64,000 nucleotides of DNA, taken from positions 1 to 64,000 of IMG/VR virus record IMGVR_UViG_3300042868_004707; one strand, 5' to 3'. Under the pieces are notes generated by a model. That model ran no database searches and had not been told where the DNA came from. It saw only the letters and a program-made list of their open reading frames with translations. Made by a program: the position numbers and the translations under genes. The DNA is from a virus. Numbering within the stretch: the stretch's first letter is position 1; each line of letters starts with the position of its first letter. Shown here piece by piece: positions 1 to 64,000 of this stretch.

Positions 1-771
1 ACAAGAGATGCTACAGATGAATTTGGTGTAATTACTAGAGTGTTTACAGATATATTACAAGATGCATACAAAGATTCAGGATTTAAAATTAAATATGAAG
101 CTGTAGTAACTAAGTTTATAGGAAGTGATGCAGAGATATACTATAATGAAATAAGACAGGTTAGAAGTAAAAACCTAACTGTTGTAAACACTATGGAGAT
201 ATCTATTGCAGAGAAGATTGTAGAACAACTTAGAATCAATAGCACTACAGCACCTATTGTAAATCTTACAAATAGCTCTAGATATCAAATTATCGATCAA
301 ATGCAAGTGGAAGGATATGATGTAGATGGACATTTGTTTAAATCTATGCTTGATAAAGTGATAATTGACCATAAGGAGAAAGTGGTTATGCCATACGATC
401 TTAAATGCACATGGAGTGTAGAAAACTTCTATGAAGAGTATTACTTGTATAGAAGAGCATACATCCAAGCATATTTATATTATTATGCAATGTTGCATAT
501 AGTAAGTGATCCAGAAAGTGAATGCTATGGATATAGAGTGGAATACTTGAAGTTTATTGTATGTGATAGCACAAACTATTACAGACCATTAATTTACACT
601 CTTGACATGGATGATATGATGGATGCATACAAAGGATTTGTACACAAAGGAAGAACTTATCCAGGAGTGGGAGAGTTGATAGCAGCATTGAAATGGTGTA
701 GAGAAACAAACACATGGGATATAAGCCACAAAAATTATTTGTCTAATGGAGTAGTAAATATTAAAGGATAG
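1..771 (+). CDS. PD-(D/E)XK family nuclease (5'-truncated by window edge)
   Basis: Frame open from base 1; motif KSMLDKVIID...PYDLKCT followed by Y..QAYLY, typical of phage PD-(D/E)XK exonucleases. Confidence 0.75.
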   Translation, partial: TRDATDEFGVITRVFTDILQDAYKDSGFKIKYEAVVTKFIGSDAEIYYNEIRQVRSKNLTVVNTMEISIAEKIVEQLRINSTTAPIVNLTNSSRYQIIDQMQVEGYDVDGHLFKSMLDKVIIDHKEKVVMPYDLKCTWSVENFYEEYYLYRRAYIQAYLYYYAMLHIVSDPESECYGYRVEYLKFIVCDSTNYYRPLIYTLDMDDMMDAYKGFVHKGRTYPGVGELIAALKWCRETNTWDISHKNYLSNGVVNIKG

Positions 772-774
772 AAT

Positions 775-1341
775 ATGGAGATTAAAAAGAATATAACTAG
801 CATATTTATGGTGCCCACTCTCAAGGTGCCTAAAGATGCTCTTAGAGGAAATGGTTTTATTAATGCATATATAAAAGATGCAAGAAAAGAAGACCAGTAT
901 AAAGGATGTGTTTATTTATTATTTAAACCTGAAAACTTAGATAAGTTCAGAGAGTTCTTAGATAGTGAATATGAAAGAACAAAAGCAGTAATTGAAGATT
1001 ATGATTATGAAGATGGATATGTAGTGGTTGTTTATCAACTTGATGATAAATATAAAAATGATTTCACTTTAGTTCAAGGTGGTAAATATTCCAAGACATC
1101 TGCAAACTTTCAGAAATTATTTCCAAAGGTGGTTAAAATTACTAGAAATGGATTAAGTAAAGATGAAATATCATTACAATATAGAATCTTTAATAAAGCT
1201 GAAGACTTAATCAGTTTCTGGGAAACTAAACTAGGTATTGAATTTGAAGATGATTATGAAGTGTGGGATGGTTGGGATGAATCAAAAGAAATTTTAGAAC
1301 TTGATAAAATAAAAGAATTATGTGTAACAGAGAAATCTTAG
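775..1341 (+). CDS. hypothetical phage protein
   Basis: 188-aa ORF packed in operon; no recognised motif. Confidence 0.8.
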   Translation: MEIKKNITSIFMVPTLKVPKDALRGNGFINAYIKDARKEDQYKGCVYLLFKPENLDKFREFLDSEYERTKAVIEDYDYEDGYVVVVYQLDDKYKNDFTLVQGGKYSKTSANFQKLFPKVVKITRNGLSKDEISLQYRIFNKAEDLISFWETKLGIEFEDDYEVWDGWDESKEILELDKIKELCVTEKS

Positions 1342-1520
1342 AAATTATTGTAGAAGAAGTGGGTTTAGAAAAAGCTACTGAATTCTGTAACTTAGTAAGT
1401 CTAATGTATGACATTAGATATAATGCCTGTAAAGACCTTGAACCACTCAATGAACTTGATTTTGAAAGAGATTGGTGGAAGATGGCAGAAATAGAATTAA
1501 AAGAAAATTTAAAAAAATAA
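1320..1520 (+). CDS. hypothetical protein
   Basis: 66-aa ORF overlapping upstream gene, same strand. Confidence 0.65.
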   Translation: MCNREILEIIVEEVGLEKATEFCNLVSLMYDIRYNACKDLEPLNELDFERDWWKMAEIELKENLKK

Positions 1521-1521
1521 T

Positions 1522-1914
1522 ATGGAAACACTAAAATTATTAGAAAAATACCCTCTATCTACAGAAGTGGTTAGAGAATGGTTCATTAACAAAATGGTAG
1601 AGTCTGTAAAAGGAGATGATACAGTTCCTGAAGACTTCAAAAATTACATGTTAGAACAAGGAATTCCAAATGACAAACTTTGTATATTTATAGATTCAAG
1701 TCCTCGTAGTTTATTTGATGCGTTTGATGAGAATAATGTTATTATAATAATCAAATATCATGACAACTTTGGATTTACTTGGGCTGTAGAAGAAGCAGAT
1801 GACCAATCTTTTTATAAAACAAGAAAAGAATCAGAAATATTTGCTATAGAAGCAGCATTTGAAATATTAGAACAACAATTAACCCATAAAGAAAACACTG
1901 ATGAGAACGAGTAA
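1522..1914 (+). CDS. hypothetical protein
   Basis: 130-aa ORF, tight packing. Confidence 0.75.
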   Translation: METLKLLEKYPLSTEVVREWFINKMVESVKGDDTVPEDFKNYMLEQGIPNDKLCIFIDSSPRSLFDAFDENNVIIIIKYHDNFGFTWAVEEADDQSFYKTRKESEIFAIEAAFEILEQQLTHKENTDENE

Positions 1915-2239
1915 TGAATTTAATAATAAGTACAAAGAATACATAGAAGAAGATCATTATGGAATGGCTATCAATGATCCTTCTGTAATTGCTTATGTAG
2001 ATCAAATATTCAATGATCTTACACAGATTCCTGGATTCAAATATCAACAAATTAAAACTAAATTTGGTTTGGCCAGAGTGTACACAAACCTTGATGACCT
2101 TATGCCATTTGTTGGTAGAATAATTAATCAAGAGCTTGAAGAGAAAATTAACTTCATTCTTAAAGTAGAGTTTGAAGTGGAGAATAGATTAAAAAGTTTA
2201 AATTTAGATAAAGATGGAAAAACTATTCAACCAGTTTAA
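1901..2239 (+). CDS. hypothetical phage protein
   Basis: 112-aa ORF with QIKTKFGLARVY motif, seen in small phage proteins. Confidence 0.7.
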   Translation: MRTSNEFNNKYKEYIEEDHYGMAINDPSVIAYVDQIFNDLTQIPGFKYQQIKTKFGLARVYTNLDDLMPFVGRIINQELEEKINFILKVEFEVENRLKSLNLDKDGKTIQPV

Positions 2240-2474
2240 AAACATGTTAGTTGTATATCCAAAATATAAAGGGTATGTTTGTGGATATAATGATGCACAT
2301 TTTATTATTGCTGTTGAAACAAAAGATGATAAGAACTTCTTTAGAAAAATGGAAAATCCATACATCATGGATGAGTATAAAGATGTTAAATACAGATACA
2401 CCTTTGCAGATGAATCACAGCTAATAAAACAATCTAACAATGACAAATATAAGAAAGCTATCAATAAAGACTAA
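2214..2474 (+). CDS. hypothetical protein
   Basis: 86-aa ORF, overlaps neighbours. Confidence 0.65.
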   Translation: MEKLFNQFKNMLVVYPKYKGYVCGYNDAHFIIAVETKDDKNFFRKMENPYIMDEYKDVKYRYTFADESQLIKQSNNDKYKKAINKD

Positions 2475-2619
2475 GTTACTAATATATGAATACAAAGAAA
2501 AGTATCCAGCAGTAACAGCTGAACACATCTCAGATTTGTTTGATCTTCAATTAGCAGCTGTAGTAAAATTATTCAGAGAAGGAGAAATAACTGTTCCTTC
2601 TAGGATTAATGAAAAATAA
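2440..2619 (+). CDS. small protein, possible HTH (not in ORF track)
   Basis: Read manually: MTNIRKLSIKTKLLIYEYKEKYPAVTAEHISDLFDLQLAAVVKLFREGEITVPSRINEK*. Confidence 0.6.
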   Translation: MTNIRKLSIKTKLLIYEYKEKYPAVTAEHISDLFDLQLAAVVKLFREGEITVPSRINEK

Positions 2620-2650
2620 GTTGTAGATTGCGATATGAAATTTACAAGTT

Positions 2651-2815
2651 ATGGCAAAGAAAGATTTTATACAACATGTAGATTACTATCTAGAAGAAGG
2701 TAGAATCATATTCACAGAAAAATACTTAAAGCAAAAAGGATTTTGCTGTGGTGGGCAATGTAGACATTGTCCTTATACAGAAAGATCAAAAAATAATACT
2801 GAGTTAAAAAAATAA
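2651..2815 (+). CDS. DUF5522-like small Cys-rich protein (not in ORF track)
   Basis: Read manually: MAKKDFIQHVDYYLEEGRIIFTEKYLKQKGFCCGGQCRHCPY...; the DYY.E.G..FTE...G.CC..CRHCPY pattern. Confidence 0.75.
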   Translation: MAKKDFIQHVDYYLEEGRIIFTEKYLKQKGFCCGGQCRHCPYTERSKNNTELKK

Positions 2816-2841
2816 TTTCTGTTCTGTTTTTAATTGTTGAG

Positions 2842-2870
2842 AAGGCCCTGAAGAAATTCGGGGCTTTTTT
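2842..2870 (+). terminator. intrinsic terminator
   Basis: GGCCCTGAA-GAAA-TTCGGGGCT hairpin followed by T-run. Confidence 0.85.
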
Positions 2871-2906
2871 ATCCTCAATAGGTTAGGAAATAAGCAGAAA
2901 AATCGT

Positions 2907-2914
2907 TATCTTTA
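2907..2914 (+). promoter_or_regulatory. Bacteroidota-type -7 box variant upstream of recA
   Basis: TATCTTTA (consensus TAnnTTTG) between terminator and recA ATG. Confidence 0.45.
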
Positions 2915-2935
2915 AACATTAAAAACAATTAAATA

Positions 2936-4015
2936 ATGGCAAAAACAGTAAAAGCAAAAGAAACTAATAGTAAGTTTCAAGAAGCAATGGACAAATTGAA
3001 CAAGACTTATGGTGTTGGTTCAATATTAGCATTAGACTCTAAAACAGGAGGAGATTATGATGTAATCAGTACAGGTAGTATTGGTTTTGATCACATCACT
3101 CTTGGTGTAGGAGGATTTGTAAAAGGTAAACTTTATGAATTGATGGGCTGGGAAGGCACAGGTAAATCTACAATCTGTGGACATGCTGCAGCAGAATGTC
3201 AAAAAGCAGGAGGTACTGTATTGTATATCGATGGTGAGCATGCTGTTGATAAGAATTATTTTAAACAGTTAGGAGTGGATACAACTAAGATGTTGATTTC
3301 TCAACCATCATGTGGTGAGGAAGGATTTAACATTGCTATGGAAATGATTAACACTGGAGAGATTGATCTTGTAATAATAGATAGTGATTCATCATTGATT
3401 CCTAAGAAGATGTTAGATGGTGATGTAGGTGATTCTACAATAGGTAGAAAAGCTTTATTGAACAGTAATGCCTATCCAAAACTTAAGGGTGCTCTATCAC
3501 AACACAATACATGTGTCATCGTAATATCCCAATATAGAGAGAAGATTGGTGTTATGTTTGGTAATCCTACAACAACTCAGGGTGGTCATGCTCTTAAATT
3601 CTATGCAGATGTTCGTATAGAAGTGTCTAGAACTCTTGCAAAAGATGGTGATGTAAACTATGGTAATATTACTAAGTTAAAAGCTATCAAGAACAAGATG
3701 TCTCCACCATATAGAAAATCAGAGTTTGAAATAGTGTATGGAGTGGGTATAGACAAACTTGATGAGATGATGAGTCTTCTTAATGAGTTTGAATTAGGAC
3801 GTAAGTATGGTAAGACAATGACTGTTGATGGTGTTAAATATGATTTAGAAGAATTCAAACAATTAGTTATTGACAATCCAGAATTCTATGATGAATTAAA
3901 AGAGAAGATTGTAGCTAAGATTAATGAAACTGATCTTCCTGTAGAGGAAATAGAAGTAGAAGAAGATGTTGTTCCACAAGTTTCAACACCAACTAATTTA
4001 TTTGATGAAATATGA
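2936..4015 (+). CDS. recA: RecA recombinase
   Basis: ISTGSIGFD, Walker A GWEGTGKST, IDGEHAVD, SQP, QYREKIGVMFGNPTTTQGGHALKFYADVR, KNKMSPP. Confidence 0.97.
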   Translation: MAKTVKAKETNSKFQEAMDKLNKTYGVGSILALDSKTGGDYDVISTGSIGFDHITLGVGGFVKGKLYELMGWEGTGKSTICGHAAAECQKAGGTVLYIDGEHAVDKNYFKQLGVDTTKMLISQPSCGEEGFNIAMEMINTGEIDLVIIDSDSSLIPKKMLDGDVGDSTIGRKALLNSNAYPKLKGALSQHNTCVIVISQYREKIGVMFGNPTTTQGGHALKFYADVRIEVSRTLAKDGDVNYGNITKLKAIKNKMSPPYRKSEFEIVYGVGIDKLDEMMSLLNEFELGRKYGKTMTVDGVKYDLEEFKQLVIDNPEFYDELKEKIVAKINETDLPVEEIEVEEDVVPQVSTPTNLFDEI

Positions 4016-4692
4016 TAATAGGTATAAACGGTAAGATAGGTTCTGGAAAGGACACTATTGGTGATATTATTCAGAAGATATGTATTACAAATGATGGACC
4101 AGAATTTGAAGTGAAGAAGTTTGCAGGGAAGCTAAAACAAATAGCTTCTCTGTTAACTGGTATTCCTGTAAAGAAATTTGAAGATCAAGAATTTAAAAAA
4201 TCTTTATTAGGAGATGAATGGGGAACAGTGAAAGAAAATCCTTTAAACTCTATTCCTGTATTTGAAGATGTTCAGTTTAATCATCTAATGAGCGTAAGAG
4301 AACTTCTTCAAAAGCTTGGTACAGAAGCAATGCGTGATGGATTACATGAGAATGTATGGGTGAATGCTTTGTTTGCTGATTATAAAGCAAAATGGGTTCC
4401 TACAGGAGATGCTATTGAAGAAGATGAAGTTTCTCTTGAGAAAGAATATCCTAATTGGATTATTACAGACATGAGATTTCCTAATGAATTAGAAGCTATT
4501 GAGTTAAGAGAAGGCATCACTATTAGAGTGGTTAGACCAGATATGCATTCTTTACAAGCAATGGTTCCAACTCATGCAAGTGAAACAGCTCTTGATGATG
4601 CTGAGTTTGATTATGAAATCATCAATGACGCTGGAATACCAGAATTAATTGAAAAAGTTCGTGAAATACTTGTTATTGAAAAAATTATATAA
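4012..4692 (+). CDS. deoxynucleoside monophosphate kinase
   Basis: P-loop GKIGSGKDT, RELLQKLGTEAMR, ITDMRFPNE, HASETALD. Confidence 0.9.
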   Translation: MIIGINGKIGSGKDTIGDIIQKICITNDGPEFEVKKFAGKLKQIASLLTGIPVKKFEDQEFKKSLLGDEWGTVKENPLNSIPVFEDVQFNHLMSVRELLQKLGTEAMRDGLHENVWVNALFADYKAKWVPTGDAIEEDEVSLEKEYPNWIITDMRFPNELEAIELREGITIRVVRPDMHSLQAMVPTHASETALDDAEFDYEIINDAGIPELIEKVREILVIEKII

Positions 4693-4700
4693 TACCTTTG
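4693..4700 (+). promoter_or_regulatory. Bacteroidota -7 promoter box
   Basis: TACCTTTG matches TAnnTTTG, 21 nt before the HNH gene ATG. Confidence 0.6.
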
Positions 4701-4721
4701 TTTTAAATAAAACAAAAAACA

Positions 4722-5327
4722 ATGGACTATTTAAAAGGTAACAGTAATGCATGGATAGATATTTCTAACAAGAAGTATGGAAGGTTAACTGTTTTAGGCT
4801 ATGTTGGAAATGGTAAATGGGAATGCGTATGTGAATGTGGTAATAAAAAAGTTTTAAAAACTGGAAAAATTACCACTTTACATACAAAATCTTGTGGATG
4901 TCTTTCTAAAACTAATGCATTAAAACATGGTGGAATAGGCTCAAGAGAATATAATATTTGGGCAAACATGAAAGCAAGGTGTAATAATATTAATAATACA
5001 TCATACAAAAACTATGGTGGTAGAGGTATTACTATATGTGATGAGTGGAATAATTCTTTTGAAAAATTTATAGGAGATATGGGACCTTGTCCAAAAAATT
5101 ACTCTATAGATAGAATAAATAATGAATTAGGATATTCTAAAGATAACTGTAAATGGTCTTCTAATAAAGAGCAATCATTAAATAGAAGAAGTAATTTTAT
5201 AATTACACACAATGGTATAACTAAGCCATTAAAAGAAATGTGTGAAATTTTTAAAAAAGATTATAAAAAAACTTTTGCAAGATTGTCTACATTAGGATGG
5301 TCAGTAGAAAAAGCTTTCAATCAATGA
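4722..5327 (+). CDS. free-standing HNH-type homing endonuclease
   Basis: YGRLTV..WECVCECG, KSCGC, MKARC, YGGRGITICDEW, SIDRINNELGYSKDNCKW. Confidence 0.85.
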   Translation: MDYLKGNSNAWIDISNKKYGRLTVLGYVGNGKWECVCECGNKKVLKTGKITTLHTKSCGCLSKTNALKHGGIGSREYNIWANMKARCNNINNTSYKNYGGRGITICDEWNNSFEKFIGDMGPCPKNYSIDRINNELGYSKDNCKWSSNKEQSLNRRSNFIITHNGITKPLKEMCEIFKKDYKKTFARLSTLGWSVEKAFNQ

Positions 5328-5391
5328 TGGAACTATAGAAGATCTCATAGAAAAAGTAAAAGAAATATTAATTAAAGAACAAATAATTTAA
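5320..5391 (+). pseudogene. orphan duplicate 3' end of the dNMP kinase gene
   Basis: Reads INDGTIEDLIEKVKEILIKEQII*, colinear with kinase C-terminus INDAGIPELIEKVREILVIEKII* (4621-4692); both 24 codons. Confidence 0.85.
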
Positions 5392-5420
5392 TATTTATAG
5401 GAATGTAACATGGAATTTGT

Positions 5421-5428
5421 TATATTTG
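5421..5428 (+). promoter_or_regulatory. Bacteroidota -7 promoter box
   Basis: TATATTTG upstream of the LAGLIDADG gene. Confidence 0.6.
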
Positions 5429-5446
5429 TAATCTAAAATATAGATT

Positions 5447-6052
5447 ATGAAAGAACAGATTTTATTAGGAACATTATTAGGAGATGCTTCAATATCAAAA
5501 CTTATTGATAGAAGAAAAACTTATTCTATAAGATGGGAACATTGTTTAGAGCAAGAAGAATATGCATTATGGAAAGCAGATAATAGTTTAGATAATTATT
5601 CTATTTATAAAAGAGATAGATTAGATAGTAGAACAGGTAATATATATAAATCTATTACCTGTTACTCTACTAAAGATGATTATAAATACTATAGAAATTT
5701 ATTTTATAAAGAATCTAAAGAAGTAAATCAAGAAATACTTAATATGTTGCAACCTTTAGGTATAGCTGTTTGGTTTATGGATGATGGTAATTTATACTAT
5801 AATGGTAACAGTTGTCATTTGACATTGTCTGTCAATGGTTTTGATGATAATTCTATAAATAGAATAATAGAATATTTTAAGAACACTTATAATATTTATT
5901 TTAAGAAAAGTGGTAGAGCAATTAGAATAACATCAGTTAAACAAGTTTTATTATTTGAATCATACTTTAAACAATATTATCATTATTCAATGATGTATAA
6001 AACATTAATTTATAATAAAGAAAAACATGCAAGAAATAAAAAAGAAAGGTAG
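5447..6052 (+). CDS. free-standing LAGLIDADG homing endonuclease
   Basis: Two motifs: QILLGTLLGDASI and IAVWFMDDG. Confidence 0.9.
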   Translation: MKEQILLGTLLGDASISKLIDRRKTYSIRWEHCLEQEEYALWKADNSLDNYSIYKRDRLDSRTGNIYKSITCYSTKDDYKYYRNLFYKESKEVNQEILNMLQPLGIAVWFMDDGNLYYNGNSCHLTLSVNGFDDNSINRIIEYFKNTYNIYFKKSGRAIRITSVKQVLLFESYFKQYYHYSMMYKTLIYNKEKHARNKKER

Positions 6053-6815
6053 AACAATGGTCTGTGGAGACATTCATGGATCCAATAAAGCTCTTCTCCA
6101 AGTGTTAGAAAAAAGTGGGTTTGACAAAGAGTCAGACCTGCTTATTTCTTTAGGAGATGTAGCTGATGGATGGAATGAAGTTCCTGAATGTGTAGACACA
6201 TTGTTGTCTATAAAGAATCTGATTGCTATACGTGGTAATCATGATGTTTGGTGTTATGATTGGTTTGAAATGGGTGCTACACCACTTATTTGGACACAAC
6301 AAGGTGGCCAAGCTACACTTGATGCATATGTACGTGCAGGTAAAATGACTGAATACTCTCATAAAGCATTCTGGAAAAATCAAGTTGACTGGTATATAGA
6401 TGATGAGAATAGATTGTTTATACATGCTGGATGGGATTATACATTAACACCTATTGAACTTAGTGTTGGAAATGTTTCTGATAGAACAATGTTTGAGTTA
6501 CAAGCAAATGCATCTGTTAATGCAGGAAGCATTGCTAAAGAATGTCATTGGGACAGAAGTGTGTTATCAGGAGCTCGTTCAGCTTTTGGTGATAAGAATA
6601 GACCAGGTAAGTTTAAAGCTCTTGAACAGTTCAAAGAGATCTATATAGGCCATACAGCAATGAATGGAGAACCAAGACAATTTGGAAACCTATGGAACTT
6701 AGATACAGGTGCTGGATGGAATGGTCAGTTAACTATTATGGATATAGATAGTAAAGAATTCTGGCAAAGTGATAACGTTAAGGAGTTACATCCTGACCAA
6801 TTAGGAAGATTCTAA
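6027..6815 (+). CDS. calcineurin-like metallophosphoesterase (Ser/Thr phosphatase family)
   Basis: GDIHG, LGDVADG, RGNHD, HAG, GHT, LDTGAG. Confidence 0.92.
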   Translation: MQEIKKKGRTMVCGDIHGSNKALLQVLEKSGFDKESDLLISLGDVADGWNEVPECVDTLLSIKNLIAIRGNHDVWCYDWFEMGATPLIWTQQGGQATLDAYVRAGKMTEYSHKAFWKNQVDWYIDDENRLFIHAGWDYTLTPIELSVGNVSDRTMFELQANASVNAGSIAKECHWDRSVLSGARSAFGDKNRPGKFKALEQFKEIYIGHTAMNGEPRQFGNLWNLDTGAGWNGQLTIMDIDSKEFWQSDNVKELHPDQLGRF

Positions 6816-7018
6816 TGAGCAATAGTTTAGATCTTAATAAAGAATTATTAATTTTATATATTAATTCAGGTTTAAATCAAATTGAATTTACAAAAAAAAC
6901 TAAACAAAGTTATAGTAGTATAAATCATTGGTTAAACAATCATCAAATCATAAGCTATAATAAATTCTTTGAGATTTGTAATAATTTAAATTTAAAAATA
7001 ACAATTAAAATAGAATAG
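6815..7018 (+). CDS. XRE-like HTH protein
   Basis: GLNQIEFTKKTKQSYSSINHWLN pattern. Confidence 0.6.
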   Translation: MSNSLDLNKELLILYINSGLNQIEFTKKTKQSYSSINHWLNNHQIISYNKFFEICNNLNLKITIKIE

Positions 7019-7023
7019 AAAAT

Positions 7024-7269
7024 ATGGAAAAACTAAAATTATTTATAACAGGATTTGTACAAGTATTCTTTGTAGCAATTAATACATATTTTCTTAGTAG
7101 GATATTCTATTTAGGTGTATTTTTGTGTGCTTTTATGATATCATTAGTATGGAGTTGGAATGTGAAGAAGGTTGCTTTTGGAACAACCTCAGACAGACTT
7201 ATATACGCATTAGGTGCTGCTTTTGGTAGCATTGTAGGATTATTAATATCAACATTAATTTTAAAATAA
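7024..7269 (+). CDS. small membrane protein
   Basis: 81 aa with about three hydrophobic segments. Confidence 0.75.
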   Translation: MEKLKLFITGFVQVFFVAINTYFLSRIFYLGVFLCAFMISLVWSWNVKKVAFGTTSDRLIYALGAAFGSIVGLLISTLILK

Positions 7270-7274
7270 AAAAA

Positions 7275-7667
7275 ATGAGACATTACGGTGAATTAGAAGC
7301 TCTTGTTATAGCATGGGCAGCACAGAAAGGTATTCTAGAGAATGGAACACCAAGAGCACAAGCTGGTAAAACAGAAGAAGAAGTGCAAGAACTTATTGAT
7401 GCAATCGATACAGATAATAGAGTAGAAGTGATTGATGCTCTAGGAGATATTCTAGTAACCATCATCATCCAAGCAGAAATGCAAGGACTGAAGCTTACAG
7501 AATGTTTAGAGAGTGCGTACAATGTAATCTCTAAGCGTACAGGGGTCATGAAAGATGGACAATTTCACAAGGATGATGCAAAAGAAATGATTCCTCCTAT
7601 TTCTGGAGGAGTAAGAACTGTTACTGATCATATTGATTTTGTTATCAAAAATCAATCACACACATAA
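7275..7667 (+). CDS. MazG-like nucleotide pyrophosphohydrolase
   Basis: KTEEEVQEL...DALGDILVT...CLESAYNVISKRTG. Confidence 0.85.
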   Translation: MRHYGELEALVIAWAAQKGILENGTPRAQAGKTEEEVQELIDAIDTDNRVEVIDALGDILVTIIIQAEMQGLKLTECLESAYNVISKRTGVMKDGQFHKDDAKEMIPPISGGVRTVTDHIDFVIKNQSHT

Positions 7668-8080
7668 TGAAATGTAAAGTATGTGGAAAGAACGCAGACA
7701 GTGAATATTGTTTTGCTCATAAATCTAGAAAGCCCTTGCCATCATCTGGTAAGGGCTTAAATACTAGAATGTCTAGTATTTCATACAATAAGGCTAAAAA
7801 TGTCCATAATAACGGACACATCATGCAAAGAGAGATGTTTCTTGCTATATGGAAGAAGAGACCACATAGATGTGAGAATTGCGATGCATACTTAGGAAGT
7901 GAACCATTATCATATATGTTTGATCATGTTTTAGAGAAATCTAAATATCCAGATCTTAGATATGAAGAAGAAAACATATGTATGTTATGTTTAGATTGCC
8001 ATAGTGATAAAACTAACTGTAACTTAAGTGATTTTATGAAAGAAAAAATAAAAAAAGTCAAAGAAATATTTGGAAAATAA
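7667..8080 (+). CDS. HNH endonuclease
   Basis: CENC...DHVLEKSKYP...NICMLCLDCH. Confidence 0.8.
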   Translation: MKCKVCGKNADSEYCFAHKSRKPLPSSGKGLNTRMSSISYNKAKNVHNNGHIMQREMFLAIWKKRPHRCENCDAYLGSEPLSYMFDHVLEKSKYPDLRYEEENICMLCLDCHSDKTNCNLSDFMKEKIKKVKEIFGK

Positions 8081-8092
8081 TATTATACTTCT

Positions 8093-8100
8093 TACCTTTG
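8093..8100 (+). promoter_or_regulatory. Bacteroidota -7 promoter box
   Basis: TACCTTTG 4 nt before ATG 8105. Confidence 0.55.
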
Positions 8101-8104
8101 TCAT

Positions 8105-9038
8105 ATGAATGAGAAATACTATTTATACAGACATATAAGACTTGATAAGAATGAACCATTTTATATTGGAATTGGTACTAAAACTAATGCTGATATAAAA
8201 TATGGTACATATACTAGAGCTAACATCAAGAGTAAAAAAAATAATGTTTGGGTAAAAATAACTAATAAAACTAGTTATATAGTTGAGATTCTTATTGAAT
8301 CAGATGATTATGATTTTATTAAAAAAAAAAGAAATAGAGTTTGTTAAACTTTATGGGAGAATAGATTTAAAAACAGGAACATTAACTAATATGACTGATG
8401 GAGGAGAAGGTGCTACAAATGTTATTGTATCAGAACATTCCAGACAACTCAGAAGAGGATTTCAAACTGGAAAAAAGAAAACTCAAGAAAGTATAGATAA
8501 AAGATTAGCTACATTAAAGAAAAATGGATTTAAACTTTCTGATGATTCTAAAAGAAAAATCAGTTTAACTAAATCTAAATCTGTATTACAATATTCATTA
8601 GAAGGAATTTTAATTAAACAATGGAATACTGTAATAGAAGCATCTGAAGAATTAGGCATTCCAAAAACATCTATTACTCAATGTGCAAATTACAATGAAA
8701 GAAAAACCTTCACTGGATTTAATTATATTTGGTTATATCTAGAAGATTTTAATTCTAATAAACTAGATAAATTTAATATAGCTCTAACTAGAGTTCAAGA
8801 AGGTAAAATTAAATCTTTTATAACTATAAATAAAAAGTTAGAAATTATAGAAGATTATAAAAAAATATATAATACCTTTGTTAAAAAGGAGGACAAGTTG
8901 AAGTACTTAGAATTAAAACATAACATAAACTATAGTACAATACGAGCTATAGTTTCTAATGTTGAGAACGACATGTACAGATATGAAGAGGTAAATAAAA
9001 GACGTAATTATTTACTAACCAAATATGAAAGAACCTAA
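8105..9038 (+). pseudogene. GIY-YIG/NUMOD homing endonuclease, frameshifted at an A10 run
   Basis: N-terminal part YLYRHIR...FYIGIG; C-terminal part LTNMTDGGEG and VLQYSLEG...EASEELGI; removing one A from 8321-8330 joins the two ORFs. Confidence 0.8.
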
Positions 9039-9672
9039 CAGGGAAAGAAAGGGTGAGATTAAATATAATATCACTCTTAACGAAGAACAAAAGCTTGCTA
9101 AAGAATTGATTATTAACAATCAGATAGTCATTGTAACTGGTAGAGCTGGAAGTGGTAAGTCATTAATATGTGCTCAATCAGCTTTAGACTTCTTGATGAA
9201 AAAACAATGTAATCATGTTTATGTCACTAGAGCTACAATTGAAGTGGGTGGATCATTAGGATTTTTACCAGGAGATCTAGAAGACAAATTCAATCCTTAC
9301 TTAGAAGCTTTTCAAGAAAACCTTGAGAAGTGCTATGATAAAGTGAAGATTGGTGAACTTGTTAAGAACAAAAAAATCTTAGCATATCCTGTACAGTTTA
9401 TTAGAGGAAAGACAATTGATGATGTTCTTGTTGTAGAAGAAGCACAAAATCTAACTAAAGGAGAAATGTTAGCTATTCTAACAAGACTTGGTAAAACAGG
9501 TAAAATCATCATTAATGGTGACAATGAGCAAAAGGATATTAAAGAATCCTACACAGGACTTTCTTATGCTATTGAACTCTCTAAGAAGATAGAAGGTATA
9601 GAATGGATTAAACTTAAAGCAAACCACAGAAGTGATCTTGTGGGTAAAATATTAGACCTAGAATATAATTAA
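9025..9672 (+). CDS. phoH: PhoH-like ATPase
   Basis: GRAGSGKS, LGFLPGDLEDKFNPY, FIRGKT, EEAQN, LTRLG, GDNEQKD, NHRS. Confidence 0.93.
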   Translation: MKEPNRERKGEIKYNITLNEEQKLAKELIINNQIVIVTGRAGSGKSLICAQSALDFLMKKQCNHVYVTRATIEVGGSLGFLPGDLEDKFNPYLEAFQENLEKCYDKVKIGELVKNKKILAYPVQFIRGKTIDDVLVVEEAQNLTKGEMLAILTRLGKTGKIIINGDNEQKDIKESYTGLSYAIELSKKIEGIEWIKLKANHRSDLVGKILDLEYN

Positions 9673-9673
9673 C

Positions 9674-9937
9674 ATGAGTGTAGAAGTATTAAAATTTAGT
9701 GCAACATGGTGTGGCCCATGTAGAGTGTTATCTGAAACACTAAAAGGAGTTGAAGGTATTACCAATATCGATATTGATAAAGATATGGAAATAGCTAGAC
9801 AACATAATGTAAGAAATGTTCCTACATTAGTATTTAAGAAAGATGGAAAAGAAGTTCATAGAATTTCTGGATCTATTCCGTTACATACATATAATGGAAT
9901 TTTAGATGAGATTAACTTCTCAGGTAAAGACGAATAA
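9674..9937 (+). CDS. thioredoxin
   Basis: WCGPC active site, VRNVPTL. Confidence 0.92.
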   Translation: MSVEVLKFSATWCGPCRVLSETLKGVEGITNIDIDKDMEIARQHNVRNVPTLVFKKDGKEVHRISGSIPLHTYNGILDEINFSGKDE

Positions 9938-9952
9938 TTAAAAACAAGTAAT

Positions 9953-10231
9953 ATGAGAAACCAATTTTTTTACACAGCCAAGATTGGCGACAAAGAGTAT
10001 TTAGCCTCTTTAAACGTTAACAAAATCATTAGAACATTAGCTAATGATGCAGGAGGATTAATAATCATCTTAGATGACTTCAATGAGAGAGTTACAGAAC
10101 AACCAGACATTGATTTAAAGACTAACAAGATGAAAGGATTCAAAAAAGTTCGTGAAACTGTACAATCAGAGATTGAACTAAACGCTGAAGATGCACAAAA
10201 ATTTATTAAACTAACTGAATACAAAGGATAA
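9953..10231 (+). CDS. hypothetical protein
   Basis: 92-aa ORF with A-rich leader. Confidence 0.75.
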   Translation: MRNQFFYTAKIGDKEYLASLNVNKIIRTLANDAGGLIIILDDFNERVTEQPDIDLKTNKMKGFKKVRETVQSEIELNAEDAQKFIKLTEYKG

Positions 10232-10233
10232 AA

Positions 10234-10524
10234 ATGGCAAAGTTATTAGGAAACCGCATCTATTTAGAGATGCCAAAGAAAGAAGAGAGTAAGCTTATTG
10301 TAGATGAGAATACAAAAGAAGCATTACAGAAAGAACTACTTAAGAAAATGAGTAGATTGAAAGTGCACAGTGTAGGAACAGCTATTACAGATCCAGATCT
10401 TGTTATTGGTTGTGAAGTGTTAGTAGATCCTACAGCATTGAGAGATAAAACATTAATCATTCCTTTATCAGAGAATGAAGATGTTATGTTAGTTTCTATA
10501 TTTGACATTGTACATATTTGGTAA
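10234..10524 (+). CDS. GroES-like co-chaperonin
   Basis: KLLGNRIYL...LIV...KVHSVG...LVIGCEVLV...DIV pattern; 96 aa. Confidence 0.65.
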   Translation: MAKLLGNRIYLEMPKKEESKLIVDENTKEALQKELLKKMSRLKVHSVGTAITDPDLVIGCEVLVDPTALRDKTLIIPLSENEDVMLVSIFDIVHIW

Positions 10525-10525
10525 T

Positions 10526-11281
10526 ATGGAATATCCTTTCATTAGTTGCAAATGTATAACCTATGGAAGAGTAGATACTCTGGAGGAAGCTATTCAAAGT
10601 TTCCTCCTACAAGAGTATCCAGGTAAGAAAGAACTTATTATAGTTAATGACTACCCTCTACAAAAATTGGTATACGATCATCCAGAAATAAAAATTTATA
10701 ATATGGATGAAACATTCTCTACTATTGGAGAGAAAGAAAACTATGCTATAGAGAGATGTTCTGGAGAACTTATTGCTGTATGGGATGATGATGATGTAGC
10801 ATTAAGCAATCATTTATCTAACATAGCTAAGTTTTGGAAACCAAACACTAATCTGTTACATTGGCAAAATGGTGTCTTCTATAATGAACCTAACATAACA
10901 CAATTGATGGCTCTTGGTAACTCAGGTATTGTATATAGCAAAAAAGCTTGGGAAGAAATTGGTAAGAGTCCAATAGAGAATGCTGGTGGAGATATGACAT
11001 TAGTTGTAGCTATTCATAACTTAGGAAGAGATAAAGTGGTATTAGCTGATCCTCCTAACGCAGAGTGTTCTTGGTTTTATATGTGGGGCGGTAGAGGATA
11101 TCATCAATCAGGCATGGGAACAGACACTGCAGATAGACCTAATGTTATACAAAGACATAGTCAATATGTAGAACAATTAAGAACAAAAGGATTGATTCCT
11201 ACAGGAGATGTTCATCTAAATCCTCATTGGAACAAAGACTATTCACAAATGCTAAAAGATTATATCAATGCAAATAAATAG
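10526..11281 (+). CDS. glycosyltransferase family 2
   Basis: ISCKCITYGR...AIQSFLLQEY..ELIIVND...IGEKENYAIERCSGELIAVWDDDD; start placed at ATG 10526. Confidence 0.88.
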   Translation: MEYPFISCKCITYGRVDTLEEAIQSFLLQEYPGKKELIIVNDYPLQKLVYDHPEIKIYNMDETFSTIGEKENYAIERCSGELIAVWDDDDVALSNHLSNIAKFWKPNTNLLHWQNGVFYNEPNITQLMALGNSGIVYSKKAWEEIGKSPIENAGGDMTLVVAIHNLGRDKVVLADPPNAECSWFYMWGGRGYHQSGMGTDTADRPNVIQRHSQYVEQLRTKGLIPTGDVHLNPHWNKDYSQMLKDYINANK

Positions 11282-11924
11282 TATATCAATAGATTCAACT
11301 AATTCTATTACAGAATTATGTATGCTTGGTGTGAAATATCCAACAGACAAATCTCCATATAACACTGATAAGAATTTACACAAACATGCTTACACTGCTA
11401 TATACAGTTTATTATTCTCTAACATTAGATATAATAATATTCGTGTAGGAGAGTTAGGTATATTAGAGAATCATTCAATGCTTTCTTGGAGAGAATTCTT
11501 TCCTAATGCTACATTATATGGATTTGAATGGTTTGATAGTAGATTAGATAAGGCAATTGGTGATAACATACCAAACTGTACTTATACTAAGATGAATGTT
11601 ACTGATTCAAAATCAATTGAGAAAGGATTAACTGATGCAGGGAGCAACTTTGATATACTAATGGATGATAGCACACATGTGTTTGAGGATCAGATTAAGT
11701 TTATCAATGTAGCATATAAACATTTAAAGCCTGGAGGGTTCTTAATTGTAGAAGATATATTCATTGATGCTAACGAAGAAGATTATTCAAAAGCAATAGA
11801 TCATTTATCAGATTATTTTTCTTCTTCTACATTTATAGTTGCTAATCATGATTTAAAACATTCTCCTGGATGGAATAATGATAAACTACTTTTATTACAT
11901 AGAAACAATAAGCCATGTTCTTAA
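11268..11924 (+). CDS. class I SAM-dependent methyltransferase (likely sugar O-methyltransferase)
   Basis: TDK...H.Y..IY, VGELGI, FDILMDDSTH, LKPGGFLIVEDI. Confidence 0.85.
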   Translation: MQINSISIDSTNSITELCMLGVKYPTDKSPYNTDKNLHKHAYTAIYSLLFSNIRYNNIRVGELGILENHSMLSWREFFPNATLYGFEWFDSRLDKAIGDNIPNCTYTKMNVTDSKSIEKGLTDAGSNFDILMDDSTHVFEDQIKFINVAYKHLKPGGFLIVEDIFIDANEEDYSKAIDHLSDYFSSSTFIVANHDLKHSPGWNNDKLLLLHRNNKPCS

Positions 11925-12454
11925 ATATTATAACACCGTCTTGTAGACCAGAAAATCTACATGTTATTTCTAAAAGTATAAATATCCCTAGAGATCAATA
12001 TAGATGGATAGTGGTATTTGATCTTTTAGATATGCCAGAAAACATTCCTGATAATTGTGAATGGTATGCTATTAAAGATGCTAATAGTACATCAGGTAAC
12101 GCTCAGAGAAACTTTGCTCTTGATTTAGTTACACATGGACATATATATTTCAATGATGATGATACAGTGATACATCCTGATCTATGGGAAAATATAAAGA
12201 ATGAATCTAATGAAGACTTTATTTCTTTTAAACAAGCTAACAAAGATGGAACAATTAGACTAGAAGGAACTAATATATCTGTAGGAAACATAGATAGTCA
12301 CAATTTTGTAACATCTGTAAATTGTGTAGGAGATACACGATGGGTACTAAATAGATATGATGCTGATGGTGTGTTTGCACATGAATGCTACCAGAAAGCA
12401 AAAAACAAATCATATATAAACAAAGTGCTATCAGTGTATAACACTCTTAGATAG
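11915..12454 (+). CDS. GT-A fold (GT2-like) glycosyltransferase
   Basis: IITPSCRPENL, WIVVFD, GNAQRNFALD, IYFNDDD, YDADG. Confidence 0.8.
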   Translation: MFLNIITPSCRPENLHVISKSINIPRDQYRWIVVFDLLDMPENIPDNCEWYAIKDANSTSGNAQRNFALDLVTHGHIYFNDDDTVIHPDLWENIKNESNEDFISFKQANKDGTIRLEGTNISVGNIDSHNFVTSVNCVGDTRWVLNRYDADGVFAHECYQKAKNKSYINKVLSVYNTLR

Positions 12455-12458
12455 AAAA

Positions 12459-12490
12459 CAAAAAAGCCTCCGTTATCTGGAGGCTTTATT
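12459..12490. terminator. bidirectional intrinsic terminator at the convergence of the two gene blocks
   Basis: A-run, AAAGCCTCC-GTTATCT-GGAGGCTTT, T-rich tail. Confidence 0.85.
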
Positions 12491-12647
12491 ATTTTGATAA
12501 TCTTTTAGCTTTCATAGGTTGTTGAGCACTTGTTCTCTTTCGAATAACATCTGCTTCTCTCATAAAATTTCCATTGATGGGTTTAGGAGGAGCTACCTTT
12601 GGAGCCATTCTAGGTTTACCAGATTTCTTAGCTTTGCCAGAAGTCAT
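12489..12647 (-). CDS. small basic protein (not in ORF track)
   Basis: MTSGKAKKSGKPRMAPKVAPPKPINGNFMREADVIRKRTSAQQPMKAKRLSK*. Confidence 0.65.
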   Translation of the reverse strand: MTSGKAKKSGKPRMAPKVAPPKPINGNFMREADVIRKRTSAQQPMKAKRLSK

Positions 12648-12651
12648 TGAT

Positions 12652-13056
12652 TTACTTGCAGCCATACTTACATTTCTTCATTGATGTTCCAGATTTAGCC
12701 TTCTTAACAGAAGCACCTTTCTTAGCTATAACACCACGTCCTTTAAGAATATCAGCTTTTGTAATCTTTCCATCTTTGTTAAGATCAGGAAATGATTTAC
12801 CATTTTTAGCTTTCATCATAGTTTTACCATTCTTAGCTGGTTTACCACCTACATATGTTCTTTTTGGTAAAGTAGCTGACTTCACTGGTAAATCACCTTT
12901 TTCAAAAGGAGGGCGAGTACCTTCACCACCCATGGTTCCTTTCTTACCTGTTGCAGGATCAACCATGTTTTTATACATGTCTACAGGAGAATTAGATTTT
13001 TTCTTTTGTACAGGTTTTTTAGGTGCTGTACTTTTTTTAGGTTTTGGTTGCATCAT
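12652..13056 (-). CDS. Lys-rich small protein, putative internal virion protein
   Basis: Very basic; repeated AKxG motifs; EF-hand-like DLNKDGKITKAD. Confidence 0.75.
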   Translation of the reverse strand: MMQPKPKKSTAPKKPVQKKKSNSPVDMYKNMVDPATGKKGTMGGEGTRPPFEKGDLPVKSATLPKRTYVGGKPAKNGKTMMKAKNGKSFPDLNKDGKITKADILKGRGVIAKKGASVKKAKSGTSMKKCKYGCK

Positions 13057-13058
13057 AA

Positions 13059-13205
13059 CTATTTCTTTTTAGATTTTATTTTACGTTCTTGTTTCAGCAT
13101 TGCAGCTGTAGGTTTCTTACCAGATCCTTTATTAGCTCTAATGTTATCCCAAAGTCCTCTTTGAGAAGTAGAACCATCTGCACGTTTAATCATTTGTTTT
13201 TTCAT
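13059..13205 (-). CDS. small basic protein (not in ORF track)
   Basis: MKKQMIKRADGSTSQRGLWDNIRANKGSGKKPTAAMLKQERKIKSKKK*. Confidence 0.7.
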   Translation of the reverse strand: MKKQMIKRADGSTSQRGLWDNIRANKGSGKKPTAAMLKQERKIKSKKK

Positions 13206-13207
13206 AA

Positions 13208-13480
13208 TTAACAATTCCATTTACGAAGAGCAAGAGCTTTTCTTGTAGGTTTACCATTGGGTTTTTTCATAGGACCTTTTACGCCACCCATTCTAGCACA
13301 AAAAGATTTTCTTCTATTAGCTGCTTTACTTCCAGGTTTTAACTTAGAAGGTTTAGTTGTAACAGCTTTTTTGAGCTTCGAACCTGGATTTGCAGCTCTA
13401 TATGATGCTATGCCTTTAGCGTTTAATCCTCCACTCTTACTTTTACCTTCAGAGCGAGTCCAAGCTGGTGTTTTTGCCAT
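13208..13480 (-). CDS. DUF6321-like basic phage protein
   Basis: AWTRSEGK..GGLNAKG.ASY...PGSKLK...RRKSFCARM...ALRKWNC. Confidence 0.75.
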   Translation of the reverse strand: MAKTPAWTRSEGKSKSGGLNAKGIASYRAANPGSKLKKAVTTKPSKLKPGSKAANRRKSFCARMGGVKGPMKKPNGKPTRKALALRKWNC

Positions 13481-13992
13481 TATTTCTTCTTATTAGATTT
13501 AGCAATTTTTTTAAATGTAAGAGCTAAAGTTTTAGCTTTTCCAGAACAACTTTTTTTTGTGATGGGTGTACATTTTCCTTCAGTACCTCTACGTTTGATA
13601 GAAGCTGCAGCTTTCTGCATCCATTTACCATCTTTAGCTATAGAGCCACCATTTTTCTTTTTACTCCAATCAGATTTAGATTGTTTAGAAGCTGCTTTAC
13701 TTGTACCACATCTTGTAGACTTAAAGTTAGGATCAGCTGTATCACAAGCAGGAACATCTTTTTGTTTATTTTGCTTTCTTTGAAACGCCTGATATTGCTC
13801 TTTAGTCATATTATCAGGTCTCTGTCTTGCGATAATAGAATCTTTCTTTCTTACAATATCAGCTCTTTTAACTGCTGTAATGCTGTCCATTTTTTTTCTA
13901 TTCTCTCTTGCTTCAATAAGTCTTTCAGCAGTAGTTTTCTTTTTAATAGTATCTACAGATGTACCTGTTTGAGCTTTCTTAATAGTTCTCAT
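13480..13992 (-). CDS. Lys-rich small protein
   Basis: Starts MRTIKKAQTG; KKNGG and IAKDG motifs. Confidence 0.75.
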   Translation of the reverse strand: MRTIKKAQTGTSVDTIKKKTTAERLIEARENRKKMDSITAVKRADIVRKKDSIIARQRPDNMTKEQYQAFQRKQNKQKDVPACDTADPNFKSTRCGTSKAASKQSKSDWSKKKNGGSIAKDGKWMQKAAASIKRRGTEGKCTPITKKSCSGKAKTLALTFKKIAKSNKKK

Positions 13993-13995
13993 GAC

Positions 13996-14343
13996 TTATT
14001 TCTTTTTAACAGATCCACCAGATTTCATTCTAGAAGCAGCACCTCTAGCACCCATAGCTCTATCAGCTCTCTTAACCATTCTCTTCTCAACTCTTTCAGC
14101 TCTTTCTGGATTATTTTCTTTGATTCTAGAAAGTCTTTTTTGTTGTCTTGGATTTTCTTTAACAACTTTAGAACCAATAGATCCACCAGTTTGTTTTTTA
14201 TCCAATCCAACAGGCATTTTACTTTTACCTTTATTTATTTTATCTGAAAGTTTTTTAACTTTTGGTAATATTCTTTCTATAGAATCTCTTTCTTTGCTAA
14301 TATTTTTTAATTGTAGATTAGCTCCTTTCTGTGCTTTTTTCAT
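13996..14343 (-). CDS. Lys-rich small protein
   Basis: Starts MKKAQKG; KQTGG and MKSGG motifs. Confidence 0.75.
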   Translation of the reverse strand: MKKAQKGANLQLKNISKERDSIERILPKVKKLSDKINKGKSKMPVGLDKKQTGGSIGSKVVKENPRQQKRLSRIKENNPERAERVEKRMVKRADRAMGARGAASRMKSGGSVKKK

Positions 14344-14345
14344 GA

Positions 14346-14720
14346 TTATTTCTTTTTAGAGATTTTCATTCCTTTCTTAGCCATCTTTGTAGCACCAAGT
14401 TGTTTATCTTTGGTAAGAGAAGCTTTTCCTTTAGCACCAGCTAATGCTTTCTTTTGAACCTTTGTGAATGCTCCTTTAGGATCTACAGGACCAACTCTTT
14501 TGTTAGAAGCTTTAAGTGCAGATAAAGAACCACCATTCTTCATTTTCTTTTTTAGGTTTTCCATTTTAGTTTTGAACTCTGCCTCTGTTTTTCTTTTTTT
14601 ATTTGTAAGATTAAGCTTAGCATTATCAATAGAATCTTTACTTTTTCTTAATTTTTCAAATATAGGTCTTGGATCAGAATATTTCACTGTTCCATTTTGT
14701 GCCTTTTTAATTGTTGCCAT
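14346..14720 (-). CDS. Lys-rich small protein
   Basis: Starts MATIKKAQNG; MKNGG and MAKKG motifs. Confidence 0.75.
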   Translation of the reverse strand: MATIKKAQNGTVKYSDPRPIFEKLRKSKDSIDNAKLNLTNKKRKTEAEFKTKMENLKKKMKNGGSLSALKASNKRVGPVDPKGAFTKVQKKALAGAKGKASLTKDKQLGATKMAKKGMKISKKK

Positions 14721-14910
14721 AGCGTTTAAATGTTATATTGGGTTTAACAATAATATCTTTGTGAGTGTATTGCCACATCTCACCAGTTTGATTAATTATA
14801 ATTGTATAGATGGTGTCTGTCTCATGACCATAATCTGTCACAAGAAAAATCACACCCTCTCCCTTTGGTGTTATAACATCTATTCTATTCTTTGGTTCAT
14901 ATATTCTCAT
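14707..14910 (-). CDS. hypothetical protein
   Basis: 67-aa ORF, VITPKGEG...DYG. Confidence 0.7.
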   Translation of the reverse strand: MRIYEPKNRIDVITPKGEGVIFLVTDYGHETDTIYTIIINQTGEMWQYTHKDIIVKPNITFKRYGNN

Positions 14911-14967
14911 AGAGAAGTGCTTTTGTTCAAATCCACCTGTTATTCGTCACCCAACAGGTATGTTAAT

Positions 14968-15219
14968 TTAGTCTTTTACAACTTCCATTGTAGGAACTTG
15001 TGGTTCTTCTACTTCTTTAATAATATCAGCTTCTACACCTTTAATCATTAATTCTTCAATCGCCTGATTAGCTTGCATCATTAATTGAAACCTTGCAGCT
15101 TCTTCTGATGATAAATAAGCTCTAACTGTGTTTAAAAATAATCCAAACTGTTGTCCTGTTAATGTGAACGTGTCTTCAGGAGTCCATGTGTACCTTTTTG
15201 AAGGATCATACTGTGCCAT
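14968..15219 (-). CDS. hypothetical protein
   Basis: 83-aa ORF with A-rich leader. Confidence 0.75.
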   Translation of the reverse strand: MAQYDPSKRYTWTPEDTFTLTGQQFGLFLNTVRAYLSSEEAARFQLMMQANQAIEELMIKGVEADIIKEVEEPQVPTMEVVKD

Positions 15220-15268
15220 AATTTAATTGGTTTTAAAATTAACAGTAAAAGTATATAATGTTTTTTAA

Positions 15269-15844
15269 TTATCCAATATTAAATATAGAAAAGTTTACAG
15301 ATGGTGATAATGGTCTTGTAGGACTTGTTCCAGCTGCAGTTGTTAAAAGTCTCATTCCTGTAACTGCTGACCACCAATAAAACTTAATATATTGTCCAGC
15401 TGTTAATTCTATTGTATCTGATAATCTTCCTAATGTTTGATCATTTTGTCCACCAGTAGTTGTAAATGTAAAAGCTGAGTTAGGTACAATTACATCATCT
15501 ATGGTAAACCAAATTGTTACATTATAAGGTGCTGATGCCCCTCCTGTAAAACTGAGTTGAGCAGCAAAATCTAAATAATAAGTTCCTGTATTTATAACAT
15601 TAATTCTATTATCAGGACCTAATGTAAACCCATTAGCTTGTTGAGTGCTATTAAGTCTTACTTGATTAGCTGTAGTTGCTCCACCATTAGTTTGTGTTGT
15701 AGTATCAAAAAAAGTAGCAGAATATAAAGTTGTAGGAGTAGGAAGTTTACTTTCTACAAATTGATCAAGATTTAATTCTCCTTTATATCCTTGTGCAGGA
15801 TTAGTTCTTTTTTCCCAAAGGGTAGGTTTAATGAATGTTGGCAT
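15269..15844 (-). CDS. putative fibre/spike protein with C1q/TNF-like beta domain
   Basis: INVINTGTYYLDFAAQL...IELTAGQYI pattern; N-terminus shared with 16131-16751. Confidence 0.55.
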   Translation of the reverse strand: MPTFIKPTLWEKRTNPAQGYKGELNLDQFVESKLPTPTTLYSATFFDTTTQTNGGATTANQVRLNSTQQANGFTLGPDNRINVINTGTYYLDFAAQLSFTGGASAPYNVTIWFTIDDVIVPNSAFTFTTTGGQNDQTLGRLSDTIELTAGQYIKFYWWSAVTGMRLLTTAAGTSPTRPLSPSVNFSIFNIG

Positions 15845-15846
15845 AA

Positions 15847-16131
15847 TTATTCTAATGTTATTTCGAATGTTATTACACTCGTTGTTTTAATTGATTTACT
15901 CATATCTATTCTCATCTTAAACATGTTACAAAACTTAAGAATTTCTTCTATAAGCATATTGTTATACATTGGATGACTTGTTGCTATTCTGAATCTGTAA
16001 GACTCTGATAGTTTTGTTATTTCAAGACTACATAGTTCATCTACAGAAGAGATAACACCTTCTAAATGTGCAAGAAAAACCTCATCGTTATCTTGCATCA
16101 CTTTAGGAAAATGTTTTCTATTTATCTCCAT
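15847..16131 (-). CDS. hypothetical protein
   Basis: 94-aa ORF packed between neighbours. Confidence 0.7.
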   Translation of the reverse strand: MEINRKHFPKVMQDNDEVFLAHLEGVISSVDELCSLEITKLSESYRFRIATSHPMYNNMLIEEILKFCNMFKMRIDMSKSIKTTSVITFEITLE

Positions 16132-16751
16132 TAGTTATACACTCTAATTTCTATGAAAGTACCGTTTAAACTATTATTACTAGGGGACGAAGCAAGTGAA
16201 AGAGTGTATAAATCTATTAAATTTTCTTGCTGATACCTAGTAGTATATGTTCTAGGGGTTAAAGGATCTCCTTGGTCATATGGAGTTGCCATTATAACAC
16301 TTGTCTTTGCTCCAGTAAATAAATTATTAGAACCAATAGAGTAAGCACCTATATCAATATATTCAAAAAAAATGTTGCCAATAGTGTTTTCTAATACTGT
16401 TACTACTGGTGCTGCGTCACTATAATATAAAGTAGCATCTTCACCCCAACTATTTGGTGTTGTACCTGTAGCTATAAACTTAGTACCTACTTCATTATTA
16501 GGAGCTCCTACATTAGTCCAATCAGGATTACCTGATATAATCTCATCAATTATATATGTAACACCTATTGTTAATAAGCCAGAACTTACAAATACATTAC
16601 TATTATCTCCACCACTCTGTGTTAAAAAAGCTGTGAACACTTTATATGTAGGAACAGGTATTTTACTCTCTATAAATTGATCTAGATTCAACCATTCTTT
16701 ATATCCTTTTCTAGCTTTTTCCCAAAAACCAGTTTTAATGTATGTAGACAT
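16131..16751 (-). CDS. putative virion fibre/decoration protein
   Basis: YKVFTAFLTQSG...APVVTVLENTIG...IEIRVYN; N-terminus shared with 15269-15844. Confidence 0.55.
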   Translation of the reverse strand: MSTYIKTGFWEKARKGYKEWLNLDQFIESKIPVPTYKVFTAFLTQSGGDNSNVFVSSGLLTIGVTYIIDEIISGNPDWTNVGAPNNEVGTKFIATGTTPNSWGEDATLYYSDAAPVVTVLENTIGNIFFEYIDIGAYSIGSNNLFTGAKTSVIMATPYDQGDPLTPRTYTTRYQQENLIDLYTLSLASSPSNNSLNGTFIEIRVYN

Positions 16752-16758
16752 AATGTTT

Positions 16759-17172
16759 TTATGACAATGTTAATAAATATTTTGTTTTAGCTGCTTCTCC
16801 TGATAATGCATCTGCTAGATTACATACATCATGGAAACCATTCTTCTCACCATACATCTTTAAACTTGATGCAAACTTCATAAGATCTGATACACATTGT
16901 TCAGGTTTGCAATTTGTAAGAGGTTCTATTTTATAAAGACCAGGTCTTTTACCTGTATATCCCATAATCTTTTCTACCACACCATCTTTGAAATCATGTA
17001 CGTAATCATACAATGCACCAAGAGCTTGATGCTCTGCATAACTGGTTGTTTGCCAATGTAGCAGATGTAATTGCTCATGAAAATATGTAAGCTTTGCAGC
17101 TATAGATTCTAATGAAAGATCCATAACTGCTTTACTTGCCATATCGTTTGGAAATAATGATAACTCAGCCAT
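16759..17172 (-). CDS. ferritin/Dps-like protein (DUF5856-like)
   Basis: HLLHWQTTSYAEHQALGALYD...DGVVEKIMG...KTKYLLTLS. Confidence 0.8.
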   Translation of the reverse strand: MAELSLFPNDMASKAVMDLSLESIAAKLTYFHEQLHLLHWQTTSYAEHQALGALYDYVHDFKDGVVEKIMGYTGKRPGLYKIEPLTNCKPEQCVSDLMKFASSLKMYGEKNGFHDVCNLADALSGEAAKTKYLLTLS

Positions 17173-17174
17173 AA

Positions 17175-17378
17175 TTAAGTTGTGGTTGTAGTTGTTGTAG
17201 TTGGAGCTACAGTGGTAGTAGTGGTAGTAGTATAATTACAACACTCGTATGCTGGAATCTCTTTCCATTTTCCTACTTTTGGCTTATTTTTTCTAAGGAT
17301 TAAGCTTCCTGCAACTATACGTCCTGAACCATCAAAACGAACAAATGCTTTCAAAGGCCTTGTATTAATTGTACTCAT
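17175..17378 (-). CDS. small protein with C-terminal poly-Thr tail
   Basis: LKAFVRFDGSGRIVAGSLILRK...CCNY-T7-VAP-T8*. Confidence 0.8.
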   Translation of the reverse strand: MSTINTRPLKAFVRFDGSGRIVAGSLILRKNKPKVGKWKEIPAYECCNYTTTTTTTVAPTTTTTTTT

Positions 17379-17406
17379 TTTTATTAAATTTTATTTGTTA
17401 ATATTA

Positions 17407-18117
17407 TTAAACTAATTTGACATATGACCATATAAAATTATTACTAGGTCTTTTTTGTTGTCTACACCACTCACCTATACTTGTAGGTGATACATTTTCT
17501 TTTGTTCCTGCTTCTTGTAAACAAGAATAAGTAACTAAAAGTACTCTGTCTTTATTATATTTATATACTTTTTTTCTTCTAGGATTAACCCAACCTTTTT
17601 CTATTCTCTCTTTGCTTTTTAAAGATATGATTTGTTTTGATTTATCGCTATGTTTTTTGCCTTTATTTCCAGAAACTTGTCCTAAATGTGAATCAGATAA
17701 TTTTTTTAAATGTTCATCTGTATACACATTAACTTTTCCTTTGTTCCAAGGAGTTCTTCCAGTAGGTCCTTTTCCACCATCAGTACTATTTAATATAGTA
17801 TAATTTTTTTGACTATAATTAGAAATTAATTGTTTTTCTTTTAAAAAAGCTTCTTCTTCTGTTAAGTTACTTTCAATAACTTTAAACATAACCTTTAATT
17901 TCTTTTCTTCTATAACATCATTCATCCAAATATATAATGGAAAATCTATATATCTTTTATAAGTTCTATTTATAGAATGTTTATATGCTCTTTGATTATA
18001 ATCAGAAGTAACTCCTATATAAATATTTTTATCAATCTCATCTTCAGAATACATTGTATAAACACAATATGGTTTATCTGGATAATCAAGATTTACTAAA
18101 CCATTATATTCTTTCAT
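17407..18117 (-). CDS. free-standing GIY-YIG homing endonuclease with NUMOD repeats
   Basis: YCVY...IYIGVTSDYNQR, NSTDGGKG, GKKHSDKSKQIIS, KKVYKYN...YSCLQEAG. Confidence 0.85.
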   Translation of the reverse strand: MKEYNGLVNLDYPDKPYCVYTMYSEDEIDKNIYIGVTSDYNQRAYKHSINRTYKRYIDFPLYIWMNDVIEEKKLKVMFKVIESNLTEEEAFLKEKQLISNYSQKNYTILNSTDGGKGPTGRTPWNKGKVNVYTDEHLKKLSDSHLGQVSGNKGKKHSDKSKQIISLKSKERIEKGWVNPRRKKVYKYNKDRVLLVTYSCLQEAGTKENVSPTSIGEWCRQQKRPSNNFIWSYVKLV

Positions 18118-18118
18118 A

Positions 18119-19135
18119 TTAATAATGTAAGTTATATTTTTCTTTTATTTCGTTTAGCTTAGTGGCATAAAACCACGTACAAAACTTTTTAGAATTCTCA
18201 TCATTCAATACAGTTTCTAAATATGGATCTTTTGTCGGATCAGTTCCCATGTGGTATTTACCTTTATAGAAAGCTGGGTATCCATTTCCTGTTTCAGAAA
18301 CTATTCCTGCGTTATGAAAGATTGTGTGAGACTCTAATTTTACAATAGGATCTGTTGCCCATGCAAAATCTAATTCTCTCACCACTTTTGTCTCTTGATC
18401 TCTTAACCAGATGTTCCATAAGACAGCCCACATATCTGCACACCAACTTTGAAACCCTGAGTTTTCATCTTTAAAGAATTCTCTATTTATCTTTTGTAAA
18501 TAGGTTCTTATAAGAATACAATCATTCATCACCTTACTCCAGAAATCAGCATCTACATTCTTTAATAAATATTGTGCTCCTCCTGAATGATCATTATTAG
18601 CTTCAGCTATCTCTCTACTGATTCCAATAACACTTGCTATTTCTGCAAGAACATCTCTACCTTTATACTCTTCTAGTTTCTCTGGTAATACTTGATGTAT
18701 CTTACTATCAAAATATTTAGCGTTGATGTAGCTATTTGTGTCTGATAGATAGTTTATATCATCTTCTAAAAACTGATCTACATTAAAGTCTTTCATAAAT
18801 AGAATGTCAGAATCACAATAAAAGATTGCTTTCTCACTTAGTTCTGGATGTTTCTTAAAATGTTTCCAAAGAACATATGGTCTAAGTACAGGAATGTATA
18901 TTCCTATTAATCTATTTAAGTTGTCTTCATCTTCATAGAAATGAAATTCAGCTTCTGGATACAACTCTTCGATCTGTTTCCACTTATCTCTATTCTCTCT
19001 TCCTTTAGGAGTGAATATAAGATTGATTGCTTTGTCAGAATGTCCTATCTCTTTTAGACTTTCCATCCATAAGTTTACTTGCCATGTGTAATAGATGTCA
19101 CTTGGACAACATTGAACAAATTTTAAATCTTTCAT
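18119..19135 (-). CDS. GT-A glycosyltransferase resembling peptide O-glycosyltransferases (GT95/GT96-like)
   Basis: YYTWQV, YIPVLRPY, FYCDSDILF (DxD), GGAQYLL, SWCADMWAV, IFHNAG. Confidence 0.7.
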   Translation of the reverse strand: MKDLKFVQCCPSDIYYTWQVNLWMESLKEIGHSDKAINLIFTPKGRENRDKWKQIEELYPEAEFHFYEDEDNLNRLIGIYIPVLRPYVLWKHFKKHPELSEKAIFYCDSDILFMKDFNVDQFLEDDINYLSDTNSYINAKYFDSKIHQVLPEKLEEYKGRDVLAEIASVIGISREIAEANNDHSGGAQYLLKNVDADFWSKVMNDCILIRTYLQKINREFFKDENSGFQSWCADMWAVLWNIWLRDQETKVVRELDFAWATDPIVKLESHTIFHNAGIVSETGNGYPAFYKGKYHMGTDPTKDPYLETVLNDENSKKFCTWFYATKLNEIKEKYNLHY

Positions 19136-19174
19136 AATGTAGTTGGTTTATTATATTTTATTGTTGTGTGGTTA

Positions 19175-19378
19175 TTAGTTTTCTGGGAATGGTGTATATT
19201 CAATCCTTTCTAACTCGTTAAGTTGGTCGTAAATTTCTGAAAAGTTTGGGTCGTTTAAGACCTCTAAACCAACTATCCATCTATCACTACCATCTTTTAC
19301 AAATAGTAATTCAGATGCGTTATTCTTATAACCATTCAATGCGTTATATTGCTCTGTATTTGGGTGTAGTACTAACAT
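19175..19378 (-). CDS. hypothetical protein
   Basis: 67-aa ORF coupled to upstream gene. Confidence 0.7.
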   Translation of the reverse strand: MLVLHPNTEQYNALNGYKNNASELLFVKDGSDRWIVGLEVLNDPNFSEIYDQLNELERIEYTPFPEN

Positions 19379-19379
19379 A

Positions 19380-20150
19380 TTATAAAGAATTTAAATAAGT
19401 ATCAAAAGTATTTACAAAAGCAGTGTTTTCTGTAATCATAGAAGCACCCATTGCATACATAGATATTTTAGCGTTCACATAAATTGCTCCTTGTCTTAAA
19501 ATCCATTGGTTTGCATTTGGTAAGCCTGTTGACAACAATGTTCTATTTTCTCCTACCGAAGCATTATATAAAGAAACAGCAGTTGAACTTGTACGATGTA
19601 TAGACTTCATTTCTTTAGTTGCCGTATACGTAAAAGCTGAATTTAAAATATTTACTGCTCCTGAATTAATTTTATGTGTTGTATATACTCCTAGTCTAAT
19701 GTTATTTGTATCAATTGAATTACCCTCAATTCTTTGCCCTAAACTTCCAGAAAATAAATACATAAATCTACTTGCGTTATTAGTAACGTAGTTAGTACTT
19801 TGAGTACTTGGATTGAAATTTGTATCAATGTAACTTGATGTTCCGTTACCCATAAATCCTTCATTAGCTGTGAAGGTTGGTGTATTTATTAAAGTTGATT
19901 GGTTTAATGTAGGTGCTTTCCAATTTAATGTAGCAAAATTTGAACCTCCATCATTTGCAAAGATATACAACACATCAAGTTTAGTCCATATCCCACCTGA
20001 CTTTAAGGCTAAAACTAAAGTATTTTGTTTTATTCGTTGAGAAACTGAAGGCAATGTATATCCTAACGCAACAGCTCTATTCAACACAGCTTGATAATCT
20101 GCATCAAATGAACTATTTTGTCCTTGTCCACAACTTAATAGCGTTAACAT
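19380..20150 (-). CDS. putative virion protein with concanavalin/LamG-like beta domain
   Basis: LKSGGIWTKLDVLYIFA...GNGTSSYIDTNFNPST pattern; Asn/Thr/Ser rich. Confidence 0.55.
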   Translation of the reverse strand: MLTLLSCGQGQNSSFDADYQAVLNRAVALGYTLPSVSQRIKQNTLVLALKSGGIWTKLDVLYIFANDGGSNFATLNWKAPTLNQSTLINTPTFTANEGFMGNGTSSYIDTNFNPSTQSTNYVTNNASRFMYLFSGSLGQRIEGNSIDTNNIRLGVYTTHKINSGAVNILNSAFTYTATKEMKSIHRTSSTAVSLYNASVGENRTLLSTGLPNANQWILRQGAIYVNAKISMYAMGASMITENTAFVNTFDTYLNSL

Positions 20151-20151
20151 A

Positions 20152-20718
20152 TTATGCGTAAGTTAAATTAACAATTACATCTCCTGCTCCTACTGAACCA
20201 GTATCATTATCTGCTGAACCACTTGTAATAGCAATACCAATTCCTAATGGAAAATTAACTCCCATAGAGAATGGAATAGCCACCCCTGCTCCTTGTGTAT
20301 TAGCTGGAATTGGAATAGTCATCACTGGAACATCTGTTCCTACTGTTGGAGCTGTTGCTTTGTTATATAATTTTAAATATCTAACGGTACTTGTAAGTCC
20401 TATTGCTACAATTGAATATAAATTACCAGGAGTAGCTTTAATTGCATTAGCATTTGTTGAAGCTAATGAAATTAATTTATAAGGAGTGGTTCCATTAGTA
20501 CCTGTAGTATTTGCTCTAGGACTAACTGCTACTGGTGTAGCTCTTAATTCTGTATCAGTTAAAGGTCCTGTTACAGGAACTGGATCTGTTATATCATTAA
20601 TTACTGTCACATCTGATGCAGTTCCTGTCACCTTTGTTAAGTATTCTAATTGTTTTGATATTTGCCATAATAGATTAGAGTCTGTTCCCCAACCTATCTG
20701 TCTTGAAGGTATTGCCAT
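20152..20718 (-). CDS. putative virion structural (fibre) protein
   Basis: MAIPSRQIGW...LLWQISKQLE N-terminus; GPLTDTELRATPV; YLKLYNKATAPTVGTDVP domain. Confidence 0.6.
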   Translation of the reverse strand: MAIPSRQIGWGTDSNLLWQISKQLEYLTKVTGTASDVTVINDITDPVPVTGPLTDTELRATPVAVSPRANTTGTNGTTPYKLISLASTNANAIKATPGNLYSIVAIGLTSTVRYLKLYNKATAPTVGTDVPVMTIPIPANTQGAGVAIPFSMGVNFPLGIGIAITSGSADNDTGSVGAGDVIVNLTYA

Positions 20719-20741
20719 GATTTAAATTTTTATTCGTTATA

Positions 20742-20749
20742 CAAAAATA
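20742..20749 (-). promoter_or_regulatory. Bacteroidota -7 promoter box
   Basis: TATTTTTG on the - strand, 23 nt upstream of ATG 20718. Confidence 0.45.
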
Positions 20750-20838
20750 AGTTTTTTTAATTATAAGTAGATGATTATCACCAAAATAAAATAACAAAAA
20801 TAGTTAGAACGAATCTAACTAATCTGATTACTTATTTT

Positions 20839-21270
20839 CTAAATAGATCTAAGTTGGAAGTGCATACCGTCAGGTCTACTTGTCCAAGTTCCTCCCCATT
20901 CAAATCCACAATCAGTAAAACATTTTACTAATTTAGGAGACATTGTAGGTGTTTTACCTAATCCATTCCACGCAGCATTGATATCTATAGCTATTCCCCA
21001 AGAGTGTAAAGACATCGATTTAAGACCTCTTTTCTTTCTTACATTGAAACAACCATCCCACGTTTTTAATTCATCTATAAGCCCTCTATCTATTATATTA
21101 GAGAAAGCTTGCATTAATGGACCAATCATTAATTTGTTACAATATAACTTCTTTGGTATAACTCCTATCTCAAGATGTGAGGGCACATCCCAAAGAGTCA
21201 TGTATTTTAACTCGTTAGTAGTTATTGCAGGATCACCCCACTTCTTTAAGCATTGTGTACTTGTTACCAT
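20839..21270 (-). CDS. endolysin, peptidase M15 family
   Basis: FNVRKKRG..SLHSWGIAIDIN...WGGTW..PDGMHFQ. Confidence 0.9.
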   Translation of the reverse strand: MVTSTQCLKKWGDPAITTNELKYMTLWDVPSHLEIGVIPKKLYCNKLMIGPLMQAFSNIIDRGLIDELKTWDGCFNVRKKRGLKSMSLHSWGIAIDINAAWNGLGKTPTMSPKLVKCFTDCGFEWGGTWTSRPDGMHFQLRSI

Positions 21271-21273
21271 TTA

Positions 21274-21882
21274 TTATTTGATTTTAATTTTCCAATATGT
21301 TCCAAGTCCATAAGTAATGGTTCCATTAAAGTCTACACCAATAGATCCTTGGTAAATATGATCTTTTTTTGTTTTGTATATAAATCCAGGACTAAATGCT
21401 GTTATATCAGTTCTGTTAACAAAACCATTAAGACCTACATATAATTGTCTTTTAGGTTCTTCTTGTTTTGTTATAGTGATAGTTTTTATAACCTGTGGTA
21501 TCTTATAGTCTTTTATGTATCCTCTTTTACCATATAATTTATTAATCCACACAGTGTCTCTAATCACTATTGTACCAAGACTATCTAATTTCAATGTGTC
21601 TGTATATATTGTTCTAACTAAATGTTCTTTTAAAAGATTCTGAAATCTAGCTTTACATGTATCAATAGTTTCACCAGGATAGTATTCTGGTTTATTTATA
21701 TGCACATACTGCTTTTTATAAACAGTCACTTCTTTAGTTATTGTGTCATGTACATGTTTGTAGATAGTATCAATTTTCACTTCTGTAGTGTCTCCTGCTT
21801 TTTCTATCTTATCACAGCTTCTCTGTATTAATATGATAGCCACTAGACATGCTATAATGATAAAGTAAAATCTATTTTTCAT
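21274..21882 (-). CDS. putative spanin-like lysis protein
   Basis: N-terminal hydrophobic anchor ending QRSC, DT-rich stalk, C-terminal amphipathic beta strands; lies between holin-like gene and endolysin. Confidence 0.5.
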   Translation of the reverse strand: MKNRFYFIIIACLVAIILIQRSCDKIEKAGDTTEVKIDTIYKHVHDTITKEVTVYKKQYVHINKPEYYPGETIDTCKARFQNLLKEHLVRTIYTDTLKLDSLGTIVIRDTVWINKLYGKRGYIKDYKIPQVIKTITITKQEEPKRQLYVGLNGFVNRTDITAFSPGFIYKTKKDHIYQGSIGVDFNGTITYGLGTYWKIKIK

Positions 21883-22078
21883 AATTCCCTCTTGCTTTAA
21901 ATAAACGTTCTGCTATTTCAGTAGCTGCTTGTGATCCTATATATATTGCTGCTACCACTGTCCAATTGTCTGAATCTATATTTGATGTAAATAAAGCTAC
22001 TGATGCAATTATAAATGCCATCAGTTTTCTACTCACCCATTTAGATAACAACAAATCTATCTTTTCTTTTGTGCTCAT
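21872..22078 (-). CDS. putative holin
   Basis: Start at ATG 22078 (MSTKEK...); SRKL followed by two hydrophobic segments; next to endolysin. Confidence 0.6.
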   Translation of the reverse strand: MSTKEKIDLLLSKWVSRKLMAFIIASVALFTSNIDSDNWTVVAAIYIGSQAATEIAERLFKARGNYEK

Positions 22079-22079
22079 G

Positions 22080-22397
22080 TTATTTGATTTTACTGTATAT
22101 GTTAGCAAGATATTGTAAACCTGCAGCAGCTGCAACAATGATACCAATAGTCCAAGTAAATTTCTTTTTAAATTCTTCTTGCTTTTGAATCTTGGTCTCA
22201 AGCTCTTTGATTTTTATTTTTAAATCATCTATATCCTTAACGAATCCTCCTGTTTTAGTAAGAGCGTTTCCCAAGATAGCATCTACTACTTGACTTAGTT
22301 TTGTGTCTATAGAGGTCATTTTTTCCTCTAGATCATATAGGCGTTGATCCATGCTCTTTAATTCTTTTTCTACTTGTTGTTCAAATGATTGGGCCAT
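22080..22397 (-). CDS. coiled-coil protein with C-terminal TM helix (lysis-associated)
   Basis: Heptad-rich body and FTWTIGIIVAAAAGLQYLA. Confidence 0.6.
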   Translation of the reverse strand: MAQSFEQQVEKELKSMDQRLYDLEEKMTSIDTKLSQVVDAILGNALTKTGGFVKDIDDLKIKIKELETKIQKQEEFKKKFTWTIGIIVAAAAGLQYLANIYSKIK

Positions 22398-22492
22398 ACT
22401 GGTAAAGATTTTTACATATATTATTTATTTAAACGCAAAATGCCCAAGCTCGCAGTTGAGTGGGTTTGTTGGTTACATATATAATTAAAGAA

Positions 22493-22557
22493 CAAATATA
22501 AATTGTTTATTCCATATAAAGAAGTGCTAATATTATATTTCTGATATAATATAGCAT
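22493..22557 (-). promoter_or_regulatory. promoter for lysis cassette (upstream motif plus -7 box)
   Basis: ATGCTATATTATATCA at 22542-22557 and TATATTTG at 22493-22500. Confidence 0.55.
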
Positions 22558-22587
22558 AAGGTAAATATATTTACGTAAAAATTATTC

Positions 22588-22977
22588 TTAGTGAACAATC
22601 TTCAAAAGATCTCCTGTACGATATATTTGACCAACACTCAATCCTGCAAATATAGCAGAAGCATTATCAGAATATTGAGGAGTGATTTTAGGTGTTGTTA
22701 ATACAATACTCCAATCATTTGATCCAGCACCTACTGACTTAGCAAAGTATAATATAGAATTAGTTGTATTCAAATAAAGCTGTCCTATATATGTAGCAGA
22801 AGTAGTAGGAGCAGTGGTACCAGTTTTTGGTACCAAGTTATTATTTATTTTAGCTAATATAGACTCAAGACTTTCTAAAGGATTGGCTTGTATATTAGTT
22901 AAATAAGAGCCATTGTATATAATGCATTTAGCATTTTCATATGTGGCACACGTTGGGCAAATTGCAGCTGTTCTCAT
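22588..22977 (-). CDS. putative fibre-associated structural protein
   Basis: CIIYNGSYL..I...LESILAKI N-terminal module shared with fibre genes at 59595-62310. Confidence 0.6.
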   Translation of the reverse strand: MRTAAICPTCATYENAKCIIYNGSYLTNIQANPLESLESILAKINNNLVPKTGTTAPTTSATYIGQLYLNTTNSILYFAKSVGAGSNDWSIVLTTPKITPQYSDNASAIFAGLSVGQIYRTGDLLKIVH

Positions 22978-22982
22978 GTGAG

Positions 22983-23047
22983 CAAATTTATATATTAATT
23001 ATGTATTATAAAAGGGTGTATGTTAAATATTTGGTATAATATAGCGT
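22983..23047 (-). promoter_or_regulatory. promoter (upstream motif plus -7 box)
   Basis: ACGCTATATTATACCA at 23032-23047 and TAAATTTG at 22983-22990; same spacing as at 22493-22557. Confidence 0.55.
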
Positions 23048-26000
23048 TTATCTAATTCCGTATTGACCTTGCATTTTTATACCAAGATCTTTTGCCAACT
23101 CTGGATAGAACATAGGTAAATATCCAGCAGCTTGATTAGATATAGGAAAAGATTTCATTAAGTATTTAATTGGTTTAGCATCATCTTGTATTTCTTCATC
23201 ACCTACAACCATTCCAAAATTCTGTAAAGCAAATTCTTTTGTAAATTTAGCATAATTTTCTAAAAGTCCTAAAGAAGGTACAATACCTTTCCCAAGTAAA
23301 TCAAATGGAGTGGTAGGATCATAAAAGTACATAAGCTCGTCTTTTAACTTATCTGTAGCTTTTACATAAAACTTCCATTGATTTTTTACAATTGCTTCTT
23401 CATCATCATCTGGAGCAGCAGCTTTTAATCCTGCTAATAATGTTGATATAGATAGTAATATTACAAGGTCAGTAACTTGATTTTTTATATTTTGATTAAC
23501 AAGAAATATAAACTCATCCTCTGTCATATCAAGATCTTTATTTGTTTTATCTTTATACTCTTTTCTTTTCTTTTCATACAACTCTCTAACTTGAGCTAAC
23601 CAAACATCTCCATCTCCACCAATAGCAGCTTTTGTACTATTAATAGATTTCATTATATCTGTTGTAAGCATGCCAAATATCATACGCATTCTTCCCCACT
23701 CATATGCATCAGAAGCAGCGTTGTATTTCATATTTCCAATACGAACATCAACAAGTCTAGGAATCCAGTTCTTGAATACCATCATTGATGCAGCATATAC
23801 ATTCATGTTTGCTTTACGTCTATTCTCTTCACTCATAGAACCAAGAGCATCAGATGTAAAACTTTGAACAAGTCTTCTAAATTCTATAACTGAATCAGAT
23901 TTTTTATCCACTCCAGGAATAACAAACTCTCCATCTTTCACTTCTCCAAGTTTCAATACACCTTTCTCATCAATAAGTGCTTCTACATCTTTATCAAACT
24001 TATCAGCTCTTTGTTTTCTTTCTTCTTGTGTTCCAGTGTAGAAGTTTTTATACTCATCAGTCTTTCTTAGATATTCTCTAACATTAACTATTTTACCATC
24101 TACAACAATAGCATTTTTAAGAAAAGCATAAAAGTTTAATGTCTGTACAGCTTGTTCTCCACTTCTCATCATAAACATTAAGAAGTCTTGAAGTTGCTGT
24201 TCATCAAATTTGTTTAATGAAAGTTTCTTAGCAGCATCTCTATTATAACTTTCTACAAAAGGAAGGAAGTAATCAAGAGCAGCTAATGCTTTTTTAGGAT
24301 CATCACCTAAAGAACTTTTTCCTAATATAGTTCCTTGCATTTTATTAGTAAGAAACCACATCTGTGTCTTAACATAATCAAGTTTAGTAAAATACTTACC
24401 AGCATTAATAATTCCATTGGCAGTACCACCAAACAAGTTAGAGATAGCAGATAAAGAGTTAAGTCCTAATGTTGTCAATTGGAATTGCGTGTTGACAGTA
24501 TCAATAAGTTTATTTGCAGAAAGTTGTCTTTCTTCAAGATCTTCAGGGAATATTTTCATTCCTAACTTATCGTTTATGTTTTTTCCAAACCCAGATATCT
24601 TTCCTAGGTATGCATCAAACACTTCACTCTCTATATATTTCTGTTGATATATAACAGCTTTAATTAAGTCTTCTAATAATTGAGAGTTTTCAGAGTTGTC
24701 TACATATTTGAAATCATCACCTTCTTTAACAAGTCTTCCAAATCTAGAAGTCATTATTGACTTCTTGTTTCTTTCAATTCTAAGAAGTTGCAATGCACTT
24801 TCCTCAATATCTTTTAAGTTCTTAAACTTAATAGCATACTGATTATATAAAGCCATTGTTTTGAATAAGTCTGTTGAGTATCCTTCTCCAAAATCTTTTG
24901 TAAAATATTTAGGAACAACATTAATTAATTCACCAGTTGTTGGATCTGTTTGTCCATATCCAGCTTCTGCTTCATCCATTGAAATGTTTCTTAAGAATTG
25001 CTCACCCATTCCTCTTGTAGCTCCATCAAATGCAAGTCCTTCAACAAAACCTTTTCTAATCCAAGGAAGAAACTTTCTAGCTTTATTTCCATGTAAATAT
25101 TCTATTTTTTGATAATAATTATTACGTTCAATAATGTAATCATAGAATTTTTTAACAGGCTCATTTTCTGGTTTGTTTAACTCTTTCCATTCTGCAGATT
25201 CCCATTTATCTCTTTTTGGAAACTGTCTAACATCTACATATGATAACCATCCATTAGCTTTTCTATTTTCAAGACTATATTTATTATACATTTTAGCAAG
25301 CTGTTTTTTCACTTTAGCTTGTGCTTCTTCTTTTGTACCTACTACAGGTAATGCAAATATCCTCTTTGTTTCTTCTTCAATCTTATCTTCTATATAATCT
25401 CTATAAGCTTGTTCATCAATATTTTCTATTACCCAAGCATGATCTTTCTTAGCTATTCTAGCTTTTAATTCATCGTAAAATTTTCTATCAAACTCATCAA
25501 TCAATTCATTCTTATCTTTCTTCATAAGAATATCAAAATAGTTTTTTACAGAAAGACCTTTTGAAGAAGCCCACTTCTCATAGTTCTCTTTTAACGTAGA
25601 TAGTTTTTTAACTTCTTCTAATGTTTCTATTTCAGAAAGAGCAAATGCTCTGTTTGCTTTTTTATATAATTCTTGAATATTAACAACTTGTAATGTAGCC
25701 ATATTAGAAAGCCACTTACTAATTCCTTTCACCACTTTTTCTGGTGTACTACTTGCTTCATTAAATTTCTCACCAAAGGTTTCATCTAAGTCTTCAAGAT
25801 CTGCAATATAGTTTTCAACCTTCTCAAGAGTGTTGTTTATTTCTGTCTTCAATTTTAAACCTTCTTCTGTAGAATCATCTATACTTGATCTTAGAAGTCT
25901 TAAATCTAAATAAGGAGCAAGTGCTTCAAGATGAATTCTAATCATACCAGCAAAAGCATTTATCTTCTCTTGAGGAATGTCTTCTTTTTCTTTACCTTCA

Positions 26001-28207
26001 AAATCAGACTTGTATCTATCCATTAACATAGACACTTGTTTGTTTAATATCTTTGCTTGATTGATTAATGGAACAATGTTTCCTTTGATTTGTAAGTGTC
26101 TAATAGCTTTATAAAGAGAGTTTAATTGCTCTGCTTTATTTGCTTTTTCAGCATCTGAAACTTTCTCTTCAGAAAGTTTTTTATATGTATTGTTTAGTTT
26201 CTCAATAAGAGTATCTATTTTTTTATTTCCTGTTTTTTCTTGTGTTATACCTACAGGAAGTAAATAGTCTTCTGTAATATTTTGAACATTAACATCACCT
26301 ATCTTTATAGATCTTAACCTAGGAAGAATTTCTTTTTCATAATCAGCTTGGGTATATATTGCTAATATAGGAATCATTCTAGTTTGTTGGAAATCTTGAT
26401 TTTTTATATCATAATTAGAAATAAGAATATTTTTATAGTCTTTCATCTGCATTTCCCATGCTTTCACTTTATACCAAGGAACGTCTTCATATCTTTCTGT
26501 ATTAAGATCCATAAACTTCCAGTCAAGTATATTCACCTTTCCTTCAGGAGTGATGGCTAAAAAGTCTATTGTACCAGATACACTTCTTTTAGGATCAACA
26601 ATTTTCACCTCAGACATAAATCTAGTTCCATCTTTAAAAGAATTAAGTCTATCTCTTAAATTATTTTTAAGAGCAATATATATATCTCTATCTATATTGT
26701 TTAATTCATTCATGTATTCAGAGTCATCTAAAAATTCTTCTCTTAGAAGTCCTGTTTCTGGATCAACAAAAACTTCTTGTGCATGTTCAAGTGCAGCATG
26801 TTTCTCTGTACCCTTCTCAGCCTTAAGATCATTTACAGCTTTGACAAATTCATCTTCATTAAGATCTGTTCCAAACAATCTTTCATAAAACTCCTTAACT
26901 CTATCACTCACTCTATATTTAATCTTCTCACCATTAACAACATATCTCCCATCTTCTGTAGTAATTTGTTCAGAAGTTTCTTTTATTGAATTAAACACTC
27001 TCTCTCCTTCTGTCAATTGGAAATAAGCACTTCCTTTAGAAACATCAATGTCTTCTACACTTGCTAACCTACCTAATAAAACATCCATAGAAACTTTATC
27101 AAATCCTGTCTTTAAAAATCTAGGAGTTAACCAATCAAGAATTTTCTGCCACCAATTTCTTCCTACAACATCTTGCATTCTATCTGCTAACACTTGAGCA
27201 ATAGCTTCTTCTTTAAGTTTAACAATATCACGTTTTCCATCTTTTTGATATAATGGATGATCTCCATATAAAGCAATCACTTCATTTAATTTAGGATGAT
27301 TATTGATTTCTTTAAGAAGTTGTTGATATAATTTAGGATTTGTTTGTTTAACAATCTCTACAGCAAAGTGCATAGCTTCTTCTGGTAAAGCAACATTCTC
27401 TTGTCCTTCTACCACTTGAATAAGCTTCTGCATTATAAGAGCTACACCATTAGCATCTTGTTTCTTTCCATTTACAACAATATTACTAACTAATTGATAA
27501 TCTACACCAATTTGTTTAATGAATTCCTTCATCAATTTAATTAGTTGTGGAGAAGCAGCCTTCTGTCCTTCTTTAGGAAGTTGAAACATTGCTTTTTCTT
27601 GTCCTGCTACAAATTCTTTAAATCCTTCTACATCTTGTTTAGAACCTAATATATGAATTTGTTCTGGGTTAGTGACAACAATAGTCTTACCTTCTTTCTG
27701 ACCCGCATCCTGTCCTATTACAGCATCTACACCATCTTTAATCAAATCTTTAGGATTTACAAATTTACCATAAGTTTCTCTTAATAATTTTCTCTCAGTT
27801 TCAATATAAGGATTTACAGAATTAATTAACATTGGTACTGCTACCCCTGCTATATAATCATTAAAATTTAAAGCATACCATTTACTATCTGTTGTGTATA
27901 TAACTTCACTTCTAGGTTTTTCTTTTAAATCTGCTCTATCTTTACTTGTAGCTCTATAAACAATATCTTTCACTTTACTATCAGGAAATATAGAATCTAA
28001 GTATTGAGAGTATTGTTGTTCATTACCTATGTTAGATAATTCAGAATTACTATTAAATAAATCTTCTACTCCTGGTTTAATATAAGAATATTCATTTTGA
28101 GGAACATCACCTTCATATTTATCCCATAAATAATATGCTGTGTCCTCCCCACGAGAGGACACTAACATTTTCCAAGACTCTAAATTTTTATTTGGACAAG
28201 TTGCCAT
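23048..28207 (-). CDS. giant multidomain virion cargo/ejection protein (ART-like, degenerate zincin and PD-(D/E)XK domains)
   Basis: 1719 aa next to vRNAP; QYSQYLDSIFPDSKVKDIVYR...PEQIHILGSKQD, LPEEAMHF, GTIDFLAI...ILDWKF. Confidence 0.75.
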   Translation of the reverse strand: MATCPNKNLESWKMLVSSRGEDTAYYLWDKYEGDVPQNEYSYIKPGVEDLFNSNSELSNIGNEQQYSQYLDSIFPDSKVKDIVYRATSKDRADLKEKPRSEVIYTTDSKWYALNFNDYIAGVAVPMLINSVNPYIETERKLLRETYGKFVNPKDLIKDGVDAVIGQDAGQKEGKTIVVTNPEQIHILGSKQDVEGFKEFVAGQEKAMFQLPKEGQKAASPQLIKLMKEFIKQIGVDYQLVSNIVVNGKKQDANGVALIMQKLIQVVEGQENVALPEEAMHFAVEIVKQTNPKLYQQLLKEINNHPKLNEVIALYGDHPLYQKDGKRDIVKLKEEAIAQVLADRMQDVVGRNWWQKILDWLTPRFLKTGFDKVSMDVLLGRLASVEDIDVSKGSAYFQLTEGERVFNSIKETSEQITTEDGRYVVNGEKIKYRVSDRVKEFYERLFGTDLNEDEFVKAVNDLKAEKGTEKHAALEHAQEVFVDPETGLLREEFLDDSEYMNELNNIDRDIYIALKNNLRDRLNSFKDGTRFMSEVKIVDPKRSVSGTIDFLAITPEGKVNILDWKFMDLNTERYEDVPWYKVKAWEMQMKDYKNILISNYDIKNQDFQQTRMIPILAIYTQADYEKEILPRLRSIKIGDVNVQNITEDYLLPVGITQEKTGNKKIDTLIEKLNNTYKKLSEEKVSDAEKANKAEQLNSLYKAIRHLQIKGNIVPLINQAKILNKQVSMLMDRYKSDFEGKEKEDIPQEKINAFAGMIRIHLEALAPYLDLRLLRSSIDDSTEEGLKLKTEINNTLEKVENYIADLEDLDETFGEKFNEASSTPEKVVKGISKWLSNMATLQVVNIQELYKKANRAFALSEIETLEEVKKLSTLKENYEKWASSKGLSVKNYFDILMKKDKNELIDEFDRKFYDELKARIAKKDHAWVIENIDEQAYRDYIEDKIEEETKRIFALPVVGTKEEAQAKVKKQLAKMYNKYSLENRKANGWLSYVDVRQFPKRDKWESAEWKELNKPENEPVKKFYDYIIERNNYYQKIEYLHGNKARKFLPWIRKGFVEGLAFDGATRGMGEQFLRNISMDEAEAGYGQTDPTTGELINVVPKYFTKDFGEGYSTDLFKTMALYNQYAIKFKNLKDIEESALQLLRIERNKKSIMTSRFGRLVKEGDDFKYVDNSENSQLLEDLIKAVIYQQKYIESEVFDAYLGKISGFGKNINDKLGMKIFPEDLEERQLSANKLIDTVNTQFQLTTLGLNSLSAISNLFGGTANGIINAGKYFTKLDYVKTQMWFLTNKMQGTILGKSSLGDDPKKALAALDYFLPFVESYNRDAAKKLSLNKFDEQQLQDFLMFMMRSGEQAVQTLNFYAFLKNAIVVDGKIVNVREYLRKTDEYKNFYTGTQEERKQRADKFDKDVEALIDEKGVLKLGEVKDGEFVIPGVDKKSDSVIEFRRLVQSFTSDALGSMSEENRRKANMNVYAASMMVFKNWIPRLVDVRIGNMKYNAASDAYEWGRMRMIFGMLTTDIMKSINSTKAAIGGDGDVWLAQVRELYEKKRKEYKDKTNKDLDMTEDEFIFLVNQNIKNQVTDLVILLSISTLLAGLKAAAPDDDEEAIVKNQWKFYVKATDKLKDELMYFYDPTTPFDLLGKGIVPSLGLLENYAKFTKEFALQNFGMVVGDEEIQDDAKPIKYLMKSFPISNQAAGYLPMFYPELAKDLGIKMQGQYGIR

Positions 28208-28208
28208 A

Positions 28209-31200
28209 TTAACATATTGATTTTAAAATTTTACCTATTTCTTTTGGATTATATCCTAATGCTTCTAACATATTACTGTTGATGTCAGACTTGTTATATT
28301 CTTTACCATCTTTCAATGTTAGTTTGTCTTCAAATAAACCTAATTGTTCTCCTGGTTGTACTACTTGTTCAGCAGAAACTTCTGCTGGTAAAGATACAAC
28401 TTCTTCTGCAATTCCTGGATTAATCATAGAAACTATTTGATCATCAGACATTTCATTAGAAACTCTCATTGATCCATTATCAATAACAGAACGTGTGAAG
28501 TTTGTATTCATCTCTACAGCTCTATTACCATCTCCATATACATTGATAAGTTTGTAATAATATTGTCTTCCTACTTTTTCATCATATGTAGAAAGAGGAA
28601 TAGGATTGCCAAATTCATCCAATGATTTTGTATACACCTTCTTGTAATAGTATGCATCAAATAAATTGAAATCACCTTTCTTCATCATGTATGCATAATC
28701 AGCTTTAGAAATCTCTGTTCCTGTTTCAACATTAAACTTCTTACCTTCTTTATCTGAAATAACTTTAGGCACCTTAATGAAATCTGAAGCTAATTGAAAA
28801 GAATTATATTGTTCGCTAAGCTTTACTAATGTTCTATTTGCTCCAAATCCAGCTATAGAAAAATTAGGAAACGTATGAATCAATTTATTTTCTCCTGTTA
28901 TAGGATCAAACATATATTGTTCTTTATCATATTCTCCTGTATTACGATTAGGAAATGGTTTCCATATAACAGGTTTGAAATCTTCAAACAATTCTGAATT
29001 TGTAAAATTGTTTCTTTCAAACATTGCATTCTCAAAGGCTTTTAAAGAATTAGATGTTTGTAGCTGTTGGAATATTGGAGCAATCTTTTTAGAATAGTCT
29101 TCTATAGGAATAATGTTTCTTATAGAAATAGCAGACTGTCCTGTTCCTTGTAATATAGAAACATTAATTATGTCATCATACAACTCTTTAAGATCTGAAT
29201 TCTCAGAATCTCTTAACTCTCTCATCATTCCTGTATACAAGTTCTCACTATATGCATCTTTAATATTTGCTTTAATAGTGATAGATTTAGCAGATCCTTC
29301 TCTGTTACCTAATACAGGAGCAAGATCTTGTATCAATTGATTAGAAGGATATTTTTGTTTAGCTTGCTCTAATTTATTCACAATAGATGTTGCACTGTTT
29401 ATAAGAAATGGTTCAATCATTTCTCGAACAGTTGTATTGTTTTGAATAACAAAATCTATAAATGAATTCTTAATAAGATTAGATATTTTTTCATAATCAT
29501 TCAAAGACATATACTTCTTCGTAGCATATCTTTTCAATGTACTCAATGTATATGCTTTTATCTTAGGGTTTTCTGTAACCATTACAGCTCCTAAAGCTTG
29601 ATAAGAGTTAGAAAGTAATTCTGAAAGTTTTCCAATAAATGTCTTAGCTAATACATCATTTACATTTGATATCAAATTATAGTTAGCAGCATTCATTGTT
29701 CCCCATTCTTTTTTCAAATATGTATCTGAACTACTGAATCTAGTTGTATCATAGTTTGTAGCTTGTGTATAAGAAAACAATTGATCTGCTAATATTTTAT
29801 ACTTAACAAACTCATTAAGTATTAATTGTTGCTCAGCGTTTTTCTTTGCATCAAACTTTTTCTTTTCTCCATACTCCTCGATATTCTTTAACAACCCATC
29901 AACAGATATCTTTGTGTCTTTTAATTGTTGTTCTGTTGTAGGAAATAAAGATTTTATATAATCTAAATCATCGTTACTCATTACATTCTTACTCCCTTTA
30001 GAATCTAAGTATTCTAAATACTTATCTATGATAGGTTGATTCAAGAAATAGATTCCTGAATTTCCAGCACCAATAGATTCTAAGAACATGAATGTAGATA
30101 CCACTGTATCACTTTTTATAATCTTAGTGATAAATGGTTTGTTAGCAATATCCACAAATGCTGTAGCATATCCAGAAAGTCTTTGAGAGATTAATTGAGT
30201 ACCATCTTCTGTCATTGTACCAGATAGAGAAACATATTTTCTACCGTTTATATCCACTGTATTGTGTGGAAGAATAATATCAAGATCTTTAACAAAACTT
30301 CTTTCTCTTTTATCAAGTAAAGCAATTTTAGAATCATCTAAATACACCTTAGACTTTTGTCTTAAAGAAAGATTTGTAATATTAACAGCAGCAATACCCA
30401 CCCATCTCTTACCAGTGATGAATGCATGACGCAGGTTAGTCATATAGTTTCTATTAATAAGTCTTGCTTTAATATCTCCTTCATCATATCCTTTTGCATC
30501 ATCTAACACTTCAGACATAGTTTCAAGACCACCATCATCAACAGGAGAGATTAATCTATTAAAGTTTTCAGGAAGCGTAAGAAGTTTTTCTAATGAAACA
30601 TAGTATTCATTCTCTAATGCTTTCTTATACATCTTCTTAACATAATCCAATTTTAATTGATCATTTAATTTTTTGATAGCAAGTTCATTTTTAGACTCAT
30701 CTAACTTTGCTTGTTGATTAATTATATACTCAGAAGGACTTAATCCTTTTTCAGAAGATTGATCTATCATTTCTTGCAAAAGAGTGTAGTGATAATTAAA
30801 GAAATCTATTTGATCATTAGTCATCAATGATGCAATATCAGATGTTCCTTCTACACTAGCTCTTTCTATAAGTTTTAATACATCAATTGTTTTACTTCTA
30901 AACTCATCATATTTTTCAATCTTATCAATCTCTTTTTGTATTGTAGTTTCCCACACCTTAGAATAAAAATCTTTTGTAGCTTGCTCAGATCCTTTATATG
31001 AAACTAATCTAACATCTCCATTCTCATCTACATATATAGATTTAAGATAGGTGCTTAATTTATCAATATCAAAATCCGATCCTGCTTTAGTAGTAATTTC
31101 AGAAGGAACTACCACTGTATATCCCATATACTCTGGAAGAAATGCCTTCACTCTAAACACTTCAACTGAAGACAATGCTTGTGTAGGAATACGAAAACCT

Positions 31201-34200
31201 ATACCTGATAAAATCTTTTTACCATCAGGTGTTTTATTTAAATAATCTATAAGTTGATCGTCTGCATAATCTTTTAACTTACCTTTTTTTAATTCTTTAG
31301 CAAACCAGTTAGGTAACATCACTTCACAATATGGACTTTCAGGAGTATAGAATTTAAGTGTGCTATCTGTTAACATAACATCTTTCTTTTCTTCTTCTGT
31401 AAGAGTATCATATTCTTTACGAGTAATTTTTTTCCATTCTCCATCTATTTTTCTTACTAAATCTCTTCCTTCTGTAGCTTTCTCAAACATTGTAACAGGA
31501 ACCTGTACGTGAGGAGCTCCACTCATTTTAGGAGAAACTAATGCATTGTTAACTAATGAATAAAGAATACTCTTTATTTGTAAGTAGGAAGGAGATGCTT
31601 CAAATGGAATTAAGAATTGTTGTGTTTCTGGATTTAATTCAATTGTATCTTTTGCATTCTCAGAAAGTTCTCTTCTTAACATTTCACCCATTAATGTAGC
31701 AGAAACAGCAGAACCATTTTCCATTACAAAATCTCCATCTATATCTACTACACCAAGTCTTTCTAATAAAGTGTTATATGCATTCTCATTCATTAAGTTT
31801 AAGAACTTCATGTTCTCTTCATAAACTTCTTTTATTTCTTTTTGTCTTTCTGGGGTAGCACCAATTGCTTCTCCATTATTGTAAAGGTCCATACTAGACA
31901 TTTTAGTTAACTGAGATCCTCTAGTTTGTGTCTTCTCTCCTTCAGACATAGTTTCTACTTGTGTACCATATATAGACCAAGGCACTTCAATAATGTTCTC
32001 TATAGGAGATTCATTAAACTTACCACCTGCATTGTAGATATTATGTGGAGTTTCAACTCCCACCTTTCTACCAGATACAACAATACCATAACCAATTCCT
32101 TGGTCAAACATCTTAAGATACATTTTCTCAAGACTTTTTCCTTCTACCATATGATAGTAAAGAGGCATTTGAGATGTTTTATCTAATACAAGATCAATCT
32201 CTGTTTTGTTAGCTTTGTTTCCTGATACAATAGGTTTTCTTACAGCCAGTTTGTATTTAGGTATGTCTTTCTTTATAAGATCAGCATCTCTTTTATTTAA
32301 AGCACTCTTTTCATATGCTTCTTTTAATTCTTTTGTTTTGAATAGATCTTTCTTTAAAAAAGCTTGTCTTGTATAAGCCATTTGCCATTGATGAAAAGCT
32401 TCAGCTTCAACACTCCATTGTCCTTCTTTAAGAGCAATTTCTTTATGTGTATTATCCATTAACCAAGACATTGCATCTGTTTCATCAACTTTAGCATATG
32501 CAGTATTTATATTAGCAAGACTACCAACTACATCTACATTACTAAACGTTGCTGTGTTTGTATGTGATTTATATTCATGATTACCAGGAACTCCTTTTTC
32601 TAAAGCTATTCCATCTACAGAGTTATATGTTCTTTTTAAGAAGTTATTAAACTCTGGATGATTAAATGTTCTTCTTCTTGGAGATAAGAAAGATTTAATA
32701 CGTTTAGTTTCATCTAGTTTTCCTTTCTCAGTTTTAAATTGATATGGATCTCCAAATATAAACTTGTGGTATTCAATGTTATTTATCTCATAGTTCAAGT
32801 TTAGGAAGTTTATAATATTCATCACTTGATCTTTAGAAAGATCTCCTGTTAATCTATATTTGCTTATAAACTCTGAATCAAGTCCCATAAACATATATTC
32901 ATTCTCTCCAACTTGAATTATTTTTCTATTATTCAAAAGAATATTAAATGTATCTTCTGATATAGATTCAAATGTAGATTTTATAGATGCATTAATTGCT
33001 TCTTTGTTTTTAGAAACTTCTTTTTGAATATCTGTAAATGTTTTTGTATTATCTTCAATCATCTTCTCAATCTTCTCAACAATTGTTGAAGGTAGAAGAT
33101 CTTTCATAAATCTCAACTCTTGAGATTTATCTCTTACATATTTATTTTGTTTTCTATCTTCTAAAGCAAGATTGATTTCATCTTCTAGATATCCATTGTA
33201 AATACTGTAAACTTTATCCCAGTGATTTCCTTCAAGAATATCATCCATAGAAATAACATTCCCTAGATTCATCATCCATTCTGTTGAACTATCTCCAGGA
33301 ATAAGAACATAATATTTACCATTGATGTTCTGATTCATTTCTTGTATAAAACGATCTCCTAATTCTAATCTTGCTGTTGTTTTATTCTTTCCTGTAAAAA
33401 GATTTTTACTTCCTTGAATATATTCAACTTTTATTTCAGCAATTCTATTTCCATCTTTATCAAAAAACAATCCACCTTTCTTAAGAATCTGACTTCCTCT
33501 AGAGAATACATCTTTTAACTCAGGTCTTTTCTCAAGAAGTTCATCTAATGTTTTAGACTCATTAAAATCATTCTCAAAATAAGAAGGAGCATCATTTTCT
33601 GCAAAAGAACTAATACGTTGTCCTTCTACACCAAAATATGTAGAGTCTTGATTAGGATTGTTTACTTTTACATACAGTTCAGCTAATGTTCTAAGAGGAC
33701 CATTAATGTCTAATTTCTCAGCATTAAATGTCATCAATTCATTGTTCTTACCTAAATAAGTATGTATTTTATCTACAGCATCTGTAAATTCTTTAAGTTC
33801 AGAAGATTTCTTTCCTTTTATAATTTGTTCTTTATTACTTAAAGCTTCATATGTTCCAATAGGAAATTCCACTCCTATCTTAGCAAGGAAGTTTATTTGT
33901 TCTAATGGTTTCTTAACAGGAATGTCAGCAAGTGCAGCAGTGTTAATTCTATAAACTTTACTTTGTCTAGCATAGCTAATTATTCCTCCAGGACCTTTAC
34001 CAATCACCTTCATATTATCAACCCATCCATCAACTGTTTGATTAATGATTGTAAATATGTTAGCTGGTGCAGAATACACTTTTAAATCATCAGAAGTATA
34101 TTGTATTACAGCTTCAGGTTTTTGTCTAGAGAATGTGTTAAAGAATTGTATAAACAATCTCCAATCTGATTCTTTAAATTCTTGATTACTAAAATCAATT

Positions 34201-37200
34201 GTATGTGTTTCAAGATTTCCTCCTAATGCTCTGAACAAAGGAAGATAGTTAGAATCTTCTTTAGCAAGTTGAACTAACTTCTCTATGAATACATCAACAT
34301 CATTTGTATTATGTAATCTATCCATTAATGTTACAAACACTCTATTAAAGTTCAAAAGCTTAAATCCTACATCAGATAACTTTTCTTCAGCAGGTTGTAA
34401 CTTTTTACCAACTTCAATATTAGTTTGATTTAATGCATTTCTTTCTGTAAGTGTAGACAATAAAAACTTAAGAGCACCTGTAGAATATTTCTTCCAATCT
34501 GTAGAGAAAGGATCTTGTGCATATTCTTTTCCTGTTCTTTCTTCATCATTGATAGAAACAACCTCATCTGCATTTATAGTAACACCAATTGTTTTTAAAT
34601 ATTCTGTAGCACGTTTAACTAATTGATTATATCTATTTTCTCCAAGAGCATCTATTTCTCCAAGTTCTTCATATTCATCTCTTAAAATGTTTAGTACATC
34701 AGCACCTGACATCTTTTCTGGATTGAATAAAAGATCTTTTCTTCCTTCTTGGAATATAATCATTTTCATCTGAGCAACCATATCCTGAACATAATCATTT
34801 GTTTGTTGCTCTGTTAATCCTTCAACAGCTCTATACTCAGGAGCATAAGATTTAACTCTCTCAGATATTTTAGCTTCTTTATATTTACCAGAATCAATTG
34901 CTTTGAATAATGATTCTTTTAGTGATGGTTTAGTACCAAATGTTTTAAAGAAGTTCATTATTCTATTGAATAACTCTTTGATTTTTGATAAAAGAGATTT
35001 AGCTTTAATTTTACCAAGTCTAAAATCAGCAAAGTCATCAGCAATTCTTTCCTTAATCATTCTATTTGTTACAGTAGGATCTGAATAATCATACTTCTTA
35101 CCAGATTGTCTATCTGTAAACTGTCCTTGTTGATTTCTGAATTCATTTAATATAGCTTCTCTTTCACTCTCGCTTAAGAATGAAGCCCATATTCCTTCAA
35201 ATATCTCATGATATTCTGTACCTTTTAATCCACCACGAACAAACTTAGCAACACCTTCTTCAAATACACCCCAAGCTTCTTCATTCTCATTCACTTGAAT
35301 CATTCTATCCAAAATTTGAAATGGAATACCAGAAGCATTTTTAGCATGCCAAGCTTTAAACTCTTCAAGTTCTGCATTAGTCATTCTATCAGAAACATCT
35401 GCTCCAACCATTCTGAATTCACTAGGACCATTTTTACCTCTTTTTCTTTTAGATGGGTCGTATGGAGCTTCAGCAGGTTTGCTTCCTTCTAAAGCAGCTA
35501 ACTCAGCATTATAATTAGCTTCAAGCTCTTCTGATACTTGTATCCAACCTCCTTTATATTCTTTACCTTTATAGAAACCAGTTTCATATACTTCTTTAGA
35601 AGCTGCTCTTATCTCTTCCTCTTTTCTTTTTTCTATATCAGCTTTCTTAGCTTCTATATCAGAAACTTCTTCTACAGTTGTAGTAGGAGCTTTTTCTAAA
35701 GCAGCTAACTCATCTAATAAAGCTTTTGGATTTTCTGAATAGTCAGCCTCAAAAGGAATTTCTTTTTCATCACTAAAGCCACTAGTAGGTCTTTGTTTAT
35801 AATCTACAACTAATGAATCAGTAGTTCCATCAGGATATACTATTTCAAAAACTTCACTACCTCTACCATACTGATCTCTTTGAGATTTTACAAATGTCAC
35901 CTTAGTACCATCTTCAGTAAACTTAACTGTTCCTGGAGTTACTGTACTAGAGAAACCTAAAGATCTTCCTTCTATACTTTTAAGTTTTTCTTTGATTTCA
36001 GTTTTTCTATCTTTCTGAACAGGAGAAGCTTCTGCAACTACAGGAGCTGGTTTAGAACCTTCTGCTTCTAATGTTTTACCTAGTTCACTTTCAATTCTTA
36101 ACTTAACAAACAGTTTAGCTTTTTCTTCGTTTGTAGATTCATCTAAATCTATTGTTACAATGTTTTCTGGAAGAGCACGTAAGTTACCATCAACAGCTGC
36201 AATCAATTGTGGCTCTGTGGAAAGTTTAGTAATTGTTTCATTATTTTTAACATCTACAACAATTCTATTATCAGGTGTGATTGTTCCTGTAAATAATACA
36301 GGACCTGTGTTAAATTCACCAAAAGTGTTCACCTTTTCTGAATTCAATTCATATTTACCAATAACAATTCCTCCTGACACTGTTGGTTGAGCAGGAGCTG
36401 GTTTTGGTTTAGCTGGAATTTTATCATAAGGAAGAACATTCCCATCTGTAATATATGAATACTTCTGTTTATAAGAAGCTTGTGTTTGTGTTGGAGCAGC
36501 TGTATGTGTTATTAATGGAGTTTCTTCTGTTGATCTTTTAGAACCATCAGGATTTTTTCCAGATAATAAATATGATTGATAGTTAGGCCATTGAACTTTT
36601 GTTATGTTTCCATCTTTATCAGCTCTATATTCTGTAAATGTTTTAGACGTACCTAATTTAAGAGTGGTGTTATTCGCTGTAATAAATGCATTTTGTAATA
36701 CATCCATTATCTCTTGTTTACTTTCAGAAACTTTAGACAATGGAAATGCTTTACCACCAACATTAAATGTCATGTTAATAGTATCTATTCCTATTTGACT
36801 AGGTGTCTTAGTATCTCCTTTAGATTTCCAGTAAAGAACATTCTGTAAGAAGTTAGAATACGCATAGTTAATCTTAACAGGTTTACCTGTATTAGATTGC
36901 ACAATCATCTCTTTAGATATAGCTTCAACTAAACTGAATATAGTGTTTGCTTGAGAGTTTGTTAAATTTTTATTATTCAAATAATCTAAAAGATCTCCAT
37001 ATTGAATTAATGTTGTTCCTGCAGGAAAAGATAATAACTCTCCTTTATGTTGAATCTTTCCTGTTGTAACAATTTGAATAAGTCCTTCTGTGTTAGCAAT
37101 AATGTCTTCAGCATTATCACCAAGAATAACTCCTACATTATTATTTTCTCTTACACCATTAATTTTATTCTGTCTAGGAATTCCTCTAGAGATGTCAAAT

Positions 37201-40200
37201 GAATATGGGGTGTATCCTTTTTGTTTGAATACATCAGCTCTGAATATTTTATATGCTTCAAGAGCTCTTTCAGCTTCTTCTTCTTGACCAGCTCTCACTT
37301 TTACATACCCACCTTCTGTAATAGGTTTAGCAGAAGTCATTGTTTCAAAGATCACCTCATCAAGTATTGTAGGATTTTCATCTCCAACCTTTGATAACTT
37401 TTCTCCTTTTTCATTAACAAAGAAATCTCCTTCAGGTGTTTGTAATATAAACACCTGTGCCATAAATCCTAATTCAACATTAGTTTGATCTGCTGTTAAA
37501 GGCTCTGTAATATTCTTTTCATAAGAAAGCTGTACAATTCCTTCTAAGCCAAGATCTTTAGCATTGTTAGGAGTGACAATAATCACTTTATACTTGTCTC
37601 TGTTGTTAAAGAATTTTAGATTGTTTAAAAACTTTCTTGCTCTAACAATATGTGGAAGTTTATTTTTAACCTCTCCAGCTGTATCTTCAGAAGGAGTAGA
37701 AGTTGATAAGTATAAAATACTAGCATCTTTTCTTTGCTCTTCAGATCCTACAATATCTCCTTCTTTAGGATTGATTGTAACCACTGTAGCAGAACCTTGT
37801 TCCAACTTCTCTTGTTGTTTATCAAGAGTTTCTTTATCCTTTGCTAATTTCTCTTCTTCTGTTTGTAACTTCTCATATCCTTTAAGTGCAGAAACATTAA
37901 TGTTTTGAATGTTACCAGCTAAGTCTTCCACCTTCACTGTACCATCTTCATTTAATCTAATAACCTTCACTGTAGTTAATTCTGAGAAATCTACATTAAG
38001 ATCATCAGCAGCTTGTTTAGCTTCTTCTCTACTATCATAGTATTTAACTTCTCCATTAGGAGATGTCACTTTAAATTGATCACCAGTTTTTCTAACCTTA
38101 GCAGGAGAAAAACCAGGAACTTGATATTCTCTACCAACTTCTGCTGTTTCTTTCTTACCAAGTTTATTTAAGAATCCAAACTTCTCATCTTGTGGAAACA
38201 ATGATGCTTGTCCTTCTTCTTCTTTTTGTTTTTGTTTTTCTTCTTCTTGTTTGAAATATTTATCAAATCCTTCTTCTGTAGAAAGATCTTCAAACTTTGT
38301 AGCTGCTGCTTCTTTTCTAGCTTCTAATTTATTTAAGTCTTCAGCATATTCTCTAAGTCCTGATGTTTCATCAATTCTTAAATTACCAAATGATATTCCT
38401 GGAGAAAATTCTTGACCGTTAAGTTCAAAATTGATCAACTCATTGAATAGTTTAGGATCAATGTTTTTAGAATTTAAAGCAATGCTTATTTTCTCAGATA
38501 AAGTTCTAAGTTTCTTAATCTCTTCACGTTTAGCTTTTCTTTCTGTAGGAGATAGATTAGCAAGAGATTCACTTAATTGATTTGCTTTTTGCTCATAAGA
38601 GTTACTTAATTCTTTTAATCCTTTATCACTTGTTGTTAATGTTAAAAGATCATTTGTAAGAAGAGGATTTACTTGTGATATAGATGTTTGTATATCTGCA
38701 ATTCTTTGATTAGTATCTTGTTGAAGATATGATAAATGTGAAAGATCTGTTTTCCAGTTCTCAAACATACCATACTTTAATGCTTCATTTTTCTCATCAT
38801 CTGTCTTAGGATCTATTATTCTTTTGTAAGGATTATTGAACGTAAAATTAATAGATGTTGATATATCATTAATGTTATTAGCTTTTTGTATTAATGCATC
38901 AACATATCCAGTAACAGTAGATTGGTTTGAACTATTAAAGTCCATACCAAATGTTTTCTCAAATTCTTCTTTAGGAAGATCTTTTAACATTTCTAATTGT
39001 TCAATTGTAACATCATGCATTCCAATTGGAATTCTTGAGTTTACAAATCCAAAGAACATGTCAGCTTTTAAATTTTTATACTTAAAAATGTTTCCAGCAT
39101 TAACAGCTTCATTCATCTGTTTTGCAATCTCTACACTTCTAGATGTATCTTCATACTTATTAGAAAGTACACCTGTCATTCCATATTGGTTCAATATGTT
39201 AAGTGTACTATTAAGTCTTTGATTATCTGATTTTGATTTACCTGTAACTCTATCTACAATAGGTCCAGTGATAGCAGCTGTAATACCACCAATCACCATA
39301 CTTTCTATTCCTTCAGAAGAACCAAATTGTTCAACCATTCCTTTAGTAGTAGAAGTCATTGCTTCTTTTACAAAGTCCCAGCTTTCTTTTCCTTGTGCTT
39401 TATATTTTCTTGTGTAATAATCTTCTACACCAACTTGTGCAGCAAATTGTCCACCTTCTTCATACACCCCTTCTGTAAATACATTGATTGCTTTTGGTTT
39501 TACAAACTCCCAAGCTTTACCAGAAAATGTTTGTGGAAGTTTTTTCTCAAATGTATCAAGAGTTCCTTCTTTAAGACCTACTTTTCCTGCAGAACCAAAA
39601 TCACTTAATGAAGAAGATGTAACTCCTTTTTGTGCTCCTGTAAATGATTTAAAAATATTATCAAACTGTACAGCATTAGATACAGTTAAAAGAGCCATGT
39701 TAATACCAAATCTAGTATTCATAGCATCTGTAGCATAATCTTCTATTTGTTGAATTGCTTCTGGTGTAGGTTCTTCACCAAAATTATCTAATTTATATTG
39801 TTCTGTAAGCTCTTCTTTTATTGTTCTATATGATTCTCTTGACTCAATAGCTGCTTCAGTTCTTGCAGATCCATATACAGACATTCCATATCTAAATCCA
39901 CTATTGATTTTTGTAGCAGCAGCAAGTTGACCAAGTCTTTCAATATTTAATAAAGTTTGTTCAGATTTACCAGCAGCTCTTGCAAGATCTAACACTCTAT
40001 CAACTTTGTTAGTACCTGCAAATAATTTATTTAAATATAAAGAAGCTTTACCTAATTGTATACCAACTAATGGAATAGCACCAACTCCTTCTGTAGCAGC
40101 ACCAATAATAGCATCTTGAGCAACAGCACCAGCAATTGCTCCCACCATAAATCCTGAGTTCTTTAATACTTTATCTCCCCAGAAGTTTGCTGATCCATAT

Positions 40201-40769
40201 GTAAAAGGAATAGCTGTAGCAAGTCCTCTTGATTTTTCATAATTTGTTACATAATTTGGAAAGTAGTCTTCTACATTTCTCATCCATGTATCAATAGAAG
40301 ATTCATATCCATCAGGATTTGAAAGATCTGATAAACTTCCATTTTTAAGTGCACTTGCTGTATTAGGAATTGTAGCAAATGATTGTCCAAATGTTCCTAA
40401 TGCAAATGCTCCCATTTTAACAAGACCGTTTCCTAATTGTGAAAGTCCTGATTGTTGTAAACCATATACGTTCTCAAGATTAATCCCTCTTTCATATAAT
40501 GGGTAACGCTGGTTTGCTAAAAGTTCACTTCTAGAAACCATAGAAAATGGAGAATTAGGAGTCATTGGTCCATTTATACTCTTGAAACTTCTTGCTTCTT
40601 CTGCAGTTATTCCTCCATAACTATCGTTGAATTGACCAGGTATTCCTAAATTTTGATGAATATTAATTTGGTCAAATGCAGTTAATGAAGATCCTAAAGG
40701 TTTATCTACAGAAGATTCATAATTTCTATCAGAAGTATTGCTTAAAAGTTCGTTATCGAAAATTGGCAT
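28209..40769 (-). CDS. crAss-like virion-associated RNA polymerase polyprotein
   Basis: 4186 aa; GFRIPTQALSS and AGSDFDIDKL (about 31062-31076), the catalytic signature of crAss-like vRNAP. Confidence 0.92.
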   Translation of the reverse strand: MPIFDNELLSNTSDRNYESSVDKPLGSSLTAFDQINIHQNLGIPGQFNDSYGGITAEEARSFKSINGPMTPNSPFSMVSRSELLANQRYPLYERGINLENVYGLQQSGLSQLGNGLVKMGAFALGTFGQSFATIPNTASALKNGSLSDLSNPDGYESSIDTWMRNVEDYFPNYVTNYEKSRGLATAIPFTYGSANFWGDKVLKNSGFMVGAIAGAVAQDAIIGAATEGVGAIPLVGIQLGKASLYLNKLFAGTNKVDRVLDLARAAGKSEQTLLNIERLGQLAAATKINSGFRYGMSVYGSARTEAAIESRESYRTIKEELTEQYKLDNFGEEPTPEAIQQIEDYATDAMNTRFGINMALLTVSNAVQFDNIFKSFTGAQKGVTSSSLSDFGSAGKVGLKEGTLDTFEKKLPQTFSGKAWEFVKPKAINVFTEGVYEEGGQFAAQVGVEDYYTRKYKAQGKESWDFVKEAMTSTTKGMVEQFGSSEGIESMVIGGITAAITGPIVDRVTGKSKSDNQRLNSTLNILNQYGMTGVLSNKYEDTSRSVEIAKQMNEAVNAGNIFKYKNLKADMFFGFVNSRIPIGMHDVTIEQLEMLKDLPKEEFEKTFGMDFNSSNQSTVTGYVDALIQKANNINDISTSINFTFNNPYKRIIDPKTDDEKNEALKYGMFENWKTDLSHLSYLQQDTNQRIADIQTSISQVNPLLTNDLLTLTTSDKGLKELSNSYEQKANQLSESLANLSPTERKAKREEIKKLRTLSEKISIALNSKNIDPKLFNELINFELNGQEFSPGISFGNLRIDETSGLREYAEDLNKLEARKEAAATKFEDLSTEEGFDKYFKQEEEKQKQKEEEGQASLFPQDEKFGFLNKLGKKETAEVGREYQVPGFSPAKVRKTGDQFKVTSPNGEVKYYDSREEAKQAADDLNVDFSELTTVKVIRLNEDGTVKVEDLAGNIQNINVSALKGYEKLQTEEEKLAKDKETLDKQQEKLEQGSATVVTINPKEGDIVGSEEQRKDASILYLSTSTPSEDTAGEVKNKLPHIVRARKFLNNLKFFNNRDKYKVIIVTPNNAKDLGLEGIVQLSYEKNITEPLTADQTNVELGFMAQVFILQTPEGDFFVNEKGEKLSKVGDENPTILDEVIFETMTSAKPITEGGYVKVRAGQEEEAERALEAYKIFRADVFKQKGYTPYSFDISRGIPRQNKINGVRENNNVGVILGDNAEDIIANTEGLIQIVTTGKIQHKGELLSFPAGTTLIQYGDLLDYLNNKNLTNSQANTIFSLVEAISKEMIVQSNTGKPVKINYAYSNFLQNVLYWKSKGDTKTPSQIGIDTINMTFNVGGKAFPLSKVSESKQEIMDVLQNAFITANNTTLKLGTSKTFTEYRADKDGNITKVQWPNYQSYLLSGKNPDGSKRSTEETPLITHTAAPTQTQASYKQKYSYITDGNVLPYDKIPAKPKPAPAQPTVSGGIVIGKYELNSEKVNTFGEFNTGPVLFTGTITPDNRIVVDVKNNETITKLSTEPQLIAAVDGNLRALPENIVTIDLDESTNEEKAKLFVKLRIESELGKTLEAEGSKPAPVVAEASPVQKDRKTEIKEKLKSIEGRSLGFSSTVTPGTVKFTEDGTKVTFVKSQRDQYGRGSEVFEIVYPDGTTDSLVVDYKQRPTSGFSDEKEIPFEADYSENPKALLDELAALEKAPTTTVEEVSDIEAKKADIEKRKEEEIRAASKEVYETGFYKGKEYKGGWIQVSEELEANYNAELAALEGSKPAEAPYDPSKRKRGKNGPSEFRMVGADVSDRMTNAELEEFKAWHAKNASGIPFQILDRMIQVNENEEAWGVFEEGVAKFVRGGLKGTEYHEIFEGIWASFLSESEREAILNEFRNQQGQFTDRQSGKKYDYSDPTVTNRMIKERIADDFADFRLGKIKAKSLLSKIKELFNRIMNFFKTFGTKPSLKESLFKAIDSGKYKEAKISERVKSYAPEYRAVEGLTEQQTNDYVQDMVAQMKMIIFQEGRKDLLFNPEKMSGADVLNILRDEYEELGEIDALGENRYNQLVKRATEYLKTIGVTINADEVVSINDEERTGKEYAQDPFSTDWKKYSTGALKFLLSTLTERNALNQTNIEVGKKLQPAEEKLSDVGFKLLNFNRVFVTLMDRLHNTNDVDVFIEKLVQLAKEDSNYLPLFRALGGNLETHTIDFSNQEFKESDWRLFIQFFNTFSRQKPEAVIQYTSDDLKVYSAPANIFTIINQTVDGWVDNMKVIGKGPGGIISYARQSKVYRINTAALADIPVKKPLEQINFLAKIGVEFPIGTYEALSNKEQIIKGKKSSELKEFTDAVDKIHTYLGKNNELMTFNAEKLDINGPLRTLAELYVKVNNPNQDSTYFGVEGQRISSFAENDAPSYFENDFNESKTLDELLEKRPELKDVFSRGSQILKKGGLFFDKDGNRIAEIKVEYIQGSKNLFTGKNKTTARLELGDRFIQEMNQNINGKYYVLIPGDSSTEWMMNLGNVISMDDILEGNHWDKVYSIYNGYLEDEINLALEDRKQNKYVRDKSQELRFMKDLLPSTIVEKIEKMIEDNTKTFTDIQKEVSKNKEAINASIKSTFESISEDTFNILLNNRKIIQVGENEYMFMGLDSEFISKYRLTGDLSKDQVMNIINFLNLNYEINNIEYHKFIFGDPYQFKTEKGKLDETKRIKSFLSPRRRTFNHPEFNNFLKRTYNSVDGIALEKGVPGNHEYKSHTNTATFSNVDVVGSLANINTAYAKVDETDAMSWLMDNTHKEIALKEGQWSVEAEAFHQWQMAYTRQAFLKKDLFKTKELKEAYEKSALNKRDADLIKKDIPKYKLAVRKPIVSGNKANKTEIDLVLDKTSQMPLYYHMVEGKSLEKMYLKMFDQGIGYGIVVSGRKVGVETPHNIYNAGGKFNESPIENIIEVPWSIYGTQVETMSEGEKTQTRGSQLTKMSSMDLYNNGEAIGATPERQKEIKEVYEENMKFLNLMNENAYNTLLERLGVVDIDGDFVMENGSAVSATLMGEMLRRELSENAKDTIELNPETQQFLIPFEASPSYLQIKSILYSLVNNALVSPKMSGAPHVQVPVTMFEKATEGRDLVRKIDGEWKKITRKEYDTLTEEEKKDVMLTDSTLKFYTPESPYCEVMLPNWFAKELKKGKLKDYADDQLIDYLNKTPDGKKILSGIGFRIPTQALSSVEVFRVKAFLPEYMGYTVVVPSEITTKAGSDFDIDKLSTYLKSIYVDENGDVRLVSYKGSEQATKDFYSKVWETTIQKEIDKIEKYDEFRSKTIDVLKLIERASVEGTSDIASLMTNDQIDFFNYHYTLLQEMIDQSSEKGLSPSEYIINQQAKLDESKNELAIKKLNDQLKLDYVKKMYKKALENEYYVSLEKLLTLPENFNRLISPVDDGGLETMSEVLDDAKGYDEGDIKARLINRNYMTNLRHAFITGKRWVGIAAVNITNLSLRQKSKVYLDDSKIALLDKRERSFVKDLDIILPHNTVDINGRKYVSLSGTMTEDGTQLISQRLSGYATAFVDIANKPFITKIIKSDTVVSTFMFLESIGAGNSGIYFLNQPIIDKYLEYLDSKGSKNVMSNDDLDYIKSLFPTTEQQLKDTKISVDGLLKNIEEYGEKKKFDAKKNAEQQLILNEFVKYKILADQLFSYTQATNYDTTRFSSSDTYLKKEWGTMNAANYNLISNVNDVLAKTFIGKLSELLSNSYQALGAVMVTENPKIKAYTLSTLKRYATKKYMSLNDYEKISNLIKNSFIDFVIQNNTTVREMIEPFLINSATSIVNKLEQAKQKYPSNQLIQDLAPVLGNREGSAKSITIKANIKDAYSENLYTGMMRELRDSENSDLKELYDDIINVSILQGTGQSAISIRNIIPIEDYSKKIAPIFQQLQTSNSLKAFENAMFERNNFTNSELFEDFKPVIWKPFPNRNTGEYDKEQYMFDPITGENKLIHTFPNFSIAGFGANRTLVKLSEQYNSFQLASDFIKVPKVISDKEGKKFNVETGTEISKADYAYMMKKGDFNLFDAYYYKKVYTKSLDEFGNPIPLSTYDEKVGRQYYYKLINVYGDGNRAVEMNTNFTRSVIDNGSMRVSNEMSDDQIVSMINPGIAEEVVSLPAEVSAEQVVQPGEQLGLFEDKLTLKDGKEYNKSDINSNMLEALGYNPKEIGKILKSIC
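35487..35712. repeat. 19-bp direct repeat encoding ELAALE within the vRNAP linker
   Basis: TTCTAAAGCAGCTAACTCA at 35487-35505 and 35694-35712. Confidence 0.75.
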
Positions 40770-40775
40770 ATTATA

Positions 40776-43418
40776 TTATTTAAATAATGTATCTATTGTT
40801 TTTGGTCCTATATTATATAATAATTCTTGTAATCCCATTTCATTTAAATATCCTCCTTGATTTAGAATTTCATCTTTCCATTCTTTACCATCATTATAAT
40901 ATAGTCTAATTTGAAATTTATCATTTTCATCTCCTATATTATTAGGACTTCCTTCAACATCCACTCTAACGTTAGGAGCAATTCTTGTATTATTTATTCC
41001 AGGAAGCAATGGACTATATCCAGATATACCAGCTGTAGATGCATTTATTATATCTTCTTGATTTGTTGTTTTCTTTGCAGAACTATTAACAGAATATTTA
41101 ATATCTGTAATTGGATTTATGTAAGAATATTCAGGTAACCAGTTTTGCATTTCTACAGGAGTTAATGGAATTTTTTGAGAAACTCCATCTGCACCTGTAA
41201 TAAAAAGAGTTCCTGATCCATCTTTTCTTTTTTGAAGATTATAATTTGCTTTACCATCTTTTCTAATTCCAGCAACTGTAGTAGGATTAAAATCATTAGG
41301 ATTATCAGAATCTAAACTTCCATACTCGTTATAATCTTTTAGTTTCATAGCTATAATCTGATCTATTGTTGACATATCAGCTTTGTTCTGTTTACTAAAC
41401 TGAATTCCCATAGCTTGTAATTGAGGATCGAGATCAGCAATCACTTTTGATTGAGCATTATATTTATCTATTGTTGCTTTTTTAACTTCACCTGAAACAG
41501 TATTTGCTAAGTTTGAAAGTTTAGTAAATATTGCTTTTTGAGAATCGCTAGATGGTCCATTATTATAAGTGTTATATAATGTCAATGCTAATGGATATTG
41601 TTTTGTACCTTTATATTGATCTAAAATAGATTTATTAATTTTAGTTACTTTCTTACCACTAGTTCCTTCTCTACCCATTGCAAATGAATCAGATTGTTCA
41701 TAAGAATGTTTATTCATTGCAGAAATGTAAAAATCATAAAGTTCATTTGATGTATAATTATCATTTCCAATCTTTAAACCTTTTTCACGATTGATTACAT
41801 TACCTATTTCTTTCTCAAAAGGTTGTCCTGCTTGAATAGCAGCACTTGCCACTTTACTTTTTTGATTAAGTGTATATTCTAAATTATCTATGTTTTCAAT
41901 TAATTCTCTTTGTTTGTTATCTGTTATAGAATAAGGATTATTTCTATATTTTATATATACATCATTAGCAGCTTTTAATTTTGCTGCTTTGGCTTGTTCA
42001 GGACTCATACCTTTTGTATTAACTATTGCTCCTCCTAATTCCAACTTTGAATAAGTTAAATCATTATCAATAGAAGTAATTTCAGCATTTAAATCTTCTA
42101 AAGAAGGTTTATTAACTCCTGTAGATATTTTTTCTGCTTTTACAATTGGTTGTAATTTTTTATCAGCTTCTCTTTCTTTTTTTGCTTTTTCTTCTTCTCT
42201 AGCATCTTGTTTTATATCAAGAACATGTTTAGCATTCCATTCTATTTGTCTTCTAAGTTCTTTTTGGATATCAAATTCAAATTCTTTTTTCTGCATCATT
42301 GCTTGAAAACCTGGATTGGTTTTATACTCTGTAGAATAACTTTCATTAGAAAGATCTTTAGCAAGATTAGTTAAATATTTTTGTGTATAGATTTTATATT
42401 TATAAGAAGATGCTTCAGCTTCTGTATCAACACCAGCCATATCTTCGTTCATTTGCTTATCAAGTCCTCCTTCATAAACTAATTCTTTAGCTTTATTTAT
42501 TTGATTTTGAAAAGCAATTTTTTGTTCTGGAGTGTAACTTCCTGTTGCTAATTTTACAGAAGCATCAACAATAGCATCAGAATAAAGTTTTTTCTTTTCA
42601 TTATATGATTTAATAATATCATTTTGAAATGTAATAGGAGTGGCATCTTTGTAATGATATTGAGCTGTAATATTTAATTGTCTTTTATCTCCTTCATCAA
42701 GACTATCATAAAAGTTATTTAATATTCTTTCAGCCCCTATGCCTTTAACTTTTGTAGTTAACATTGTCATATCATACTGAGGTTTACCTCCTTTAGATGC
42801 ATCTAAAGATTGTGTACCATCAGAATTAAAGTATATTGTTTTTCCAGAATTATCTCTTATATAAGGATTATCTATTGAAGAATCAACTTCTTTTAATTTA
42901 GAAGCAAGATCTCTAAGTTTCTTATCTACATCTTTGTATTCAATATATTGACCACTAAAAGATTCTCCAGGTTTTGTAGAACTTAAATAACCATTAACTT
43001 GATTATTAAACCACCACTCGTTTTCTGGAGAAGACTTACCATCTTGTATAGCTTTTTCTTTTCTCTGTTGTTCTTTTTTTAATTTAGCAGTAGAATTTAC
43101 TGCTGTTTGAATATTAGGATCATAAGCAATTTGTTTAGTCATTCCTGCTACAGAGTTTACAAGTTGATAGTTTGAAAAATCTCCAGCTGCTACAGTGGTT
43201 AAATTATTACCTAACTGATTAAGCTTTGATTGTAAATAAGCTCTATCTACATCACTTGCAACTTCTAATCCAGCTATAGCATCTATGTTAGCTTGTATTT
43301 TTTGGTAACCCTCGTCATAGCGTTTTTGTTTTTCCATGCCAACAGCAACCATAGCTTCTACAGGAAGTTGTTGTACGTAAGGATTAAACTGAGGGATATT
43401 ATCGGTAAATGAAGCCAT
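40776..43418 (-). CDS. virion cargo/ejection protein
   Basis: 880 aa directly upstream of vRNAP; FNPYVQQLP N-terminus, helical. Confidence 0.7.
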   Translation of the reverse strand: MASFTDNIPQFNPYVQQLPVEAMVAVGMEKQKRYDEGYQKIQANIDAIAGLEVASDVDRAYLQSKLNQLGNNLTTVAAGDFSNYQLVNSVAGMTKQIAYDPNIQTAVNSTAKLKKEQQRKEKAIQDGKSSPENEWWFNNQVNGYLSSTKPGESFSGQYIEYKDVDKKLRDLASKLKEVDSSIDNPYIRDNSGKTIYFNSDGTQSLDASKGGKPQYDMTMLTTKVKGIGAERILNNFYDSLDEGDKRQLNITAQYHYKDATPITFQNDIIKSYNEKKKLYSDAIVDASVKLATGSYTPEQKIAFQNQINKAKELVYEGGLDKQMNEDMAGVDTEAEASSYKYKIYTQKYLTNLAKDLSNESYSTEYKTNPGFQAMMQKKEFEFDIQKELRRQIEWNAKHVLDIKQDAREEEKAKKEREADKKLQPIVKAEKISTGVNKPSLEDLNAEITSIDNDLTYSKLELGGAIVNTKGMSPEQAKAAKLKAANDVYIKYRNNPYSITDNKQRELIENIDNLEYTLNQKSKVASAAIQAGQPFEKEIGNVINREKGLKIGNDNYTSNELYDFYISAMNKHSYEQSDSFAMGREGTSGKKVTKINKSILDQYKGTKQYPLALTLYNTYNNGPSSDSQKAIFTKLSNLANTVSGEVKKATIDKYNAQSKVIADLDPQLQAMGIQFSKQNKADMSTIDQIIAMKLKDYNEYGSLDSDNPNDFNPTTVAGIRKDGKANYNLQKRKDGSGTLFITGADGVSQKIPLTPVEMQNWLPEYSYINPITDIKYSVNSSAKKTTNQEDIINASTAGISGYSPLLPGINNTRIAPNVRVDVEGSPNNIGDENDKFQIRLYYNDGKEWKDEILNQGGYLNEMGLQELLYNIGPKTIDTLFK

Positions 43419-43458
43419 GTCTTATTTTTATTTTAACGTAACGTATTACGTATGTTAG

Positions 43459-43466
43459 CAAATTTA
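43459..43466 (-). promoter_or_regulatory. Bacteroidota -7 promoter box
   Basis: TAAATTTG on the - strand upstream of ATG 43418. Confidence 0.5.
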
Positions 43467-43531
43467 TTGTTAATTAATTTATTACACAACAGTTGAATAA
43501 CATTTTTAAGTAATTTTTATAATCAAATTAA

Positions 43532-46500
43532 TTACTTAAATGCTTTAACTATTGAGCTTTGTGAATAATTTTTCTTTGTTTTCCCTCCATACTTATTCTT
43601 AGGAGCAACTTCATTCATCACTTCTGTGTTATTTGCAGGAATCATCTCATATTCATTATCTTCGTATGACATATTACTATTTGGATTAATTCCAGGTGTA
43701 GACATAGAAGGTGCTTTTGTTGCAACTTCTTCTTTACCACTCACTTTCTTATATGAATATGTACCATCAGCATTTTGAACAAGTCTATAATTTGGATCAT
43801 TGTATTGTGGATATTTTTGATCAACATTAAATTGAGCCAAAGGATTCATGTTTACAGCTCTTCCAGATTTATCATATCTATAGTTGTATAAGTTTTCATA
43901 TACACCTAATGTTCTATTCTCTAATTTGTTTTTAGCATATTTATCAGCAATAGAATTAAGAGCAGCCTGTGCTGTAGCTTTAGTGTTACTCTTAGCTTGT
44001 TCTTGTCTTGTATATTGTTGATCATAGATTGCCAAGTTTTTTAACTCTGCATCATTCAATGTGTTGATGTTTCCAGAATACACCTGATCTTTCATAGCTT
44101 GGTTAGCTCTAAACTGATCAGCTAACACTTTTGATTTAGCACCATATGTTTGTGCAGCAAGATTAGCCTGAGCAGCAGGATTATATCCCATCATTCTTTG
44201 AGCACTTCTTTGATCAGCAGTTATTTCATTCAATTGATCTTGTAATGATATATCATAAGGAACTCTTAATTGTGGAGTGTATGGTGTTGCTTGTACAGGT
44301 TCTAATTGATTACTTGACATAGCATACATCTCTCCCATCAATTGTTGTGGGTCTAATTCTTCTTGATCTGTTGGTCTAATATATGGAAGCACTTCATTAA
44401 ATGCTGTAATCCAAGGATTTTTCTTATGTTTAATTATTTCAAATTTATCTTCTTCTTTTGGTGAAGCTTTTGGTTCTTCTTTTAAAGGAGAAGTCATTTG
44501 AGGAGAAGTATATTTAATAGCAGCATCTACAACATTATGTATAGGTCCAACTTCTTTATTTGTAGCTTGCTGTTGTAAAAACATTATTTTACCTTCTTTA
44601 GTTGGAATTTTATTTAATGCTTTTTTAATATTAGTAGAACCTTCTCCTCCATAAGATTCAATGTACGTCAACATTTTTTCAGCTCTATCTTTGTCTGATA
44701 AAGCTGTGTTTACAGAAGGAGCCCATTCATTTTCATAACGTTGCATATCATCCCACATAGGATTACCAGTTTGACCAGCTTTTGTAAAGCTCCATTTATC
44801 ACCTCTTCCTTTTGTTTTATATCCATCTTGAGCTTTTGGAATAGAGGTTCCAAACTTAGCTTGTTCTTTCATAGCTTTTTTATCTACTGTTGCTTTACCT
44901 CTTGCAAGATCATCTGCAACAAGTCCATATTCTTCTGCTGTATCATTAATAGCATTCTGTAAATCAGCAGCTTTTATTTTCTTATCTGCTATAGATTTAA
45001 GTTTCATGTTACCTCCTTGAATGTTTGCTTCTAATGCAGAAAGTTTTAATCTATCAAAAGAATTTTTTACATCAAGACTATTCAACTCATTGGTTGATTT
45101 CTCAATAAGTTTATTTTGCTTAGCTTCTGTTTTAGAAAGATCAGCTATATAGTTTTTAAATTTCTTACCTTTAGCTTTAGGATCTCCTAATAAATCTATG
45201 TATTGATTAGGTATTTTTAAATTACCATATACAACAAGACTTTCTTCTCCTGAAGATCCATCTTTTAGTTTTACAGCAGGTTCTCCTCTTTCCACTTCTA
45301 CAGGATTATCACCATATGTAATACCAATACCAGTGTTACCTTTTCCATCAGACTCATCGTGAGATTTTCCTCTGAACATTACAGTTTCTCCACTACCAGG
45401 TAGGTATGGATTTTCAGACATAGGTTCAGCATATCCACCCCAATGCGTTTGAAGTTCACCACCCATAGCATAAGTTTGCATAGCTCTTTCACTAGGTTCT
45501 CTATAAGCTTTTAAATGTCCACCAGCTCTGAATTCATCTTTATGTGCAAAATCAGCAAAGTCTTGATCATTAACATCTCCAAACATTGTAATCACTTGTG
45601 GATTATATTCAGGATTCATGTATCCACCATTTCTCATATAAGATCCATATTGTGAATGAACAGAATCTTTGAACTGAGAAGCCATGATTCTATTCATATT
45701 ATTTTTAGTTCTTGCTTCAGCTTTTCTTTGATCTCTATCATTTGTATCAAGTAATCCACCAGCAAATGTACCTACAGTTTGACCAATTGCTCCACCTAAT
45801 GGACCACCAATAGCTGTTCCAGCAAGACCACCAATAGTACCACCAATTTGTCCACCACCATCATTTCCTGTCATATTACCAGCAAGACTAGAACCCATTC
45901 CTCCAATTGCTCCCCATGGAGTTCCTCCTCCACTAGCTCCACCCATTGAAGACATCATACTAGATGGATCAAACATTTCTGCTCCACCTTGTGCTTTAGG
46001 AAGGTATCCTCCCATTCTATATGATTTAACTTGGTTTACATTATATAATGGTTCATATTCAAGATCTGAATAAATATCATTTCCTCCTTCATATGTATTT
46101 TGTATCTCTGTTGGGTTACCACCAACCATTCCTCCTTCTTGTAACCTAGCACCATTTCTAGCAAGAACATTTGTTCCTACACCATATACAGGAAAGAATT
46201 CTTCACCTGTCATTTCAGGCATCATTGCATTTGCTTTCTTTCTTGCATTCTCAGTGTATTGTCTTAAGTCATCAACATCTGTAGATTCAGCTGCTCTTGC
46301 TTGAACATCTGTAACATTTGCCCATTTCTGTGCTTCTTTTTTAGCTCTTCTACCTGCTCTTAAGTTTTGATAACCAGAAATAAGTTCTCCAGCTGGTCCA
46401 GCGAACTTACTAACTTGATTTCCAATGTTATTCATTTTTCCAACATTAGTGTTAGGTCCTCCAGGAGAAGCGTATCCAGACTTATCATCTGCTAATGTAG

Positions 46501-46795
46501 AAGCATTAATTGTAGATACACTATTGTCAACTTGTGGACCATTAAACATTCCAGCATTTACACCAACAGATTGTGTTTGTCCTTGCATCATGTTCTGCAT
46601 GTTAGGAAGATTATTCATTCCTTGCATTCCTTGCAAATAAGAACTCATACCTGACATCACTGCTCCTTGTTGTGCTTTCTTTATCATCTTCTTAGCTTCT
46701 GGATGAGCTTTGAAAAAACTTTTTTCATCTGGGTATTTAGCGTAAAACTGTTTATCTGTTTTAACACCTGCTAGTTTTAAGAATTCTGCTTTCAT
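43532..46795 (-). CDS. crAss-like cargo protein (C1-like) with Gly-rich membrane segments
   Basis: GKSHDE..G..GI...VEVERGE motif, GGTIGGLAGTAIGGPLGGAIG segment, Gln/Ala coiled coil, many xxxGG motifs. Confidence 0.7.
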   Translation of the reverse strand: MKAEFLKLAGVKTDKQFYAKYPDEKSFFKAHPEAKKMIKKAQQGAVMSGMSSYLQGMQGMNNLPNMQNMMQGQTQSVGVNAGMFNGPQVDNSVSTINASTLADDKSGYASPGGPNTNVGKMNNIGNQVSKFAGPAGELISGYQNLRAGRRAKKEAQKWANVTDVQARAAESTDVDDLRQYTENARKKANAMMPEMTGEEFFPVYGVGTNVLARNGARLQEGGMVGGNPTEIQNTYEGGNDIYSDLEYEPLYNVNQVKSYRMGGYLPKAQGGAEMFDPSSMMSSMGGASGGGTPWGAIGGMGSSLAGNMTGNDGGGQIGGTIGGLAGTAIGGPLGGAIGQTVGTFAGGLLDTNDRDQRKAEARTKNNMNRIMASQFKDSVHSQYGSYMRNGGYMNPEYNPQVITMFGDVNDQDFADFAHKDEFRAGGHLKAYREPSERAMQTYAMGGELQTHWGGYAEPMSENPYLPGSGETVMFRGKSHDESDGKGNTGIGITYGDNPVEVERGEPAVKLKDGSSGEESLVVYGNLKIPNQYIDLLGDPKAKGKKFKNYIADLSKTEAKQNKLIEKSTNELNSLDVKNSFDRLKLSALEANIQGGNMKLKSIADKKIKAADLQNAINDTAEEYGLVADDLARGKATVDKKAMKEQAKFGTSIPKAQDGYKTKGRGDKWSFTKAGQTGNPMWDDMQRYENEWAPSVNTALSDKDRAEKMLTYIESYGGEGSTNIKKALNKIPTKEGKIMFLQQQATNKEVGPIHNVVDAAIKYTSPQMTSPLKEEPKASPKEEDKFEIIKHKKNPWITAFNEVLPYIRPTDQEELDPQQLMGEMYAMSSNQLEPVQATPYTPQLRVPYDISLQDQLNEITADQRSAQRMMGYNPAAQANLAAQTYGAKSKVLADQFRANQAMKDQVYSGNINTLNDAELKNLAIYDQQYTRQEQAKSNTKATAQAALNSIADKYAKNKLENRTLGVYENLYNYRYDKSGRAVNMNPLAQFNVDQKYPQYNDPNYRLVQNADGTYSYKKVSGKEEVATKAPSMSTPGINPNSNMSYEDNEYEMIPANNTEVMNEVAPKNKYGGKTKKNYSQSSIVKAFK

Positions 46796-46799
46796 AATA

Positions 46800-48305
46800 T
46801 TATTGGTATTTGTCCATCCAGCCTCCTGGTTGTTTTGTATTATAGTTTGTAAAATTAGTTAATTGGTTTAGTTTTACCAACTCTTTTCCATCTTTTGCTA
46901 ATGGATATTTTTTATCTTCAAAGTTTTCAATTGAATCTTGATTTTCAGAAATAGTATTTAGTAAATGAATCATTTGAGTTTCATCATATATCGAATTTAA
47001 ATCTAAAGCTTCTTGTGGTAAAATATCTTTGTTGTTAAACAATTCTTTAAATTTATTTTTATCTATTTTTTCAGTAAAAGGGTCATATATTTTATTTTCT
47101 TTTGCAAATTTTCTAATAACATTAAGTCTAGCTCTTGTTTCAGTTGGAGTAGTAAAATATTTAATTTTTTCATCACTCATTAAATTTAAATTTTTTACAT
47201 TAGCTTTACTTTTTGAGTCTAATCTTTTATACATTGCTGTATCTTTATATGAAGCAGGTGTATATTTTTTAATAAGCTCAATATCATCTGATGGAATTAA
47301 TCTATCTGACGAATTATAAAAAAATCCAGGAATTGAAGCATCTGTAGCATGTGAGATTTCATGTGGTATGGTTCCAGAATACTCATAAGGCATTGTAGAT
47401 TTATAAAAATTTAAAACTCCAGTATTAGGATTTGCATGAGCACTTTCTCCTTTAGTACCATATTCTTCATTAGGTCTTCTTATTAATGTTTTTTTATTTT
47501 TAATTAGTGTTTGTAACTGTTTGTTTCTATCTTCTTCATATCCATAATCAAACCAATCACTTTTTGTAGAATTTTTCAACATTTGTTTGTACATAGGAGA
47601 AGCTTGCCAATTTTTAAAATATTCTAAACTTTTATCAACTTCATTATTAAAATTAGCATTATCTACTTTATTTCCATCTTGAGCAATAGGAAACTCTGTC
47701 ACCTTCTTTCCTTTGAATTTATATTCTTCTTCTGGATACATCATCTGTGTATCACCTGTATCTGATATACCAAGAACAGGATAAGGTACACCTTGCATTG
47801 TTATGTATGGAGAATCTATTTCTGTTATCTCTCCTGGATGAGCCCATTGTCCTCTGTCATCTTTAATAACTTTTCCACTCTTAGCACTAGCCATTGTTTT
47901 CTTTGCATAAGGACCATTGCTTGGAGCAGGATTGTTTGTACGTGCATATGAGAAACCTACAGCTCCTGGAATAGAACCACCCATTTGTGCTTGAGGAACA
48001 TAGTTAACTGGATATACAGATCCACCCATTTGAAACTGCCCTCCCCATGCAGGAGAATAATCTCTACCTTTGGTATCATATCCTTCACCTACATATCCTT
48101 CTGGTAAAGAAACAGAATTATCATTATAGTTCTCTTGGTGTTCTTGCATAGATCCACCATCAGCATAGCTATCTAACCAACCACCATTTTTCATGTTGTT
48201 AGAATTATCTCTACCACACTCATGACATACATACATGTCTTTCTTACTAGAATCAGATTTGTTCCAGCTCCATCCGCATGTACATTTTACTTTACTACTA
48301 CTCAT
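46800..48305 (-). CDS. putative virion cargo protein with inserted zincin metallopeptidase domain
   Basis: N-terminal CTCG...CHECG, ITMQGVPYPVLG, HEISH followed by PTETRAR. Confidence 0.7.
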   Translation of the reverse strand: MSSSKVKCTCGWSWNKSDSSKKDMYVCHECGRDNSNNMKNGGWLDSYADGGSMQEHQENYNDNSVSLPEGYVGEGYDTKGRDYSPAWGGQFQMGGSVYPVNYVPQAQMGGSIPGAVGFSYARTNNPAPSNGPYAKKTMASAKSGKVIKDDRGQWAHPGEITEIDSPYITMQGVPYPVLGISDTGDTQMMYPEEEYKFKGKKVTEFPIAQDGNKVDNANFNNEVDKSLEYFKNWQASPMYKQMLKNSTKSDWFDYGYEEDRNKQLQTLIKNKKTLIRRPNEEYGTKGESAHANPNTGVLNFYKSTMPYEYSGTIPHEISHATDASIPGFFYNSSDRLIPSDDIELIKKYTPASYKDTAMYKRLDSKSKANVKNLNLMSDEKIKYFTTPTETRARLNVIRKFAKENKIYDPFTEKIDKNKFKELFNNKDILPQEALDLNSIYDETQMIHLLNTISENQDSIENFEDKKYPLAKDGKELVKLNQLTNFTNYNTKQPGGWMDKYQ

Positions 48306-48964
48306 TCTTTTTTATTTTTATAAGTGAATGATTTTTCTACACTCCAATTATTTAATCTTGCTAATAATCTTTTATAAGGAATGTTTAATTCATCTGACCA
48401 TTCACTTACAGTTTTAGTAATACCATCATATTCAATATATCTACTTCTCCTGGTATTATTCATATTTTGTTTTCTAGTAATCCATCTACAATTATCTGGT
48501 TCATAATTACCATTAACATTAATTCTATCTAATTCTAAACCTTCTTTATATGTTGAATACATATCTGATAAAAAATTATTAATATCTTTCCATCTATCAC
48601 AAACAGTAATCCCTCTTCCACCATAATTATAATAACCAAAATCATTAGGGTCATTACATCTTCTAATCATTGCTGCCCAAGTTTTATACAAACGATGTTT
48701 TCTATATCCATGAATTTTATTTTTAAATCCTTGTTGTTGTATTTTATTATCTCTCAAACATCCACAAGATTTAGTATTACCATTTTTAACTGCTAATATT
48801 ATACAGTCAAATTTTTTTCCACAATTACATTGAAAGGTAGCACATCTTTTAGTTGTTTTACTTTTATTAGTTTTTGTTACTTCAAATACTATTGGACTTG
48901 TTTCTTTTATAAATATACAAGTCCCTATTATATCTCCTTTTTTATATTCTACTTTCTGTCTCAT
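48302..48964 (-). CDS. free-standing HNH-type homing endonuclease
   Basis: KSCGC, MIRRC, YGGRGITVCDRW, LDRINVNGNYEPDNCRW; paralogue of 4722-5327. Confidence 0.85.
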   Translation of the reverse strand: MRQKVEYKKGDIIGTCIFIKETSPIVFEVTKTNKSKTTKRCATFQCNCGKKFDCIILAVKNGNTKSCGCLRDNKIQQQGFKNKIHGYRKHRLYKTWAAMIRRCNDPNDFGYYNYGGRGITVCDRWKDINNFLSDMYSTYKEGLELDRINVNGNYEPDNCRWITRKQNMNNTRRSRYIEYDGITKTVSEWSDELNIPYKRLLARLNNWSVEKSFTYKNKKE

Positions 48965-48987
48965 CTTATTATTTATTAATTAAGATA

Positions 48988-48995
48988 TAAAGATA
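48988..48995 (-). promoter_or_regulatory. -7 box variant upstream of HNH gene
   Basis: TATCTTTA on the - strand. Confidence 0.4.
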
Positions 48996-49020
48996 AGACT
49001 ATCATTTGATAATTCCTAAT

Positions 49021-49887
49021 TTATTTGTAACTAATTTGACTAGGAGTTATCAAAAATTGTGAAACAAGATGAGTAGTACTTGATGAGTCTAAGATGTGAC
49101 GAATCTTCAATTCTTTTGCTCTTAATGTTGCTTTCTTAAAGCTTCTCAATCCGTAGTCCATGTTCTCTTGATTCACTTCTTTATCTATTGACATAGACTC
49201 ACATGATGATCTAAATAATGGAACCTGAGAACTCTTCTCTAAAGCCCAGAATGTATTATACTGATAGAAGTTATCACTCTTTGTATAAGTGATTGTTTTA
49301 CTGTCTGTATTGTATATTGGATATTGTCCATATGCTTGTAAGTTATGAAGTGGTTTTGCAACAAGATTTAATATTCCAGAACTCTGTTGTCCATTATATA
49401 GAATAGCTTTATTAAACCATTTGTCGTTTGTTTCAATTTTTAAATTACTATCATATGCTTCATATGGATTTCTTATGTATTCATACGCTTTTGTATAGTC
49501 TTTTACGTTCTGTAATATCTCATCTTGGAATTGATAAGCAAATGGATATTCTATTACGTATGGTTTTATACTTCCATAAAAATAATTATAGATTTGCGTG
49601 TTGGTTAAATGTTTCCACAAACAAGCAGTTTTAGTTTGCTTATATCCACTCTTAGAATATTCTAAATAAGGAATTTCTCTTAATTGAAAGGTTTTTTCAA
49701 ACCCACATTCTCCATTTGATACTAGTCTTACATTTGTCACTTTATTATCTACTAGATATGTCCTACCTTTAATTAACTGTTTTCTACTTACATTTTCATC
49801 TAGTAGATTATTATAATTATCGTAAACACTGAAAGGTCCTGTATTAGGACCTGTCTGTGTTATCTTTATTGTAATTTCTCTTTTCAT
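49021..49887 (-). CDS. C-terminal part of tail stabilisation (muzzle) protein with extra small N-terminal domain
   Basis: Start at ATG 49887, overlapping the upstream TAA; LWKH...YFYG..PYVIEY...FNKAILYNGQQSSGILNL. Confidence 0.65.
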   Translation of the reverse strand: MKREITIKITQTGPNTGPFSVYDNYNNLLDENVSRKQLIKGRTYLVDNKVTNVRLVSNGECGFEKTFQLREIPYLEYSKSGYKQTKTACLWKHLTNTQIYNYFYGSIKPYVIEYPFAYQFQDEILQNVKDYTKAYEYIRNPYEAYDSNLKIETNDKWFNKAILYNGQQSSGILNLVAKPLHNLQAYGQYPIYNTDSKTITYTKSDNFYQYNTFWALEKSSQVPLFRSSCESMSIDKEVNQENMDYGLRSFKKATLRAKELKIRHILDSSSTTHLVSQFLITPSQISYK

Positions 49888-52800
49888 TATATAGTAGTGG
49901 TTGTTGTTGTGGTTGGACAATCTATAACTTCTGTACAAGGATCCCCACAAGCTTGAATAAATATATATCCATCAGAATCTGTTTCAAATGATATAGATTC
50001 GTATTGTGCACATAACGTTACAAATGTATCTGAATATTCATCATAATGAGTGACATTTGATCCATCTGTCCAGATTAAAACTACGCTACCATAAATAGTT
50101 ACATTGTAACAATATGTATCAGGAACAAATGTTGTAGTGGTAGTTGTTGTACCACAATTATAAATTCCTACAATCACTCCTGATTCCACTTGATAAACAG
50201 TGGTATCAAACGCACTTTCTTCTGTAAAATAAAAACCATCAGGAACTAATGTACAATCTGTAGAATATGCATCAAGATAAACAATTTGTCCTATTTCTAA
50301 TTCATTATATGCTACAGATATTGTTTCTATATTTATGTAAGACCAATCTTCATTTGTATTCAAATACTCTATTCCTAAACAAGCATCTTCAAAACTTCCT
50401 GTTGTATCTAATATATTTGTATCACAACTTTCAGAATATCCTGTTATAAATAAATTATCACTGGAAAGATTACCTCTTTGACATATTGTAGTGGTAGTTG
50501 TAGGAGGAACAGTTATTATAGCATCTCCTTCAAGATTACAATATGTTTCAATAATTGTTCCTTCTAATTCACAATCTAATGCTAATGTACTAGTTGTTGT
50601 TGTAGTAGGTAAAGGTATAGGTGCAGCACTTGTAGTGGAGGTTGTTGTTGGTTTAGTTCTATTTATCTCTCCTACTAAAGCAGTAAATGTAGCTTCTCCA
50701 TTTACAGAATCACAACATCCATTAAGTCCTGTATAAAAGAAATTATTTTCTGCTATGTAAAAATTAGGAACATAGCTATGGAAAGAAACCCAAGATTTTG
50801 TATTAAAATTAAATGATATTGTAAATGATCTGTTACAAAAAAATTCAGCATCATCTAAATAAACTACATCTCTAAAAACAACATCATTAATTATGTTTTC
50901 AACATAAAATTCTTTATTAACTTCGTCATATTTAATATCTTCATCTAAAGGCACATAATCTAATTTTGTAATTATCACTCTATCAAATTTAGCATCAAAC
51001 ACTCCATGTAAACCTATTCCATTAAAATTGTTATCAGTGTCTACATTTGGAAAATATTTTAATATTTTAAATGGTAAATTGTCTGTCATAAATCTATTTA
51101 CACCAGAACCAAATGCTGTCATATCTACAGCTTCTGTTCCTTGTATAAGAAATATTTGCCCACGTTTAGCATCAATGGTTATTTGTCCTTGTGGAATCTT
51201 TAATAAAAACTTATTCTGTGTCCCTACATATCCAAGATCTGTTTCAGCAAAATCAATAGGAGGTGCACTAAACATGTTAGGGTTACCTACATATGCTGCT
51301 TGTGGATTACTTGTATCAATAGTTAATAAGTTATTATACATTAATGATTTGTTTTCAAACCTAGCAAGGATTGCTCTGTTTTGAATACCATCTAATGATA
51401 TAAGATTTCCATAGTTTTGTGGAAAATCATAAAAAGAAAGAGCTCTGTATATTAACCAGTTATTCACTTTATTATCTGCATCTGTAAATTGCTTTTCAGA
51501 ATAAATAGTTCTAAAAGGATAATACGTAGAACAGATTGCATTCCAATCAATAGGAAGATTCGTAAATGAATTTTCTTTATTTTGTTTTGAGAAAGTTACA
51601 TTATAATAATATGTATTATCTTGCTCAATAGGAACAAATGATTGTTGCACCCATGCATCAGGAATACTTGTAGATACATGTGGCCAGAAATCACCTTCTC
51701 TATTATTGAATGCTTGTCTAAGATCTAAATTATAAGAACTCTCACAATAGAAATTAGGAACACCATATGCAAACATATAAAAATATCCATCATAATAAGT
51801 TAACTCACTAGGTGAATTAATACTAGTGTATTGTGTTGTATCATTAGGACAATCAAAATTATGAGCTTTATATGAAATAAAGTTTACTAATTGTTGGTTT
51901 GCAGCTGTTGCATTACGTAATACACTTCTTGCAGAATGCCAGTATTTTGGATATGCAATGTTTCCAATTGCATCATAAAACACATCTGAATCATCAGGAG
52001 CATTCACTCTATTTTGTAAAAAGAAAGGAAGTTTTGTTTTAAATGCAAATTTACCAATGAATGTATCTCCTCCAAATATAGTGGATTCTGTAGGAGTAAA
52101 TTGTGAAAATATCACTTGAAACCCTGTATCCACTTTTTCATATGAATATATTTGACCCCATTGTCCAGGAACAATATTTTTAATTGATCCATAATATGAA
52201 ACAACATTAATATCTTGTTCTCTTTGTGGAGTGGCACAAGCATTAGTTCCTCCAATTGTAAATCTAGAATTATCTTCAATTAAAGAATTCCCTAAGTAAA
52301 CTAATGAATCTGTTTTACTAGGAAAAGGAAGACTATCATCTGTTTTTAAATAGACAGAAGTTTCTCTATTGTAATTATTAATATTATTATCATCACCAAC
52401 GTTTTGTAATCCAGGAATTAAATATCTTTTTATATCAAGATTTCTTTGTTTGATTCCTAAATTATTGTATACAGGAGAATGATAACTGTAACTAGCTATA
52501 GAATTAAATGAGTATGCATAGTTTTTTCTAGTTATACCATTAATGTATATTTCTAAATAAGCTTGATAAGCTGCAAACAATGCAACAATATCTCCTCCAG
52601 CAATGTTTGAAGAACTTTGTAATGCAACTTGTTGAGCTTCTTTACTTAATAATCTATACTTAGCATTGTCTCTCACTTCAACAAAGTGAGCTCTACCACC
52701 ACCATACATTACATTCTCAAGCTTTAGTACATCACCTAAGAAAGGTTGTCCAAAAGATGTTTCTGGAGAATTAAATATTTGTCTGTTTGTAAGAGATTCT

Positions 52801-55211
52801 GATAATGGAGCTAGAGGTTCTTCTTCTTTACAACCTGGATCTCTTACTTCAGAATCTTTTGAAAAGTTTTTTCTTTTTCCTCTACCTAATGTAGGAAAAG
52901 TTCCAACTCTTACATATATTTTAAGATTATGACCAGAACCTATCCAAGGACTTTCTATAGGTCCTTCTACAGCATCATCAAAATATACAGTTATACCAGC
53001 TCTACCATTTTCAGCTCCAACAGTCCAAATATCATAATTTGCATATCTAGAATAAGCTACACATTTTTTATTATCTGGAACATATCCTGGAATTCCTGGT
53101 GTAATTTGATAAGAAGCATATCCATAAGCTACAGGACCAGAATTCCATCTTACTTGTTCCACTTTATTAAATACACCTTCTCCTAAGAATGTAGGTTTTA
53201 TAATTGAACAAATTTTTAAAGGATTGTTTTCAAGATGAAGTTCATATATTTTTCTTATTATTTCTTTGTTTGTATTACAATCAGTATATCTAACTGCTGT
53301 ATATGGACCTAATTCATCTTCATTATTAAAACTACGAACAATGATATCAAAAGATTCACATGACTCAAAATATGCATTATTATTAGCATTTAAAAATGCA
53401 TCTTCACTAAGATCATTATATGGATAGTTTGGATAGTAATATGTTTCTTCTTCTTTAACATAGCTTCCTACATTACGAAGAATACCTTTAGCAACAATAG
53501 ATCTATTTGTACTTCTATCACCACGAACAATTTTATATCCTACAATATCATCTTTCTCTTCATTTGTTAAATTAGACTCTCTGATTAATTGTATAACCTG
53601 TTCGTTGTTAATTTTTATACCAATAGGATAAATTGCACTAGATTGTTGCATTTCCACTTGATATCTATCTGAAACAATTACAGGAACAGAAGATTCAAAT
53701 GAAGGACTAATTAATATATCAGGAAACTTATGATGTCTAATTTGTTGATTAGCTAAGTCTCCCCAAACTTCTACATTACAAGGATAAGTTTCTGTAGATT
53801 CCCAATAAGCAAATTGACCAAATTGATATGGTCCTTTATAACTAGGCTCATCAGAGAATTGTGGAGATATTCCTATTACAGAAGCTGTATTATATATTTT
53901 CCAATAAGGAGCAGAAGTTCCTTCTCCTATAAAATCAGGATTGGTGTTTGGAACATCTGGTTGACTTACTATCTCATTGTTTGTTTGTTTTCTACCTGGA
54001 ATATGAAAACCATCTGTTTGTTTTCCATTTCTTAATAAGAATACAATCTCAAGTGCATACACTTCATCACGCAAGTACCCACGTAAGTTTGTTGCATTCA
54101 CTTCATCTGCATAACTTTCTGTAGAAGGTATTCTCCAACTTTCCCATTGAAGAGTTATTTGATTAGCTATTTTTTGATAATTCACTCTATCTATTGTAGA
54201 TAGTTTATCCCAAACTAAAACATCTTGCACTGCAGTTAAATCTCCTGCTACATCATAGTATGGAAACTTTTCAAATATATCATTTATAGAAAGTCTTATA
54301 TCAGTTTTACTTTGTCCTGTATAAGTTATTTGTTGTGTAAAATTATCTATGAAGTATGTTCCAACAAGTTCAACTGATGATATACCATTAATTGTTTTTA
54401 TTACAGCTAAGTTATAATATTGATACTTTCCTGTTGTATCTAAATTAGTTATATCAATAACTATTGACTTTCCTACAGGATAGTTAAAATTTACTGTAGT
54501 GAAGTCTGGATCTGCAATAGGTGTAGGATTTGTTATAGAATAGAAAGAAGTGTATGGACTACCTTGTGCATCTGTATATTGTATACCAAATTGATAAGTA
54601 CCTGCAATTAAATCTCCTCCTGAAATTACATCTATAATTTCTAATTGAGGAATATTAAAATTAGGTTGTATTTTTAATTTATTACAATCTAATTCATCTA
54701 ATGTAAGTACACTACAAGAATTAGGAATAATCTCTGTTACATAAGGCACATTATCAATGTCCATATATCTTCTAGGATTAAATCCATCTGTCCAATAAAT
54801 CTCTGTAGAGCAGTTTGTTATTCTATGAACAACTTTAGGTATAGGATGGTCAATGTTAAAGTTTAAACAATTAGCATTTACAATTGTTCTGTAAATACAA
54901 TCATTATTAATCATCTGTCCTATTTCACTTTCTCCTGTAGAAGAGTTAGCTAAAAAGAAAATAAACTTGTTTCTTTCTTGTATAAAATGACTTCCAATTA
55001 AGGAATATCCGTTAGGGAAACTAATACATAATTCATTCCCTGGCTCATTCTGGTAGTTTACAGAATTAGCATCAAAGTTTTCAACAGCAGCATTCAATGC
55101 ATATGTAAGTGTGCCTGGTTTAATCTGATTAACAGATTGATCCATGTTCAGTCCTACAGTGGCATTATTATACTCCTGCTTAATGTTTCCTTGTTGTTGT
55201 TCTTCAGCCAT
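49887..55211 (-). CDS. crAss-like tail stabilisation (muzzle) protein, N-terminal part, with Thr-rich C-terminal extension
   Basis: GLNMD, IYWTDGFNPRR, GYLRDEVY, FGGDTFI, YGNLISL, GYVGTQ, FTISFNFNTKSWVSFHSY; lies after the tail tubular gene. Confidence 0.8.
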   Translation of the reverse strand: MAEEQQQGNIKQEYNNATVGLNMDQSVNQIKPGTLTYALNAAVENFDANSVNYQNEPGNELCISFPNGYSLIGSHFIQERNKFIFFLANSSTGESEIGQMINNDCIYRTIVNANCLNFNIDHPIPKVVHRITNCSTEIYWTDGFNPRRYMDIDNVPYVTEIIPNSCSVLTLDELDCNKLKIQPNFNIPQLEIIDVISGGDLIAGTYQFGIQYTDAQGSPYTSFYSITNPTPIADPDFTTVNFNYPVGKSIVIDITNLDTTGKYQYYNLAVIKTINGISSVELVGTYFIDNFTQQITYTGQSKTDIRLSINDIFEKFPYYDVAGDLTAVQDVLVWDKLSTIDRVNYQKIANQITLQWESWRIPSTESYADEVNATNLRGYLRDEVYALEIVFLLRNGKQTDGFHIPGRKQTNNEIVSQPDVPNTNPDFIGEGTSAPYWKIYNTASVIGISPQFSDEPSYKGPYQFGQFAYWESTETYPCNVEVWGDLANQQIRHHKFPDILISPSFESSVPVIVSDRYQVEMQQSSAIYPIGIKINNEQVIQLIRESNLTNEEKDDIVGYKIVRGDRSTNRSIVAKGILRNVGSYVKEEETYYYPNYPYNDLSEDAFLNANNNAYFESCESFDIIVRSFNNEDELGPYTAVRYTDCNTNKEIIRKIYELHLENNPLKICSIIKPTFLGEGVFNKVEQVRWNSGPVAYGYASYQITPGIPGYVPDNKKCVAYSRYANYDIWTVGAENGRAGITVYFDDAVEGPIESPWIGSGHNLKIYVRVGTFPTLGRGKRKNFSKDSEVRDPGCKEEEPLAPLSESLTNRQIFNSPETSFGQPFLGDVLKLENVMYGGGRAHFVEVRDNAKYRLLSKEAQQVALQSSSNIAGGDIVALFAAYQAYLEIYINGITRKNYAYSFNSIASYSYHSPVYNNLGIKQRNLDIKRYLIPGLQNVGDDNNINNYNRETSVYLKTDDSLPFPSKTDSLVYLGNSLIEDNSRFTIGGTNACATPQREQDINVVSYYGSIKNIVPGQWGQIYSYEKVDTGFQVIFSQFTPTESTIFGGDTFIGKFAFKTKLPFFLQNRVNAPDDSDVFYDAIGNIAYPKYWHSARSVLRNATAANQQLVNFISYKAHNFDCPNDTTQYTSINSPSELTYYDGYFYMFAYGVPNFYCESSYNLDLRQAFNNREGDFWPHVSTSIPDAWVQQSFVPIEQDNTYYYNVTFSKQNKENSFTNLPIDWNAICSTYYPFRTIYSEKQFTDADNKVNNWLIYRALSFYDFPQNYGNLISLDGIQNRAILARFENKSLMYNNLLTIDTSNPQAAYVGNPNMFSAPPIDFAETDLGYVGTQNKFLLKIPQGQITIDAKRGQIFLIQGTEAVDMTAFGSGVNRFMTDNLPFKILKYFPNVDTDNNFNGIGLHGVFDAKFDRVIITKLDYVPLDEDIKYDEVNKEFYVENIINDVVFRDVVYLDDAEFFCNRSFTISFNFNTKSWVSFHSYVPNFYIAENNFFYTGLNGCCDSVNGEATFTALVGEINRTKPTTTSTTSAAPIPLPTTTTTSTLALDCELEGTIIETYCNLEGDAIITVPPTTTTTICQRGNLSSDNLFITGYSESCDTNILDTTGSFEDACLGIEYLNTNEDWSYINIETISVAYNELEIGQIVYLDAYSTDCTLVPDGFYFTEESAFDTTVYQVESGVIVGIYNCGTTTTTTTFVPDTYCYNVTIYGSVVLIWTDGSNVTHYDEYSDTFVTLCAQYESISFETDSDGYIFIQACGDPCTEVIDCPTTTTTTTI

Positions 55212-55216
55212 TGTTA

Positions 55217-56191
55217 TTAATTGTTACGTCTTCTACCATATCTATTAGTACGGTTAGGAAGCTCATACATATTAAATCTATTAAGATCGTTTTTAATTCT
55301 TCTTTGTTTCTCCCAAGGAGTTTGTTTCTTCATTTCAATCTCAGCCATGATGTACGCTTCTTCATAAGCTTGTTTGTGATACATCATTTTTTGTTGCAAC
55401 TGATTAAAAGTTTCATCATTAGTTTGATTCGTAAGAGTTTCAAACATTTTAAATTTAATGAATGCTTCTACATATTCTCTAATACGATAATTGTCTGGAA
55501 TCATTTGATTACCTATTTCATCATATTCTGTAGCATAGAATAATAAATGTACAACACCATTTCTAAAATTAGTTACAAACTTATTATCTCTAATATCAAA
55601 ACTATCGTAACTAGCAGCACCAGGAGTGAATTCATGAATAGGAGGAGCTTCAGCATAGAAGTCCCAATTGTTTGTATATTCCACTCCACAGTTTTGTTTT
55701 GCAGATATATTACCAGGTTTAAGTAAATACTGATGAGTAAATCCTCTAGCAACAGTGTTGTTTGTTTTGTATACAGCTTGTACTAATTCTGGCATACATG
55801 TACCATTACATGCAGGATCTTGACAACCTGGTCTATTACAAGGAGTTCCTCCAATAGTTAATGGAGCCACTTGAATAGTGGTTGCACTAGCAGCTTGTGA
55901 ATAAAATGAATTAGCTGATTGATATGGATATCCAGAAACTTCTGTACACATCCAAGCTTCTCTTACAGCATAAAAGTTATCAGGAAGTCTAGCTTGAAAA
56001 TCTTCTACAAACAAGATTTCTTCACTTATTACAAATGTAGTTCTTCCTAACTTCTTTAGAGCTTTGTCTAAGTAAGTAGGAAATAAAAGATCATCTATTG
56101 CACCAGTATCGAAATAACTTTTAAGTTCTTCTTTAACAGTGGCATAAACAGGTTCTGGTGATACGAAATTATATTTATAGTAGTATGACAT
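55217..56191 (-). CDS. crAss-like tail tubular/ring protein
   Basis: Between IHF-like and muzzle genes; ARLPDNF, TNFRNGVVHLLFYA..DE.GNQMIPD. Confidence 0.7.
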   Translation of the reverse strand: MSYYYKYNFVSPEPVYATVKEELKSYFDTGAIDDLLFPTYLDKALKKLGRTTFVISEEILFVEDFQARLPDNFYAVREAWMCTEVSGYPYQSANSFYSQAASATTIQVAPLTIGGTPCNRPGCQDPACNGTCMPELVQAVYKTNNTVARGFTHQYLLKPGNISAKQNCGVEYTNNWDFYAEAPPIHEFTPGAASYDSFDIRDNKFVTNFRNGVVHLLFYATEYDEIGNQMIPDNYRIREYVEAFIKFKMFETLTNQTNDETFNQLQQKMMYHKQAYEEAYIMAEIEMKKQTPWEKQRRIKNDLNRFNMYELPNRTNRYGRRRNN

Positions 56192-56197
56192 AGTTTA

Positions 56198-56677
56198 TTA
56201 TTTTTTCCATTCACGATAAATGTGTTGATACTTGTCGTTGGTTTTTAAGTAATGTGACAATAGTCTTGATGTAAGTCTAGAAGGTTTGAAATACCATAGA
56301 TCAGAATGTTTAAATCGTGCTGTTGACTTAAACCACATCCAACCAAAGAAATATCCTTCTGTGTGATAATTGAAGTTGTATATAACCTTACCTTTCTCTT
56401 TAGTTTTTTGCCAGTCAATAGGTAAGTTTACAAACTCTTTACCATCTATATTATTTTTTAGTTTTCTTCTTTTCTTTTTATTGATTGAGAACTCTCCAAA
56501 CCCATAAGGTAGTTTTGCTTTATCACCTGTTTCTAAAATGTATTCTTTAAATAACTCATTGAATGTATAGAGAATATTTCTCCACTCATCATATGTAAGT
56601 TTTATAGAAGGGTGTTTTTTGCAAAACTGATTATAGTTTTCTTTACTAGAGCTTCTCCAATCAATCTTCGTTCTCAT
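56198..56677 (-). CDS. IHF/HU-like protein (crAss-type)
   Basis: ILETGDKAKLPYGFGEFSINKK, IDWQKTKE, NYHTEGY. Confidence 0.75.
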   Translation of the reverse strand: MRTKIDWRSSSKENYNQFCKKHPSIKLTYDEWRNILYTFNELFKEYILETGDKAKLPYGFGEFSINKKKRRKLKNNIDGKEFVNLPIDWQKTKEKGKVIYNFNYHTEGYFFGWMWFKSTARFKHSDLWYFKPSRLTSRLLSHYLKTNDKYQHIYREWKK

Positions 56678-57405
56678 TAACTATTTGGTTTTGAGTTAGG
56701 TGCTTGTCCATCTATTCCTTCTGCACTCATGTCTGTTTTAAGATTGAAGTATGTAGATAAAAGTTTTTGAGATGTAAGTTCTAATGTTTGCTGTTCCAAG
56801 TATCCAGGAAGAGGAAACTCTTTATCTAATGGATTCTTACATATCTCATCTAATGTATACTCTGGAGATCCACATCCACATTCTGGATACATGATTTCAT
56901 TATTTACATCTTCTTCAAATAAAGCTACAAATCGAATTGATTTAAGTAAAGGATTGTTTACATATAGATATCCATTAGATATCCAGAAGTATTCTTCTTT
57001 CTTGATTATAGGAAGCTTTAATAGATTGATGTATCTGTTTACAGTGATCTCTTTTAATTTCTTTCCTGTACCACCCATAGCATTAATAGAATAAACTCCT
57101 TGTATTACATATTGGTAATTACCTTCTGATATACGTGGGAGTTTAAGTTTTGTTCTTGCAATAGTACATTCATCTACATAGTTACAACATTCAGAGATGG
57201 GTACTTCTATCATCTCTAAACATGGAATAGTAGTGAACAATGTGTCAGTTGCCCAAAGTTTTCTAAGATTGGTTTCTCTTTTAATAAGTAATAAAGCATT
57301 GTTTCTAATCTCAGAAGCAATTGCACGGTCAGTTATAAGAGAGTCAGTCGATAATATTTTATGAACTGAACGAACGTCACTAACAAGTTTTCTTAATGTT
57401 GCCAT
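56677..57405 (-). CDS. crAss-like conserved structural (ring) protein
   Basis: IPCLEMIEV..CC...IARTKLKLPRI, NGYLYV, ALFEE, LDKEFPLP; synteny with IHF-like and tubular genes. Confidence 0.65.
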   Translation of the reverse strand: MATLRKLVSDVRSVHKILSTDSLITDRAIASEIRNNALLLIKRETNLRKLWATDTLFTTIPCLEMIEVPISECCNYVDECTIARTKLKLPRISEGNYQYVIQGVYSINAMGGTGKKLKEITVNRYINLLKLPIIKKEEYFWISNGYLYVNNPLLKSIRFVALFEEDVNNEIMYPECGCGSPEYTLDEICKNPLDKEFPLPGYLEQQTLELTSQKLLSTYFNLKTDMSAEGIDGQAPNSKPNS

Positions 57406-57899
57406 TTTTCTAAATAAATTATTGCGTTATTTAATAATTTTTTATCATCTTTAAAGTTTCCAAGAGCTAAATTACAATTATGACATAATATTCCTCTTAT
57501 TTTATTAGAAACATGACAATGGTCAATATATAAATCTCTTTTATATTTTATAAAATGTTCTTTTCTTGATAAAGAACATATACTACATTTATTATCATCT
57601 CTTAATAATAAAGAATCAAATTCTTCTGGAGTTAATTTATATGGTCTTAATCTACTTTTAGTTCTTCTTTCTGGATTATTTTTCCAATCTTCTTTAGATT
57701 TTACACTTAACTTTTCTTTATTTTTTACATAATGTTTTCTTGATAACTCTTTAGCTTTATCTTGATTGTTATCATAATACAACTTAGCTGTTTTAGAAGT
57801 GCATTGTTTACATATAGATTTTAAACCATCTCCATTATGAGAATTTTTATAAAAATCATCAGTACTTTTATTTATTTTACATCGATTGCAAACTTTCAT
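57393..57899 (-). CDS. free-standing endonuclease VII-like homing endonuclease
   Basis: Start at ATG 57899 (MKVCNRCK); CSIC...LYIDHCH...IRGILCHNCNLALGNFKD. Confidence 0.85.
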   Translation of the reverse strand: MKVCNRCKINKSTDDFYKNSHNGDGLKSICKQCTSKTAKLYYDNNQDKAKELSRKHYVKNKEKLSVKSKEDWKNNPERRTKSRLRPYKLTPEEFDSLLLRDDNKCSICSLSRKEHFIKYKRDLYIDHCHVSNKIRGILCHNCNLALGNFKDDKKLLNNAIIYLEKWQH

Positions 57900-57903
57900 A
57901 ACT

Positions 57904-59118
57904 TTAAATTCTTTCTTCAAATTCGGCAACTTTACCTTTAATAGAATCATACACTAAAACTAATGCACAACGGATACTGTGTACGAAATTATTATCTAAG
58001 TGCCATCTATCTGTTCCAGATAAGCTAGGCATTTGTTGTATTCTTACTCCCTTCACTTCTTTAGCCATATAGTGATGTTTATCACCTGTATGAACTTCTC
58101 TGTAAACAGCATCACCAAATTGATGACTATATTTAGAATGTGTTGCAAATAATAATGGAAGATCTTCTATCTTACAATTACCATGATGCCATCCAATAAA
58201 TGTATTTCCTAATGTGATTCCTTTTATAACAGAATGTTCTCTTATAAACTCTACATCTAATTCATCTCTAAAGAACACATCTAATGCATGTGCTAGATAA
58301 TAAGATTTAGTTCTATCATGGTTTCCTTGTACAAGAACAACAGTTACATTGTTACAATGTTGTCTCAACATATTAATTGTATCTACAAGAATAGCAAAGC
58401 CTAATTCATACTCTTCTGCATAATCCATTATAGTGTCTTGTGGAGTACCGTTTGTAGTTTGGTGTTGATAATTATCAGTGTGAAAATAATCGTTGGATAT
58501 AGGAAGAATGATATTGTTTACATTGTAATTACTAGTCACTTTCTCAATCAAAGACTGAGCCACACTAACATATCTTAAAACTCTTGTAGTTATGTCATTA
58601 TCACCATCCACTGTTCTTTTAGCTAAATGATAATCAGATATAGAGATTTCTACATCTACAAAGTCTTTATCTACAAAACGATCTACTTTGGTGATTGATA
58701 CATTATTTGGTTTGTAGTTTTCTAAAAATCTTGCAAAGTCTTCAGGAGAGTAATCTTTTGCTTCTTTTCTTTTTGAAAAGATTGAGGAAGTGAATTTACC
58801 ATTAGGTAATAATTTAGACCAGTAGTTTGTTATAACATACTTATCTAAGTTTATCTTATGTAACTTAGCTAGTTCAATGTCATCTTTAGGTTCAAAGTCT
58901 GTAACTATTGTACTTTCTATTGTACCTTTTTCAACATTCACTTTGCGTTCTCCTGCAATAGTTTTTATTACATCTTCATTATCTTTTTCTCTAAGTTCTT
59001 TCATGAGCTCATTGACCTCAAATTCACTTATCCCTAGTTTCTCAGCATAGAACTTTTTACTTTTCTTCTGACTTAATAACTCTTCTAATCGGTTCAATAA
59101 ACTTTGATTTTCAGACAT
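57904..59118 (-). CDS. metallophosphoesterase-fold nuclease with N-terminal HTH
   Basis: ISDYHL, NDYFHTD, QGNHD, WHHG, HTGDKHH; YAEKLGISE at N-terminus. Confidence 0.8.
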   Translation of the reverse strand: MSENQSLLNRLEELLSQKKSKKFYAEKLGISEFEVNELMKELREKDNEDVIKTIAGERKVNVEKGTIESTIVTDFEPKDDIELAKLHKINLDKYVITNYWSKLLPNGKFTSSIFSKRKEAKDYSPEDFARFLENYKPNNVSITKVDRFVDKDFVDVEISISDYHLAKRTVDGDNDITTRVLRYVSVAQSLIEKVTSNYNVNNIILPISNDYFHTDNYQHQTTNGTPQDTIMDYAEEYELGFAILVDTINMLRQHCNNVTVVLVQGNHDRTKSYYLAHALDVFFRDELDVEFIREHSVIKGITLGNTFIGWHHGNCKIEDLPLLFATHSKYSHQFGDAVYREVHTGDKHHYMAKEVKGVRIQQMPSLSGTDRWHLDNNFVHSIRCALVLVYDSIKGKVAEFEERI

Positions 59119-59147
59119 ATTTGCTCATGTTAGTTAAAAAAATATTG

Positions 59148-59155
59148 TAAAGATA
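59148..59155 (-). promoter_or_regulatory. -7 box variant
   Basis: TATCTTTA on the - strand between terminator and ATG 59118. Confidence 0.4.
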
Positions 59156-59225
59156 ATTAATAGTTTTTATATATTCCAAATAATTTTAGTTAGAGACTTA
59201 ATTCTTTATAATTAAAATAGTTAGA

Positions 59226-59258
59226 AACAAAAACTCCCCAAGAAAAACCTTGAGGAGA
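59226..59258 (-). terminator. intrinsic terminator
   Basis: - strand CTCCTCAAG-GTTTTT-CTTGGGGAG-TTTTTGTTT; second AT-rich hairpin at 59258-59287. Confidence 0.75.
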
Positions 59259-59293
59259 AATCTTGTAAAACCAACAAAACAAGATTTTTTATT

Positions 59294-59575
59294 TTAAATA
59301 GGTATAGTAGTAGTACTAGTTGTTGTAGGACTAACTGTTGTTGTAGTGGTAGTTGTAGATTCTAATAAAATATCTACATAGTTTGTGCACACCCCATTAG
59401 ATTTAATTCTAACAGTAGTAGTATAATCAGGAACTAATGCAGAAGAATATCCTGCAAGCAATGCTGATTTAGAAACTCCTGATTCAAAAGCTGACACATA
59501 TCCATCTAGATTTGAATATAAATCAAATGGACCTGAATCACTTCCTGCGGTTGTTAATGTTATTAATATTGTCAT
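59294..59575 (-). CDS. small structural protein with poly-Thr tail
   Basis: ITLTTAGSDSGPFDLYS...VRIKSNGVC domain followed by S-T7-VSP-TTTSTTT-IPI*. Confidence 0.75.
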   Translation of the reverse strand: MTILITLTTAGSDSGPFDLYSNLDGYVSAFESGVSKSALLAGYSSALVPDYTTTVRIKSNGVCTNYVDILLESTTTTTTTVSPTTTSTTTIPI

Positions 59576-59594
59576 ATTATATTATTTTAAATTA

Positions 59595-60767
59595 TTAAAT
59601 ACAATAGCTTATTGGATATTCAATACGTCCATCTGTTCTAATTTCTACATATCCTGAAGCATCTCCAAGTATTTGTATATGCCAAAATCTATTATTTCCA
59701 TTAAAAGGACTAGAACCATCAGGATTTATGTACGCATATTTATTAAGACCAACATTTTTGATATATAATGTGGTAGTTAATTCATAAGTACAAGTATCTG
59801 GTGAATTAGTTGCTTTACTTTCAGTAGATATTAACATAGGTGCAATACAACATTCATTAAGTTTTATAGGATCTGGTAAAGGAGTAATCTCTGAATCTAT
59901 TTCTATATATTGTGAAATATATGGATTAGTTCTACTTACACAAATAGTTTCAGTTCCAACTTTATTAAATGAGAATGTGTAATACTCATTAGAAAAACAA
60001 GCTTCATCTACATACACGTAAACTGTATTATTATCACTATCGTCTAATTGTTCTTGAGTTACAGTAACTTCATAAACATAACAATCGCAATATATAGTGG
60101 TTGTGGTGGTCGTAGTTGGTACTACAGTAGTGCTTGTAGTAGTTGTTGTGATACATTCTCCAATTACGTATATATCACCTTCTCCACATGAAAATGTAGG
60201 AGTTGGAGCTGTTGATAGTACACAAAATGTAGGAAGATCTCCTGTACCAACCTCTGCTGTTTGAACATCTCCATAACAATCTGTATATTCAAATATTGCA
60301 TATAGTTTTCCTGGACAGTTTATACTTACATTAACTTCATAATTTAAACAAGATGACACAACAGTTGTTGTGGTTGTAGTTGTACTAGAAGAAGAAGAAG
60401 TAGTAGTGGTTGATGTTGAACTACTGCTACTAGTTGTAGTTGTAGTTACAGGTAATGTAGTGGTGGTTGTAGTTGTTGGAGGTAATGTTGTTGTAGTTGT
60501 AGTAGTTGGACAACATACATTTAATTGACTATATATGTTAGTTATATCTTCTGTAATAACCATTACATCTTCTGTAAGATTTATCACATTTTCCGTAATA
60601 GAATCAACATCAGCTTTAACTTCACATATAACAGCATCAAATTTAGCAAGAATAGTATTTAATCCATCACACGTACTTACATCTGTACAAGGAAGTGGAG
60701 TGCTATCATATTTGACAGCACTCGTTCCTATTATACTTGTGTTATTTATTTGAGAGCAATTAGCCAT
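59595..60767 (-). CDS. fibre-like structural protein with mucin-like Thr/Ser tracts
   Basis: Shared N-terminal module, coiled coil, long T/S tracts separating Cys-rich domains. Confidence 0.7.
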   Translation of the reverse strand: MANCSQINNTSIIGTSAVKYDSTPLPCTDVSTCDGLNTILAKFDAVICEVKADVDSITENVINLTEDVMVITEDITNIYSQLNVCCPTTTTTTTLPPTTTTTTTLPVTTTTTSSSSSTSTTTTSSSSSTTTTTTTVVSSCLNYEVNVSINCPGKLYAIFEYTDCYGDVQTAEVGTGDLPTFCVLSTAPTPTFSCGEGDIYVIGECITTTTTSTTVVPTTTTTTTIYCDCYVYEVTVTQEQLDDSDNNTVYVYVDEACFSNEYYTFSFNKVGTETICVSRTNPYISQYIEIDSEITPLPDPIKLNECCIAPMLISTESKATNSPDTCTYELTTTLYIKNVGLNKYAYINPDGSSPFNGNNRFWHIQILGDASGYVEIRTDGRIEYPISYCI

Positions 60768-60774
60768 TTTATTT

Positions 60775-61158
60775 TTAAATTAAAGTGGTAGTTGTAGTGG
60801 TTGTTGCAGAACAACATTCATCTAATCTATTGTATATATCAACTATATCACCATTGATGTCAATCACTTGATTAGTGATGTTTGTAACTTGGTTAGTTAG
60901 ATAATTTATCTGCGTTATCAAATTACAAATAATCTCATCTATCTTTTGTAACACTACATTAAGTGTATCACATGGTTCAGCCACTATACATGGTAATTCA
61001 GGACCATCATAGACAATAGTACTAGATATAGTTAAATGAGTGCTACATGGATTGTTGTTGTTACAACTACTATTGGTAATTGTAGAACTACACCCACAAG
61101 GACTATTTAAGACTACGTCTGTACAACAAGGATTGACTGGTAAAAAAGGATATGCCAT
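60775..61158 (-). CDS. fibre-associated structural protein with poly-Thr tail
   Basis: IVYDGPELPCI...DTLNVVLQKID, coiled coil, CCSA-T7-LI*. Confidence 0.7.
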   Translation of the reverse strand: MAYPFLPVNPCCTDVVLNSPCGCSSTITNSSCNNNNPCSTHLTISSTIVYDGPELPCIVAEPCDTLNVVLQKIDEIICNLITQINYLTNQVTNITNQVIDINGDIVDIYNRLDECCSATTTTTTTLI

Positions 61159-61170
61159 TTTGATAAGTTG

Positions 61171-62310
61171 TTAAGGTATATAAATAATATAACGACAACC
61201 AATTGATGGTTGAATATTTGAGTGAGCTAAACCTCCACCAAATGGTGCAGCACTAGAACTTACACTTACAGTTACACCTGTTTCTTCATTAGATGTTTCA
61301 TAAATTTGACCATTTCCTGTACCAGTTCCACTGATTATTGCACTAGAAGGAGTTGTTACAAAAGGAATAATATCATTTGTAGATCTTAAAGTATTTGTAG
61401 GATTAGTAGAATCATCAGAAAACTTATGTCTATGTCCATCATCTGTAACTGTTACAGCATTTGTAATAGCATGTGTATGTGAAGGAATTTGATTATCGTT
61501 TAATACAATTTGATTTGCTCCTGTGACAGTTCCTATAGAATAATTAGGATTACCTGCAATAGTAGGATCAACTGCTGCTGCCATTGTTCCTCCTAACATT
61601 GTACCATCTGTAACACCAACTAATGTTCTACCTCTTAAATCAGGAGTACCATTATTACCATTACATAAATAAATATTAATCCAATCTCCTGTACCAGCTC
61701 CAGATCCATTAAAATATGTTATTGGACCATAATAAGGAACAGCAGCATAAGGAACCATTCTGTTTTTGATTAATGAACCTTCACCAGAACCATCTAGATA
61801 AGCTTGAATCAAAGCATCTAATTCATCTATTTGCACATATGTGTTAGGTAAGTTAAGTAGAAGTCCATTAAAATCTGTTTTTAATGTACACAATGTATTA
61901 ATTGTAACTTGTAATATAGAATGTGTACCAGAAGATGATGTAACTCCTGCTAAACAATTTGTTGTGTAAGGAGCTTCTATAACATTAATAGCTTCATCTA
62001 ATAAATCTAATTCTTCCTGTAATTTACATGTAGCTTTAATTAAAGCAATAGAAAGATCTAATACATTAATGTCTCTACACGTTGGAAGATATTGTTTCAC
62101 TACATCACAAATAATTGATGAGTTAATATCTAATATAATTCCTGTACCATCTAATGTAGATGTAAGAAACGTAATTAATGCTTGTTCTACAAAAGATAGA
62201 GAATCACCAGTTTGAATTCCTAAGACAGGAACATCAATTCCTGTATATCTAACACATCTGTCAGAGACAATCTCTGTACATCCGTTATAACAATTTGAGC
62301 AATTGGACAT
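61171..62310 (-). CDS. tail fibre protein with tail-collar domain
   Basis: LCNGNNGTPDLRGRTLVG, QIPSHTH, GHRH, AHSNIQPS...YIIY. Confidence 0.8.
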   Translation of the reverse strand: MSNCSNCYNGCTEIVSDRCVRYTGIDVPVLGIQTGDSLSFVEQALITFLTSTLDGTGIILDINSSIICDVVKQYLPTCRDINVLDLSIALIKATCKLQEELDLLDEAINVIEAPYTTNCLAGVTSSSGTHSILQVTINTLCTLKTDFNGLLLNLPNTYVQIDELDALIQAYLDGSGEGSLIKNRMVPYAAVPYYGPITYFNGSGAGTGDWINIYLCNGNNGTPDLRGRTLVGVTDGTMLGGTMAAAVDPTIAGNPNYSIGTVTGANQIVLNDNQIPSHTHAITNAVTVTDDGHRHKFSDDSTNPTNTLRSTNDIIPFVTTPSSAIISGTGTGNGQIYETSNEETGVTVSVSSSAAPFGGGLAHSNIQPSIGCRYIIYIP

Positions 62311-62330
62311 ATTATTTTATTTTAAAAAGT

Positions 62331-62693
62331 TTAAACTGTTGTTGTGGTGGTAGTAGTTGGATTTTGTACAATTGTAATATCACAAGGTTCTTCTAAACAA
62401 CGTTCTGGTTCATTACATTTATTAACACATCCTGATGTAAGACGAATCACTCTACTAGCAATCATTTGTACAGAGTAGGTATGTACATAATTAGGATTGT
62501 AATATTTGTACATAAGAATTCTTCTATATCCAATTAGTTGAAGTATGTCATTAGAAGGCACAGATTTATTCAACATATATGAAATATTGTTGTATAAGTT
62601 GTTGCCAAGTTCTGCCAACTTGCAATCTATTTTCTTAATTAAAGAAGGAATGTTTGCACATTCTGGACAATTAGTTAGTCTTGGTGATAACAT
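62331..62693 (-). CDS. structural protein with poly-Thr tail
   Basis: 120 aa, Cys-rich, ends NP-T7-V*. Confidence 0.7.
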   Translation of the reverse strand: MLSPRLTNCPECANIPSLIKKIDCKLAELGNNLYNNISYMLNKSVPSNDILQLIGYRRILMYKYYNPNYVHTYSVQMIASRVIRLTSGCVNKCNEPERCLEEPCDITIVQNPTTTTTTTV

Positions 62694-62704
62694 AATCAGG
62701 TTTT

Positions 62705-62800
62705 TTATTTTTCAACTTTAGATGCACATTGTCCACATAACCCATTGGTTAATTGACATCCACATCCCACTCTAGCTCCGCATGAAGTACATTGTGCCAT
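62705..62800 (-). CDS. tiny Cys-rich protein (not in ORF track)
   Basis: MAQCTSCGARVGCGCQLTNGLCGQCASKVEK* fills the gap between two genes. Confidence 0.65.
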   Translation of the reverse strand: MAQCTSCGARVGCGCQLTNGLCGQCASKVEK

Positions 62801-62802
62801 AA

Positions 62803-63366
62803 TTAATAAAAGTTTATTAGGTAGTTGTTACCAGAACAACCACAGTTGGATTTTAAAAAGTTGTTTAACATATTATCTGCTTGAGCATATAATGTGTTTG
62901 ATTCATATTCTGCACAGTTATTAGCTGCTGAAATAGCTCCTTGAATAAAGAAGTTAATTGTATTTAATTGTACACTAGATTGTGTTTTAAGTGCTCTGTC
63001 ACATTCCATCATATTTAATTGAAGAAATGCGTTATCAAACTTTTCTTGAAGTTTATCAACACGTAATATTGTCTTCTCTACATAATTTGCATATGCAGGA
63101 GCAACGGAATATTTAATTCTATATATTCCATCAGGAAGAGCTTGATTGCAACCAGGATCTGTTATTCCTAAATTAGATGATGTAAATACATTGATTTCAT
63201 TAGGAACAAAAGGTAATATTTTGGTTCCAAATCCAGGAATGTCAATCTCAATAGATGGTGCAGAAACCACTGAAGGATTGGTAGGATATACAGAAGCATC
63301 TGCAACACCAAGTGTAAGTACACTATAAGTAGGAACTACTAATATATCTAATTGTAAGTTTGCCAT
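62803..63366 (-). CDS. putative tail hub/structural protein
   Basis: DASVYP...IEIDIPGF...LPDGIYRIKYSVAP; upstream of fibre genes. Confidence 0.6.
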   Translation of the reverse strand: MANLQLDILVVPTYSVLTLGVADASVYPTNPSVVSAPSIEIDIPGFGTKILPFVPNEINVFTSSNLGITDPGCNQALPDGIYRIKYSVAPAYANYVEKTILRVDKLQEKFDNAFLQLNMMECDRALKTQSSVQLNTINFFIQGAISAANNCAEYESNTLYAQADNMLNNFLKSNCGCSGNNYLINFY

Positions 63367-63377
63367 GTTGTTTTTAA

Positions 63378-63422
63378 ATAAATATGCCAGAGGATGTGAG
63401 TTATCCTCTATCCCCTGGCATA
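63378..63422 (-). terminator. stem-loop (terminator or attenuator) after the abundant structural gene
   Basis: TATGCCAG...CTGGCATA long hairpin followed by TTTATTT on the - strand. Confidence 0.65.
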
Positions 63423-63454
63423 GGTTATTATTAATTTACTCTCTTCTTTTATTC

Positions 63455-64000
63455 TTAAGGAATAAGAGTAGAAGTAGTAGTTGTTGTAGATGCAGGAGCA
63501 CTAGAAGTAGTTGTTGTAGTTGTGATACAAGCATTGTTATCAACAACAGCACCTAAAGCACCTTCTAAGATAGCTTGGAACTCATCTGTAAGATCATTAC
63601 CACCTTGAGGTACAGCAAGAATCACTGTAGAATCTTCCATGATGTAATCACCCCATTGGTACTCAGATCTGTTATACTCGTTAAATCTAATATAGAAAGT
63701 GTTATAAATAGCACCATCAGATACCCAAGACTCAAAGTTCTCGTTGTAACCATTCATTCTATATAAATGTTTCAAGTAACCAGCTTGGTAACTGTAGAAG
63801 TTTTTCTCTAATTGAGCAATTTCTGCAGATGTACCAGTAGCATAAGAAGCACGTTGTCTAATAATAGGATCAGCAACTAAATTACAAGCATCTGCTACAA
63901 TAAAGTCAGCAGTTGTAGCTGGACCAGAATAAACAAAAGTTCTAAAAGACATTCTATCATATTCAAAAGGGAACGCTGCGATATCACAAGGTTGACCATA
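63455..64000 (-). CDS. virion structural protein, possibly auxiliary capsid protein (5'-truncated), with Thr/Ser tail
   Basis: Frame open to the window end (YGQPCDIAAFPFEYDRMSF...); ends CI-TTTTTTSS-APA-STTTTTST-LIP*. Confidence 0.6.
   Translation of the reverse strand, partial: YGQPCDIAAFPFEYDRMSFRTFVYSGPATTADFIVADACNLVADPIIRQRASYATGTSAEIAQLEKNFYSYQAGYLKHLYRMNGYNENFESWVSDGAIYNTFYIRFNEYNRSEYQWGDYIMEDSTVILAVPQGGNDLTDEFQAILEGALGAVVDNNACITTTTTTSSAPASTTTTTSTLIP

What the first reader, a model, noticed from the sequence alone, without database searches (positions are those of the whole stretch)
17175..19135. Candidate phage-encoded O-glycosylation system: peptide O-glycosyltransferase plus poly-Thr tags on virion proteins
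Seen in sequence: a GT-A enzyme (18119-19135, DxD = CDSD) sits inside the virion module. Only an inserted homing endonuclease separates it from a small gene ending CCNY-T7-VAP-T8*. Six more structural genes carry the same kind of Thr tract (next finding), and the phage also encodes GT2, methyltransferase and GT2-like genes (10526-12454). Recalled family knowledge: the motif order YYTWQV / YIPVLRPY / DxD / SWCADMWAV parallels plant peptide O-glycosyltransferases. GT96 peptidyl-serine galactosyltransferase has YFDWQ / YPAINKP / DAD / GWISEMY, and GT95 Hyp-arabinosyltransferase has WQ / YIVLNRPW / EPD / WVLEMY. Phage-directed virion glycosylation is known in some mycobacteriophages. Inference: this enzyme primes Thr runs, the GT2s extend the glycan and the methyltransferase caps it. 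The result would be a mucin-like coat, possibly for adhesion, protease or defence shielding, or mimicry of glycans that Bacteroidota bind.
Basis: partly seen in the sequence, partly recalled or inferred. Interest (0 to 1): 0.92.

Follow-up and report, generated by a model that had tools for sequence, protein, structure and literature searches.

The report
Phage sugar-transferase paired with poly-threonine tags
This 115-kb Flavobacterium-type phage encodes an unnamed sugar-adding enzyme, and in eleven unrelated phage groups that enzyme sits next to particle proteins ending in threonine-rich tails, so these phages very probably sugar-coat their own particles, something measured so far only for mycobacteriophages.

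Summary
ORF 18119-19135(-) folds (pLDDT 96) as a soluble GT-A glycosyltransferase. Its DxD (D108/D110) is invariant, and its nearest solved folds are retaining GT8-type enzymes (glycogenin Z 14.4). It matches no Pfam family; it belongs to phrog_4417 (unknown function), with more than 2,700 relatives.

The genome has exactly seven ORFs with Thr runs of 5 or more. All lie in the late minus-strand operon, and six have a run within 13 residues of the C-terminus. A T7 run is expected 1.3e-4 times by chance.

The GIY-YIG endonuclease is a sporadic insertion: 7 of 80 relatives carry it there, and in 50 the small Thr-tailed gene follows the enzyme directly.

All 11 phage groups carrying the enzyme have Thr-rich tails on capsid, tail-tube or fibre-like proteins, usually in the adjacent gene. 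Five phages with homologous tail tubes but no enzyme have none. Longer relatives are fused to GT2, GT6, GT7, GT29, GT32 and methyltransferase domains.

Best reading (0.68): cytoplasmic O-glycosylation of poly-Thr tags. No glycan has been measured. The GT95/GT96 kinship remains only a lead. Earlier notes of this scan report the same pairing on other genomes. I found no paper in the held library that describes it.

The parts
18119..19135 (-). 338-aa soluble GT-A glycosyltransferase of an unnamed phage family (phrog_4417). DxD is D108/D110; other invariant residues are Y80, Y136, F257, H274 and K291.
17407..18117 (-). Free-standing GIY-YIG/NUMOD3 homing endonuclease inserted between the glycosyltransferase and its downstream Thr-tailed gene.
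   Evidence: Pfam and PHROG hits. Present at this spot in only 7 of 80 relatives.
17175..17378 (-). 67-aa protein ending CCNY-T7-VAP-T8-stop; candidate acceptor. The virion role of this small protein is not shown.
   Evidence: An ortholog was found in 74 of 75 relatives, starting within 50 nt of the enzyme's end in 50 of them.
49887..55211 (-). 1774-aa virion structural protein with four Thr runs in its C-terminal Cys-rich modules; it ends CP-T7-I.
59294..59575 (-). 93-aa protein with a T7-VSP-TTTSTTT tail.
59595..60767 (-). 390-aa Cys-rich protein with six Thr runs used as interdomain linkers.
60775..61158 (-). 127-aa protein ending CCSA-T7-LI.
62331..62693 (-). 120-aa protein ending NP-T7-V, beside a tail-fibre gene (61171-62310).
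63455..64000 (-). C-terminal part of a 396-aa protein (its start at 64645 lies outside the window) ending ACI-T6-SSAPAS-T5-STLIP. It lies three genes downstream of the major head gene.
10502..11281 (+). GT2 glycosyltransferase, a candidate glycan-extending enzyme. Homologous to the N-terminal GT2 domain of a GT2-methyltransferase-(this family) fusion protein.
11268..11924 (+). SAM-methyltransferase-like protein, a candidate glycan methylase. The link to the system is inferred only from fusions of the same enzyme class.
11915..12454 (+). Weak GT2/GT43-like ORF; glycosyltransferase identity is not established.
   Evidence: E 0.013-0.02, below the curated cut-offs

Best explanation
ORF 18119-19135 encodes a cytoplasmic, metal-dependent (DxD) GT-A glycosyltransferase of a phage-specific, unnamed family. 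Its acceptors are the Thr-rich tracts that this phage appends to seven late proteins: a 1774-aa virion structural protein, several small Cys-rich proteins around the tail-fibre gene, and the 67-aa protein encoded just downstream.

During late infection the enzyme would transfer a sugar from an NDP-sugar to Thr hydroxyls of these disordered tags, before or during assembly. The linkage would be alpha if the enzyme retains configuration like its nearest folds. The tags would then become short mucin-like glycopeptide brushes on the particle. The GT2, and perhaps the methyltransferase at 10.5-12 kb, may elaborate the glycan.

Shown here: the fold, the conserved catalytic motif, the tags, their tight and repeated genomic coupling to the enzyme in distant phages, and the domain fusions. 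Inferred: that Thr is the acceptor, that this enzyme primes rather than extends, the retaining chemistry, the sugar, and any biological role.
For: 1. Fold. The AF2 model has pLDDT 96.3. Foldseek's best hits are glycogenin/GT8 (E 7e-7). VIA-align gives glycogenin Z 14.4, Skp1 alpha-galactosyltransferase AgtA 14.2, LgtC 13.7, UGGT catalytic domain 13.5, GlyE (labelled only as a glycosyltransferase in the output; its role on a serine-rich-repeat adhesin is from my own knowledge) 12.8, and PBCV-1 capsid-glycosylating A64R 11.2.

2. Conservation. D108 and D110 are invariant in 66 homologues, and the matching DxD is invariant in a second set of 76. The protein has no hydrophobic segment.

3. Own lineage. 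Of 80 relatives (65-100% identity), 79 have a Thr-run ORF within 5 kb and 68 have one within 100 nt.

4. Distant lineages. The enzyme gene lies directly after, or within a few genes of, Thr-tailed proteins in all of the following:
- Enterococcus phiFL1A (tail tube and capsid-position protein; these are the only two T-run ORFs in that genome, which has no other annotated glycosyltransferase)
- Lactococcus 1706 and bIL285
- Lacticaseibacillus R9.1 and Clostridium phiCTP1
- Enterococcus Planchet, Lactobacillus Lpa804, Staphylococcus F1 and TPWB06
- Chryseobacterium MA9V-3
- Lactobacillus SAC12B, where the tail is (TTV[KA]P)x7

5. Controls. Five phages whose tail-tube proteins are 45-56% identical to bIL285's, and which lack the enzyme, have no Thr tail and no T6 pattern anywhere in their genomes. 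Under a strict T6 criterion this is 10/11 against 0/5 (my own hand-computed Fisher estimate, p about 0.001).

6. Reverse test. Of 65 viral contigs picked only for an (ACN)8 pattern, 5 carry the enzyme, against 77 of 50,697 phage records overall. In 4 of the 5 it abuts the Thr-tract gene.

7. Fusions. Longer family members are fused to GT2 (9), GT7C (5), GT6 (3), GT29, GT32, GT25 and methyltransferase domains. The window's GT2 matches the GT2 domain of one such fusion (E 4e-9).
Against: - No glycan has been measured on any phage carrying this family, and no paper in the held library reports one.
- The fold does not identify the acceptor. LgtC and WbbM, which act on lipo-oligosaccharide and O-antigen, score as well as the protein-modifying enzymes.
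- Thr runs also occur in near-complete phage contigs that have neither this family nor a GT2, where they look like ordinary linkers. Some of the window's own tracts are interdomain linkers rather than tails.
- In bIL285 the enzyme follows a capsid gene that has no Thr tail.
- The phage groups compared are few and were chosen by me. The counts are not corrected for phylogeny, and the base rate comes from a different collection.
- Virion location of the small tagged proteins is not shown.
Confidence: 0.68

Rival explanations
1. The Thr tags are glycosylated, but this enzyme only extends a glycan. Another enzyme (a host enzyme, or in this phage the GT2 at 10502-11281) attaches the first sugar to Thr.
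For: Several of the nearest folds (AgtA, GlyE, LARGE1, UGGT) act on sugars already attached to protein. This phage has further glycosyltransferase candidates. The family is often fused to other glycosyltransferase domains.
Against: Small temperate carriers such as phiFL1A have no other annotated glycosyltransferase. The family is the one constant partner of the tags across 11 groups, whereas the accessory glycosyltransferases vary. In fusion proteins this domain is most often N-terminal, with the other glycosyltransferases following it.
Confidence: 0.14
2. The enzyme modifies a non-protein acceptor, such as a host envelope polysaccharide, teichoic acid or lipo-oligosaccharide (superinfection exclusion or receptor masking), or phage DNA. 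The Thr tracts would then be unglycosylated flexible linkers or spacers, and the linkage to the gene would reflect shared late expression only.
For: LgtC and WbbM are among the best structural matches. Thr-rich linkers exist in phages without this family. In SAC12B and Lpa804 the gene lies outside the main structural module.
Against: The gene abuts a Thr-tailed gene in phages of Bacteroidota and of several Bacillota genera, whose envelopes differ completely. Even in SAC12B and Lpa804 the gene immediately upstream is Thr-tailed. Relatives that lack the enzyme also lack the tails. The protein has no membrane segment or signal sequence. No DNA glycosyltransferase appears among the listed structural matches.
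Confidence: 0.1
3. The protein keeps a glycosyltransferase fold but acts non-catalytically, for example as an assembly chaperone that binds the Thr tails.
For: None directly. The position beside tail-assembly chaperone genes in siphoviruses would allow it.
Against: The DxD and several other residues are invariant across hundreds of 50%-identity clusters, which is typical of an active enzyme. Fusions to other sugar-handling enzymes also argue for catalysis.
Confidence: 0.04

Closest known systems
Virion glycosylation of mycobacteriophages Che8, Corndog and Myrna (Freeman et al. 2023, Cell Host Microbe; not held here, cited through PMC12363180 and PMC12619734)
   Same: Phage-encoded glycosyltransferases modify the phage's own particle proteins. 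Glycans sit at the C-termini of capsid and tail-tube subunits, which is where the Thr tails sit in the Bacillota phages that carry this family.
   Different: The enzyme family differs at the sequence level: no Mycobacterium phage appears among the 77 tblastn hits at E 1e-3. The hosts are Bacteroidota and Bacillota. The acceptor here is a near-pure poly-Thr tag. In this window the tags are on fibre-like and large structural proteins, not on the major head protein. Nothing has been measured for this family.
Retaining GT-A enzymes of the GT8 type: glycogenin, LgtC, GlyE, the LARGE1 xylosyltransferase domain; also GT77 AgtA and GT24 UGGT
   Same: These are the best structural matches over nearly the whole protein (Z 12.6-14.4, 217-249 aligned residues). 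They share a DxD at the end of a beta strand. Several act on proteins or protein-linked glycans, and AgtA does so in the cytoplasm.
   Different: Sequence identity is 8-12%. There is no Pfam GT8 hit for this protein or for 142 relatives. The acceptor and the stereochemistry are inferred, not shown.
Plant and algal peptide O-glycosyltransferases: hydroxyproline O-arabinosyltransferase (GT95, Pfam PF23452 HPAT) and peptidyl-serine alpha-galactosyltransferase (GT96)
   Same: They would be the closest functional analogy: direct glycosylation of repetitive hydroxy-amino-acid tracts. Of the 30 nearest named clusters in the ESM Atlas, 22 carry PF23452.
   Different: The HPAT model gives no match to this protein or to five other carriers' genomes. 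Only 1 of 142 relatives reaches E 0.013. No profile of A1 matched a PDB chain convincingly, so neither a sequence nor a fold comparison with these families was possible. Homology is unproven.
Chlorovirus PBCV-1 A64R and other virus-encoded capsid glycosylation enzymes
   Same: A virus-encoded, cytoplasmic GT-A enzyme that glycosylates the major capsid protein; structural match Z 11.2.
   Different: Its host is eukaryotic, its glycans are atypical N-linked ones, and it matches less well than the GT8-type enzymes.

Membership tests
GT-A fold glycosyltransferase superfamily | Single Rossmann-like alpha/beta/alpha nucleotide-sugar-binding domain | tested here: met
   AF2 model with pLDDT 96.3; 268 Foldseek PDB matches at E<=0.001, all those listed being GT-A enzymes; VIA-align Z up to 14.4.
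GT-A fold glycosyltransferase superfamily | DxD metal/diphosphate-binding motif, conserved | tested here: met
   D108-S-D110 is invariant in alignment A1, and the equivalent DxD is invariant in A2.
CAZy GT8 / Pfam Glyco_transf_8 | Sequence match to the family model | tested here: not met
   No Pfam hit at E<=0.1 for the protein. GT8 is not among the families listed for 66 + 76 relatives.
CAZy GT8 / Pfam Glyco_transf_8 | GT8-type three-dimensional core | tested here: met
   Glycogenin Z 14.4 (234 aligned residues, rmsd 3.9), LgtC 13.7, GlyE 12.8, 3tzt 12.5.
CAZy GT8 / Pfam Glyco_transf_8 | Retaining mechanism | not testable with these tools
   Inferred only from the nearest folds all being retaining enzymes.
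GT95 HPAT (PF23452) / GT96 peptidyl-Ser galactosyltransferase | Sequence match to the HPAT model | tested here: inconclusive
   No match for this protein or for six carrier genomes (the control genomes did not ring either). One of 142 relatives scores E 0.013. 22 of 30 nearest named Atlas clusters carry PF23452 (a lead only).
GT95 HPAT (PF23452) / GT96 peptidyl-Ser galactosyltransferase | Direct transfer to a hydroxy-amino acid of a repetitive peptide | not testable with these tools
   Needs an enzyme assay.
Mycobacteriophage-type virion glycosylation system | Phage-encoded glycosyltransferase together with Ser/Thr-rich C-termini on particle proteins | tested here: met
   for this phage; for other carriers.
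Mycobacteriophage-type virion glycosylation system | Homology of the enzyme to the Che8/Corndog/Myrna glycosyltransferases | tested here: not met
   No Mycobacterium phage among the 77 records hit by tblastn at E<=1e-3. Sequence level only; folds were not compared.
Mycobacteriophage-type virion glycosylation system | Glycans detected on virion proteins | not testable with these tools
   Needs mass spectrometry or glycan staining.
GIY-YIG homing endonuclease (ORF 17407-18117) | GIY-YIG catalytic domain plus NUMOD DNA-binding motif | tested here: met
   PF01541 at 27.1 bits and PF07460 at 27.4 bits, both above cut-off; phrog_314 E 1.1e-16.
GIY-YIG homing endonuclease (ORF 17407-18117) | Sporadic presence at a fixed site among close relatives | tested here: met
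   Present directly after the glycosyltransferase in 7 of 80 relatives; absent in the rest, where the small Thr-tailed gene usually follows at once.

The most novel reading that the evidence does not exclude
This family is a self-sufficient peptide-priming O-glycosyltransferase that recognises a bare run of about 7-10 threonines. It would be distantly homologous to the plant and algal extensin enzymes (GT95/GT96). Poly-Thr would then be a portable, genetically encoded glyco-tag, used by many phages of Bacillota and Bacteroidota to build mucin-like coats in the bacterial cytoplasm.
Probability: 0.35. Interest if true: 0.85.

Novelty: new variant of a known kind. Interest (0 to 1): 0.72.

Why it matters
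Phage-encoded glycosylation of the phage particle has been measured only in mycobacteriophages, as far as the papers I could read say. There it lowers antibody recognition.

This unnamed family has 781 clusters at 50% identity. It occurs in phages of lactic acid bacteria, enterococci, staphylococci, clostridia and Flavobacteriia. If it glycosylates poly-Thr tags, sugar-coated virions are far more common than thought. That bears on three practical questions:
- immune recognition and pharmacokinetics of therapeutic enterococcal and staphylococcal phages;
- phage behaviour in mucus and dairy matrices;
- interpretation of unmodelled density at capsid and tail-tube C-termini in cryo-EM maps.

A small soluble enzyme paired with a 7-10 residue tag would also be a simple tool for cytoplasmic glyco-engineering in bacteria. 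Cultured carriers make the idea directly testable.

Tried and rejected
- Sequence searches of the protein and of the A1 profile against PDB sequences found nothing usable.
- Pfam and NCBIfam gave no hit for the protein.
- The HPAT (PF23452) and DUF7164 (PF23741) models found no match in the phage's own genome, nor did HPAT in five other carrier genomes. The control genomes did not ring either, so these negatives are weak.
- The search for related loci with the 66-sequence alignment failed for lack of a conserved stretch. I repeated it with the single protein.
- Freeman et al. 2023 (PMC10527164) is not held, so its details come from papers that cite it.
- Seven literature searches found no paper on this family or on poly-Thr tails paired with a glycosyltransferase in these phages.
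- I first counted SAC12B as an exception because it has no T6 run. I withdrew that when the gene directly upstream of its enzyme proved to end in (TTV[KA]P)x7.
- A DNA-modifying role was considered and rejected. No DNA glycosyltransferase appears among the listed structural matches, and small temperate carriers show no annotated hypermodification genes.
- The window's methyltransferase shows only class-level similarity to the methyltransferase domains of fusion proteins (E 0.02-0.1). Its link to the system therefore stays an inference.
- Complex prediction was not used, because an enzyme-substrate pair is outside what that test resolves.
Full report
**1. What is in the sequence**

The window is the first 64 kb of a complete 115,249-bp virus record with direct terminal repeats. 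GC content is about 0.30. Only one stretch (19191-20110) resembles a known phage at the DNA level: it is 79% identical to a tail gene of Flavobacterium phage elemo. The best isolate match to the enzyme is in a Chryseobacterium phage. A Flavobacteriia host is therefore likely.

A long minus-strand late operon runs from the terminase, portal and major head genes at 66.7-74.3 kb. It continues through large virion structural proteins and a tail-fibre gene down to about 15 kb.

- the 338-aa ORF 18119-19135(-), with FYCDSDILF;
- a 236-aa GIY-YIG/NUMOD3 endonuclease at 17407-18117(-);
- a 67-aa ORF at 17175-17378(-) ending CCNY-T7-VAP-T8-stop.

**2. The Thr tracts are real and not chance**

In the whole genome exactly seven ORFs contain runs of five or more Thr. 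All lie on the minus strand between 17 and 64.6 kb, and six have a run within 13 residues of the C-terminus. With 6.2% Thr, 1.3e-4 T7 runs are expected. The runs use mixed codons (ACA 39, ACT 33, ACC 14, ACG 1), so selection acts on the protein rather than on a slippery DNA repeat.

The tagged proteins include a 1774-aa protein that matches PHROG 'virion structural protein' families, and small Cys-rich proteins flanking a tail-fibre gene. The major head protein is not tagged. Many runs follow a Cys or Cys-Cys directly.

**3. The enzyme**

Pfam, NCBIfam and PDB sequence searches give nothing. The protein matches phrog_4417, of unknown function, at E 2e-56. The family is large: 2,744 hits among 90% clusters and 781 clusters at 50% identity.

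An AF2 model built on 66 homologues has pLDDT 96.3 and shows a GT-A fold. Foldseek ranks glycogenin (GT8) first. VIA-align gives the following scores:
- glycogenin, Z 14.4
- Skp1 alpha-galactosyltransferase AgtA, 14.2
- LgtC, 13.7
- UGGT catalytic domain, 13.5
- WbbM, 13.4
- GlyE, 12.8
- LARGE1, 12.6
- GT6 enzymes, about 12
- the chlorovirus capsid glycosyltransferase A64R, 11.2

These are retaining GT-A enzymes, and several act on proteins or protein-linked glycans. LgtC and WbbM do not, so the fold alone does not name the acceptor.

D108 and D110 are invariant, as are Y80, Y136, F257, H274 and K291. The DxD is also invariant in a second set of 76 members. The protein has no hydrophobic segment, so it should work in the cytoplasm.

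**4. The endonuclease is an insertion**

Eighty relatives with 65-100% identical enzymes were retrieved and analysed:
- An ortholog of the small Thr-tailed gene is found in 74 of the 75 loci that have enough downstream sequence.
- In 50 of them it starts within 50 nt of the enzyme's stop.
- The GIY-YIG gene sits directly after the enzyme in only 7 of the 80.
- 79 of 80 loci have a Thr-run ORF within 5 kb, and 68 have one within 100 nt.

One example is contig L043, where the 85-aa ortholog overlaps the enzyme's stop codon. Its tail has a different length from the window's (T5-S-T-SS-T8-ATP-T7).

**5. Coupling in distant phages**

tblastn finds the family in 77 of 50,697 phage records, all below 37% identity. 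I examined all eleven groups.

| Group | Where the enzyme sits | Thr-tailed proteins |
|---|---|---|
| Enterococcus phiFL1A | between the tail-tube gene and the tail chaperone genes | tail tube ends ...T5-S-T6-SS-T7-QASSK; capsid-position protein ends T5-KP-T5-KP-T7-QG. These are the only two T-run ORFs in the genome, which has no other annotated glycosyltransferase. |
| Lactococcus 1706 | directly after the tail-tube gene | tail tube ends V-T10-HHD; the ORF annotated 'head maturation protease' (orf10) ends K-T9-HHD; holin orf3 carries an internal T7 |
| Lactococcus bIL285 | after the head gene | tail tube ends K-T9-RHD |
| Lacticaseibacillus R9.1 | after the capsid-position gene | capsid-position and tail-tube-position proteins end T7-SHV and T9-SHV |
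| Clostridium phiCTP1 | between the tail-tube-position gene and the chaperones | ORF4, ORF11 and the tail-tube-position ORF18 all carry Thr-run C-terminal tails |
| Enterococcus Planchet | after the capsid gene | an unannotated Thr-rich ORF lies between the capsid gene and the enzyme |
| Staphylococcus F1 and TPWB06 | after the tail-tube gene | tail tube ends GET9P or DGT9P, followed by a Thr-rich extension ORF and then the enzyme |
| Lactobacillus Lpa804 | outside the main structural module | two Thr-tailed ORFs directly upstream |
| Chryseobacterium MA9V-3 | in a block of unannotated genes | two upstream proteins carry long Thr/Ser tracts |
| Lactobacillus SAC12B | outside the main structural module | no T6 run, but the gene directly upstream ends (TTV[KA]P)x7 |

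The eleventh group is the window's own lineage (section 4).

As controls I took five phages that lack the enzyme but whose tail-tube proteins are 45-56% identical to bIL285's. None has a Thr tail, and none has a T6 pattern anywhere in its genome.

**6. Reverse test**

I picked viral contigs only for an (ACN)8 pattern; 53 of the 80 listed loci have a true T8 run in an ORF. The enzyme was found in 5 of the 65 records that could be searched, most of them small fragments. In 4 of those 5 it abuts the Thr-tract gene. Against a base rate of 0.15% this is a large enrichment, although the base rate comes from another collection.

The reverse rule is not strict. Some near-complete contigs with Thr runs have neither this family nor a GT2, and their runs look like internal linkers.

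**7. Fusions**

Longer family members carry extra domains: GT2 (9), Glyco_transf_7C (5), GT6 (3), GT29, GT32, GT25, several methyltransferase domains and a radical-SAM domain. One protein is GT2-methyltransferase-(this domain). Its GT2 part aligns with the window's GT2 at 10502-11281 (28% identity, E 4e-9). This ties the GT2 to the system. The methyltransferase link is only at class level, and the third ORF, 11915-12454, is a weak glycosyltransferase candidate.

**8. Interpretation**

The simplest account is that the enzyme O-glycosylates the Thr tags in the cytoplasm. Where present, accessory enzymes would then elaborate the glycan. Because it is the only glycosyltransferase annotated in small carriers, it probably attaches the first sugar.

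The rival readings are less likely, given adjacency in phages whose hosts have quite different envelopes:
- the enzyme is an extender only;
- it acts on a non-protein acceptor;
- it has a non-catalytic role.

No sugar has been measured, so the chemistry remains an inference.

**9. Comparison with what is known**

The closest precedent is virion glycosylation in mycobacteriophages, where glycans sit at the C-termini of capsid and tail tube (Freeman et al. 2023, as described in PMC12363180 and PMC12619734). The enzyme here is not detectably related to those by sequence, and the tag and host range differ.

22 of the 30 nearest named Atlas clusters carry Pfam HPAT. However, the HPAT model does not match this protein, and only one of 142 relatives reaches E 0.013.

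Earlier notes of this scan describe the same pairing in other genomes. They are not independent evidence, but I re-tested several of their claims here. No paper in the held library describes the family.

**10. Verdict**

This is a new variant of a known kind: phage self-glycosylation with a different enzyme family and a poly-Thr tag. It is widespread and untested experimentally.

Noticed in passing
window 12489-14720 (minus strand): A run of small, extremely lysine-rich ORFs (58, 134, 53, 90, 170, 115 and 124 aa) lies at the distal end of the late operon. They may be basic internal or DNA-binding proteins.
   Followed up: no
window 17175-17378, 49887-50150, 60096-60506, 60775-60804, 63455-63523: Most Thr runs in this phage are immediately preceded by Cys or Cys-Cys (ECCNY-T7, VCCP-T7, ECCSA-T7, DCP-T7, NCG-T7, ACI-T6). 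The Bacillota phages lack this. It may be a lineage-specific recognition or disulfide feature.
   Followed up: partly
window 19191-20110: This is the only stretch with DNA similarity to an isolate: 79% identical to a tail ('YapH') gene of Flavobacterium phage elemo. That suggests an exchanged fibre module and a Flavobacterium-like host.
   Followed up: partly
window 57393-57950: A Cys-rich ORF with an HNH/endonuclease-VII-like C-terminus sits inside the structural operon. It may be a second mobile endonuclease. I judged this by eye only and did not scan it.
   Followed up: no
window 15269-15844 and 16131-16751: Two neighbouring ORFs share an N-terminal motif (MPTFIKPTLWEK / MSTYIKTGFWEK) and look like paralogous fibre-like proteins. 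Neither matches any family.
   Followed up: no
L132 9923-10150 (Enterococcus phage Planchet); L139 2548-2925 and L140 2660-2926 (Staphylococcus F1, TPWB06): Thr-rich ORFs lie directly after the capsid or tail-tube gene. They are unannotated or annotated as separate small genes. They may be frameshift extensions of the major protein.
   Followed up: partly
L004, L005, L129, L003: The residues after the Thr run are constant within a host genus: HHD or RHD in Lactococcus phages, SHV in Lacticaseibacillus, QG or QASSK in Enterococcus phiFL1A. The tail end may matter for recognition or termination.
   Followed up: no
L131 19422-19979 (Lactobacillus phage SAC12B): Here the tag is not a homopolymer but seven copies of TTV[KA]P. 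The acceptor motif may therefore be Thr-Thr in a proline-spaced repeat, reminiscent of extensin or mucin repeats.
   Followed up: partly
window 16759-17172: A DUF5856 / Dps-like 'starvation-inducible' protein is encoded just downstream of the Thr-tailed gene. SAC12B also carries an annotated Dps-like gene. No link was established.
   Followed up: no
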